The notes under the pieces were generated by a model. That model ran no database searches. It was not told the origin of the DNA and was given only the letters and a program-made list of their open reading frames with translations. DNA of 64,000 nt. It comes from Perna viridis (taxonomy: Eukaryota). A program made the position numbers and the translations under genes. The DNA lies in NCBI GenBank assembly GCA_037379345.1, contig CM074524.1, forward strand, positions 19,340,750-19,404,749. Direction: 5' to 3'. How positions within the stretch are numbered: the stretch's first letter is position 1; each line of letters opens with the position of its first letter. This document shows positions 1 to 64,000 of the stretch, piece after piece.

Positions 1-5
1 ACTTT

Positions 6-290
6 CAGGGGCGTAGCTAGGCCTGTTTTAGTTGTACGCAGAATTACGGCAAGGGGTCTTGGTGGGGGGGGGTCGCTCAAGGCCCCCAGCGAGTCCGGCA
101 AGGCAAAGACCTGAGGGAAACTCCTGAATTTTAATGATTTTGGAGCCAGTTTTTTAGAATCTATACAACATTCATGCTATGCATATGTGATAAATAACCT
201 TTATTTCATCTTTAAAATGTGTGTTTTTATTTTTGTTACTTTTTCCGAAAGTACGCAACTGCATATTTGCGTATAGGCAGCTATGCCCTG
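6..290. mobile_element. MITE with CAGGG termini and 5-bp flanking duplication (ACTTT)
   Basis: CAGGGGCGTAGCT...AGCTATGCCCTG; the left flank is cut by the window edge. Confidence 0.6.
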
Positions 291-1111
291 ACTTTTATAA
301 CATATTTTTGCATTAGCCAAAAAGATAGCGTGTGTAAATATTGTGATTTTAGAATTTCAAGAATTTTTTGTTTTTATGTACTGTTAAAAAAACAGGTGTG
401 CCCATCTATCTGTCAGTCTAACCCTGACAATTTGCACATTATAAGTTGAGAACAGATCAGTGAATTGTTTTGAAACTTTGCACAGTTTTTAAGTACCATA
501 CAATTCAAATTAAGTTTAATTTTTAGCAAAATTCAAACAGTTTTTCTAGTTAGGCCATTTTGAACATTTTGCCATCCTTTTTTTACCATGATGTGGCAGG
601 GTATCACTTATTTTTTCATTAATGCCCTATATTTTTTATAAGTGCTTTAGCTCTTGGTTTTCAAATGTGTGGGTTATGCAACATCATTACAGTCTGAAAT
701 GGAAATTTTACACTTGTTGCAAGTATGAATTTGTGCTTTGATAGAATGTAAAATACGAAAGAAATAATTGTAAAATTATGATTTTTTTTGTACAATGTAG
801 TAACAATGATTTGCTGCATCTTTACATTTTTTAATGTACTTTTTGTTTTTGTTTCTTTATAAATAAATTTATATTTACTTACCATAAAGCATGTAAATTA
901 GGTATACGGAACTTGGCACTTGACAGTTACATGTTCAACTGCTTTAATATTATACTACATGTACATGTTCAGTAAAATCTGTTAAAACCAAACCTGTTGT
1001 AGACATTAAAATTTGTTTGGTTTAGACAGTGTTTGGTTTACCTTGGTTCAAAGCACATTTTTAACTAAGAAAAAAGGACTTTAAAAAAGGTTTATACAGA
1101 TTTTCAGGTTA

Positions 1112-1327
1112 CTGTGAACATGGTGAAAGTACTACTGTTCATGGGGTAATCATTTTTGTTGATTTCATGGGTTAGGTAAGTCAAAAGATTTGATTCCCAA
1201 AGAAAAGGATTATTTACTTAAAAGTGTATGACAGGATCATCAAAACCACGAATTCAAGAATCCACGAATTTGTGCTTATTTCCTAAACCACAAAAATTTA
1301 TACCCATGAATATAAGTACTTTCACAG
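1112..1327. mobile_element. ~210-bp TA-site MITE, family A (TIR CTGTGAAAGTAC)
   Basis: TA|CTGTG...GTACTTTCACAG|TA; related copies at 11553, 15559, 22426, 31154, 43826, 51329. Confidence 0.7.
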
Positions 1328-3727
1328 TATATAGTGTATGGTTTAGACACTGTACAATAAAGATATATGCAATATTTAAAGCCAGAGCAGTCATTCTTGA
1401 CATAGGATGTTTTGCAAACTAAGATGAAGTGTGTGATTTTGGACTTGAAAGGAATGATTATTTGCTTTATTGACTTGTATGATTTATAACTTGGTTTCTA
1501 ATCTCATATTGCTTATTTTGGATATCATTTTAATGATGGAGTTAATACCCTTTGATAACTACACTGGCATTAATGATACATCTAAATTAAATATAGTTAC
1601 ATAGTTGAAAATGTTTTGAAAAGTGGATATAGTTTTTCTTTATAAGCCTACTCTTGTCCTTGCTCTACAGGTAAATGCTAAACTGGATTATAGTTTTAAG
1701 GTTAATCAGTGGCACCATCTCTCTGCCATTCTACATTATTTTAAGTCCAGACACTTTTGATGTGGTCTAACATATAATTGTGATATTTAATATATAGCAG
1801 TAGTGTATAGAGAAGTTAAAATTTCAGATTTAATGATATTGTTACAAAGTTATAGCCTTTTGATTGAATTTTTTCTATTTACCATGAGGGGACAATACAT
1901 TTATTTTAAAAAATGCAATTTACTTGGATTGCTTATTGAACTATGAATTTTGTTATTTGCAAAAGACTATACTATTAAATATGTACATCATTCATGGTTG
2001 TCTACTTATTTATGATTATGTTTTTTTATATATCTTTCTTGTTCCAAGAATTAGGAAGAAAGGTGCTTGTTCAGAAAATATCAAAATCAGCCCCAAAACT
2101 TTTAAAAGTATCTAAAAAAAATATCTTTAAATTTTCCTAATTCATTTGTTAGATACATGTCTTCATTGAAAGCAAAGTTTATTGCTGTTCATGCATGTAT
2201 TCCATTAAAATTGAAAACATAAATTTAGACATTTTTATGCAGAAAATGTAGAGCTTATGTGTCTAACTCTTGAATATTTATTTAAAATTTTCTTTTTTTA
2301 TGTCATTACAAGTTAAAGCAAAATGCTCTGTTGTTCAAAGGTTGTTCTTTTTATGGACTGAACAACTATACCATGTACTCTCATTTTCATACAAATTCTT
2401 AAAAAAAAACTACATATAATGTCTAGAATCATGAAAAGCATGAATACATTTACTTGATAGAATCTTGCAAAATTTGGTATGCTGATAGCAATTTTTTATG
2501 GTATATCATAAAGATATCCAGTTATTGGTGCTATTAATTAGTTTGTGGAGTTAGATTTTGTTTTTTTTTTTTTGTTTAATTTTCAGTTGTATTATTGTTG
2601 TTATGTTCTTTTTGTTTTTTGTTTTGTTTTCACAAATCACATAATCACAAGATCCTGTCAGATATATCTTTTCTTTTTCAATATGTGGTTTTCTTGTGAA
2701 AGAACTTGATGAATGAAAAGACTAATATATGAAGTTTTTAGAATGTTGAAAATTAAGTCTGTTTAAGGAGAAACTAACTGAATGTTAATGTCAAAAGTTA
2801 AAAAATTTGCTGTGAATTGCACAAGTAAATGAAAATTCTTAGATAGCTATTTTCAATATACTGTGGATTCCACTTAATCACATACCTGTTCATTGCATAT
2901 TCTTGTTAATTGCATAGAAATCAAAAGAACAAATCCCATCTTATCCATGTAAAATATTTATTTTATTGGCATAGCATAAGACCAAAAATTAGAAAATTCC
3001 TTTTAATTGCATAAATTTTTTTCCAAATATACTCGAAAATGTACCTAAATGGGTAAAACAACAATACATTGTTAGTGAAACACCTCAGTTTTATAAAGAA
3101 CTTTGTTTTTACAACAATATTATCTCTTTCATTGACTGGAAACTATAGCCACAATGTAATTAGACATGATAAAAGAATATGACATTGTCCTACTAGATAA
3201 AATATTAAGGTATTTTCCCTTGAAGTAATAATATACAATAACAGCCCTCTGAGGAGGTGAATATCGAATATTGTCAACCCAAACTAGGGTTATTTCTCTG
3301 AGGGCTTTAGCCTGAGGGGGAAAACCTGAGTGAGGTTGACAATTTTGGATATCCACTGAATTAGAGTGTAGTAATTGTTTTATTACACTCAACAAACAAA
3401 GGACTGACAAAAAATGCATGGTTTCAAATGTGCTTGATGGGTAATTCACCTACTCTTGTATTTTGGATGGGTCATTCGCCAGTGAATAATTGAGTTATTC
3501 AATGATAGCATGTATTTTGGGGGTTAATTGCTTATTTTTTTTTGAGAAATGAGCTATGTAACTAACAGGAATCCACTGTATAGATATATTTGATGTGGAA
3601 TAATCAAAATTAAGTTATATGCTGTATGAATTATGCTTTTGTATGTTCTATTTGCATCTGGATGGATCATGTTATTCAATGATAATAAATTTAAGAAACA
3701 ATGTCTTGTTATTTTCATTGATGTATT

Positions 3728-4119
3728 TGTAGCGGGAGAGCATGATTTGACTTCCAAAATTATACTCACCAAGGATCGAACCCTAGACCGCTCGGTGACA
3801 AGTATAATTTTGTGAGTCAAATCATGCTCTCCCGTTACATTTGGCACCCAACTAAAAAACCCACGGAGTTTGGTTAGCTATTGAGCTAGTGTTCGAGTTG
3901 TTTGTGGTACGAAGACTCTTAAGGTGGGGGAAATGTGGCAGGACGGCCTACCTGCGTTGTAGTAGGTAGTGAGATTTAAATAGCCAGTTAATTGACTTGG
4001 CTGAAGGATTAATTCTTTAGTCGAATTGATTTGTCGCTGGCTTGTTACCAAGCGGTCTAAGGTTCAATCCTCGGTGGTGGAGTATAATTTTGGGAGTCTA
4101 ATCATGCTCACCTGTTAAA
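3728..4119 (+). mobile_element. TRIM (miniature LTR retroelement) with tRNA-like LTR, Helenus/TRIMp3-like; 5' LTR rearranged
   Basis: LTR end GTTACA at 3839, PBS TGGCACCCAAC 3842-3852, PPT AAGGTGGGGGAAA 3921-3933, 3' LTR TGT... 3934-4119 with A-box-like 4018-4029 and B-box GGTTCAATCC 4061-4070. Confidence 0.75.
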
Positions 4120-6601
4120 TATTATAGTATACAAACTGTCCCTTCATCCCTCCGTTTGTATGTCATACAATTACATGTAAGGTAGGTACTCCAACAGAAT
4201 AAAATAAAATATCAAATCCAATGTTCCTTACCATGCAAAACAATCAAAAGTAAGACATTTTTTCCTCACTTCATATTTAAGGAAATTTAATGAAATTGAA
4301 AATGCATTATTTTTTTGATATTAAGTGATTTTTTTTTGTTTGTTTTGTTTGCTATTCCAGTCAATATAGCCATTGAGTGTAAACGGAAAAAAACTGGATC
4401 ATTTGAAATAACTGCACTTTGACCACTAAGATTTTGTTATATATGAAAACAAAGCAGTAAGCTCTTTCATACACAATTTGAAATTGTCCATACATTTATG
4501 CACATTCATGCTTTGAATAAAGGAAATGTAGGTTGTAAATTAAAAACCTCACATACATGTAATAAGCATTTTCAGGCAGCAGCCTAACATTCTAAATTTT
4601 GTCAATAAAAACAGCCACATTATCAAATTTTCTGTACATAAATCATCGTTGGATTAGCTACATGCTAGTAAGTTTAAAATAGCTGGGTGTGAAAGAGGTA
4701 TTGGACCATTCTAATTAATATGTGATCGCAATCCTCCCTATCAGTGGAACATGCAAAATCTATTTTTTGCTTTTCTTAAAAGTTTCATCATGTAGAAATA
4801 GACATACGTCATTTTTCATCAGTATTTTTACACAAAAAGATGTAGTGTGTTAAATACTGAACTCAATCCTTTGTAAATGACAAATCTTCATGCATTTAAA
4901 TAATTAACTAAGACCAATTCTTGTGAAACAACGAAGTCACATGATGAGACTTACATACCTTATATCTGCCTACATTTAACAAAACTCCCAGGGTTTCACT
5001 GTATTTTAAGGCTTTGGTATCAACAGGGTTTCACTATATCTATAATCCAATGCTTTCTGTGTTACTTGTTTAATTCTAGTATTTCAAGTATTTGATTTTA
5101 GGTTGTTGTTTTGTTTTGAACAAAAATGGCACTGAAACACAAAATCTAAACTAATTCTTTCAACAATTTTTATTAAAAATTTATTGTTAACATGATTTTA
5201 AGTGCACACAACCCTATATTAACATTAAATACTCGTAACACAAACAAATTTTATACAATGCCATAGAATTTGCATGTAAGAGTTGAGTCCCTTAACCCAG
5301 GTCTACCTCCTTAAGAAAACATTAGAATGTAAATTGAAAACTACATTTCTGTTGGATTATTTGTGTCAGGTACCAACTTTTAGTGGTTTAGTGAAAACAG
5401 AATATCTACCAACATGTTTTGTCAGAATCCTTACTTTACAGTGCTAGATTATACTTTTTTTGTGGTAATTAATTTTGCGATCAACTCGGCATATTCAAAA
5501 CCAAGGCTTGCTGGAGATAATCAATTGGTCTATTTTTAACACTCATGAGATTGAGAGAGATTGGCAAAATTTATAATTTATACGGACAAATAAGTACGGG
5601 TAATCCTGTTAAACCAACTAAAAATAAATTTTGCAAAATCAACGATAGAAATTTAATCACTGCAAGGTGGTAAAAAAGTGTCACATGCATTTTTAATCAC
5701 TGGGTTAGAATTGGGGTAAAGTATTTCCATCAATCTTGCTTGTCACAGGTTTAAAGTATTCAAACTTCCTATTCTATAGTAGGGCTGTATATATTAGATT
5801 TAAAAGTAATATCCTATGAAAATAAAGTAATTTACTTGGACATATTAATTATACATAGAAATATCTAAACTTGTATAAAATAAAATATGATATATATGAC
5901 TAATTATTGCTCCATAATCATATGGCAGGAAAAATAAAATTAAAGTGAAATGATTAATAGGATAATTAATTGGAAGGAGTGAATAACCAATATGATCGTG
6001 AGTGTAGAAAAACGCCTAGATTTAACGAGTGTGCGGAACATATTTCGCACTTAAGTTAAATCTTACTGAGTTCTTGGCATAAGTAATCATTTCTTGTTTA
6101 TTCACGATAACCAATTTATTATCCTATTTATTATATAGATTTCCTCAATTATTCGTTGCTATTTTCAACATAAATTTCAAATTTTGTGAACAGTGGATTG
6201 ATTTCAAAGTTATGACATTTTGGCGGGAGAATGTCCGAGAGTGAAATTACTGAATTACCACAATGAAAAATTTATAAATCTTAAGATTTGTGAAAGGTTT
6301 TCGGTTAAATTACTATATACTCTGTGAAAAATACAAAATAATTGAAATTTTACATAAAAAATGCAAAAATCTCCCACATGAGACAATGTCAATGAAAAGA
6401 ATCTCCCATATAAACTGTTCCAAAGGTTAACAGATATGCTCAAATCATATGATAATTTTCTTCAAAAGAAAATATTCACAGTTTACAGTGTCAAATATGT
6501 CTCTTGGATAGTTTAAAGATTTTACAGTTGAGAATTAAAATACAAAAGATTTAGATGTTACAAGCAGATTTGTTAGAAATAAACACCAGCAAATATTGTA
6601 G

Positions 6602-7094
6602 TGACACAGGTTTAACAGAATCTGCCCATCATTGGCTGACGCTGGCTTAACAGAATCTGCCCAGCATTGGCTGACGCAGACTTAACAGAATCTGCCCAGC
6701 ATTGGCTGACACAGACTTAACAGAATCTGCCCAGCATTGGCTGACACAGGCCTAACAGAATCTGCCCAGCATTGGCTGACACAGGCCTAACAGAATCTGC
6801 CCAGCATTGGCTGACGCAGACCTAACAGAATCAGCCCAGCATTGGCTGACGCAGACCTAACAGAATCAGCCCAGCATTGGCTGACGCAGACCTAACAGAA
6901 TCAGCCCAGCATTGGCTGACACAGGCCTAACAGAATCAGCCCAGCATTGGCTGACACAGACTTAACAGAATCAGCCCAGCATTGGCTGACACAGGCCTAA
7001 CAGAATCTGCCCAGCATTGGCTGACGTAGACTTAACAGAATCAGCCCAGCATTGGCTGACACAGACTTAACAGAATCTGCCCAGCATTGGCTGA
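6602..7094. repeat. 35-bp minisatellite, ~14 copies
   Basis: Unit CAGAATCWGCCCAGCATTGGCTGACRCAGRCYTAA at exact 35-bp spacing (6616, 6651 ... 7071). Confidence 0.95.
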
Positions 7095-7970
7095 AGATAA
7101 ATGTATTAAGAAAACTGTCAAAACCTGAATTTGACAAAAAAATTGTAATGCACGAAGAGTATTTTTGGCAAGATAGATGAATCAATTATAATAGCCTAGA
7201 AATTAATAGACAAATATTATTAAGGGACTATGTATATGTGAGTTACCTTTCTTTTGCTAGTTTTAAATGTGTACAATTAGCTGATAAAAATATGAAGCGT
7301 ATACAGTTTTATCACAAAACTTCATTCACTTTGAAATCTTTTTATAACCCAATGGTCAACTTATCCAACTGTTGTACAATAGTTTAGACAGGTTTGATTG
7401 TACCATACTTGTACACAAATTCTTTTAAAGAAATTAACAACTGATTGGCACATGTAGGGGTGCACAAAAATGTAGAATTATTTGCAGAGTTATCTATAAT
7501 TATAAGCTGAGCTTGGATAAAAATAAGTACATTTGAGCATTGAAAACACTGGATAAAGATGAGTCTTTCATAGTAAAAAATAAAGAAAATGAGATACGTT
7601 GTGAATTAAAATCATGTCATAATATGTACATGTACTAATGCACAACAAAAAATGTCATAGCACTTATAACAACTCAAAATTTCATACTGAGTACTCGGAA
7701 ATATTTTTCTACCGAGTTCTCAAGAATTGAATCTAATGCCAACAGGACTGTACATAAGTAAAGGTTCAAATCGTGTCGACAAGCTTCCTTCAAAAATTCT
7801 TAAATCATGCATCTCAAAATACAAGATATTGATAAGCACAATCTCCTAAAAATTCCTAAGTACAAGCCATGAGGACACACCAAATTAATACCATGTTATA
7901 TACATATGACCATAACTACATTTTAGTATTGCACATTGCCAATGCCCACACTAAAAGTTAGCAATGTAAT

Positions 7971-8140
7971 CAGAGACTGATCCAGACACTTTGAAAAGCT
8001 GAGGTTCCTAAAAAAAAGGAAGGTGCTAGGGCATTAAATGCTATTTTTTGTCAATTTTACAAATGAAAATGACAAATTTTCCAATAAAAAGGTGGGGGGG
8101 ATGTGCCAACCCCATACATCCCCTTCTGGATCTGCCACTG
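7971..8140. mobile_element. Degenerate MITE with CAG termini and 5-bp duplication (GTAAT)
   Basis: CAGAGACTGATCCAG...CTGGATCTGCCACTG. Confidence 0.55.
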
Positions 8141-8248
8141 GTAATCTATAACAAAAGAAATTCACCTAACAAGAAACTATCCACTAAGGCTGATCATTTT
8201 CACATAAATATGTATACACATTAAATGTTGTGTAGAAATTCCCCAGTG

Positions 8249-8284
<36 letters not shown>
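8249..8284 (+). repeat. Poly(A) run of ~36 nt
   Basis: Directly visible. Confidence 0.9.
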
Positions 8285-8287
<3 letters not shown>

Positions 8288-10181
8288 AAACTATATAGGA
8301 TTTAGTCAAATTTCAGATTAAAAGACAAATTTTGGCAATTAGCAAAATTAAGAAGCCCTTGTACACTCATAGCAACTACTCTATCTGTGATATTCTTACT
8401 AATTTAGGTACTTCAAACTCAGTTATTGTAAGCATGACTTTCTCAAACAGAGGAAAGTTAACATCATCAAAACTGAAACAAAAAATACTAGAAGTTTTGG
8501 ATACTATTGTAATGTAAGTGATCTTACTACAAAAAGAAAAGTACCGGAAGTTTTGGATACTATTATTATGTAAGTGATCTTACTACAAAAAGAGTTCTAA
8601 TGCAGTACAAAAAATACAACTGACTTTTTATAACTTTACTCAACCAGGACTTTAATTCAATATTTCCAAAATTAAATTCCACTTTGGCTCTCAACTGACA
8701 AAATCACAACAATAAATGCATACAATAATTTCTGAGTTTAGAGCAATGTTAGAACACATTGTGTATTCTTGATGTTTGATGTCAAGTCATGCGAAAAACC
8801 TTTAATATCAGGAATCAAAATTAACTTTCAAGAATGGTGATACCTGGACTTTTCCATGTTTCAAATCAATGGTCCTCTTGAGGAAACCAAAAATCCTCAA
8901 AAAGTGTCAGTGAATATGGTTCAAGGTCAAGGACCTAAGTAAATGAAATGTCAAAGGTAATAGGTCAGATATTAAGGGTCCTTGACCTTAGACCACCATT
9001 AATTCGAACACTGGGTACCATAAACCAAAAATATTTCTTCTGTTCAAATTGAAATATACCAATACTTTACAACATATTAGTCTGGTACTTATTCTGAATG
9101 ATAAATGGTTGGTAGCTTTTCAAAATAATGACTTGACAAAAAACTTGCCACAAATTTGTGAATTTCAGTTCTAACTGCTGAGATTTTAGTCTTTTTGATA
9201 TGTATTTCATTTGATTAAGTATTTTGAAAGGGCTAAACTACGGCTAAACTACACTCCACTTTCAGGTGTGATATTTTGCATGAAATGTGTATAGATACAA
9301 CAGGCCTTAATTTGTTCATTTCTGTTGTTGAAGACAGTTTTCCAAATGTTTCAACACAAACGTAAGAACATGCAAAATGAAACAGAAAGTCGGGACAAGT
9401 TAGGAATGCACCAGTTTTTGGAATGCACTGCGAAAATTAGGGAATGTTAAGAATCCAAACGTAATATATAAAAAACCAAGTTAACACTGCAATCAAGCTT
9501 CTCTAAAACAAAATCAAAGCAGTTTTCTTCTTGGAAGAATCATTAAAAAAATTCAGTTCAAAAATTATTTCAAAAGATTCAATGAAATTTGTATGAGATC
9601 AACAAAAACATAACAAATTCTTAAATCAAATCATCAATGTATGCACCATATCAGATGACCAAGGTACAATGTGACACATCAACATATGATATGTCAGATG
9701 AAAGATCAAAAATAAAAATGACTGAATGACAGTTCTGAGTATATTGTATGTGTTTGAGTTAAGCAGTCTATAATGAAAACAAAACTGATGTGACAGTTTT
9801 AACATTGCATAAGATATTGCATGGTGTTGCTAAGATTATTTCTATAGTCAATAAAAATTATCATGGTTAAAAGTTTAAACAAAAGTTGTGAATAAATGGA
9901 TATAGGGACCAATCTTCAGATGGGCAAATAAGGGCTATATTCACAAACAGTAAGACTTGGGGGACAAAGAAATCCAGCTTTTGCTATTAAATGGAGTTTA
10001 AACAGCAAAAACTGATGTGTTCAATTGTATGTTACAGGCCCTATGAATTTTGCCACATATCTCCTTCCAAATTAATTCCTTAAATGGGTTTTACACAAGG
10101 AATAAAATTTAATTTGTAAGATATTTTTATATTGCTGCAAGCCTGAGAAGTTTGTGTTGTTAACATCAATATTACTAACTT

Positions 10182-10456
10182 CACAGCAAAAAGTGTCACA
10201 CATGATAATCATGTGTTACTTAATTCATATGGTAATCATGTGACTATCATATAATTTTATGAAGATTTACTTATGATTCTCATATGTAAATACTGGCTTT
10301 CTGGCAAATGATTAACGAATGTTTGTGGAAAACGCACCATAATCTTACGGTCATTATGTGTAACTGAACCATATGTTAATCATACCATGCTCAATTCATA
10401 TGATAAACATATGCTGTACTTCCTATGATTCTCATGTGTGACATTTTCAGCTGTGT
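10182..10456. mobile_element. Fold-back MITE
   Basis: CACAGCAAAAAGTGTCACACATGATAATCAT ... ATGATTCTCATGTGTGACATTTTCAGCTGTG. Confidence 0.6.
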
Positions 10457-11099
10457 ACCTTTGGTTAAATTTGCATACAATAAAATGAACACTTAATAAC
10501 ATTATAATCTCAATAACAATAAAATACAACTCCATAAAAGAATTATGCATAACAACTTGATGTATTTGAGACTATAAATACATGGGAAATTTCTTGATTT
10601 TTTTTATATTCAATAACACTGTCAGCCAAGACAGAAACAAGGAAACAAAAAGCATAAAGGAAAATTTCAAGAACTAGTTTCTGCAATTACTTAACATAAG
10701 GAAAAATTAAAATTCTCTGAGACATATCTGGCTTGGTAAAGATTCAGTCTGAAATGCTATTTGCTAGTACTTTTGAGAGTAAATCACAAGAATTTTCACT
10801 ACATGAACAGCAAAAACTGCATATTTCTTTTATGGGATGGTATAAATTTGCAGATCTGATTCACGTATAAAAATAATTGCAATTTTTTACAAAATTATGT
10901 CATGGGTTGCCTCCCCTTCAGGTAGGCCAATAATATATCAACCAACACCAAATGAATGGATTTCTACTTCATTAACTGAGAATATAACTATCACATGTTT
11001 TTGGGACATTATCTGATCAAAAGATCTATTTCCCTTTCCAAAACTTTGTGTCAAAGGATAATCTTTAATGCTGTGTATGTCAACATAAAATTTCATCTG

Positions 11100-11251
11100 T
11101 TAAGCCTTCATTTTGTTCTTTAAATGCTGTTTGTTAATTCCATTTGGAGGTTTTTTGATATAGCCATTTTTCTTATGATTGATAAATAACGTTTCTTCAT
11201 CACTAGTAAAGTCTGATTCAGAGATCATCATACTGCTGTTCTGTGTTTTAC
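11100..11251 (-). CDS. KIAA0319L: Terminal coding exon
   Basis: 152 nt; KTQNSSMMISESDFTSDEETLF...KMKA*. Confidence 0.9.
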
Positions 11252-14200
11252 CTGTACAAGACAAATAGAACAATAACTTAATTGAAGGTACATTTTTAAT
11301 AATCATATACTGTAAACCAACTATTTTGGCCAGTGATTATTTTTTGTAAATTTTACAAAATCCGCCCAAATACCAGAAAGTCTCTTTATAAAATGATACA
11401 TTTTTGAGAGAATTTTATGAACAAAATTTAGTAGTTGCAGATTGAATCACAAAAATAAATATCAGTGGAAATAAATTAATTTACAGTAGTTATACAAAAC
11501 ATAAACAAAAGCCAAAAACAATTAATGAGAAAAATATAACCATAACAGCAAACCGTAAAAGTACTATTGTCCGTTGGGTATCAATTCTTGTGGATTTTGG
11601 GGGTTTAGTAAACCATAAAATTTGATTTCAATAAAAAGGAAATGTCCCCTTTGTTTGTATGATAGAGTTGTCAAAACCACTAACTAAATCCACTAACTGA
11701 GCATTTTCCCCTTAACCACAAAAACTGCTACCCACAAATAAACCACGAAAACTGCTACCCACAAATAAAAGGACTTTCACAGTAAAACCTATAAATAAAG
11801 TGTAAAACCAACTTTTTTTTGTGAATACTTCAATTTGGTGAAAACATCGTCAAGTAAAATTTCCTGGCATTTTCATGATTACCCAGCACTGTACATGGAT
11901 AATGTAAGCAAATGTTAATGACTGTTAATAATTCTTGACAATTTTCCCCAAACTTTCTTTACCCTTGCTTAACTCATGAAATTAAAGTTGGTTTGCAGAA
12001 CAACAAAATTTGCATGATCCAAACAGCACTTGACATTCAAAACTCTCTCTAAATGCTGCACAAAAACCTCTCTGGAAGTGCAAGTAGTTTCCAATATGAT
12101 ATTTTATTTTGTTCTAAAACAAAGTCGGATTTGAATACTGTCCAGAACTTGAAAGGTTTTGCTGCAGTAGTTACTTAGAGATGAAACGACTGTCAGCCAC
12201 TTCATGGAGTCAAATTTAACTGTATAGAAGAAATACATTTTAAGGGTATCAATTTTCGTGATTTGTCATATTCCATTGGTACCTTAGTTCCAGTTGAAGA
12301 ATTATGGTACTTATAGTATGTGGTCATTGAACCATAAACATCATTAAGTTTGTTAACCTCAAAACATAGAACCCGTGTTACCTTTCCAACCATATCTCAT
12401 TCTGTGATTTCATCTGAAAGCATCACACAATATGCCAATAAGACAAACAGAAAAATGCATGTTTACATAGCATGAAGCACTTGCCCATTTCATTCAAATT
12501 CCTCTAAACGATATGCAGCTTTATACTTAAATTGGATGATTAAGGTTTAACATCTTATGGCATATATTTCATGCAATTCTTGATGAGAATGTTTTCCCAA
12601 TCAAACAGACCCTGATTATTACTCATCTAACAGTGGTTGGTCAATTTTTTTTTTGGTACTAGCCCACAGAAGCAACAGCCTACAAAAGCAACAGCCCAAA
12701 GGTAGGCATGTCAACACATACAGACACATTATTCTGACTCTTGAGTCAAACAGTCTTCACTTTTTCTCCCTAAATACTAAGTGGTTGGCAGAGACTACCA
12801 TTTTGAAAGATTTTGGTGTAACTAGGTCAGGGATCAAATCGACAACCTTCCTCACTTGCGGCAAAACTATGCTACACTGAGACCACTTAACTTTGAATGA
12901 AATACATAGTAATAAACCTAGATAAATATTGTTGGTTGTTCATGTGCAAGTTACTATAAGTTCATGCCAGGAAAATGAAATAGTAACTTGACAATAATTG
13001 TGGCAGCAATAGGAAGATTCCTGTATCAAATGTGAAAGGAAATTGAGTGCTTAAAAATTGTGGTGCTGCACTTCAATATGCATTGTGTTGTAATGATCCT
13101 ACTTATTAACTTACATCCTGGGCCATCTTATACCTAGAAACATCATAATGTGAAAAAAACTAACAAATCTGACTTATCACTAAAACTATTTAGAAACAAT
13201 TGATGCATAAAAATGAAAATGTATCAGAGCTGATACTTTCAAATTCGGTACAAATTGTCAGCATAAAGATCATGTGTGTAAATCATACTTTTATTTTGAA
13301 AACTACCATTTAGATATAACAGATTGTTTAGGTTTCAAAATTGTTTCTTACATGATATAACAGTGACAGCCAACTAAAGCATGTTACATGTATATAACAG
13401 AGCTCTGTTAATTACTGTTTCAAGTTCCATAACTCTTGAACTTCAACAAAAAATTGGAAAAAAAGTCAATATGGGAGCACCCTTTGGTCATTATGAAAAT
13501 CATATCAAATAAAGTGGTAAATCCAATACCTTGTCTATGACAGTCTATGTTAATGAATAAGTCAAAGTACAAATATATTTAACTGCCCAAAAGTTTCACT
13601 GACTGTGCACAAAAAAATTAGTAACATAGATAAAGTTTCATGGAAATCAAAAACCAATATATAATGCCTTTACTATGCCATAATTTTGGTCTGTAATTTA
13701 AGATATGAAACCTAAACGATAACATTTCATAATGCAGCAAACAATGTGATTCAATTCCTAGCCACTTCTTCTCTATGGATGGACAAAGAGTCAATGAAAT
13801 TCTTACTTAGCCTATTGTGCCACCTATCCGAAAAAAAAAAAATCATATTTATCATACCTTTGGGCAGGAGTTTGATTTCGTCTTTATAATCAGTATCCTG
13901 TAACAAAGAGTATCTATGCCGCTTTTTGGTCCGCCACCGGAAACGGCATCTGGAATATAGATCAATCCATAATGGAGATCTTGTAAAATAGTAAATATAG
14001 TAATTCCAATATGTACTAATTTTGCATACAAATAAACACTGTTTACACTTTCATACACTGGTCATTTTTTAAACATCACAAAAATTAAAGCCAATACATA
14101 TTTATTTTTCATTATATCTTACATAATTTGTGAAATTAGCAACATTTAAAGTAATCACACCTACTGTACGTTACTTCAAATTTCGTTTTATTTATTATAT

Positions 14201-17200
14201 GACTTAATCTTTTTGACTAGTAAAATATGTGTTGTTTTATCTTTTTATTTAGCTGTCTGTTAATATGCAGGAATAAACAACAAAAGTAGTTATCAACAAA
14301 AATCATTTTTTTATAATCCATACCCTTTTCTATAATACTATTCATGGCATTTAAAAATGAAAAGAATTACTATCAATAGTAACACCAATTCTTTGATACT
14401 ATTTTTAGCCCTACCTTTTATTTTTAAACCAGCAGATAAATTTCCATACTATTGCTGCAGTAACCACCACTATAAATACTGTAGTAACACCAAATGGTTT
14501 AGTACTATTTTTAGCCCTACCTTTTATTTTTAAACCAGCAGATAAATTCCCATACTATTGCTGCAGTAACCACCACTATAAATAGTAACACCAAATGGCT
14601 TAGTACTATTTTTAGCCCTACCTTTTATTTTTAAACCAGCAGATAAATCCCCATACTAATGCTGCAATAACCACCACTATAAGGAATGTTACAATTATGA
14701 AATATAATATACTCCAATCTAAAAATAGAAAAAAAATGAACTACATTGTTTAGAAAAAAAACAAGCATTGTGGAAGTTTATTTAATGTAAACTGGGAATT
14801 TTTCTTAGAAGCTGATATGAAGAACATCAACCTGATATGGGGAACCCTACAAAAATTTGCCACTGACAGAGAGAAATGAAGGGAAATGTTGCTGCCCCAG
14901 ATGGCATAATGGGCAGAAATAAGTGAAACTTTCTAATAGAAATAAAACAGTATACACAGGCACATATTGTTCACATGAAATACATGTAAATCTAGCGTCA
15001 CATTAGATCAATCTGAGCTTCACAAAAAATGAATGTGATTTTTACATGAACTTCATGTGAAAAGTTCAGATGAATTTCACATGAGCTCTGTCACAAATTT
15101 TATTAGAGAGGGAAATTCAGGTGAAAATCACATGAATGAAAGGTGAAATAATTGTGCCTGTGTGCCCTTACCCAATGGAGACATATTTTATTTAAAATAC
15201 TACATATTGCAAGATTTATAATTTCCAATACTATTTCATGTATATATTTTGTTTGTCTTCTCCCATTTTAATCAAACTGGTTTGCCTTATTTTAATCAAC
15301 AATATTATACTTATTAATCAACAACTACACTTAGGCATATAAAATGCGCCCCCCCCCCCTGCTTACCCATTGATATTCTCAGTCCCATAACTCATCCCCC
15401 CAACCCAACTCAGAAGTTAGAAAAAAAGAAAAATAATACATACACAATCAACAAATTATGAAAATGACTGAAAATATTTTCGAAATACCATACAATATGT
15501 AAAGAAGTAGACAAATCAACAGATGGGCGCCAGTACATTAAATTACATTTATCAAATACTGTGAAAGTACATTTTTTCAGGAGTACCAATTTTTGGTGGT
15601 ATAGAAAAAAATCATTAGTTCATAGATTCTTGAATTTTGTAGATTTGACTGGTCCATTAAACAAATAAATGGGTAATTTCCATTTCCTTGGGAACTAAAT
15701 TTTGTGGTTTGCCCAACCCGCAAAAAACACGAAAATTGTTACCCAACAAACAATGATACTTTCACAGTAACTAGTATCCATAACATCCTTACCACAATTA
15801 CTATCATCATGCAGTATCAGTGTTTTAAGGAAGTTTTCCATCCAGAAGGCATCGCACACACACTTTCTTGTCTTCTTATAACAATGACCATGACCTGAGC
15901 AATTGTTCTGGCACACTGTAATACATGTTCAAGGAAATTCTCAATAATGGTGAGAAATTTGAAATGTGGCCCAAGCACCACACAATTTGAAAAATTACTT
16001 AAGTCTAAGAAAATTCTTAACTGTTTGTGACATCATCAATTTCAAACACTGTGATTGAAGTTACCATGGATGTCAAGAATATTATTTAAGTAATTCTAAA
16101 CTTTTGTGGCATTGACCTGAGCAACTTCATTAACGTACTGCAAACACTTCTTTCCTACATTAAAAAAAGCTTACATTATAATTAAGCAGCTGGCTCACAC
16201 CACTGACCTATAATAACCAAGCTTGCTACATTATAATTGAGTAGCTGGCTCACACCACTGACCTATAATAACCAAGCTTGCCACATTATAATTGAGTAGC
16301 TGGCTCACACCACTGACCTATAGTATCCAAGTTTGCCACATTATAATTGAGTAGCTGGCTCACACCACTGACCTATAGTATCCAAGCTTGCCACATTATA
16401 ATTGAGCAGCTGGCTCACACCACTGACCTATAGTATCCAAGCTTGCCACATTATAATTGAGCAGCTGGCTCACACCACTAACCTATTACCCACATTATGA
16501 CTGAACACCTGACTCATGCTACTCACCTATATCCAAGCTTGCCACATTATAACTGATAAGCTAGCTCACACTTCCTACCCATACTAAGCTGGACACTTAA
16601 TAACCTAGAAGCTGACTCAAACACTACTTATCTATAGTATCCTAGTTAGCTGTATTTTACCTGAATACAAACATATAGTATCACACTTAACATATTACTG
16701 TAAACTGTGAAATTTTGCGGCAGTTTTATTTTGGCTATTTTCGGGCCAAGATCCAAAAAGCCAAAATTAAACTGTCAAGAATATTTTCTTTGAAAAACCT
16801 AACAGTACAATTCGATGACTGATCGCAAATTTTAAAAAAAGCAGATTATAGCAGAAACAGCCAAAAAAAGATGTTGCAGAAATTTCCTGGCTTACAGAAT
16901 TACTGAGTAGCTGGCTAACTTCTTACATATAGCACCCAAGCTACCCCATTATAACTCAGTAGCTGGCTCACACTACATACATTTAGTATGTGAGCTAGCA
17001 ATCTTATAACCGAGTAGCTGGCTCACACAATACCTATGTATAGTATCAAAATTCAACACATTGTAACTGGCTCATGCTACTTATCTAAAATATCAACCTA
17101 GCCACATTATAACTGTATAGCTGGCTCACACAATGCAAACCTATCCAACCTAGCCACATTATAACTGTATAGCTGGTTTACACAATGCAAACCTAGCCAC

Positions 17201-20200
17201 ATTATAACTGTATAGCTGGTTTACACAATGCAAACCTATCCAACCTAGCCACATTATAACTATATAGCTGGCTCACACAATGCAAACCTATCCAAGCTAG
17301 CCACCTTATAACTGAATAGCTGCCTCACACACCGATAGTATCTAAACTATCCACATTATAGCTGAGTAGATGGCTCACACTACTTACCTATCGTATCCAA
17401 GCTTGCCACATTATAGCTGAGTAACTGGTTACCAGCTGCCCTCATTTTCTCCTTCAATAACTGAGAAATTTCTTCACCACTTTTATTGAATTTTGAGCCT
17501 TTAGGAAATTCAACATGGAAGTAAACCTTCATTCTAAAAAATATATGAAAACTTATAATTATCACGGGAAACTAGAATTACAATTAACAGAGCTCACCAA
17601 AGAATAACCTCTAGCCCATAAATTTCTAGAATGTATTTTAATCAACAAAGTTTAAGTAGCACTCCAGATAAGAATCATGCAAAATATAATTTATGGTTGG
17701 AACACCAATATATTTGTATATTTAATATTTTGTTTAAAATGCTTAAGTAAACAGAAAATTACATGTGGCTTTTCATAGAAACCTGTCCATAAGTGATAAA
17801 AATTATATAGAATTTAAAATTAAGGGAGATAACTCTGTAAATGACACTAAAATACAATAGAAACTATTGGATTTTAAATTTGAATTAACTCCTAAGAGGA
17901 GACAGATTGGAAGAATAATTATTAATTTCATCATATAGACCTATAATGCAACTTAATAACAACAATAAATATTTGTAGCCTTTTTTGGGGGTGTATCACA
18001 TTTTACAGAATTTGCACAATTCTTACAAAGACTGCCACTTAAATATATAAATGATATATAGTAACAGACCTTCCCTTAATGTCTCTAGAGGATATGTCTA
18101 AGTCTTTTTAAAGTTTGTGTAGTTGTGACAAGTGAAGTCATGGTCAAAATGTCAGAAATCTAGAAAAATCATATTCAACTGTTTCAAATTCATCACCTTT
18201 TTCAACATTAAATATCAGTTTTTTTTTAAAACCAACATGTACTATGGTACAATCCAATTTACAGACAAAAGTTTAAGTACAGCCTATATTTTCTTTGTAC
18301 ATGTAGTTCATATACTCAAATTAAACTGACCATCATCTAGTTTGAATGATTAGAGAAAAAAAGTGTTAATAAAATATGCATGATCTGTGAAATTTGCCTG
18401 ATAACTTGTAGCTAAGATGAACAGTATTGCATGAAAAACAGTAGAATTTATAATCAAAATAGATGCACTTACAGAGAAGTTTGTGTATCTTCCTCTAACC
18501 TATCCAAAACCACTATGGACTTTGGTAACAGTAATTGTAACTGACTTTGTAAATTACTCTGAAAATAGAAAATGGATCAATTAGGAAAATATCTACCGAT
18601 AATTTATTGACAGATATCACCGAACCATTGCATTATAGATTCTCAGTGGATATCACATCAAGTAAAGATAAGAACACCCTAATTCTTTTCACTTAATTGT
18701 TCTAAATGGAAAATTTCCCTTTTAGCTTGTTCAAAAAGGGGAAGATTTTCTGTAATGGTGTTTACAGGATTTATTCAACTGTTTTACATACATGTACATG
18801 TGTGCTATCCCTAAGATTTAAAGATAGCACCCTGGTAACCCCTGAACTTAAGTTCTTTTCCGACAGCATCCTGGTAAAAATTATAACAGAAGGGCAATGT
18901 GATGCAATATGGCCCAGGGGAGACCACTGAATAGTATATGTTTATTCATTACCTTGTCTTTTTCCGTAAACTGTCTGATATCTGTTTCTAGATCTAACTC
19001 TATCATATCTTTCTCATGGGGATCTGGAATAAAAAATAGTTTAATCTATTAGCAATCAACATAACGATTCCCTACAGTGGACACTATTTATCAGGTGAAA
19101 TTGTTGTTTTAGAAGGCAATTGTTAAATGAATCATAGCCAGCACTCCACAGTTTAGTTTAGTTTCGCTAGGGATGAAAAATGACATAAATGGAAACCGGT
19201 GGTTGCTATAGTGATTAAAAATGAAGAATCTATTGTTGTAAAACATTTTCTGAAAAAAAGGGGATTTTTAAAAGTTTTTTGCAATGTTTTATATTTTTTC
19301 AATGTTGAAGGGGCTTTTTTTCAATGACAATTTGACTTCATTGTGAAAGTGAAAGTAAGTCAATTTTTTACCATGCTAAATTTAATAAGTGGATTACAAA
19401 GTGAAATAGCTCAAAATCTAACCGGCGATGCCCATATGAGGAAGAGGTTTTTGAAAGGAAAAGTTTGAACAGTTTCAGGGATTGAAATAAAAATTTCAGA
19501 TATTTTGCGGGAAATTTGATATTTTTAAACCTGATTTTATTAACTTTTTTGCAAATTGTCGCATATTTGTGCATGGTTTCTATGGTAACTCTATATGCTG
19601 TGGGTAATTTTTTTCCAGAAAATTTTTACTGCATCCTGAAGGCCTTGGCTTGAGCTATTTCTAGATATATAGATTTACAAATGCTTGACAATTTTTTAAA
19701 GTGATAAATGTTACAAAGCATCAAATTACAAGACCAAAATTAGGCAGTTCTACAATACTGTGGAGTGCTGGCATAAGGAAAATTGAAGTTGCAGTTATGC
19801 AGTCTATGAATATTGTTTTATATACCCCTTCTCATTTACATTTCATGACCCCAGCAGAAAGTTAAAAAGCTTTGTTTTACAAGTATGTAAATTACACTCT
19901 ATGTGTTAATGGTTAACTTTCTTCCTTCAATCTTTGAAATTAAAATCACACACCAGTGAACTAACCTTCTATGATGCGGATTGATGCTGTATCACTAGCT
20001 GATAGCCCCTCAGCATCCACAACTGTCAGCCTAAATGTATACTGCCCAGCCACCATATTAACTAATTGAAGTACTGCCTGGTGGTCAGAACCATTCAAAG
20101 GATCCTAGACAAAAAGGAAAGAGTAATAATGAACAGTTCTACATTTAATTATGTTCTTTGGCCCATGAAAATGTAAGTTTAAAAAAAAACCAAATTATCA

Positions 20201-23200
20201 TCAGAATTTTATTCTTTCATTGACCAAGCAATATCTCTCCCTGTATACTTGTCCCATGCTAACATTACTCAAGTGGACATATTTTCCCTCCCTACTCACC
20301 CATTCCATGCCAATAGTATTTTAAGAACATTTCCTCTCTCAGTGTGTATGTATCATGCTAACAATATTTGAGACAAGACTGTAAAAATAGTAATTTTCAC
20401 AGAAACATACTCACAGGTATAAATTTTTATTTTGGTGTTTTTGAAAAGAATTGTTTCATAGCATATAAATCAATTTAGTATGTACTATTTTTGTGCCCAT
20501 TTGTCTATAAAGTAGATACCTTTACAGTTTAAATTTAACAAGGATGAGAACAAGATATTCCCAAAACGTACCCCTGCAGCCAGACTGGTTGGTTCTCTAG
20601 TCCAGCTATAGGTTGCTATGCCCTTATCATCACTGGATTTGGAACCATCAAGTTTGACTAAATCAACCGGTAAGGTAAGAACTTGGTCTGCACCAGCATT
20701 GGCTACTGGCTTTGTGTTTGGGCCTAAAACAAAGAGATATTGAGTCAATAATATTAAAACAGATGTAAAAATGTACTAGAACCACCATTAATACTTTCAT
20801 GTATCCGTCAGAATTAAACTGTACGTTTCTCATGTCTTGTTTTATTATTCATTCAGCCTAATCTTTAACAAATGGCTGTGATAAGTAGTTGCAAAGAAAA
20901 CTGTGATGACACCATGATCACCATACACCATCTACAAAGCAGTGGGGATGTAAAATATTTAAAATTGTACCTTAAAACACAGGCAGTTATTAATGTGCCT
21001 GCTCTGGCAAAAAAATCTATTATTAGTAAATGTTCCTTGACATTTGGTATACTAAGTGGTGGTTCTTTAAATCTAGATTCAAACTGTGCATATTTTCATC
21101 AGGCTTAATTATATTCAAATAAAGCAAACTAGTTTCCTCATATACAATTTCAAACTAAGTAAAGTTGATCAACACAGGTGTATTTACATGTAAGTCAGCA
21201 AAACACAAGACACAAATTCACAAACTTACGTTCATTGACTTTAACATCATAGTTAATTGTAGAACTAATGTGTTCAACATCTCTCACTGTCAATACAAAC
21301 TCATACAGTCCATTGTGTATATGTCCTGTTGCTATGGTGACTGCTGCTTTTGGGTCTTTGATAATTAATTCATTTCCCCTATAAAATGGAACAACTGCCA
21401 AAATTGCAAGTTATGTTTTCAAATGTTTTAAAACAAATGGAAATACATATGTTTTGGATCAATAACGAATTACACATGTTTGTTTTATGCATATGGATAA
21501 ACCTGAAAAATACATGCATATCTTAAAAAATTATTAAAAAATCATAGGTTTTCCAGTAGTATTAAACTCCCTACAAAAAGTGTACACCTGGACACAGGTA
21601 TAAATACTAATATTTCATGAAATGATTTGAGAGTCATAAATATGTCTCTCATATGTTTTATGTTGTTCCTAAACACATGAAAAACATGTTTTCCAGGTGC
21701 TGTACTAAGCATACAGTATAAAAATATTATCATGTTGCAATTTTTCCAGTGTATGCATGTTTTTTTTTCTTTTGAAGTCTTCCATATTCATATTAGACTG
21801 CTGTGCTCAATGAACATTTTTTAACATATCTGGCCACATAAAGTATATTCAGGAAATTTGTTTTATCAAACATATCAAAAGTACAATTTGACCAACTACA
21901 TGGACATTGTATAATTTGCCCACCCATCTGCCACCTGACCAACATTCATCTTACCCTAACATTTTATACTACGTGAAATTCGGGCAAAATTGAGAAATTT
22001 GTCCAAATATTGCATATCAGGTACTGTAAATTCAGAACTATTCAGTGCATTTATCATTATCACATTAACCAAAAATTTATTTAAAAGGAAAAACTGTGGG
22101 AAATCATGGTAATACTTCAGGAATGGGAGTTTAATTTCTTGCAATAACATAACTCCTTCCTATTTGGCAGTACTTTCTGTGTTTATACTACAAGAAAATT
22201 TACTTACTTGATTTGTTCCCAGTTATACTCCACAATACCCTTATCATCTGTGCTATTAGAACCATTCAGCACTATAGAATTTACAGGAAGGAACAGGGTC
22301 TTTGGACCAACAACTTGGGCTACTGGGGGATGATTGGTGTCTGTAAGAAAAAAGCACCTACATCTGTATCTCTCATACAAAAACACCAGATATATTTTGT
22401 TGCCATCCAATTCATTTGTCATATACTGTGGAAGTACTTGCATTCATTGGGTACCAATTTTCATGGATTTCATGGTTAAATCAATCCATGAAATTAAAAT
22501 TCCAACAAAATACATAGTTTCCATTTCTTTGTACTGTGGAAACCTCAAATTTCTGAATCCACAAACCAACAATTGGTATGCAATCCACTAAAATTGATAT
22601 CCATGAATAAAAGTACTCTCACAGTACATGTATCAATCTTCATCTACTCATTCCATAACAAGTAATTATATTGAGATAAAAACACGCCTATGGAGTTTTC
22701 ATATCAAAACTCATACGTTATGCCAGAGCTTGCAAACTTTTTGTATTGCGCTAGACTTCTTACAATAAGGCTACTGGAACTGGAGTTATGTTGCTACAAG
22801 ACTGAAGTCATCACTACAAAAGTTTTATGATTGTCATGAATTCGTGGATCTTTACGATGTATCCATCTGCGCCATGTAAACTGCTTTGTTCAATGTGTCA
22901 TAGTTTTCCTTTCCTCATTTGTCTACCCCGAACTTGCCTTTTTATGAGCAACTCGGCGGGTGTTTCTAGAAAAGCAGAGGACGCTTACCCTATCAGTGCA
23001 TCTGGTCCATGCTCCCAGTTTTTAGTGGAGTCCGAGTTGCTCATTTACTTTTGTTACTTTGTATGTATAATCTTAGTTACTTTATGTTCTTTGTTGTGTC
23101 TGACTATTTTCTATGTCTGGTCTTTGTCCCTGGATTACATTCTTTTAGATTTCCGCTAGAATCTTGGTTCCCTTGATTACTCTTAGTCTAAGCAGAGAAA

Positions 23201-26200
23201 AATATCTATGTTAAAATTTCTACAGCGTGTAACGTGAGGATTTCAGGTAAGACCTGAGTTGTTAGATCATGGAGTTGAAAGTTACTGAAAAGTTACTACT
23301 TTTCACAGGCTTAGTTAGAAAAAAACAAACAAAGTGATGTGCCAATTCATTGAAGTTAATTTTTGGCATGGTTCTACTTTCCATGATTTTTTTTATAAAT
23401 CCAAAGAGGCAAAACTGGCTGTAATCCACAAAAAACTAAATTGACATGGGAATTTTCTCCATATTACTACAAATCTATATCTGTAAATTTTCATATGTAA
23501 CATATGTAATTGCAGTCTGATACAACAACTAAAGTTTTAATTGTTTTTTACCTGGCTTAACGAAGACATGAACATCAGCTGATGAAGTCTGTCCAGCTGT
23601 ATCTGTAACCTTAAGTGTAAACATGTAGTCACCTTCTTGGAGGTTAGACAGATGGAGATAAGGGGTCCTCACACCCTGGAGAAAAAAGACTTTTTTTTTT
23701 AAATAGAAGCATGTCACCTTTTCAATAGAAGTATAAAAAAATTTGTGAGTTAAAATCTGCACCCCAATCCTCCATCTTTTTTTTTCAAAGTCCAAAATAC
23801 ATATAACAATGACAATCAACATACATATGATATATATACATTGTATTGCACCCCATTTTTAGTACATGGTAAAACTATAATTTGAGTCAACAAATGGGAT
23901 GTTGCTTTTTACCGCAGCAATGTCTGTACATAATTTTACTCCTCTTCTTATTTATACATCTCATTTCACTTACAGTGCCATAGTACTACTAGGTTTTTTT
24001 TCCACCCTACAAGATACACAAGTTCCTATTCATTTCTTGAGTTTTTGAGAAAGGGGGAAGTGTATCTCCTTAAAAGTAAACAAGACACCATACCGTCATA
24101 TCTGCTGTCAGTTTATCATCAGCAGATTTAATCCACTCATATTCTCTGATTCCTTTATCATCAGTACTCAGGTTACCATTCAATATCACTGACGTTTGTG
24201 GAAGGCGAATGATAACATCTGAACCTGCATTTGCCTTGGGTGGGTAATCTGTCTCTGAATAAGGAAAAATACACTGTAACAGGTATGCTCAGAATACTAC
24301 TTACGTACAGCATTAGCATCATTATACATGTATAACAATGGCATGCCAAAGTCATCATCACCCATCAATTTAATTTTCTATTGATAACAATTTCGACACA
24401 CAATCTAGCAAAAAACATAAAATCTGTGAGCAATGACTCACTAGTGATACCCCTGCTTTCAGTCCACAGTAAACAGGAAGTTGTCAAAATTGTCCAAAAT
24501 AAATCCCACCATATGGTATACCTACAGGAAGAATGCCTTAAAATTTCAAGCCACTGAGAATGTTAATTGCTTAGAAAACTGTGCCAAAGAAATGTTATAG
24601 ACTGAAACACAGACAAGGGTAAAACAGTATACCCTCCTTCCTTCGGAGTGGTCTGATAACCGATAACTGGTGACCAGTCTGATTACAGTTTTGTTATGTA
24701 AAAGGATGAATGATCTGTTAAAAATAAAGCAAATGTAAAATAAAAGTATTAATTAATATTTAAATCTACTGCATTATGTTATTAATATGTGTAAAATTGA
24801 AAAATATAACAATGGAATCCATTAAATATATTGACCGCTCTGGGGTCACATGATGCGACCACCAGTTTAATGGATTGGTTTAATGGATCTATGACTGACT
24901 GAAAACTGATCAGTGAACGATGACTGATCACAATTTGTTGCAAGGATCAATTCAGGTACTGTCAATAAAAAATTGTACCACTGGTTGTCTACCAATAACA
25001 AGTGGCTCCCAAGAGCCTGAATCACTCACCTGGTAATTTTTCCCCATTCAAGGGCAATCTTACAAGGAGTCGTCTGACAACTTTTATCCCTGGAGACTTT
25101 TTCAGGCCTTACAATAAGGTTCATTTCAGCAATTGAAAGAATTTGGATTAAACTAATGGTTTTGGAGATAAAATAAGCGAAAAACTACTCTCTGAGCCCT
25201 ATGTTCTATTTTTAGTAACAGTAGCCATATTTTTGACAGATCAATAATCCCATCAGTTCTAAGCAGGATACCCAAAAGAACATTCATCCCAAGTTTGGTT
25301 CCAATTGGTGAAGTAGTGTCAAGCCAATCTTCCTGGATACAAGCTCTAAGAATATTTACCTTTAATGACAGTTACATTAGCAACAGTAGAATTAGAAGCA
25401 CCATCAGAGTCTGTAACTGTCAATCTGAAAGAAATCAATCAAACATTTTCAATTATTAGTTTAAACATATTTTATTCATAAATTAAAATGAATAGGATTG
25501 GATAGCAGGCTAGGCCTATATACATCCTCTCCATTTTTAATTATTACAGTGAAACCTGCCTATAATGAGCCACTTTGAACCATAAAATTTGTCCAATTCA
25601 ATATTTCAATATACATTAAAACTGCTATGAAAATTTGTCAAACAGTGTTTGGTTTATACAAACCTTTTTTTCGGTGTCTGGTTTAGACAGGTTTTTGCCT
25701 TCAGCATTCAGTTTAGGCATGTTTTTGCCTTCAGTGCTCAGTTTATACAGGTTTTTTGCATTCAATATTCAGTCTAGATAGGTTATTGTCTGCCGTGTTC
25801 AGTTTAGACAGGTTTTTTGCCTTCAGTATTTAGTTTATACAAGTTTTTTGCCTTCAGTGTTCAGTTTAGAAGGTATCACTGTACAATGTATTTCAAACAT
25901 TAAAGGAAGAAAGGGCAGTTATTTTTGGACTTATAAAAGGTAAGCTCAATTCAATTTTGTTATTTAGTTGATCTAAATAAACAGTATCTAAGATAATGAA
26001 GTATACAATCTAATAAAATGATTTCTCACTCAAAAAGATAGCTGCCTGGAGCCAGATCTTTCAATGTCAACATGGCTGTATCATCTTTAAGCTGGTGTTC
26101 TTGTAATGGCCCACTTTTCTCCTCCCATTGATACTTCACTATCTTATCATCATCTGTACTGTCTGTAAACATTACATGAGTTCATAAAATTTTTAACTAC

Positions 26201-29200
26201 CTTCTTTAATGCAAAAAAAGAATTTCATATGTATTGTTTTTGCTGTTGTTTAAATGGTGACCTAAGTCAATATAGTTACATGCACATAACATGTAGGCAA
26301 TTTCAACAAGACAACTCTTTCTGATTTTTTAGTTCAAACAGATTATCTGTTAAATTGGACCATGATGTCAAGTCTGACTTATCCTCTGATATCATACATG
26401 TATACCAATTATATTGATAGTTACTTACCAGAGCCGTCAAGTATGGCGGAGTTTGGTAGTTTAACAACTTGGTTGACAGGCTTGATGACAGCAACAGGAG
26501 GAGTATTTTTCCTGGCAGGGGGCAGCACTGTTACATTAACAAAAGCTTCACCTTCCTGATGTGGTCCTGTTACATGTATTTTAAAAGTGTACAATCCTTC
26601 AATCAACTGTAATAAGAAATAAATTTGAACATTCAATTGCCTTTCATTAAAAAAAAAAATTGAATTTATCTTAGTTCAAACACTACAAATTCTGGTGAAA
26701 TCATTCTTTCCACCTTTATGCAAGCATTACTAATGTGTTACACTGACCAATGTAAGAAAAATTATAAAGACTTACATCAAAACGTGTTTATTGTTAACCG
26801 TGAAATTTTCGCTACATTTGCAGTTATTGCTTTAACACGAAAAATGAAACTGTCATGAATATTTTTTTGAAGGACATTATACTAAGTTGGAGAAAGACCA
26901 TGAATTTAAAACTGCACGAATTTAGATTAATGAAAAAAAATCATAAAAAAAAGATGGTGCAAAGTTCCCTGGATTACATAGTTTTGATTGACGACTCAAT
27001 AAATATTTAAAACAAATTCATAATCGTACCTTTTTAAAATCATTTTGTTTCATTTCTCCAATGAGGAACATATGTATTCGTTTATATAATATTTCTCCTT
27101 GAAAAATACTTAATTGAGAAGCAAATAATAAAAAGATTTTACTAAAAATTTGTTTGAAAATTGAACCTAGAAGTGTTCATTATAACTTACCTTAGATAAC
27201 TGTAATGTGTCTGTATTTTTCCCCACCATATTACCAATTTCTTTCCCATCAGGCATGGAGAGTAACACCCACTCATAATTAAACTTACTCCCTGAAGCAT
27301 GTAATACAAACATATCAGAAACATAACACTGACCCATATAATGTTTTCTTTAATTACTTCATAAGTTTTTTTTTATTTTAAAATAAATTCAATATTTCTA
27401 ATAAATATTAGTTTGTTTTAACATGTATGAGCAAAAAATATAAAAAAGGACATCAATGGAACACTAAATGATACACCGCAAAATGGTGAAAAAACGAGGA
27501 TGGCAAAATGTTCAAAAAGGCCTTACTCAAAAACTACATTCTGAATTTTGTTGACAACTGATCTTAATCTGTGTTTTATAGCACTTAACAACTGTTCAAA
27601 GTTAAAAAAAAAAAAACCAAATTAATCTTTTCTCGAGTTTTATCATTTGAAAACCATCATGGGATGGACAGAAGTACAAACGGAAACAAAACTTTTCGAA
27701 AGACACTCAGTGTGGCAGGGTATAGAAATGATGAAAAACTGAACATGGTTTCATTTGTTAGACATACATTCTACCAAAAAAATATGAAAATAACTGAAAG
27801 CATCAATTATCAATTTCATAAGGCAGACACAGACAGATGGCAGCTGTATACCAAAATATGTCTGCCAAGAGAAGAGTATATGAATTCATTCCTCTACAAT
27901 AACTGTGACCTACCTTCATCTCCTTTCCTGATGACATATGCATTCAATGTAACCTCATTCTTCGGTAACTGTATTACTTTATTTTCTCCAGCTGATACTG
28001 TCAAGTATATGACTGGAAAGGAAATATGAAATAATTATTAATGGATATTTATTTCCTTGTATGGTGCAGGGGTAGAAAAAGGAAAACTAGCTAAATCTTT
28101 TTTAATGAACTGGTCTGGAGTGAAGTTTATTTGCCCTTGTGATTTGTTTTTGGACGGAAAAAAAACATCAGAATTATGTGGCTCAAAAACTCTGTTCTTG
28201 CTGTAAGACTTGACTTGCCCATCATGGATTTTGCTTGCTGCAGGCTAGTGTGAGATTCCTTTTTTTTACCCCTGAATGAAATTCTGATGCTAAACCATCA
28301 TTGCATTAGTTGTATTGTAATTTGGGTATTAATTAGTATCAGGATAAGAATTAACAACAAAATAAAAACCACATCTAAAATCTACCAACAATCAGAATAA
28401 GTCTTCTCAATGTTAAAAACCATAAAAATTAATCCCAACAAAATTAGTGTTTAATTAAAAACCACAAAACTTTAAACCTTCAAAAATAAATGTTTCTACA
28501 ATATTCTGGATATTGTACTTCTTTTTGTTTACGTCGAGAATTAAACAAGTTAAGAATATAATCAACATAAGTGTCCATTATCTGTCAAAAATTTCATGGC
28601 CAATTTTTATGTGGTTGACATTGGAATTTTATTCTACTTTTTATAATATTTAAAACATATTGAAGTTAAAAGTAAATTTGATTTTATCTGAAATACTACA
28701 GATAGCTAAGATAGATGAGGCAGGTTTAATCTGTAAGAGGACAAATTTTAAGATAGATAGGCCCTATCAATTATGATCCACTTCCAGCAGACTTGGGACA
28801 ACTTGTCTGTGGGCTAAGATGTTCCATAGGTTCAGATACCAAAACTCTTCATTCAGTTTGTTTTTCTCATTCAGAACTATTTGGTCATTTTGCCTGAACT
28901 AAAGTTAAAAATCCTGGAAGTTTCACTACATGTACAGTGTAACTTTGTATCAGTTTAAGGCGGTATATCTAGGGTAAAGGACACAACTCTTATAAATCAT
29001 TTGAATGTTTGTATTCAACATTTTATATCAATCTCATGTAAGCATCAAAGTAACTTGGACTGATTTCATTCTATTTCAAAGGAAAGCTTGAAAGGCTTTG
29101 GTGAAATTGAATATCATACAAACATATCACTGATTTCAAAAGTTATGTCCCTTACCCTAGGTCTACCTCCTTAAATTGGATACATTAGTTGAAGGCAGAC

Positions 29201-32200
29201 AAAATGTTGATTACAAAATGTTCCCAATAATGTTATGGAGTGATTTCTCCATTGAATCTATTCCAAGATGAACTTGACTTACTTTTCTGAGTCGTTGTTG
29301 CAGATGTGGTAGTTGTGGGAGTTGTTGGGGTCTGAGATTTATTCTAAAAAAAGACACTACAGTGATGTAATTTTACAAACAACACAAGAGGTCCTGATGT
29401 CATTGATATAAGCTTCTGAAAACATGCAATTACATGAGGAAATTGAAATGATTTGAAATTTCTAGACAGCTTTTTTACTAACCGAATTTAATTTAAAGAA
29501 ATCGCTTTTCTGTAATCTTAAATATACATTTCTCATAAAAAAAACTGAAGTATTTGACAACCAAAAGTAAATTGGTTAGACAAGCAAATTTTATAAATCT
29601 TTATAAATTTTATTACTGATGTACAAATATACATAGAAAATAATCTCTTACCCTCTTGGCTGCTGAAAGGTCCAAGTCATCTGAAAAAACCAAAAGCAGC
29701 ATTTACTGTATAGTAAAAAACAACATATTTTTAAACCATCAATCAATTATCTAAAACTGTAGTTGTTGGAAGCCTTGATATGGATAAAACCATACAACAT
29801 AAAAAGGTGACATTGACAACAATACCTGCTCAAAAGATATTGTTAATTAACAAACGACAAAGAAAAGCTAAATATAAAAAACAATATATGCATGGATACA
29901 CAAAGTTTAATATTTCTCATCCATACAAAAGATAAAATCAGCAAAACAATTTTTCAGAAAAAAAAATCATGGAAAGGTGATAAATTTTGGTATTCTATTC
30001 AACCTAATATATTAACTACCAAAATATAACAGAGATATTATAATAGATAACCATTATGATTATTAAAATTCCTGTTTATGATTTTAAGATGTAAGCACCA
30101 TTAAAGTGCAAATTTCAGGTAACAGAATTAGTAAATAACCAGTTTTCTACACCACAGCTATAGAAACTAGCAGATACATAAAACCAATGCAATAAGTACA
30201 GCATACAAGGCCAATTATAACTAGGCTGGTTCTCAGATCATTTTTGTGAAAATCAATTAAGGGGAGACATATCTTTTCACTACAATGCCTCTCAAAAAAA
30301 AATGACGAGGGTATGTGGTTTTTATGTTGTTCATACCCTAAGAAGAAATGATGAGGAATTTTATTTGCTTTTAATTTAATAAAAATTGGCAATGATGCAC
30401 CTTAAAAAAAATTGAGAATGGATACTGAGAACTGAGAACCAAGAAGTTATTTAAGTTGGCCTTGCTGGCATCAATAAAGTAATATTTGCCCTTCTATAAT
30501 TAAAGGATCAAGGGGAAAATAATTTGTGCATTCATAGATTAATAACTTTTTCAGACACTGACATTTTTCTTATAAGAGAAACAGGATCACTCACTTGAAC
30601 TAGTCAGAAACCATATTTCTCCTTAAGTAGCAAAATATAACAGAATAAAAGATTATTGAGATTTAAGTAAAACAAATTTGAATTAAATTTCATTTACTGA
30701 TTTCAGTTACATGTAAACTTCTAAAAGCTTACTACAGGGACACCATACCATATTCTCCTATACAGCTCAGAAACAAATTACAAAGCTAAAGATACATTCT
30801 ATTACTTCTGAAACAAAAGAAAAATATTCAAGTTTCTAATCTCCAATTAAGAAGAAAATTGGCTTCTATTAGCATTCCTGAATTAGACCAGATAATTTGA
30901 TAATTTTTTTTTATAAGTCAAACAGAAGGGCAAACAATACCATAAATACAGGTAATTTTCTAGTTTATCTACAGGTAACAAGCAATATCCAATAAGTTAG
31001 TTATAAATGGTACTCTTCAGGTTGAATCAGGCCAATCTTTCTGTCTAAACCCTATTTGGACATTAAAATTGGTTAGGTTACGACAGGGCCTACCAAGGTT
31101 CAAAATACAAGTTAACTGTTAAAAGTGTCTGGTTTTTACATGTTTTTGAACTACTGTGAAAGTACTATTGTTCGTGGGGTACCGATTTTCGTGGTTTTAG
31201 TAGGTAGGTCAAACCATGAAATTTGGTTCCAAATGAATAGTAAATTCCCATTGATGTGTATACTGAAAACTTCACAACCATGATTTCAAGAATCCACAAA
31301 CTGGTGTATCTTCCCTGATCCACGAAAATTGGTATCCACAAATTAAAGTACTTGCACAGTATTCTGGGTTCAATTAAAACAGGTTTCACTGTGAAGTAAT
31401 GTAAAATATCATATTTAACACATTACAAATATCACATTCTTTTCTTTCAACCAAATTATATTGCTTATCTTTCAAATGAAGATAATTAAGAATTTCCAGC
31501 TTACTTTAAACACATACAGCTTTAGTATGTAATAGACACCAAATTATTTGATCTACCTGAATACAAGGTGATATAAGAAAGATCAAGACATTATACTGAT
31601 GTTTTTCTTGAATAAATCACATTGTCATTTTTTAATTGCAGTTATACCAAATTAACTGAAAAGGGATCAGTCTTAATTTGGTGAATAAGAAGAAATTCAT
31701 GTTAATGAAACATAATTTTTCAGGAATTTTTTAGCTTAAAAATTCTTCCTAAGTTCAAGATTGAACAAAAAAGGTGAAAATGGGCAGCAGAAAGCATGGT
31801 ATCCCCTGAATATTCTGTGATCTTGATTTTAAACAAATTTTGAATAAGAAATTCATGATATATGGGAATGTCTATACTGTATTATTGACAAGACTTAAGC
31901 TTCACAATAGATCTCTGAAACTTCTGCAGTAAGGGGGGATACAATTTATCTATTAAGATATTCTTTCATAAACATGATAAAGTAATACATTCAAGAAATG
32001 GCTAAATCGATATCCCCCGCCCAAAAAAAAAAATGATTATTTGTTAGAGCCATTAAAAATATCATCCTTGAAAATAGCAATGTTTACAGTAGCTTACTAT
32101 TATGTTAAATCTCATACTTTACGACTGAACTAGCTGAAACACACAACTACTATCAAATCAGAAATTATTGTACGCATAAATAATGCATTTTGTCATTTTT

Positions 32201-35200
32201 TTCTAAATTTTAATCTTTATGATTATCATATATTTTTTTTAGTGAGTTCGAACAATTGAGATTTAAACCATTACAGTTATTTTTTTTTTCAAATCCTAAA
32301 AATATTACAATAATTTCTGAATGTACAGTATATAAAAATCCAACTTCATGGTTAGAGAATAAATGTCTGAAGATGATGGAGGAATCCCACATCAATAAAA
32401 ATAGAAATTCATTCTTATCTTTGACATATTTCACTATAAATTTCCTTTCAGACAGTTTAGACAACATTTATATTTGACTCCAAGTAAACAGGTATTTGAA
32501 GGGTAAAGTCAACATTTTTGACAATTTACAGATTTTAAGGAATTAGACCTCAGGTAAGGGAAATAACTTTTGAAATCCGTGATACGTTTGTATTATACCG
32601 TATAGCGGGTTATTTTCGCGGGTTTACCGTTGAACCAGAAAGCCCTTTGTATTTTTGATGTTTTTAGAGCTCAAATGGGAGACAAATTCTTGGAGTTCCT
32701 AAACGAAAAAACCATCAAAGTTGTTTATGTTCCCGCCTGTTGTACTGATCAATTACAACCCATGGATGTGAGTGTACAAAAGGCAGTCAAATACCATCTT
32801 CATGGTTCGCATGAGAAATGGTACTCAGAGGAAATCGTGAAACAATTTGACAGTGACAAAAATGCAGCGCAGTGTGAGATTGTCAATCAGGTGGATTTAT
32901 CTTTATCTAGACTTAAACCATTGTCTGCAAAATGGCTTGTTCAGATTTTTCAGTACATCTCAAACAGTCCGGAAATTATCCAAAGTGGGTTTAGGGAAAC
33001 TGGTATTAGTGTTGCCTTAGACGATTAGCTTGAGGACGAACTTCCGCTTTGCCGAATGTCACGATCAAAATGAACAAACATGAAATTTTAACTGGATTAA
33101 ATGATATATTTTATGTGTTTTATTTGCATGTATGTTTTATCTTCTAATTAATAAAATATTGTACTTCTTACAACTTTAGTTTCAACATTACAATCCATTC
33201 AGGGTGTCCTATACAAAGTTTTATTGTAAGGGAAAAATTGTCATGTTTTGACTCTAATATTTTTGAAACAATGGTAAAAATTATGCATACATAGGACTTC
33301 ACCCGCAAAAATATTTTGTCACACCTCTTCAGACCACAAAAAAAAAACCACGAAAATATCTTCCAGATATATGGCCTTCAAAATCGCGAAAATTTAGCCC
33401 CGCGAAAATAACCTGCTATACGGTATTCAATTTCACCAAAGCCTATCAAGCTTTTTTTTGAAACAGAATGAAATCAGTCCAAGTTACTTTGATGCTTACA
33501 TGACATAGGTGTAGAATGCTGAATACAACTGTTCCAATGATTTGTAGGAGTTGTGTCCCTTACCCTAGGTCTACCTTTTTAAGGAGTAGTCTTTATAAAA
33601 ATGAGGCAGGAGGTCATTAAACCAAGCCAATTCATTTTTGTTTCTAATTCAGAAACAGTTACAAACTACATAACCAGTCTTAGTTTATTTGGTTGTCACA
33701 CTTTCGAGATAAAAAAATCCATGGATTGTGTATGAAACTGACACGTTGCTATAGTTATTCAATAACTTATTATTATTGGTTACATTTAACCCAATCAGTT
33801 GCTGGTAATTGATTTTATTGGGAGATAAATTTATGATTTTCTCAAAAATACAGACTTACTATGTAAAAATATAGTATATATAGACCAAAAAATTTTGTTT
33901 GGTGGGTTTTCTACACCATGAATCACCTCTACTGTAGATAGTGTCTAAATTTTATATGGACTGATGCTTAAGCCTCCAAACTTGAAGCCCTTAAAATAAA
34001 TCCAAGGTTTTCCCACATTTGCTATTCTGTGAAATAACTTTCTATTGTGGTTTTCCAAAGTTACTGCAATATTATTCAGATAAGATAAGGATTTGAGGAT
34101 ATAAAAATGAATTGTTTCCCACATGAAAAAGTTGTCCACATTTTTGGCCAAGAAAAAAGGACAAGTGTTTCCTCTCTCATCTTTAAATCATTCAGTCTAT
34201 CATTACACATGATTTGTTCAAACATTCTATAAGTCCAAAAGCATCAATTGTCTAACAGCACCTATAGAGGTGTTATAAGTAGAAACACAAGTAATTTCCC
34301 CTTGGCCATAGAAGTTAGTAACTAACTATATAATCTACAAGCAACAAAGTTATCATAACATAATATAAACTCCCAGTCGCAATACCTAGAGAAATATTAA
34401 CACATGTATAATTATCATCTCGCAGAAAACCATCAAGACAAACACAGATGCCTATTCGACTGTGAGAATCGGCAGGAATGAAGCATTCTTCGTAGTCATC
34501 ACACTGGCCAATAATCCCATACTCACACTGTCGTCTGTGGTGAACAGATGATGAGGTAACTGGTGAGACTGTAGAATTCACTGAAATGTTCACATCTAAA
34601 ACATCACAACATCAATAACCCTACCGAAGACCCATCCTACATAAGTAAGTCATGTACCACAAATTTTAATTATAATTTCTGACTAACCATTAAATATTTT
34701 CATTTTTTGAAAGTTCCTTTATAAATTCCTTTTTAGTTTTTTGTTGGATTATACCTGAAATGAGATATTGCATGCTATGATCTGTGATCTTTCAAGAGTG
34801 GGTCATGCATTTTGGTTTTTTTTTTTTCATGATGCAAGAAAAGTAAATACTACAAATATATACAGAAACCACCAAAACAAAAATGGCAGCAAATATTGGT
34901 AATCATTCAACCAGATGTATTGGACAGAAAAAGTACTAAAGACAACAATATTACCATGGTTACCACAATCACACTAAGGATGCATGCATGAAGCCAATTA
35001 TGATTTGATCAATTCTTATTGAATTGAGTATTCTAAACACACTCTGAAATCAAAATACAGTTCTACATGCTATTGCTCGATGGCAGGAATCCTAAATGAT
35101 TTGAAAAATAAGGAAATTCACAAGTCAAAAAGTATATTAGACTAAATAAAACAATATGTGCGGTTCTGGTCCCACGGATGACCATAGTCTTTACTACCTC

Positions 35201-38200
35201 TACCGTTACATGATTTGGTCATCATGGTCTTAAATGGAGGATTAAGGTACGGAAACACAGAATCTGAGCTCATATTGAGGTTAAAGCAGTTTGACTACAT
35301 CTTGTGGAGTAAACTAGAAAAGAAAAATCCCTACTTGCCAACAATTTTTTTCTCTGATGTGAATAGAACCAGGAACATTTTTCTTTATTTGGCATTATGT
35401 CTCTGAAACACTTATCATAACAACTGATCTCTAAAGGTTTGGAAAAATAAAACTGCTATTGATCTTTTTCCTTAATTCCTTCCTCAACAAATTGGTAAAA
35501 TTTTGTGTTGAGGAAGGATGTGAGGAAATTCTCATTTTGAGATTGTTTACGAAACATAGCTCATATATACTATTGTGAAACAAAAACCTGAACTTTAAAA
35601 CAACTTGCTGATTGCAGTAAAATATATTGCAGAGTATTACCTATGAGAACACATTGATGATTAAGATCAAACTGGTACCCCTCAATACACCTACAGGTAC
35701 CAATTCTACTGTGTGAGTGTCGAGGGATGTAACACTCCTGATAATTGTCACACTGATGGAGAAGTCCATATTCACACTGGTGAAACGTGAAATGATGGCG
35801 GGTAGGAGAGGAATGTTCTGAAATGGTTTGGTTAAAAGCAAAATAAAGCAAATGTCATAGCAAGGATTTCATATCAGTAGAAGTATTTTAGCTTAAGTTT
35901 TTCTATCCAAGGTATTATGCCTTCCTTCAGATATATGTATATATCAGTCAACTTTCTCGCAAATTAAAATTAAGCACTAAATAATCATAATCCTAGCTAT
36001 GACCATAAAAGCAGCCATAAGAAATAACTGCCAAACTAAGTACCCCCCCAAAAAAAAAACCATCTCTAAATCCATTCCAAAATAAGTCAAGAAATTCCAA
36101 AGGTATGTGTGTAGTCATGAATTGTTTCCCAAAAACACAGGTAAATTTTACAATTGGAACTCCTCAGCCTTTCTAGTTACACAAAAGAAAAACCTCGTAG
36201 GCACTAGGTGGCAGAGCCTTTTCAGAATTTGACCAATCTGATTCTAAAATTATAGTTTTACTAGTTGAAATTTTTACCATTACTAATTTTCCTAGCTTCT
36301 CGCGTCAAAATTCTTGACAGAGTTATTGTTCTTTAATTCTAGTGACATCTAACCATTATGATGAACTATATATGGTGACTTAAAACTTCTACAAAATTTG
36401 AAAAAAATTCATTGAGTGGTTTCTGAGGAGTTGTGTCCGTCAGACAGACACAAGGACACCAGTATTTCTTTGTACCCTTCTGTGCTGTGCCGGGGGACAA
36501 AAATACAATCTAATTTTACACTTTAAAGCAATGTCATAATCCTTTTTTCCATTACCGTTATACCAAAGTCATGTAAAATCTGAACACCCTGACCTTGGGA
36601 ATCTCTTGAAACACAAATACCTTCTAGTATTTCTATCAATTTGACAATCTATTATGAGCAAAATAAACTCTTCATATCATAGAAATTAGTACAAATTTAA
36701 TTGAAAATGTATTAGGGTCAACTGAAAAAAGTCATATAGTTTTTTTGTTCTTTTTCATTTGTTCCAGATCAAATGATAGACATACTAACCTATAGGTAAA
36801 AATCCCACATTTAAAAATGAAACTATACCCAGAAAACATAACATGCATTAAGTTCATTCATAGAAGAATACTAGCAAATGATTCATTGTTAACACAATGC
36901 AAAGACAAGATATCAACATGCACTTATTTTATTAGACAGAAAGTTAATTGAAAAATTGCAGTTTACACCAATATTATAATCTGTAAAAATGTGCAATGCC
37001 TGACAAGGCTATGCAAAGGTAATTTTTTGGTTCTCAGGACAATTTTTGTTAGTATGAAAGACTAGAGATACAGGCATTTCTCTTTGACCTTGTTATTGTA
37101 AAAAAAAATATGACCAGGTTCTTGTTTACATTGTTAAAGACTGATCAAGTTACAAGAGAGGTGGGTTTTCTTTTATATTTTATTTATAAATGGGTAATAA
37201 GACATCTGCAACAGAGATCATGGAGGGCATGAGAACCAATGACTTAACTTTGCAAGGTCCAAAATATGAAACACAAGGTACACGACAAGACATTTACAGC
37301 TGAACAATCAACATGACAAAAACAGAACATTAACACTTGAAGTTAACACTAAACCATGCCAGTATACTTACTGGGGATTACAGATTAACACTAAACCATA
37401 CAAGTATACTTACTGGGGATTACAGAGTGAAGTTAACACTAAACCATACAAGTATACTTACTGGGGATTACAGATTCACACACACCATCCTGATTCTTCT
37501 CAAAGCCTTTCTTACATACACAGATTCCCATGGAAGAACTAAGTGCTGATGGTAAGTAGCATTCTTCATGTTTACTACATTCATCTCTGTCGGGGTCACA
37601 GATTGTTGGTGTTTTCTTCCCTAAAAATACAAATTATCTCCCTTGAATAAAAACAGTCAAGTTTCCTGACAAATGTTACTTAGGTTCGTATACATGGATA
37701 CATTTGTATTGAGATTTTTTAAACCTAAGTATCAAAGAAAACCCTAACAAGCAATAAAAGCGTGAACAGCGTACTGATCATCTAAAAAAATCTTTACTGG
37801 TATATAAATATGAACCTATGTAACAAGAAGAGTCTTTTCTAAACTGCAGTTTGATTAACAACTTTTGTTAGTCTTTTTATCACAAATATAAAAGATGCTC
37901 CTTTATCTAATACCAAGATAAAAGATACTCCTTTATCTAATACCAAGATAAAAGATATTCCTTTATTTAACATCTAAGAGTAATGACATAAAACTTTGTT
38001 TATATCATATATATTTCACTTTTGTGTGTCTTCTTTGAGGGGGGGTCCTTTTATAACAAGTACTTGATGCTTAATGTGATATACAAATGAAAAAGCAACT
38101 TTGATGACGTAATTAAATCTTAAATTATTAAAACAAGAAATTGCTTACTAACTTGATACCCATTAAATAACATATACCTTTTGACCTCCATATTAATTTG

Positions 38201-41200
38201 TAACTAAGTCTAAAATAGGACATTCCTCGCACGTTAAAAAACCCTACTATGGTATTCTCCCGGAGTAGGAACCATAGGGCTCTGCCACAGGAGGCTAAAT
38301 TGCCCGACCCTACCCACCTCTCCCTATTTCCAGTGGCAATCAAAATTTCTCGGCCCATTATCCTTGTGTCCCATACCATTTTTCATTTCATCATCATTTC
38401 CTGTTCATTTTATCATCCACTTCATGTTCATCGCCTGAATATAGTTGAAATATTTCTGCTCAGGTGTTAAACCCCAAAAAACAAACAAACAAACTAAAAT
38501 AGGAGGTGCACAATGGGAACATGTACATGTAACAAAGATTCTCTGAACGTATTAGTAAATTCCATTCATGGTATATGAGGAGTAACAGATAAGAGATGGG
38601 TCCCACCGTGTCCCCACGTTCATAAATGACAAGTCCATGTTCTCCTATAAGAAACCCCATATTGATTCCAATCAATATAAAAAATATATTGTGCACAATG
38701 AGAACATAATATGCAGATTCTTTTAAAGTTTCATTCAATTCCATTCAGTGACATATGAGGAGTAACAGGTAAGAGATACCCCCACCCCATTTGACATCCC
38801 CATATCCATAAAAAGTCCATGTTTTGCAATGTAAAATCCCAAAAATAATTTAGATCAATATTGAAAAAAAAAGAGGTCCACAATATGAACAAGTAATAAA
38901 GATCCTGTGAAAGTTTCATTAAATTCCATTCAGTGGTGTAGTATGCAGAATAGATAAGAGACAGGTCCCCTTGCATAGTGAAAGGAAGGACAGATGAACA
39001 GAAGGACAGCCACCCCTATCACTATATACCCCCAATTTGCAAGTGGGTGGTAGGCAGAAAACACCTTAATGCCCCCAATGCCTAACAGTAAAAGCATATT
39101 TTTTTTATATTGCAATACTGTGACCTTGACTTTTGAATAACTGATCAAATTTGCCCTAGTCTGTAAGAAATATAACATATTTTATATCATAAGAAAAATC
39201 AATAAGCCTTTTTAATGTTCTATACATAATATGCTTTTATAATGAAACATGCTTCCTCAAGATTACAGTTAATATGTTCATTGAAGGTCACGATAAGGAC
39301 ATCTCTACTCAAGTCAACAGGAAAATGGAGTCTGAAAAATCTAATAAATAAAAAATAAGATATTAAAAAAAACACAGCACATGCATCCAAAATGTGAATG
39401 TAAAGACAAGAAGACTTTCACTAGGATGAGAAAGACGATATTTATAAACCGGAGGCAAAATATTCACCAAGAAAACAAAGAAAACAAAATAAAAACCACA
39501 ACTTAGATAACATAGAGATAGAAACCATCATTAAAGACACTGCCAGCCACAAAGTAGTGAGGTTCTAATTAGCTAATAAACACAGAAACTAAAGAATTAA
39601 ACAAGCAACCAAGACTCCAATTATATCTGGTGGTGTGTGCATTAGCCGGGTAACTCCTTTGCTTCACCTTTAGAAGAAAAAGGTTAAAATGTGATATTAA
39701 TTATGTAACTTCTTCAAGTTTTACTAAATACATCTCCAAATAATTTGTAAGTAGAGACAGAGATAAAATGTCCAGACAAACATACTGCACACCATGACAA
39801 AGTTATATCAAAAGTCACAAATAGTTCATACAGATAATGAACTGAAGCTTCATTTCAAAGCCTTGGAATGATTTAAAATAAATTCAGTCAGAATTAAAAA
39901 TCAAGTGAATACACACATTATAGTCATATAAATTACTTGTGGTAAAAATATATACTCAGAAGTCTGTCATATGATGAGCATGATGGTCCATTAGAGACAA
40001 GAGTTCGACATTTACATCAATGGCTGTTAAATACTAGTTTCATAAGATTCTATACAGTTTGGAACCAGAATTTCTATATCAACCGATCAATATGACTAAA
40101 TGAAGTTAAAAACCCTGTTTTCTGAAATAAAGTACTTGTAAAACAACACACTGTATGGAGGAACATACATGTAGTCGTAGAACGCACTTTGATCCCATTT
40201 GACTATATATATATATATAGACAAACATAAAAACTGTGACTAAGTCTACCATAATTTGCCGATTCAACAACCCCTTAAAAATGTAACATGTACATGTAGA
40301 GAACATGTTATATGTTTCATAAGAAATAACTTTAAAATAAAAATGTAAACCAGGCAACATGTCATATCTTGTTTTAGAAAGTATAACATGACTACAGATG
40401 GTAATGACATAACATTATAAATCTGTTGTATTATTTTCCTTGAAATGAAAAGTTCTCTTCTTTCTCACATTGATGTTGTTCAAGCTAATTAGAGCATTGA
40501 TCACTAAGAGAGACACCCATCAAATAAATAAAATTAAAATGATTTCATAGATGAAGCTATATGTACTCAAATATGCCTTTGTAAATAATACATAATTCTC
40601 TCTGATAATGTTGTTATACAGCTGATGTCTCAACCAATGGCAATGTACAAGAGTTTATATAACACATGCTGAGTATCTGCATTTAAAGTTCAAACAATTT
40701 CTTCTTCACTGCACACATCCATTTTGAAATAAGTCACTTCTGACAGAACATATTTGAGCCACTCGTGTTTCAGAGCGTCTACATATGTAGAACTTCTGTG
40801 ATGCTTCATCCATATTAAACTGCCTGCAACTACTGATAGAGAAAATTCTTTCAAGAAAATTCATAAATTTGGTCCTGCTCAATTCCATTATGCATATCCT
40901 GCAAACTTTTAAAGCTGTTACTCAAAAACATAGGAGATAGGTAAAAGATCCATGAACCCCCACCACTTATACCCCCATTGGCAACTTGGCACACATATAG
41001 TATCTCTAATTTTGACAATATTTTACTAAACTTAAAGTTTTGCAGTGGCAGGATTTGACAATTGCCCTGGGAAGGTAAAATTACCCCTCAGACAAGTAAA
41101 GATTGATTTATACTTATCCAAAAGACAACTTAAAAATAAGTACCTTACCATGCATTAACTATCAAAAAGGTTGATCTAGTTTTCAATTCTGACAAGTAGA

Positions 41201-44200
41201 TTTTTCATTAACTTGATAGGACAAAGACCCTAAAATATATGTATCATACCCTTGAGCCATGTAGGAAAAAAAAACAGTGAACACACATTACTTTGCTTTT
41301 TTCCTGTTTTCTTGTCTGAAAAGCAAAATGACTTCTTTTCAATTCCGGAAGCAGTAAACACGTACTTGACCTATAGATGGTCCACAACAATGTGTCAAAG
41401 TTTGGAAAGATTTGATCGACCTGTTCTTTCATTATCAAGTATAAAAATATGATGACAAACAGACAAACAGACAAAAATGAAGATAAATATATACCACAAT
41501 CTGACTATTAGCTCAAAAATGCAAAAAGTATATATTTTCTAAATATAAATCTGGTTCGACTTGTTATGTATATAACTGATAATGTCTTAAGATCCAAATC
41601 ATATTCCAAAGCATTGCAACCGATCATGGACACTTGCACTTTATCATGTTTATCAAGAAATCAGAATAAAGCTATGAACATATGTGACAAGAAATACCCT
41701 TGGGCTATATACCTGTAGGGGGAAAAAAGTAGAGAACCTACATTACTTTGCTTCTTCCTTATTTTTCTTTTTTGTTTTTTTTTGTCTGAAAAGCAAAATG
41801 ACTTCTTGTTAATTCCTAAAGCAGTAAACTGAACTTTATCTATAGATGATCTACAGTATTGTGACAAAGTTTGGACAGATTTGATTGACCTGTTCTTTGA
41901 TTAACTTGTATAAAAGTGAGATGGACTGTTAGACAGACAAACTGACAAAATGAGGATATGTACCATAAACTCACAATGAGCAGGAGTTTCAAAATTCAAA
42001 TAGAATGTATTTTCTAAATATAAAACTATCTGGTTTGACTTATGCATATAACAGGCATTGCCTAAAGACCCAAATCATATTCCGAAGCAATGTTTTTGAT
42101 CATGAGCAATTGCACTTTAACATGAAATCAGAATAACACTACAAACATATGTGACAAGAAATACAATGCATCATTCACATAAAAGTATATAAGCAAGACA
42201 GCCGGTGTGTTTACTGATCAATAAGATTAATAAGCTAGAAAAACCTGTGTCAAACTGTTGAATACATGATATAATCCATTATTCACTATTTTAAATTTGT
42301 TTCAATAAAATCTTGAACCAGAATAAGTGATTTTTTTTTCTATTTTATTGTACTTATCCCATATAACCTCATAAAAATCATTTCTATTTTTATCATAAAT
42401 CAATAATATTCAAGACAGAATACATCTCTCATCTAATAGTTTTATATATGCATACACACTGTGTAAAGTTAAACACTTCAATAACTTTAGTTGATCGGCT
42501 CATTATTCATGATATTGAAAGCTAAGCAAAAACAAGAAAATCCTACAAGTAGACCACTTTGCCCATGAGGCTTTGTGATGACAAAAACGTACTTCTACTT
42601 TGTTTTTGCTAAATGCAGTCAAACATAGCCTCACTTAATCCTCAACCACTCTGTAAAACACAGATCTACTCTAAAATGCAGACAAAGGAATGACACCTGT
42701 GGTATTTTTTACAATGCAAATGATATTGGTTTGCAAAAGCAAGAGCTCTTGAGGCTACTGATCAATTACTAATTGACAAATCATTTTTTTGTAACTCTAT
42801 GTACATGGAATAGGCTGTACCAAGGATTTATAAGAAGTGTCTTCAGGAGTGGCAAATCCAGGGAGGGTCAGAACACCCCCCCCCCTTTTCCACCTACCAT
42901 GTGTTGGAAAATTTTGTTAGCTTTGTACACAATTTGGGTAAATTTAAGCAAATATAAGGCTGGATCTCCTCTGCCAGTCTTTTTAACACTTTAAATAATT
43001 TTTTTAGGAAAATTTCGGTAGTTAAGAAATTGAGAACTATGCATTAAGAAAGGGTGCCCTTTTCCCTGTGTGCACAAAGGAAGAATCAGTAACATGCCAC
43101 CCAACTGTTTGACCACACAGATTGTCTACACCAGTATATTTCAGTTACTGTGCCTGTTGAATCAAAAAGACTAATGTAAACACCTATGTCAAGCTGTTGC
43201 AGGCCTTATGTATACTAATCATTAATTGTTTTGTATTTTAGATTTATAATAAGAATCTGAGATAACAACCATCAATAAGATGAACAAACAATCCTAAAGA
43301 ATTATGTATTTACCGTGTTTACATAACAATAACACCATGTACATTGTATCAAAGGGCAGCATGAATGGGCGTTAAAATTTACTGTAGAAATACTTATATA
43401 CATGGGGAATCAATTTCACCGTTTAGGTTGATAAGATAAGGAATACAGACAGACGCAGCTGTATACTCTTGAAAAAATGCATCATGATTATCCAAACAAT
43501 TGCACTGACTATGTTTTTTCTGAAAATTTCAAATATTAATAGCAGATCATAGCAGATCCAATCCTCATCTTCAACCTATATTCCAAAAACATGATATATA
43601 AACCACATTACCTTTGTATTGAAATTTGAAATGTTCATGACAATTAACACTTCAGCAATGTAGTACATGTCACAATCACAACTGTGGGAGATAAGGACAG
43701 TGCTCTCCCTGATTATATGTATATTGCAAGTCAAATGGAATTTTTTTTTACTAAATACTAAGGTACTTTCATTTGTCTCTATCATAACTCTGAAATTTAT
43801 TCCTCTTTGTGAGAAATCCATCTTACTGTGAAAGAACTTTAATTCATGGATACCAATTTTCGTGGATTAAGGAAGAAACACAAGTTCATGGATTCTTGAA
43901 TTCGTGGTTTTGTGGTTTTCAGTACACACTTCAACGGAAATCTTCTTTTCTTTGGAACCAAATTTCATGGTTTGGCATACCCATGAAAACCACAAAAATT
44001 GGTACCCCACAAACAATAGTACTTTCACAGTAATTTTATTCATTCCTCTGTGTACAGCATATCAGCAGAGGGCAAAAACAGATGAAATCACAAACGAGCC
44101 AAGTAATACAAACAGTAATAGGCAACTGAAACCCTACTAAAGTAAAAGAATTAACTTTGGTGTTTCTGAACAGTAAGCAATTCACTTACTTTCACTAACA

Positions 44201-47200
44201 TTAACATCATATGCCATTGTAGAACTCATGTGCTCAGCATCTCTCACTGTCAACACAAACTCATATACTCTGCTACCAATATCTCCTGTTGCTATGGTAA
44301 TAGCTGCCTTGGGATCTTTGATGGTCAGCCTGTTCCCTCTGTGATAAGTATTTAAAATAGAATTGAATTACTTAAAGTTTTAACTCCCAATGAACATAGC
44401 CTTTGAAGGCCCAAACATCTTTAACAGACAGTGGAGAAACATAACTTAATTCATTTGTACAAGTATCATTAATAATGATAATGTGGTGCAAGTATAACTT
44501 AATTTTAGCAGCATTTACACATTTAATTTTAGTATCTTTGTTTCTCACATTTAATAGAGCATTAGAACTTTTGCCAATGAAAACCACAGCCATCATTTTT
44601 CTAAAATATCCCAAAACACCTAGACTTCACAAAACAACTCATCAGTCCAGTTAAAATTGGAAATCAAGTTATAGATATCCCTAATGTGTTTCATTGAAAT
44701 TTATTGTCATTTTCTATTACTTTATGGAGAACAATGTAACAATATAAAAGGAGTCTACTTACTTGGTTTGTTCCCAGTTATATTCTATAATACCCTTGTC
44801 ATCAGTACTAGTGGACCCATTCAGGACAATAGAATCCACAGGTAGGAACAAGTTCTTTGGCCCTATAACCCGGGCCACTGGAGGGTGGTTGGCATCTACA
44901 AGTGTACAAGTAATGAGAAGGCAGACAAAACAATATTCAGCTATACAGTTTACTCATACAGAGATACTCATACCTAATTATGGTAGTTCTTGAATGTACA
45001 TATGCAAACCTCCTAGAAGCTCTCTTAAGTCCTGTTACATCTTTGAACACTTGGAATAAAAATAATTAAAATCCAATCATTGATCTTTTAAAATGTAGGG
45101 TCTTCAATGCCAAGGAATGTTCTTTTTTATTTTATTGTTATTTTTAAATCCATTGGCATGTTATGTCTATCAAAAATCTATCTGAATAGACACAACTAGT
45201 GCAGTAAAAAGAGTTTTTGCATTTGGACCAGTTTTGGTGTTTTTGGTGAGTTGGATATGATCTAACAATTCAAACATTGAAAAGACCTAAAAAAAAATGT
45301 ACAAACCTTTCACACAAATATCTTGATCCTGATCATACGTGTACCCCTTGATACAGACACATTCTGTTATGTAAGATGAAAGTGTCGGTCTAACACGACA
45401 TTCCTCATTCTTTCGACAACCCGAGGGCTGACCTAGAATATTGCAACTACCTTCTGGAACTGATGGGGCACTGCCACTTGGTGAGTATTCTACAGGTTCA
45501 AAGGTGATATGTTACTTAAAATCAAACTGATTTAATGTTTTGGATACATAAAGATATCTGAATATTCCAAAAGATAATATTTAATCCAAAGGAAGCTTTG
45601 GAAGTTCTTATACTTGTAGACAACACTTTTTGGCAGAATAAAATTACAAATTGGTGAATGTATATAATAAGACTGTCTTATTCTTTGATTCAAAAGGATT
45701 AAATAATGAAGAAAAGCTCTAGAAGTTGGTTATGATGAAGCTTTCACAGTCAATTTCTGTACAATACTTTTCCTTTATAAATTGAAATAACATTTGTCCA
45801 ATCCCTTTGCTCTATATGCAATAAAATATGTTCAGTTCCTTACAAAAGTTTCCTTTTAATATAATTGGTAGGTAACACTAACAGCAAGAATATATCATAG
45901 ATATTTAAATTAATTAAAGTGACAAACCTGTACCTTTGCAGAGCCTTCTAATAGTATCAAAACTCATAAAAAGTATGCAAGTACTCACCTACATTACGAA
46001 CATTAACGAAATAAGTTTTATTAGACGTTGAAGCAGGATCCCCTGGGTCACATGATCCAGGATACGTCCTATTGCACTGGATCAAATAACACGTATCAGA
46101 CTCCAACTTTGGATTGTGGAAGAAAAATACAGCATCACAAGTGTCTTGGCTGCAACAGCTTAGAATGCATTTTGAAAGTTTAGTTGCTTTAAGGTCTTTG
46201 GAGAAGTTTCCTGCCTGGAAACCTCCCTTTGGTAAGGCACCTGGGTGTAATGCTGAGGTCACTTCTTTAGCATTAGTTGTTTTACTGCATATGTCTAGTG
46301 AACGTATACCTAAAATAATAAATCACGACATAAATTACAATGAATGTACAATGATCATACATGTTGTGAAAAAGCATTGAAAGCATTCCAAACCAGAGAC
46401 CAATTTGTATATTCACAATGTAGTTTGGCTACTTTTAGGTACACCCATACATTGCATTCATTATTAGAATTTTCTTTTTCATATTATTACCAAACTTATC
46501 ATAGTGTTAACATGAGTAAGCATCACTTTTTTCAATCATAATTACACATAAGAGGTTTTTGTTGATAATATGGTAGCTTTACCCTTATAAACAGCCACTT
46601 CACCTTCACATGCTATTTTTTTTTTAAATGTGAGTTGGGAACCCACACTTGTAAATACAAGATGAGATTTACAAGCCTTATTAAGATCAGGGACAGAAAT
46701 AAATGGTCAGTTCTCAAGAATAAAAAACTGGTTAATCATAACAACTTGATTATTCATAAATCACATCATTTTCCTGTTGAGTCATTCTCTTTTTGTTTTT
46801 TGGAAAACTTCATTCTAAGAGAAGTTTCAACCAGTTTCTTTTATGTGTTCTTAAATGAGTTCTTAATTATAAAGACTTAACTCGGAGTCTGTGGTTACTG
46901 ATTCCAAGAATTCAGTTGTACAAGAAAAAAAAAATATAACCTCAAAAAACTTTGATTTAAAAAGGTCCACAATTAAGCTACAATCCAAATTGATGGAGTA
47001 CAAAACTTGGTTTGATTTTTTAAATAAAAATATGGTATCAGCCATTAAATGTCAACTCTACTTAAAATTTGCTAATCTGATACAAATGTAACTTTTTATA
47101 TAAGAAATCCTCATCAAGATCAATAGTTGTTTTTTGTACTGCTTATTGAAGCAAAGTAGTTGAATGATTGATTAATTATTGGGGTTTAACACCCGAACAG

Positions 47201-50200
47201 CAATATTTCAGCTATATTCAGGCGATGAAGCAAAGTAGCTTTAGGGCTATATAAGTTTAATTTCCACAATAAAATGCAACTTCAAGTTATCTGAATGTAC
47301 AGTAGTTAAATTTACAAGCACAAGTCAATTCACTGACCTACAAACTAAGTAAAGTACAGCAGTTTTAGCCGATATTATACAGTGAAGAATGTCTAAACCA
47401 AACCCCATTTACACTTTACAATTAGTTCAGTTTACAAAGGTTCAAAATACATTTAATTTGATAGAGGAAAAGCCCTCATAATGGTTAGAAATGCGGATTT
47501 AACCTCTGACCTGATGCAGGTACTTGACTGGACTTTTACCTTCACTGAGTGACCATTATTTTATATATATTCTATCCCTTTGTAAAGAATAATAATAGAC
47601 AACCTGTAGGCAATCATGATCTGTAATGAGAGGTTATTAGTACAAAATGACAAAAGACATATCAGGCCAGGCGTAAAAAATATTTGTTTCCCATAGACCG
47701 AGTATTAAAAAAAGATTGGATTGGAAGGTAGGTAAATAATTTATTTTCTCTAAAATCATTCCTAGTCTGTACATTAATTTCAAAAGATTACTAGATACAT
47801 AAGTATAATATGTGTAACACAGTAATATTGTCATTATGGGTAAATTTTGTTGTTTAATGAGGAGAGGAATAAGATCAATGATAATTGCACAAATGAAACT
47901 GTTTCTAGTCAGCAGGATTTAGATTGGTCTGTCAGGCTTTGGTAAACATACTTAGTTTTAGTATTGGCCTCAGCTATTAAACACGATTTGCCTCTGTATG
48001 CCTGTTAAACTGACTGAAGTCAGATATATGTATACTTTTCTTGTATGTTTCAGAAATAATTCTAGGGGGTACTATGTTGCACACATTTACAAATGGTCGC
48101 CATATTCGATTATTTCATACCAAGCATTAGAATATAAAGGCCAGCTGAGGTGTTAATGAGTTCTACACCATACTTACAATATGTAACGTGAATTATTTCC
48201 ATTTTAATCAAATAAAAAGGTTATTTCTGCATCTGAATCCCACATGGGTAGATACTGTAAAAGTATTCATTTTAGCTGTACTAATTTTTGCTATTTTCAT
48301 GATAAATATTTAAAAATGCTGAAAATAGTACCAACAAAATTTACTTTTAACACTACATTTGTATATAATCTTAATCATTCTTTCAAACCTCAAATATTGA
48401 TATCCATGAATACTAGACAAAAATTAGAATACTAGACAAAAATTAGAAACTACAAAAAATGAATACAGATACAATATATCAGGTTACATATAACTTTACA
48501 TTTTCATAGGACGTCATATTAGAATCAAAATTTTGACTTTTTTTTTTTTGGCATTCTTTTGACCTTTTGAAATTGAAGCTCCATCAGACAAGACTGGCTC
48601 AGTCTTGCAAACACATGCATTATACATTTATTCATCTAAGATGATAGATTGTTTATGTGATAATTATGACAAACTTCGAATGTCCATAGGGACATATTAC
48701 ATGTAGCTACATTTCATAAAGAAATATTTGATCAATTGAGCATACCACTCTTTGTACTTCACCAAAACTAATATGCTATGCTAAATCTTGAACATGCTAG
48801 CAAGCTAGCTCATTTAAAAAAATGGCCTGCAGGAAGATATGGAATCCCAATTAGAGAAATAACTCAGACTCCATACCAAAAGTCATATTATTATTGTCAA
48901 ATCTACCTTCTTTGACAAGAAATGAAAGTTCTGTATCGCACGTATGAAGATTTGTTTGTAGTCTATAGTATTGTATGTATTACAAACATTCATTAGTATA
49001 TTGTAATTTCATAAATCATTACCTGTTTTAAATGTTGAGATTTTTGTCATTTTAGTGAAAGTGCAATTTGTATTTTTTCACAATTTTAGAAAAATTCAAC
49101 ATTAATTATGTTTTACAATGTGTATATTCAATAACAAGAGTAAACATGCAATCATAGTGATTAAGTATGTTGCATTTTTTTTACAAAAATAACAAATATC
49201 ATAATATTGTCAGATTTTACAGTAAACTATATTGTACTCTATTTCAGTAAATATAATACATATATGACCTATTAATAAAATTTGAATGAAACTTGAAATG
49301 TCGGTGTTCCAATTATATCCTCACTGAATTCAAGTTACTAGGCAAGGAACACTTCATAATCTCCATAACTTCCAGGTACTGATATGTAAATTCATTTCTA
49401 TAAATACTGCTGATTATTTATCCCTTATCAATATTTGTCAATATATAATATTAACTGTAAATACCAAAGCTAATTAGGTATTGATCATAATAATACAGTC
49501 ATACTTTAAATTGTTTAACAACTTTAATTCAACATTATCAATTGTGTGTAACATTAGATCCAGCACAGATATAAAGGTACTCCAATTCAAATGTTCTATA
49601 GACCTGTCAGGCTGTTCAATTTTATAAATGCAGTTTATTGATACTATGAAATGCATACAGTCACTGGTGACATGAAAAGTAGCTACCATACCCCCTTTTT
49701 TTCTCAACAAACATTAATTTCTGTTTCATTCTTCAGTCTTGGTTGCCAACATCTTCACTGAATGGCATCCATAGTCGATCGGGTGTTGATTATGCATACC
49801 ATACTCAGCAGTGAAAGATATTAGCAATAGACCTACAAACTGAGTCTATATAAAATCAAACAGGTCTATGATGAAATTGGCTCAATTTCCTTTGAAATGA
49901 ACAGTGCGGTCTATATAAAATTATGATGGGTCTATGTTGACCAAAAATTAAGTTTCTAATACTCCACACAGCCATTCTGATCAAAGAAAATTTGTAGAAG
50001 ATATAGGACTTCGGCAACTTCAAATCAGAGCCACAGGACATTTAGCTACATTTGTACATGTAGCAATGTTCTCATAGTGAAACCTTTCTTATACTTTTCT
50101 GTCTTTCATTCCAGTCTTTAGATGTTTACAAACGTAAATTCACTTTCACAAAAGAAAGAAAATGAGTCAAAGACAGAAATGGTAGAATTTCATTAGACAG

Positions 50201-53200
50201 GAAGACAGGAAGATGTTCTGAAATCAAATCCCATGATTTGGGACCAATATTTGATGCTGGATACCAAATATCAAGAGGCTGCAATTAGTAGTTGCTTAAA
50301 AAAGTGTTATGAAAATAATTCCCCCTCTATCTGCCACTCACTTCCAACCAACATTCATCATACTATAACCTGATTTTCACTATGTGAAATTCAGCCAAAA
50401 ATTCCTACTTTTATAGAAGAGTTCAATGTTCTAATGATAGAACATTTTCTAGACGTAAATGTAATTCATTCACAACAAAAAAATATTGTGTAGGTTGACA
50501 AATACTTTTTGTATGAAGAAAACAAATCTGAAACATTAAACCATTGAATCAATAAAACAAAACCAATCCATGCATCAATAAATTATGCATTGTGTAACAC
50601 AATATATCTCTTTCATTGCAGCATAACAAATCGTGTGCATAAATGCTACAAATAAATATTCAAATAATAATAGGGCTAATCTCTGGAATTTCCATTTCAG
50701 CATGTTAAACTAACATCCACAGCCAGCTGCTATACTGAAAGCATAATTTACACTAAAACTTTACCCAAGTTAATCTTATTTCCAATCAAATGATCTCAAC
50801 AACTATGGATCCTATAAAAAGAATACAATTAAAGTTTATTTTAGCCTACAAGCACATATGTCCCCCCTCCACCATTTTCCAAGGTTCAAAGGAGTATAAC
50901 TCCCAAAAAATTCAGTGGATCATGAATTCCTGGTAATATGCACAACTACAATTGTAAATATCATGTCCTAATTACCTCCTAAGGTTCATGAAATTTGATG
51001 TAGTAGTTTCTGAGGAACTATGCTTACAAAATTGTGATTGACAAACAGACGGAGAGGTAAAAAAAAATGATGATTCTCCACTGAAGTAGGAGGGGGAAAC
51101 AGACATGTAATTCAAGCTGCTATTTTCATTATTATGAACATGATATATATATATGTATATATATATATATATGACATGTACTTTGCTCTCTATACCTTCC
51201 TTGTTTGTACTTCCTTAACATATTTTCTCCCATCTGAACCTCCAAATACATGTACATGTACATATTACTCTATTTTCATTGTTTATACTACTTCAACCCT
51301 CTTATTCCCATCGACAAAGCATGTATTACTGTGAACATACTTTTTATTTGTGGGTTCCATTTTTCATGGTTTGGGAAAAAATATCAATTGTAGATTCATT
51401 CTTGGATTTGAAAAGTCCATCATACAAATGCATGGGCATTTTCCTTTTTGTTGGGAACCATATTTCATGGTTTACAGAATCCACTAAAACCATGAAAATT
51501 GGTACCTTGTGAACAATGATTAATTTCACAGTACTTTATATTCCTTCTTCATACTCCCCCAACCTGTTTCTCCCCATCTATTCCACTGAATACCTGCATT
51601 ATCACATTACTCTTCAGTTTTCCCTAACCAACTTAGGAGTCCTTTTCATTTCCCTTGTAGTTGTACATCTTTCATTTCTTCTCACCGTCCTCATTACTTG
51701 TTTATTTCTATTACAAATAATGCTTTTGTAATAAAACCTTCAAACCATTCATAAATACAAACAGAAAAACCAAAAAATTTGTGAATGAAGTCAAGATGAA
51801 TTTCAATCTAATATCTGATGGATGCAACAAATCCACCACCATTACTGCACAATTACATCAGAAAACTACCAGATAACACTATATAAGTGGCAGAGAAACA
51901 TTCCTTGATTGACATTTTGACAGGTTAAGTGCATTTTATGGATCTTTAAGTGAAAATTTTCTTGCAATATTTTCAATATAAATGCTTCATGATTCCTCAT
52001 GGGGTTTGATATTAGGCAAGAAAGGAACCTCAATTAATTGAATTATAAATAGTTTTTGACACCAATATATTCAATTACAAATATGTCCAAAAGACTAGCA
52101 TAGAAATTAACAACTGCAGCACTGCAATGAAATCCTTATCCTCAATCATTAATAAAGCATTCATGACATCCATGATAATAGCACTGTACATTATCTTTCA
52201 TTCCTTGATATCTTTTTTTTGTTCTAATTTCTGTAGTTTGTACATATTGGAGAATTTCAATTTGGCAGGAAAATTAAAATAAGGGATTTAATAAAGTATT
52301 TTCATAAAACAACGTAGAATAAAAAAAAAGAAATAAAAATAATAAGAAACTAAGGGCAGATGCAACTACAAGTAAAATTCAAATTTTCTAAAAAGAAGGT
52401 ACATGTAAGGAGAGAGTATTCATAAAGTACTAAAAATCTATCATTTGGAAGTATTAAAAATTAAATCAAAATTAATAGTCCTTTCACCTAACAAACAAGC
52501 TCTCTTCAGGGTTGGTTTCCCTAAAATCTATCAGAGAAAACTACAGTGGGATTTTTTTTTTTTTTGCAGACACTTGCATTTTTTACATAAAAATCTCTTT
52601 TTTTTAAATATTGTAATGTTGACCTTTAATCAACTGACCTACATGTAAATGTAACATCCATTCAAAGGGTGAAAGTGTGAAGTTAGAAGCTTAGGTTAAC
52701 AGAGTGAAGACAAAAGGAAGACTGAGGGAAGGAAAAACAAAAAGAACACAAATCTTTCTGAAAATATATCAGTGATTTTCCTATAGTTTTGAGGAAGTGG
52801 CCCAAGGCAAAAGCAATTGGGAAAAAGGGTGTGAAAATTGTAAATCTGGAAAATAATCTATATGCATGAAGGCAAAAATTATTTTTGCAGTATTTAAAGA
52901 CAATTTCTGATTAAAATCCTTTACCATTACAGTTTCCATTTTATTGAAGTCCACAAGAACCATAAATTAGATGCAGCAGAGTGGAGAGAGATTCTGTACA
53001 TCTTACAAATATCACACACAAATTTTGAGACGCTGAAATTGGGAAATTAGGTCCCAAAATAAAGGTGGGAACAGTCTTCGAATTTAACCAGGGGCCAGGT
53101 AAACCAGGCCCCTAAAATCTGCCTCGGCCCCACTGGAAAATCACTGTATATATAAGTACATGTATATTCTATTACATGTTTGTTGTTGAACTGATGGCCT

Positions 53201-56200
53201 AGTTAAATAAGACCACTCTCTATATTATAGAAATTTACTATCAATATAAGTTTTCTTATCATGCAAGCATTTTCTTGAAATTTATCATTCATACATACAG
53301 GTAAATCTTCTAGATCAATATCAGTTTCATAGCTATAACTTCCATAAATTTTATGATAAGTTCCTGTACATTTATGTCTGAGCTACATGTAAATGTTTAA
53401 AAATGGGACTTTACAAGAATGTTGTACCAAGTATTATGTAATTCTCATTCAACTGCTTAGGGTTTCCTGTACATGTAACAGTGTTAAAGTCCCTAGTTGT
53501 ATAATAAATACATATATATAATTGGATGAAGACACATATTTCTATCATATGAAAAATATATAGTGCAAAATAGCCACACTTTTTCTCTTTTGTCTGTGTT
53601 GGCAGTTGGTGTCTTCCTCTCGGTGCTATTGGTCCCTGATAAAGACTGTAAGGCCAAAAATTAAGGCCAAAAATTTGGGCCTCCCTTTCTTTGTTTGATA
53701 TTTTATATATATTTAGTTCTATTTTACCTTTTATTTGTGGCTATAAAGATTATAGAATGTCATTTAGGATATCAAATAAATGGTCTATAAAAATTTAAAC
53801 GTAAAGAAATGCTGAAAATGGTCTATTATCAAAATAATCTTCCCCAACCACTGCAAGGTTGCCATGATCGGTCATCACCATAAAATGATGTCAAATATGG
53901 GTAAGCTTATTCTTGGGCTTCTGAAATTGTCCATGTTATGTAGATCTATCTGGGGCCTTGTATGATAAACAAAGATTGTTTTTCCTTGGCCTGTGATCTT
54001 CTGGAAGCTTTCAATTTTGAAATTGGACATTACATGTAGGTCTGACAGAATTTCTAATTTTCATGAACCAAAACAAGGTTTTTATGTGGTCCATATCCCA
54101 TGAGCCAGCACTCCACAGTATTGTAGAGCTGCCTAATTTTGGTCTTGTAATCTGATGCTTTGTAACATTTATCACTTTAAAAAATTGTCAAGCATCTGTA
54201 AATCTATATATCTAGAAATAGCTCAAGCCAAGGCCTTCAGGATGCAGTAAAAATTTTCTGGAAAAAAATTACCCACAGCATATAGGGTTACCATAGAAAC
54301 CATGCAAAAATATGCGAAAATTTGCAAAAAAGTTCATAAAATCAGGTTTAAAAATATCAAATTTCCCGCAAAATATCTGAAATTTTTATTTCAATCCCTG
54401 AAACTGTTCAAACTTTTCCCTTCAAAAACCCCTTCCTCATATGGGCATCGCCGGTTAAATTTTGAGCTATTTCACTTTGTAATCCACTTATTAAATTTAG
54501 CATGGTAAAAAATTGACTTACTTTCACTTTCACAATGAAGTCAAATTGTCATTGAAAAAAGGCCCCTTCAACATTGAAAATATATAAAACATTGCAAAAT
54601 ACTTTTAAAAGTCCCCTTTTTTCAGAAAATGTTTTATCAACAATAGATTCTTCATTTTTAATCACTATAGCAACCACCGGTTTCCATTTATGTCATTTTT
54701 CATCCCTAGCCAAAAGTGCGAAACTAAACTAAACTGTGGAGTGCTGGCTGAAAGTACTATTAACTCAAAAGCAATTTCTGAAATTTGGTCCAGAATTTTA
54801 GACATTCTAGACCCATTTCTAGAATAGAAATGACAGAGTACATTTTTACTGGAATTTTGACTGTTGGTCCAATAATTTTCACATTAATTATGGTAAATGC
54901 CATTAAAAGTCAACATAATCAACAGTGTACATGTATATCAATTCAACTTTAACCTATACTGAGCTACATCATGAGGTGTCTCTTAAAATTTGAAGTCACT
55001 CAAAACAGTTACTTATATTGACAATAAAATGATGATTATTGGTTAGCACATAGAAGACAGTGGATATTGCTTTTTCATGTCACTGGACAGAAAACAACTG
55101 GATCAATTAGCCAAGGCTTTTATTGCCATGATAAGTTTATGGTTTCTCCATTAAAGCTTACTGCATTATAGTATTAGTGCCACTCAGATTATTTTCTATA
55201 TAAGTTATCATGCTGCATCAAATAACAATACCATAATGTGTAATTACAGCATCCATAGCATTATAGCAAATGTAACCAGAATGGATATGGTAAACCTGGT
55301 AAATATGTCAAAGAATAAACATCCCCACCAGATTGAAAAATGTATGACAAGAGGTTTTGAATGAAATTCTAAATTCATCTGTCCAAATACAAAGTACAGC
55401 CTCATTTGTACATATGTATATCTACATCTAGATGTTCTAATATCAAAAACCATGTTAAGGCTTCCACAAAACCTGTATAAACAAGCTTGTAAGAACAGCA
55501 GATGATACATGTACATGTATGCACTTGAAATATGTTATGGTCTTAAGGTAAAATGTGTATAATAATAAAAATGTACAACAGGGGTTCAAATTATTGGTGG
55601 TCCAAGGAGAAGGGCCTTCAATTTCTGATCTACATGAAAGACATTCAAGATTGATTTTACCTACACTGTTTGTAGACCCTAGACCTTGAACTCTTTTTAT
55701 TTCCCTTTATTGAGGACTTTTGGTGTTCCTGAAGTGGACCATTGATTTCAAACTTGGGGAAAGTTCAGGACCTTCCACTTTTGAAATTAAATTTGAACCC
55801 CCTATAAATAAACAAGTCTTTAATTGATGAATATAGTCAGGTAACAATTTGACATTTGAATGCATCACTTAAATTCAGGCTGGTAATTTGGTCTTCTAGG
55901 ATTGCATGCCTTTACGTAAAAAAATATGTCTGATATCAAATTTGCATTAGAGCAATTAAAATTCATAGCCATAAGATAGGTACATGTATACACTTATAGA
56001 GTCTATTTTCAGCCATTTTCCAACCCTTCATTCTGGTCCCAATTTGGACCTTTTTCAAGTGAGGAAAATACTCAAATTTTCTCAAATTTCAGCAGAGTGA
56101 TTCAAAATTCTGACTTAAAGCATTGTCACAAAGATATATACATGTACATGATTAAAATGGATACATGTACATGTATTTGAGAGATAAATACATGATCCTC

Positions 56201-56629
56201 TCTCAATTCTACAGTATCCAATTTGTCATTCTGGGGTCACCTCATGGACTTCAATTCAATGAAAACTGTAATAGTCTGCATGGGTTTTCATCAGAAATCA
56301 TTTTTAAAATACTGTATAAAAATCCTTGCCCTAGTATATATGGATTTCGTAATGTCGTAATTTTCATATTTTTTCCCAAAAGCATGAGACTGCATGGGCT
56401 TCAGTCCAATGCTCATTCCCTAACACAGTAAGAATATTTCTGCTCTTTATCATTATACAAATAAGGCACAGATATACTTTTAAAGGGAAGGAAGGTTTTA
56501 CCATGAAAATAGACAGTATAAAAAAATACATTTTTAAACCTTACCTTTTACAAAACATAGTACAACACAGAAAATTAAAGTGAAGGATTTTCTTCCTATT
56601 AACCCTCCATAACACATTTTAATCTTCAT
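11100..56629 (-). CDS. KIAA0319L: KIAA0319/KIAA0319-like (AAVR family) type I membrane protein, 28 coding exons, ~1230 aa
   Basis: Hand-spliced exons all have GT-AG boundaries and compatible phases, summing to 3693 nt. Domain order is MANSC, PKD repeats (PPVAxAG, LDGSxSxDD, YxFxLTVxD motifs), Cys-rich module, TM, then a tail with YSLL and NSSMMISESDFTSDEETLF, resembling the vertebrate KIAA0319 tail. Likely co-ortholog of KIAA0319 and KIAA0319L. Confidence 0.93.
11553..11782. mobile_element. MITE family A copy (degenerate)
   Basis: CCGTAAAAGTACT...ACTTTCACAG|TA with the family interior. Confidence 0.6.
12530..12887 (-). mobile_element. Degenerate tRNA-derived SINE
   Basis: tRNA-like head with a B-box remnant at ~12830-12841 on the minus strand; its tail resembles the fragment at ~47165-47226; family assigned from memory of mollusc SINEs. 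Confidence 0.55.
13858..13949 (-). CDS. KIAA0319L: Cytoplasmic exon with Yxx-hydrophobic sorting motif
   Basis: 92 nt; CRFRWRTKKRHRYSLLQDTDYKDEIKLLPK. Confidence 0.9.
14377..14682. repeat. ~101-106-bp triplication of the TM exon 3' end plus donor
   Basis: Donor copies at 14621, 14520 and 14414. Confidence 0.92.
14622..14718 (-). CDS. KIAA0319L: Transmembrane exon
   Basis: 97 nt; DWSILYFIIVTFLIVVVIAALVWGFICWFKNK. Confidence 0.92.
14955..15163. mobile_element. Fold-back MITE
   Basis: CACAGGCACA...TGTGCCTGTG termini; internal TTCACATGAA motifs. Confidence 0.55.
15559..15767. mobile_element. MITE family A copy
   Basis: TA|CTGTGAAAGTAC...TACTTTCACAG|TA. Confidence 0.75.
15793..15915 (-). CDS. 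KIAA0319L: Membrane-proximal Cys-rich (C6/EGF-like) exon
   Basis: 123 nt; CQNNCSGHGHCYKKTRKCVCDAFWMENFLKTLILHDDSNC, a family hallmark. Confidence 0.93.
16167..17430. repeat. 55-bp minisatellite derived from an exon 3' end plus splice donor; interrupted by a MITE at ~16698-16898
   Basis: Unit AAGCTTGCCACATTATAATTGAGTAGCTGGCTCACACCACTGACCTATAGTATCC matches 17372-17430. Confidence 0.9.
17388..17533 (-). CDS. KIAA0319L: SEA-like region exon c
   Basis: 146 nt; MKVYFHVEFPKG...LLSYNVASLDTI. Confidence 0.88.
17656..18038 (+). mobile_element. TTAA-flanked non-autonomous element (Kolobok-like)
   Basis: TTAA|GTAGCACTC...GACTGCCAC|TTAA; homolog at 63213-63576. Confidence 0.7.
18473..18558 (-). CDS. 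KIAA0319L: SEA-like region exon b
   Basis: 86 nt; SNLQSQLQLLLPKSIVVLDRLEEDTQTS. Confidence 0.85.
18953..19023 (-). CDS. KIAA0319L: SEA-like region exon a
   Basis: 71 nt; DPHEKDMIELDLETDIRQFTEKDK. Confidence 0.88.
19137..19772. mobile_element. Young MITE, 16-bp TIR GCCAGCACTCCACAGT, 3-bp TSD (ATA); PIF/Harbinger-like
   Basis: Perfect TIRs; near-identical inverted copy at 54104-54748. Confidence 0.85.
19966..20104 (-). CDS. KIAA0319L: PKD5 exon b
   Basis: 139 nt; DPLNGSDHQAVLQLVNMVAGQYTFRLTVVDAEGLSASDTASIRIIE. Confidence 0.92.
20572..20723 (-). CDS. KIAA0319L: PKD5 exon a
   Basis: 152 nt; PNTKPVANAGADQVLTLPVDLVKLDGSKSSDDKGIATYSWTREPTSLAAG. Confidence 0.92.
21230..21378 (-). CDS. KIAA0319L: PKD4 exon b
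   Basis: 149 nt; GNELIIKDPKAAVTIATGHIHNGLYEFVLTVRDVEHISSTINYDVKVNE. Confidence 0.92.
22208..22340 (-). CDS. KIAA0319L: PKD4 exon a
   Basis: 133 nt; TNHPPVAQVVGPKTLFLPVNSIVLNGSNSTDDKGIVEYNWEQIK. Confidence 0.92.
22426..22624. mobile_element. MITE family A copy
   Basis: TA|CTGTGGAAGTACT...AGTACTCTCACAG|TA. Confidence 0.7.
22939..23184 (+). mobile_element. Interspersed repeat with a structured 5' part; second copy at 61578-61815
   Basis: Two close copies; 12-bp stem TGAGCAACTCGG/CCGAGTTGCTCA. Confidence 0.75.
23552..23675 (-). CDS. KIAA0319L: PKD3 exon b
   Basis: 124 nt; GVRTPYLHLSNLQEGDYMFTLKVTDTAGQTSSADVHVFVKP. Confidence 0.92.
24094..24254 (-). CDS. KIAA0319L: PKD3 exon a
   Basis: 161 nt; TDYPPKANAGSDVIIRLPQTSVILNGNLSTDDKGIREYEW...ADMT. 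Confidence 0.92.
24420..24655 (+). mobile_element. Helentron/HINE-like remnant (similar remnants near 25000-25330, 36030-36500, 38480-39055, 50860-51100)
   Basis: GACA microsatellite remnant followed by a short 3' hairpin (CCTTCCTTCGGAG); boundaries approximate. Confidence 0.4.
25360..25424 (-). CDS. KIAA0319L: PKD2 end exon
   Basis: 65 nt; LTVTDSDGASNSTVANVTVIK. Confidence 0.9.
25547..25881. mobile_element. MITE family B (CAGTGAAACCTG termini) with internal ~30-bp tandem subrepeats
   Basis: TA|CAGTGAAACCTG...AGGTATCACTG|TA; repeated CAGTTTAGACAGGTTTTTGCCTTCAGTGTT. Confidence 0.7.
26030..26162 (-). CDS. KIAA0319L: PKD2 exon
   Basis: 133 nt; STDDDKIVKYQWEEKSGPLQEHQLKDDTAMLTLKDLAPGSYLF. Confidence 0.9.
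26429..26606 (-). CDS. KIAA0319L: PKD1 end / PKD2 start exon
   Basis: 178 nt; LIEGLYTFKIHVTGPHQEGEAFVNVTVLPPARKNTPPVAVIKP...AILDGS. Confidence 0.92.
27191..27291 (-). CDS. KIAA0319L: PKD1 exon b
   Basis: 101 nt; SKFNYEWVLLSMPDGKEIGNMVGKNTDTLQLSK. Confidence 0.9.
27914..28012 (-). CDS. KIAA0319L: PKD1 exon a
   Basis: 99 nt; IYLTVSAGENKVIQLPKNEVTLNAYVIRKGDE. Confidence 0.9.
28959..29170. mobile_element. Non-autonomous TTAA-site element (Kolobok-like, purine termini), intact copy
   Basis: TTAA on both sides; imperfect TIR GGCGGTATATCTAGGGTAAAGGACA / TGTCCCTTACCCTAGGTCTACCTCC; a related end lies at ~5287-5313. Confidence 0.7.
29283..29343 (-). CDS. KIAA0319L: Thr/Pro-rich (mucin-like) linker exon
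   Basis: 61 nt, phase 0-1; NKSQTPTTPTTTTSATTTQK. Confidence 0.8.
29652..29680 (-). CDS. KIAA0319L: 29-nt micro-exon (DDLDLSAAKR)
   Basis: TTTTTTCAG acceptor and GG|GTAAG donor; supplies the phase 1 to 0 bridge needed to keep frame. Confidence 0.75.
31154..31359. mobile_element. MITE family A copy
   Basis: TA|CTGTGAAAGTACT...AGTACTTGCACAG|TA. Confidence 0.75.
32539..33578. mobile_element. Inverted copy of the 28959-29170 element, interrupted by the pogo-like insertion
   Basis: The flanks of the pogo element join to give the reverse complement of 28959-29170; TTAA on both sides. Confidence 0.75.
32598..33423 (+). mobile_element. Internally deleted pogo/Tc1-mariner DNA transposon with a DDE transposase C-terminal fragment (ORF 32630-33028)
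   Basis: 25-bp TIRs CCGTATAGCGGGTTATTTTCGCGGG / CCCGCGAAAATAACCTGCTATACGG; TA TSD; VPACCTDQLQPMDVSV matches the pogo LQPxD motif. Confidence 0.88.
34386..34580 (-). CDS. KIAA0319L: EGF-like module 4 exon
   Basis: 195 nt, phase 1-1; QCEYGIIGQCDDYEECFIPADSHSRIGICVCLDGFLRDDNYTC; an alternative in-frame acceptor lies 12 nt inside. Confidence 0.82.
35641..35817 (-). CDS. KIAA0319L: EGF-like module 3 exon
   Basis: 177 nt, phase 1-1; QCEYGLLHQCDNYQECYIPRHSHSRIGTCRCIEGYQFDLNHQC. Confidence 0.85.
   Translation of the reverse strand, partial: NIPLLPAIISRFTSVNMDFSISVTIIRSVTSLDTHTVELVPVGVLRGTSLILIINVFS
37338..37474. repeat. 42/48-bp triplication of the EGF2 exon 3' end plus donor
   Basis: Donor copies at 37461, 37413 and 37371. 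Confidence 0.92.
37462..37620 (-). CDS. KIAA0319L: EGF-like module 2 exon
   Basis: 159 nt, phase 1-1; CDPDRDECSKHEECYLPSALSSSMGICVCKKGFEKNQDGVC. Confidence 0.85.
41260..42163. repeat. Diverged ~470-bp tandem duplication
   Basis: TTGTCTGAAAAGCAAAATGACTTC at 41312 and 41782; GAAATCAGAATAA...CATATGTGACAAGAAATAC at ~41657 and ~42124. Confidence 0.8.
43826..44030. mobile_element. MITE family A copy
   Basis: TA|CTGTGAAAGAACT...AGTACTTTCACAG|TA. Confidence 0.75.
44190..44338 (-). CDS. KIAA0319L: Extra PKD domain, exon b (paralog of 21230-21378)
   Basis: 149 nt, phase 2-1; GNRLTIKDPKAAITIATGDIGSRVYEFVLTVRDAEHMSSTMAYDVNVSE. Confidence 0.85.
44763..44895 (-). CDS. KIAA0319L: Extra PKD domain, exon a (paralog of 22208-22340)
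   Basis: 133 nt, phase 1-2; ANHPPVARVIGPKNLFLPVDSIVLNGSTSTDDKGIIEYNWEQTK. Confidence 0.85.
45307..45489 (-). CDS. KIAA0319L: EGF-like module 1 exon
   Basis: 183 nt, phase 1-1; six Cys: CNILGQPSGCRKNEECRVRPTLSSYITECVCIKGYTYDQDQDIC. Confidence 0.85.
45989..46309 (-). CDS. KIAA0319L: MANSC domain exon
   Basis: 321 nt, phase 1-1; PKGGFQAGNF...CILSCCSQDTCDAVFF...CYLIQC. Confidence 0.9.
51329..51531. mobile_element. MITE family A copy
   Basis: TA|CTGTGAAC...TTTCACAG|TA with the family interior. Confidence 0.7.
54104..54748. mobile_element. Second copy of the same MITE, opposite orientation, TSD TGA
   Basis: TIRs GCCAGCACTCCACAGT/ACTGTGGAGTGCTGGC with TGA on both sides. Confidence 0.85.
56545..56629 (-). 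CDS. KIAA0319L: Coding exon 1, signal peptide MKIKMCYGGLIGRKSFTLIFCVVLCFVK (exon spans 56545-56670)
   Basis: Acceptor TGCAG ends at 56671; donor AAG|GTAAG; basic then hydrophobic N-terminus; phase 1 joins the MANSC exon in frame. Confidence 0.8.
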
Positions 56630-57647
56630 CAGTTAGCATCCATCCATCCATGTTTATCACAGTATAACAGCTGCAATACAAATATTTATAAATGATCTTT
56701 TGGTACAGGTGTCTGTATTTAATGTATTTGTCAATTGCAAAACACAAGACTGTGTTCAATATACTTACCATGTATGTACATTGTCAATGACTCTCATTGT
56801 ATGAATATTTTGTATGGAACTCAATAACAGGACAGAAGTACATGTACTTTAAATGATAAAACAATTCCATAAAACTACTAAAAAAAAACGAAACCTCAAT
56901 AATGAATAACTGTCATAAGTACCGGTAGTACATGTGAAAAGAAGCTCTGAGACTGAAGACAGCAAGAGTTACATGTATGTTCATGGACACCAAACATCAT
57001 TAAGTTTTTAAAATCAACCCGAATATCTCAAAAAATTACATGGTATGAAAATGTACCTTTGTCATGTTTGAATGTGTAATATCAACTAAAAATATGCACT
57101 GTCACTGATTGTATATGTACATAGTGTGTTCTAGTTCATATGGAACAGTACACCTACAAATTTGTCCAAACTATATTTTTGTCTAAAGGTTTGGGACCTC
57201 AAAACTCAAACTGGGGTTTTATTACCTGTAATTGGTCATCATTTTCATTTTAAAACTAAGTATGTTAGTATATGCTGTGAGAGTTGAACTATATTAATCA
57301 TGATAATAATACCAACAAAGCAACATAAATAAAAAAAGCCCCCTCTGTATATAGTCTGTAAAATTACAGATGTTAAAAGTATCATTGTTATACCATTTGT
57401 TAAAATACTTCATTCACAAGGTAAAGACTGAACAGCTGATAAATAGATAAATATACATTTGTAGTGAAGTTTTGTTTGAACATCATGTCAGATGAAATCG
57501 ATAGGCTGTGTTACATGTGTAATTGCTTGTAACCTGTTATTTTCTAATCAATTTCAATTAGGACAGACGTATTTATAACATGCCAGTCTTAATTAATGAC
57601 AAAAAGTACCCCGAGGCCCTGATAAAACTTATTTTGATAATATTTAC

Positions 57648-57700
57648 CTTTCCTGACGTGTATCTGGCTTTACAAATCTTGACAGCTTTAACTCTCTAAA
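57648..57700 (-). other. Probable non-coding exon 1 of the KIAA0319L-like gene
   Basis: Minus-strand donor AAG|GTAAAT at 57648/57647, just downstream of the CCAAT-box promoter; the 5' end is approximate. Confidence 0.55.
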
Positions 57701-57819
57701 CAAACAGCTTTTTTATTGGTTGTTACAAGCAATTTTGACCAATCAAAAGGAGTTTGACTTTGTAAACAAATACGGTCCTACAACATGGATGCGCCCATAA
57801 AAAAATAAAATTTGCAAAT
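57650..57819. promoter_or_regulatory. Compact bidirectional promoter between the KIAA0319L-like gene and PTRHD1
   Basis: Divergent genes; opposed CCAAT boxes (ATTGG ~57715, CCAAT ~57739), TGACGTG at 57654, TTTGTAAACAAA at ~57759. Confidence 0.65.
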
Positions 57820-60800
57820 ATGGGCACTAACATCGTTCAGTATGTGATTATTAGGAGAGATGTATTAAAGACATTGAAATGGCCAGTTGGAGCATTGATT
57901 GCCCAAGCCTGCCATGCTTGTACTGCTGTGATTCACATGTTTTACCAGAACCAAGACACTCAAACATACCTGTCTGATTTGGACAGAATGCACAAAGTGA
58001 TACTTGAGGTAAGAACATTTTATCTTGAAAAGTGCCCCATCTTAAAAAAAAAAAAATAAGGTGTTGAAAATTGATGATCATGATTTTCCTTATACTCGCC
58101 AATCTTATTTGTGATGTCATTTTTACTAATTTGCATATCATTAAGTGTCAAATTGGTTGGCAAATAAACAATTGACATTTTCATGATTAGAATCCCAATT
58201 TTCAAAACTTTATAACTTTGTTGTTTTATATCCAATTTTGGTTCTGTAAAATGTTTCTTAATTATGTACATGTATGTTAATTTATAACTGTTTTACTTGA
58301 AAGAAATAAATTTGTAGTAATATTTATATGTAAACCTCTATTTTTGCATAAAATTATGATTAAAATCTTATGTACATATAGTCTAATTACTGAATATTTA
58401 TTTAAGAATTCCATGGATGAAAAGAATTTTATTTGCAATATTGGGAACCAAAAGAATTTTTCAATGATCTTTAAAAATGAAAAAGTTATGATGATTTAAA
58501 GTTTTTAATATGCAGTCAGTTTTATAAGTATTTTTTTTTTGGATTTGATTCATATTAATCATCATCATCAAGATGCTTCTTTTGTGGTAAAATAGTTTTA
58601 TTAGAATAAATAATATTATTTTGTGTTACATCTAGCCATTCAAGAAGCAACAGAAAATACACAAATAACATATTCTTTACAAACTGAAAATGACATTGTG
58701 AATAATGGATTAGCATTTTGGGATCCTTTTTGTATTATTTAAAAGAAACTTAAAATACATGTATTACTTCTTATGCATCTTATTCAGAGATAACAATTTT
58801 TTTTTTATCTTGCCACCCTTTCAGCTTAAGTTATTACAGTAACATAGCTTAGGTAATTGTTCAAGTTATTCTATAAATTATCTTTATTGTTGTTTCTTAA
58901 ATAAAACTCTTTTTTTCTCAGTAGTTTTTAGCAATTAATCAAAAGCATGAATGGTAATTATTAATATTTTATTCATCTTTTTTTTTCTACTTATGAAAAA
59001 ATGCTTCTTTAATCAATTATTACTGTAATTTTATAAGTTTAACGCATTCAAAAATGTATGGATGAAATATACTGTGGCAGAGATAACTACGGCCGAAGTG
59101 ACTATGGCCAAGGTGATAGTGTGGCTGAAACAACTTGCATCAATCTAAAACAGTTTATGATGAACAAATAATAATGTATTAATACAATTACTTTTTTTGT
59201 TTATAAGAAAAAATTCACGCATGCACCTAAATGCATTTAAACTGTTGAGTTCTGGAACATATAAATTTTATCTCGAAATCATATCTACTGAACTTAGTGT
59301 GCTTGGTGACAGTCTGCTGGTCTAGTAACACACTGAATGAATCCTTTAGTGTGCTTGGTGACAGTCTGCTGGTCTAGTAACACACTGAATGAATCCTTTA
59401 GTGTGCTTGGTGACAGTCTGCTGGTCTAGTAACACACTGAATGAATCCTTTAGTGTGCTTGGTGACAGTCTGCTGGTCTAGTAACACACTGAATGAATCC
59501 TTTAGCTGCTATTTCATATCAAAATACCTACATATACTACAGTGAACATGTAGGTAGGCCATCCTTCATGTCTGGGCTTTACCAATGCACCAATATGTGG
59601 CTTTGGGCCAACAGTTTCATCCCGATGGAGTTGTCTTTTTGACATATACACCATAACTATTCTCATGGTATAAATAACTGTATTACTTCTCAATATTTTC
59701 AAGTCAAGAGAGCTGTTATTGGTACACTATCTAGAGATGCTACAACATTCTTACAATGCAGGCCGAATTTACCTGAATGAAGACAAAAGCAATATTGTTG
59801 CCCTTCCATGAAAATTAAAATTCAAAATATATTATGAAACTGATCATTATCTGAGAACCTAGACCACTTGCTGACAGTCTAGTGACAAAACCATTAAACA
59901 AATGTATGGGCAATATCGTATTTGCTTTTAGAAATAATTTTATCTGGCTCCTTTGTTAATGACATGACTTACAGTTCTTACCAGGCTTATTTTTGCAGAA
60001 ATTTTAAATTCTGAATGATTCATAGATGAAGTTTGATTGATATTCTTTATGAGAATAAATATTTCTACGATTTTTCAATTATTTCAATTTAAAGATGACT
60101 AAATTTCCTGGTCTGTAGAAAGATTCAGTAGGCCTAAGACCAAACCTTCACAGACATATAAAATAACCTATACACACATGGTAAATGCATATTTCTGAAC
60201 CTTTAACATACTTGATTATTTTACTGAGGTATGTATATTGCCATAATAATGAAAAAAAAAGATAAATTTGCATATGAATTCTGGTAGTAATGGGCTATAT
60301 AGTAAAAGTGCATATACATGTACATGTACCAGTACCTACTATGTTTCTTGTGTTCAAAGAAAACTCCCTCTTACTGTTTTTGAGGCTCCATTCTCAATCA
60401 CATTCTGATTCATTCTTATTAATGAATTCATATTTCTGAACTAACTAGAACATTGAAATTGCTTCTGTGATTGAGAAATGAGATATTTACAACTCAAAAG
60501 TATTGTAAATGACCTGATGTGACATCAAAAAGTAATGTTGTAGGATTTAAAATTTTTGAATGATGCATAAATCCCATCCATGATTGGCAGTATAAAGGAA
60601 ATTGATATAAAAATAAATCAACTATACAATGTATGTTATGTACTCTTTGAGTTTATCTAATTCTGTTGTAGGCAAAAGATGAACAAAGTTTAAAAGACTT
60701 ATCCAGTACCCTCACAGAGAACAGTATTGACCATAAATTATGGATTGAACAGCCTGAAAACATACCAACCTGTGTAGCTGTTAGACCGTACCACAAGGAA

Positions 60801-60842
60801 TCTGTCCAACAATATTTTAAAGAATTTAAATTATTTAGATAA
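57820..60842 (+). CDS. PTRHD1: Putative peptidyl-tRNA hydrolase PTRHD1 (PTH2 superfamily), 2 exons (57820-58008, 60672-60842), 119 aa
   Basis: Exon 1 VQYVIIRRD...[13 protein letters not shown]...[10 protein letters not shown]; phase-0 GT-AG intron; exon 2 AKDEQSL...[22 protein letters not shown]...FKLFR*. Confidence 0.95.
59294..59505. repeat. 52-bp tandem repeat, 4 identical copies, in the PTRHD1 intron
   Basis: TTAGTGTGCTTGGTGACAGTCTGCTGGTCTAGTAACACACTGAATGAATCCT x4. Confidence 0.95.
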
Positions 60843-61577
60843 ATATTATATGAATTGTATGTCTATGTAGATTTTTTTCGGGGGTTTAATTACTGGTCAT
60901 GCAAGTGAAAATGTTACCGTGGATCAAGAATATCATGTATCTGTTCACTTCAAGCAAAGTACAAAAAAAACTCTTTCCTGTGACCCTAGTTTTGCATTGC
61001 CAAAACCCACGTCTGACTATGCTTCATTCCTCACACCATCAAATGGAACCTTCTTTCACAAGAGCAATTATTGTAACAAAATTTATTGATATAATCCCTC
61101 AAAGCTTTTTTTGGTACTACATCTTAAGTAGATGAACGGACAGAAGTAACAAAAACAAAGACAAGATAAAGTACAGGATGGCAGATTGTCAACTACAAAC
61201 AGAACTTAGAAACATAAAGTAAAAAAAACTGAAACTGTCCTTGATGCAGTATGTGTAATCCCGAAGTCCATTAACAGCTCTTATATACCTTGACAAAAAG
61301 AAAATTCCTAACACACATCCATAATAATACAGATACAAGACTGCATACTTAAGCTTAATGAAAATTCACAGTAATATTCAAGAAATTGTGGACTAAATAT
61401 TGGTCAGATACTACAACCATATTTTTTGGATGCAAGTCAATATCTTTTTCAGCCAAATGTCAGCCTAGACTTATTGTCCACTTAATAAGAATTTTTCCAG
61501 AAAAAAATTCATCTACAAGTGATTTCATTAGAATTGATTACATTTTATTGCTTTTTTCATTATTCGGTAAACTGCAA

Positions 61578-61815
61578 TTTTTATGAGCAACTCGGCGGTT
61601 GTTTCTAGAAAAGCAGAGGACGCTTACCCTACCGGTGCACCTGGTCCCAGTTTTTAGTGGAGTCTGAGTTGCTCATTTACTTTTGTTACTTTGTATGTAT
61701 GATTTTAGTTACTTTATGTTCTTTGTTGTGTATGTCTGTTTTCCATGTCTGGTCTTTGTCCCTGGATTACATTCTTTTGATTACTGCTATAACCTTGGTT
61801 CCCTTGATTACTCTT
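61578..61815 (+). mobile_element. Second copy of the 22939-23184 repeat
   Basis: Aligns by eye; the ORF track shows the shared ESELLIYFCYFVC reading. Confidence 0.75.
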
Positions 61816-63212
61816 GCATGTCTTAGGAAAACAAAAGCAGTTGATGCAAATCAAACCGGACATTGATTGAACTAAAAAAAGAATTGATCAGATCTAACAC
61901 TGCATCCTTATGCTTAATGGAAATCAGAGATATATTCCAGAAATTGTGGAAATTATTTGGCAGGTACTTATATATATATACCTCCTCACCAATTTTTATT
62001 TCAAGGGTATAAGTAATCTGCACCACATCTGTTTACAACAGAATTTTTGAAATGCATCCTAGCATAAAAGTCCTTTTTTTTTCTAAAAATATATGCTGAA
62101 TTGCTGATACAATAATGTTGGGATCACATATTACAAAACAATAGGAATATCATTATAATAAGGCCATAACTGTTACCAAAGCAAAACATACCAGATCAGT
62201 ACATATGCAGGTCAAAACTTTTTTTTGGACAAAATATACCGGTATATAAAACAAATTTGGTAAAATGAACTTGAATTTATTCCTAGTGATTTAGACATTC
62301 TTTTAAGGATAATTGTTATATGTTCATAAATATATTGGTCTAACTGCCACAATTGTAGTTCCGATAACGTAATCCCCAACCCCCCCCACTACGATCATAT
62401 CTACCGCTACTGGGAACAGCCTTTTCATTGATGAAGCCAACCAGGATCTGAACTGGAAACAATTTACAAGAAATTTTATCAGAATATTTCCAGATCGGTG
62501 GTTTCAAGTTCAGTTCAGGGTAACTGGAAATAATTAAATTTGTTTTGGCGTAGTTATCATACTGATAAATGATTAATATATAGCATTTAAGAAAGTTTGA
62601 AAAACTGCGTCAAATGACAGACTTTTTCCACCAGTTTAATCTGATTATCACTAAACTTATACTTAATCTGAAACCCATCATTTAATTTGTATTAAAGCAA
62701 TCTGAAGTGATGTGATACAAAGAGCATGAAGACAAATAGGGAATGAATGTTGTATATTTTTTTCTAAAAATAGGGAATTACTACAGGTAGCCACATTACT
62801 GTTGTAATCTTATTCTAAATAAAACTCCATCTGCCAAGCCCATATTTATTCAAAATACTCAACAACTGTATTTACATATCACACATGATTTTATATACAC
62901 AGATTTAACAACAAACTGTTTAAAAACCCTAATGTAAAATCGATAGACAGTTTAAAATGAGGAAAATGTATGAATTAATCTAGTTTTAAAAACAGGATTT
63001 GATATATTATTTTAGATTATTTTAGCACTACAGGTAACATGGGTAGCAAAATGTGGCAACTTCAAACCAACTTATAAGTCTAAAAATGACAATTCAATTT
63101 TGAAACCTACATGCTTTCTAATATATATAGTGACTTATTTGTGACGAGTTATTTTTGCAATTATTTCTGGTCTGCAAAATTAGCAAAAATAAACTGGGTT
63201 AACAGTATTTAA

Positions 63213-63576
63213 GTAGCACTCCAGCTAAGAATAATGCAAAATGTGATTCATGGGTTAAAAGCCTACATAATTTTATTTTTGATATTTTGTTAGAATTGCC
63301 ATAGTAAACATTCAGTTTTTCATTTAACCTGTGTTCTTAGAAAATAAAAATTATATAGAATGCACTGTAGATTTCAAAATTAAGAGAGATAACTCTGTAA
63401 ATGACACTCAAATACAATAGAATCTATTGCATTTTCAACGTTGATTACCTCCTAAGAGCGGGTTGATTTGAATGAATAATTATACATTTTGTCATATAGA
63501 CCTATAAAAATATATAGCCTTTTATTAGGTGTATCACATTTTGCAGAATTAGCGTGTTTCTTACAAAGACTGCTAC
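63213..63576 (+). mobile_element. Second copy of the 17656-18038 element
   Basis: TTAA|GTAGCACTCCAG...GACTGCTAC|TTAA; shared internal GAGATAACTCTGTAAATGACACT. Confidence 0.7.
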
Positions 63577-64000
63577 TTAATATTTATCAATGGAAAACTA
63601 TTTTTTCATGCATTTATTCGACAGAGAGAACATTTTCCAACTAAAGTAAAATAATCAATATTTGCCCACGGCTTGTTAAGTTCACACTGCATCATATTTA
63701 TTTTTTAAATATACAATGATATTCAAATATTTCAAGCAATTCAATACATAAAACTGAGCTGAGAGTATTGAGCCAATTATCACTTTTTTTTACCATTTAA
63801 TGTTGAGAAAATAAATGCTGTCTACAACAATTTGACTATAAGAAATAGAATATCTAATCTGATATTCAGTTATTGGTATCAATGAAAATGGGAAATAGAG
63901 GAGACATATGCACCAACAACAACTGGCAGTCACCTCCCTTATAGGTAAGAATCATGAGGAGGAAATGGCTGTGTACTGAAATTTAGATCAAGGAGTTGGA

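Follow-up and report, generated by a model that had tools for sequence, protein, structure and literature searches.

In vertebrates, KIAA0319 and KIAA0319L carry five contiguous PKD domains, and this receptor family is used by parvoviruses. The Mytilus orthologs (for example XP_063407038 and XP_071142367) are annotated as 'dyslexia-associated protein KIAA0319-like' and contain four or five EGF-like modules between the MANSC domain and PKD1. The gene analysed here, located in a 64-kb window (the whole stretch of Perna viridis DNA studied), is the mytilid mussel ortholog of KIAA0319L (AAVR family) and is encoded on the minus strand. With the Mytilus proteins and with vertebrate KIAA0319L/AAVR and KIAA0319 it has in common a MANSC domain, PKD domains of the K319L type, a juxtamembrane region rich in Cys, one transmembrane segment and a conserved tail. 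It shares four EGF-like modules with Mytilus, but it differs from the KIAA0319L family in having six PKD domains instead of five, the sixth being non-contiguous and placed between EGF1 and EGF2. The extra PKD very probably represents a DNA-level, phase-compatible duplication of PKD4 that took place in the Perna viridis lineage and is expressed and selectively kept.

Exon matches to the Mytilus KIAA0319L-like proteins (72–76% amino acid identity over the aligned exons) are colinear on one strand from the MANSC domain to the C-terminus, and the Mytilus-guided splice model gives a single open frame of 1192 aa. The predicted order of domains is MANSC, EGF1, extra PKD, EGF2, EGF3, EGF4, PKD1–PKD5, Cys-rich region, transmembrane segment and tail; EGF1 is a six-cysteine module for which the EGF-type Pfam hits are weak. 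A home-made HMM built from PKD3–5 counted six PKD domains in this model, one at aa 175–266 and five at aa 455–925. The MANSC domain, PKD array, Cys-rich region, transmembrane segment and conserved tail are thus found together in one gene, a single-copy ortholog; the family trait of exactly five contiguous PKD domains does not hold for it, and it is still the positional ortholog.

Table 1. Features of the Perna viridis KIAA0319L ortholog, in positions of the window (A, extra PKD; B, resident PKD4; L004, the Mytilus trossulus locus)
Feature	Position	Strand	Remarks
MANSC-domain exon	45989..46322	-	aligns with Mytilus aa 22-133 at 70% aa identity; shares RNA contigs with EGF1, A1 and A2
EGF-like module 1 exon	45307..45489	-	183 nt, phase 1-1; last exon before the insert; ortholog Mytilus aa 133-195
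Exon A1	44763..44895	-	extra PKD, first half; 133 nt; in phase 1, out phase 2
Internal intron of the copy	44339..44762	-	424 nt, GT..AG, phase 2; spliced out in RNA of four runs
Exon A2	44190..44338	-	extra PKD, second half; 149 nt; in phase 2, out phase 1
EGF-like module 2 exon	37462..37620	-	159 nt, phase 1-1; first exon after the insert; sequence, splice sites, Mytilus-guided model
Resident PKD1-PKD5 block	19966..28012	-	Mytilus-guided splice model
PKD3	exons 24254-24094 + 23675-23552	-	Mytilus-guided splice model
Exon B1	22208..22340	-	resident PKD4, first half (source copy); ortholog L004:33351-33485
Exon B2	21230..21378	-	resident PKD4, second half; ortholog L004:34205-34363
PKD5	exons 20723-20572 + 20104-19966	-	Mytilus-guided splice model

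The two exons of the extra PKD are a copy of the two PKD4 exons. Their lengths are equal in both copies, the position of the internal intron and the phases 1-2-1 are identical, and the AG/GT splice sites are present. At the protein level, 71 of 93 amino acids are identical when whole codons are compared (72 of 94 with the shared 5′ split Asp codon), with 83% identity between A1 and B1 and 71% between A2 and B2; at the DNA level, 216 of 282 nucleotides are identical and 23% of the bases differ. A tblastn search within the window matched the copy with PKD4 at E = 1e-22 and 1e-20, and a DNA search of the whole 723-Mb genome gave E = 1.9e-28 and 3.1e-24, with two copies only. Genome-wide searches, for which the peptides encoded by A1 and A2 and the DNA of the A unit (44190–44895) served as queries, found close matches at the KIAA0319L locus only, together with a single weak match to the first half (55%) on another contig. 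The likeness of A and B is far beyond chance. A sequence comparison of the 424-nt intron inside A with the 829-nt intron inside B showed no similarity, and the introns flanking A and B have only a MITE-like repeat in common, which, being high-copy, is uninformative on the extent of the duplicated segment; the surroundings of A yielded neither remnants of the PKD3 or PKD5 exons nor any intron homology beyond this repeat.

Every part of a sequence-only reading of the locus that could be checked was borne out. Its coordinates, strand, exon lengths, splice sites and phases were all correct, its count of 72 identical residues in 94 was reproduced when the split codon was included, and the dissimilarity that it noted between the internal introns extends to the flanking ones, except for the repeat. 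Its description of A as a copy made at the DNA level agrees with the retention of the intron position and phase specific to PKD4, since PKD3 and PKD5 are split at other positions, in phase 0; its description of the copy as non-tandem agrees with a location in the EGF1–EGF2 intron, 22.5 kb upstream of the source.

Judged by its sequence, A belongs to the Pfam family PF22352 (K319L-like PKD, 84 positions) over the whole domain. When scored exon by exon, A1 gives 25.8 bits at positions 7–36 and A2 12.5 bits at positions 43–84, each half alone being below the 27-bit cutoff and the two together covering the profile; B1 and B2 act likewise, and the home-made HMM detects A as a full domain in the spliced model. 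As regards the conserved residues of the fold core (P..A, LP, L.G S.DD.GI..Y.W, Y.F.L.V.D), A retains 19 of 21 columns with a conservation of 85% or more across PKD3–5 of 17 species, and 27 of 32 PKD4-conserved columns. A1 matches PDB chains of the human KIAA0319L PKD (E = 4e-14), and A2 found no sequence match in the PDB. The extra domain probably adopts an Ig-like fold and would serve as an additional extracellular module towards the N terminus of the protein, far from the membrane; the earlier suggestion that a binding-type domain had been moved distally holds for its position only.

In the domain tree, A is sister to the Perna viridis PKD4 (support 100/98) within the mytilid PKD4 clade (99/88), and 16 residues common to A and B differ from those of all four outgroup mytilids. 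The Mytilus trossulus locus, located via the X1 isoform P0089 and the sole outgroup compared at the genome level, has the same two-exon structure of PKD4, and its intron between EGF1 (15460–15648) and EGF2 (18389–18550) contains no PKD-like match. One PKD4, with EGF1 joined straight to EGF2, is present in the longest isoform of each of four Mytilus species (for M. coruscus, the sole model) and in two other mytilid transcripts; five PKDs are present in all Mytilus isoforms, the two other mytilid transcripts, oysters and scallops. The insert is absent in every ortholog retrieved, from five Mytilus species, two other mytilids, oysters, scallops, a unionid, a gastropod and a brachiopod, and the arrangement with a sixth PKD occurs in none of the 84 retrieved family proteins with exactly five PKDs. 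A library-wide phmmer search with exon A2 found nothing closer than 57%, a word search with the Mytilus ortholog returned five-PKD proteins only, and a protein search with the N-terminal fragment P0113 gave two irrelevant hits. The literature search brought up neither a study of KIAA0319 in molluscs nor a previous description of the sixth-PKD arrangement. Among the sequences compared, the copy is lineage-specific; the ortholog comparison and the PKD tree, which the sequence-only reading had named as checks, both speak against an ancestral arrangement, the insert being absent at the Mytilus trossulus locus and from all orthologs retrieved, and A being sister to B.

The duplication is nevertheless old, the proportion of synonymous differences between A and B (pS 0.60) being near saturation. 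As this value is close to that between Perna viridis and Mytilus (0.70), the insert is not a recent novelty of Perna viridis alone, and it is probably shared by relatives outside the sample. Estimates of the age disagree: synonymous divergence places the event at more than half the depth of the Mytilus split, and amino acid branch lengths at approximately a quarter. The nearest species in the sample being Mytilus and the two other mytilids, neither congeners nor close relatives of Perna viridis, the limits set to the age and distribution of the insert are loose. PKD4 is the fastest-evolving PKD of the bivalve gene, with 60% identity between Perna viridis and Mytilus, compared with 81–89% for PKD5 and PKD3.

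The high synonymous divergence, which indicates that the event is not young, and a genome-level check made in one outgroup leave some room for an insert ancestral to mytilids or bivalves that disappeared from Mytilus and the remaining lineages of the sample, A and B being kept alike by ongoing gene conversion. Such a history is very unlikely, as it needs several independent losses, the insert is lacking in every ortholog retrieved, and A and B are united by their common derived residues and the strong support of their node. A run-length test found no gene conversion tract between A and B (longest identical run 16 nt, permutation p = 0.51), and with a dS of approximately 1.2 any conversion between them would have to be ancient.

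Both PKD copies are under purifying selection. Between A and B, pN is 0.12 and dN/dS is approximately 0.11 (Fisher p = 8e-14), and identity at codon positions 1, 2 and 3 is 85, 88 and 56%; the claim that the copy was kept by selection, for which dN/dS had been proposed as a check, is upheld by a ratio that is not near 1. A dN/dS of 0.11 maintained over a dS above 1 implies that a function was required in the long term. The difference in rate between A and B is not significant (8 vs. 2, 3 vs. 6 and 5 vs. 3 with different outgroups).

The copy is spliced into mRNA. The joints 45989|45489 (MANSC to EGF1), 45307|44895 (EGF1 to A1) and 44763|44338 (A1 to A2), the last two of which the sequence-only reading had predicted, were found in RNA from four runs belonging to four studies; a raw stranded RNA run provides low counts of 4–8 reads per joint, with 8 reads for two of the three joints and 4 for the other, and the remaining three studies are represented by contigs. 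Contigs of 977 and 838 nt hold MANSC-EGF1-A1-A2, with 0–1 differing letters per piece. The stretch used for RNA mapping, of no more than 6 kb, holds the MANSC, EGF1, A1 and A2 exons, and the EGF2 exon lies outside it; within this stretch no read spans 44190>37620 or ties the insert to PKD1–PKD5 in one molecule. Past 44190, the contigs continue with the five letters 'ggaag', which fit the start of EGF2, and the extension of 154–155 nt past A2 amounts with these letters to 159–160 nt, the length of the EGF2 exon. The transcript probably continues beyond EGF2. Against this background it is hardly conceivable that A is an assembly artefact or a decaying pseudo-exon pair acquired by chance: an artefact, including a duplicated or collapsed assembly, is ruled out by the extent of base differences between the copies, RNA from four studies matches the A exons and uses their splice sites, the frame is open and the conserved residues are retained, and nothing was found in favour of this reading.

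A different possibility is that the A exons form a minor or tissue-limited cassette, or part of an N-terminal transcript that is truncated, their contribution to the main receptor protein being small. Skipping A keeps the frame because the unit is of phase 1-1, and the skip model is open (1098 aa); the RNA evidence ends at the EGF2-sized stretch, and the gene has up to 18 isoforms in Mytilus. In the raw run, however, the junctions into and within the insert have no fewer reads than the upstream MANSC–EGF1 junction (4–8 reads per joint), the per-base depth of the A exons (~12–14x) exceeds that of EGF1 (~4–5x), the spliced form also occurs in the contigs of three further studies, and the low dN/dS was maintained over a long divergence; a marginal role of this kind is unlikely.

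For the preferred reading, a duplication of PKD4, the most plausible order of events would be as follows. A genomic segment with both PKD4 exons and their intron would have been duplicated, and the copy would have entered the EGF1–EGF2 intron, which is of phase 1, the reading frame being kept because the PKD4 unit and the EGF exons are both flanked by phase-1 introns. The duplication would have occurred a long time ago, though later than the split from Mytilus and from the two other mytilids of the sample. The copy is spliced into mRNA, and both copies have stayed under purifying selection.

According to Patthy's phase 1-1 rule, extracellular modules are shuffled as phase-compatible exons. The Perna viridis copy resembles such classical exon shuffling in that the unit inserted into the phase-1 intron is symmetric (phase 1-1) and codes for an entire extracellular module of Ig-like or EGF type, and differs from it in that a single gene was both donor and recipient, the copy lies at a distance of 22.5 kb from its source, across seven exons, and the unit consists of two exons with a phase-2 intron of their own. 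With tandem domain duplication, exemplified by EGF3/EGF4 in this gene and by the extra EGF module of the Mytilus X1 isoforms, it shares the intragenic copying of a module-encoding exon unit; those copies, however, adjoin their source, and the PKD copy does not.

PKD4, the fastest-evolving PKD, is also the one that was copied to a membrane-distal place and then conserved, which makes the extra domain a candidate ligand- or pathogen-facing surface; that it is a lineage-specific surface of this kind (a decoy or an added contact site) and not a neutral spacer is a speculative and improbable suggestion. The gene shows a new domain layout within an established family and is a clean case of exon shuffling, not a new kind of biology. 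It opens no new mechanism, and it can serve for a better annotation of the gene in mussels and as a test case for studies of domain rearrangement. Dispersed intragenic exon shuffling can be followed here at one locus through its donor, recipient intron, phases, expression and selection, with the empty site in a related genome, and the five-PKD layout of the KIAA0319/AAVR family, though found in all 84 five-PKD proteins retrieved, is not fixed.

The extra PKD domain (A) lies in a gene of the minus strand whose identity is indicated by a Mytilus trossulus protein annotated as 'dyslexia-associated protein KIAA0319-like' (P0009), which surfaced in a protein-library search with exon A2; its exons align colinearly with the window between 46322 and 11103 (minus strand), at 72–76% identity. 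Proteins of the KIAA0319L/AAVR family, as also seen in PDB entries, possess a MANSC domain, five PKD domains and a transmembrane segment. The Mytilus-guided splice model gives the order MANSC, EGF1, A1, A2, EGF2, EGF3, EGF4, PKD1–5, Cys-rich, transmembrane segment and tail; with A, it forms a single open frame of 1192 aa containing six PKD domains (one at aa 175–266 and five at aa 455–925), and without A the frame is still open (1098 aa). This model left unplaced the signal-peptide exon and, upstream of PKD1, a probable Thr-rich linker exon. A 101-bp tandem repeat at 14369–14682 (3.1 copies, 90% matches), similar to an exon-end minisatellite at 16167–17430, covers the 3' end of this gene's transmembrane exon and has left partial pseudo-exon copies of it at 14594–14520 and 14458–14414.

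Features of the KIAA0319L-like gene and repeat copies in the window
Feature	Position	Strand	Remarks
Exon A1	44895-44763 (133 nt)	minus	AG/GT borders, open frame
Exon A2	44338-44190 (149 nt)	minus	AG/GT borders, open frame
Exon B1	22340-22208	minus	AG/GT borders, open frame
Exon B2	21378-21230	minus	AG/GT borders, open frame
EGF1 exon	45489-45307	minus	Mytilus-guided splice model
EGF2 exon	37620-37462	minus	Mytilus-guided splice model
EGF3 exon	35817-35641	minus	Mytilus-guided splice model
EGF4 exon	34580-34371	minus	Mytilus-guided splice model
PKD1-5	28012-19966	minus	Mytilus-guided splice model
Cys-rich exon	15915-15793	minus	Mytilus-guided splice model
Transmembrane exon	14718-14622	minus	Mytilus-guided splice model
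MITE-like repeat copies	43824-44034, 31149-31361, 1123-1329, 15557-15770, 22424-22626		

Comparisons clearly relate A to the resident PKD4 (B). The alignment of the two is gap-free, with 216 of 282 nt and 71 of 93 whole codons identical, or 72 of 94, the figure of the sequence-only reading, if the shared split Asp codon is counted; the exon lengths, GT-AG sites, open frames and 1-2-1 phases that set the frame of both units were also as that reading had described. Within the window, tblastn matched the exons of A and B with E-values of 1e-22 and 1e-20, and a search of the whole 723-Mb assembly with the A-unit DNA had hits only at A (E = 1.9e-28) and at B (E = 3.1e-24); searches with the A1 and A2 exon peptides revealed no further close copy. 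The exon halves of A match the K319L-like PKD profile PF22352 (positions 7–36 and 43–84), and A keeps 19 of the 21 columns conserved over PKD3–5 of 17 species; in the PDB, A1 matched solved human KIAA0319L PKD chains (E = 4e-14), and A2 gave no sequence match.

PKD3, PKD4 and PKD5 each consist of two exons flanked by phase-1 introns, but their internal splits differ: PKD3 is interrupted after 161 nt (phase 0), PKD4 after 133 nt (phase 2) and PKD5 after 152 nt (phase 0). A has the PKD4-specific position and phase, which rules out a cDNA origin and indicates, as proposed earlier, copying from genomic DNA including the intron. As had also been noted, the introns are dissimilar: the internal ones (424 nt in A, 829 nt in B) and the flanking ones share only a MITE-like repeat of ~210 bp.

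In the M. trossulus genomic locus (L004), the EGF1 (15460–15648) and EGF2 (18389–18550) exons are separated by a 2.7-kb intron in which no PKD-like match was found, even at a lenient threshold. EGF1 is joined straight to EGF2, with a single PKD4, in all mytilid sequences compared (the longest isoforms of M. edulis, M. galloprovincialis, M. californianus and M. trossulus; M. coruscus; two other-mytilid transcripts from ENA and Logan). A home-made PKD HMM found exactly five PKD domains in 84 retrieved proteins; the retrieved proteins with more than five were unrelated multi-PKD proteins. A maximum likelihood tree was built from the PKD3, PKD4 and PKD5 domains of 17 species, without Tegillarca and Lingula PKD4, whose best matches fell on PKD5. 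It pairs A with the PKD4 of the window itself (support 100/98) and nests this pair in the mytilid PKD4 clade (99/88), itself inside the PKD4 clade (99/99); 16 residues are common to A and B and different in all four outgroup mytilids. The duplication is therefore younger than the split from the sampled Mytilus and other mytilid lineages, and the arrangement is, among the lineages compared, novel rather than ancestral, as had been suggested. The four EGF modules are also present in Mytilus KIAA0319-like proteins; in the X1 isoforms of M. edulis, M. galloprovincialis and M. californianus the count is five, so module number varies among mytilids and isoforms (also L004 20685–20879).

The duplication, though lineage-specific among the sampled taxa, is old. 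The pS between A and B (0.60) nears the 0.70 of Perna viridis versus Mytilus (552 codons), with 14/32 and 90/164 fourfold sites differing, respectively, and amino-acid branch lengths place the event at ~1/4 of the lineage depth (tips ~0.15, stem 0.47), both estimates, based on 93 codons, being rough. The longest identical run is only 16 nt (permutation p = 0.51), giving no sign of recent gene conversion. The pN is 0.12, dS ~1.2 and dN 0.13; the resulting dN/dS of 0.11, the excess of synonymous changes (Fisher p = 8e-14) and identities of 85%, 88% and 56% at codon positions 1, 2 and 3 bear out the proposed retention by selection. The rates of A and B do not differ significantly.

The insert is also expressed. 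Reads of one raw stranded RNA run and contigs from three other studies were aligned to 40400–46399, a region outside which EGF2 lies. The joints 45989/45489, 45307/44895 and 44763/44338 (CT..AC on the plus strand, i.e., GT..AG on the minus), the latter two predicted by the sequence-only reading, are present in 4/4 RNA runs, with 4, 8 and 8 raw junction reads; the first mate is always on the plus strand, as expected from minus-strand RNA. Depth per exonic base is higher in the A exons (~12–14x) than in EGF1 (~4–5x), and many RNA-type runs contain ~27% of the sampled words from 44100–45550, where the exonic share is 32%. Contigs of 977 and 838 nt span MANSC-EGF1-A1-A2 with 0–1 differing letters per piece and pass 44190 by five letters, which have one mismatch to the intron ('gtaag') and match the EGF2 start ('ggaag') exactly; a further 154–155 nt bring the overhang to 159–160 nt, the EGF2 exon length, indirectly supporting splicing of A2 to EGF2 (44190/37620). 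RNA contigs of two independent studies end at the EGF2 3' end (37462) or at most one base from it, as would be expected from alternative splicing of EGF3/EGF4, of the kind found among the many Mytilus isoforms (up to X18, M. edulis).

The evidence best supports a dispersed intragenic segmental duplication. A segment of at least 1.1 kb, comprising both PKD4 exons and their intron, would have been inserted into the phase-1 intron that separates EGF1 from EGF2, away from the PKD array, in line with the non-tandem placement proposed before; all four EGF exons are of phase 1-1, and the phase match would have provided an in-frame module immediately, retained since. Phase-compatible exon shuffling is a textbook process. 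The neutral flanks, which might have shown what mediated the copying, have decayed. The MITE-like repeat carries terminal inverted repeats and occurs in the window in at least seven copies, with RNA contig depth in the thousands on both strands. One copy follows A2 at a distance of 155 nt and another precedes B1 by ~85 nt, but the family is abundant and these copies are mutually too alike to date from the duplication.

Among PKD3–5 of this gene, PKD4 evolves much faster in bivalves than the other two (21230–22340 versus 23552–24254 and 19966–20723): amino-acid identity to Mytilus is 60% in PKD4 against 89% in PKD3 and 81% in PKD5, while to oysters and scallops the values are ~43%, ~80% and ~64%, respectively. 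Such sequence divergence would fit a ligand-facing role without demonstrating one. In M. edulis CAG2204324 (P0103, aa ~750–840), 'DVNHPPKADAG' pieces are repeated at the PKD4 start, reflecting either an exon-start minisatellite in that genome or an annotation artefact. A search of a paper library turned up no work on mollusc KIAA0319 and no account of the present arrangement. The A unit probably adds an Ig-like PKD module to a type I membrane protein, close to its N-terminal, membrane-distal end, and the gene is regarded as a new architectural variant of the known KIAA0319L/AAVR family.
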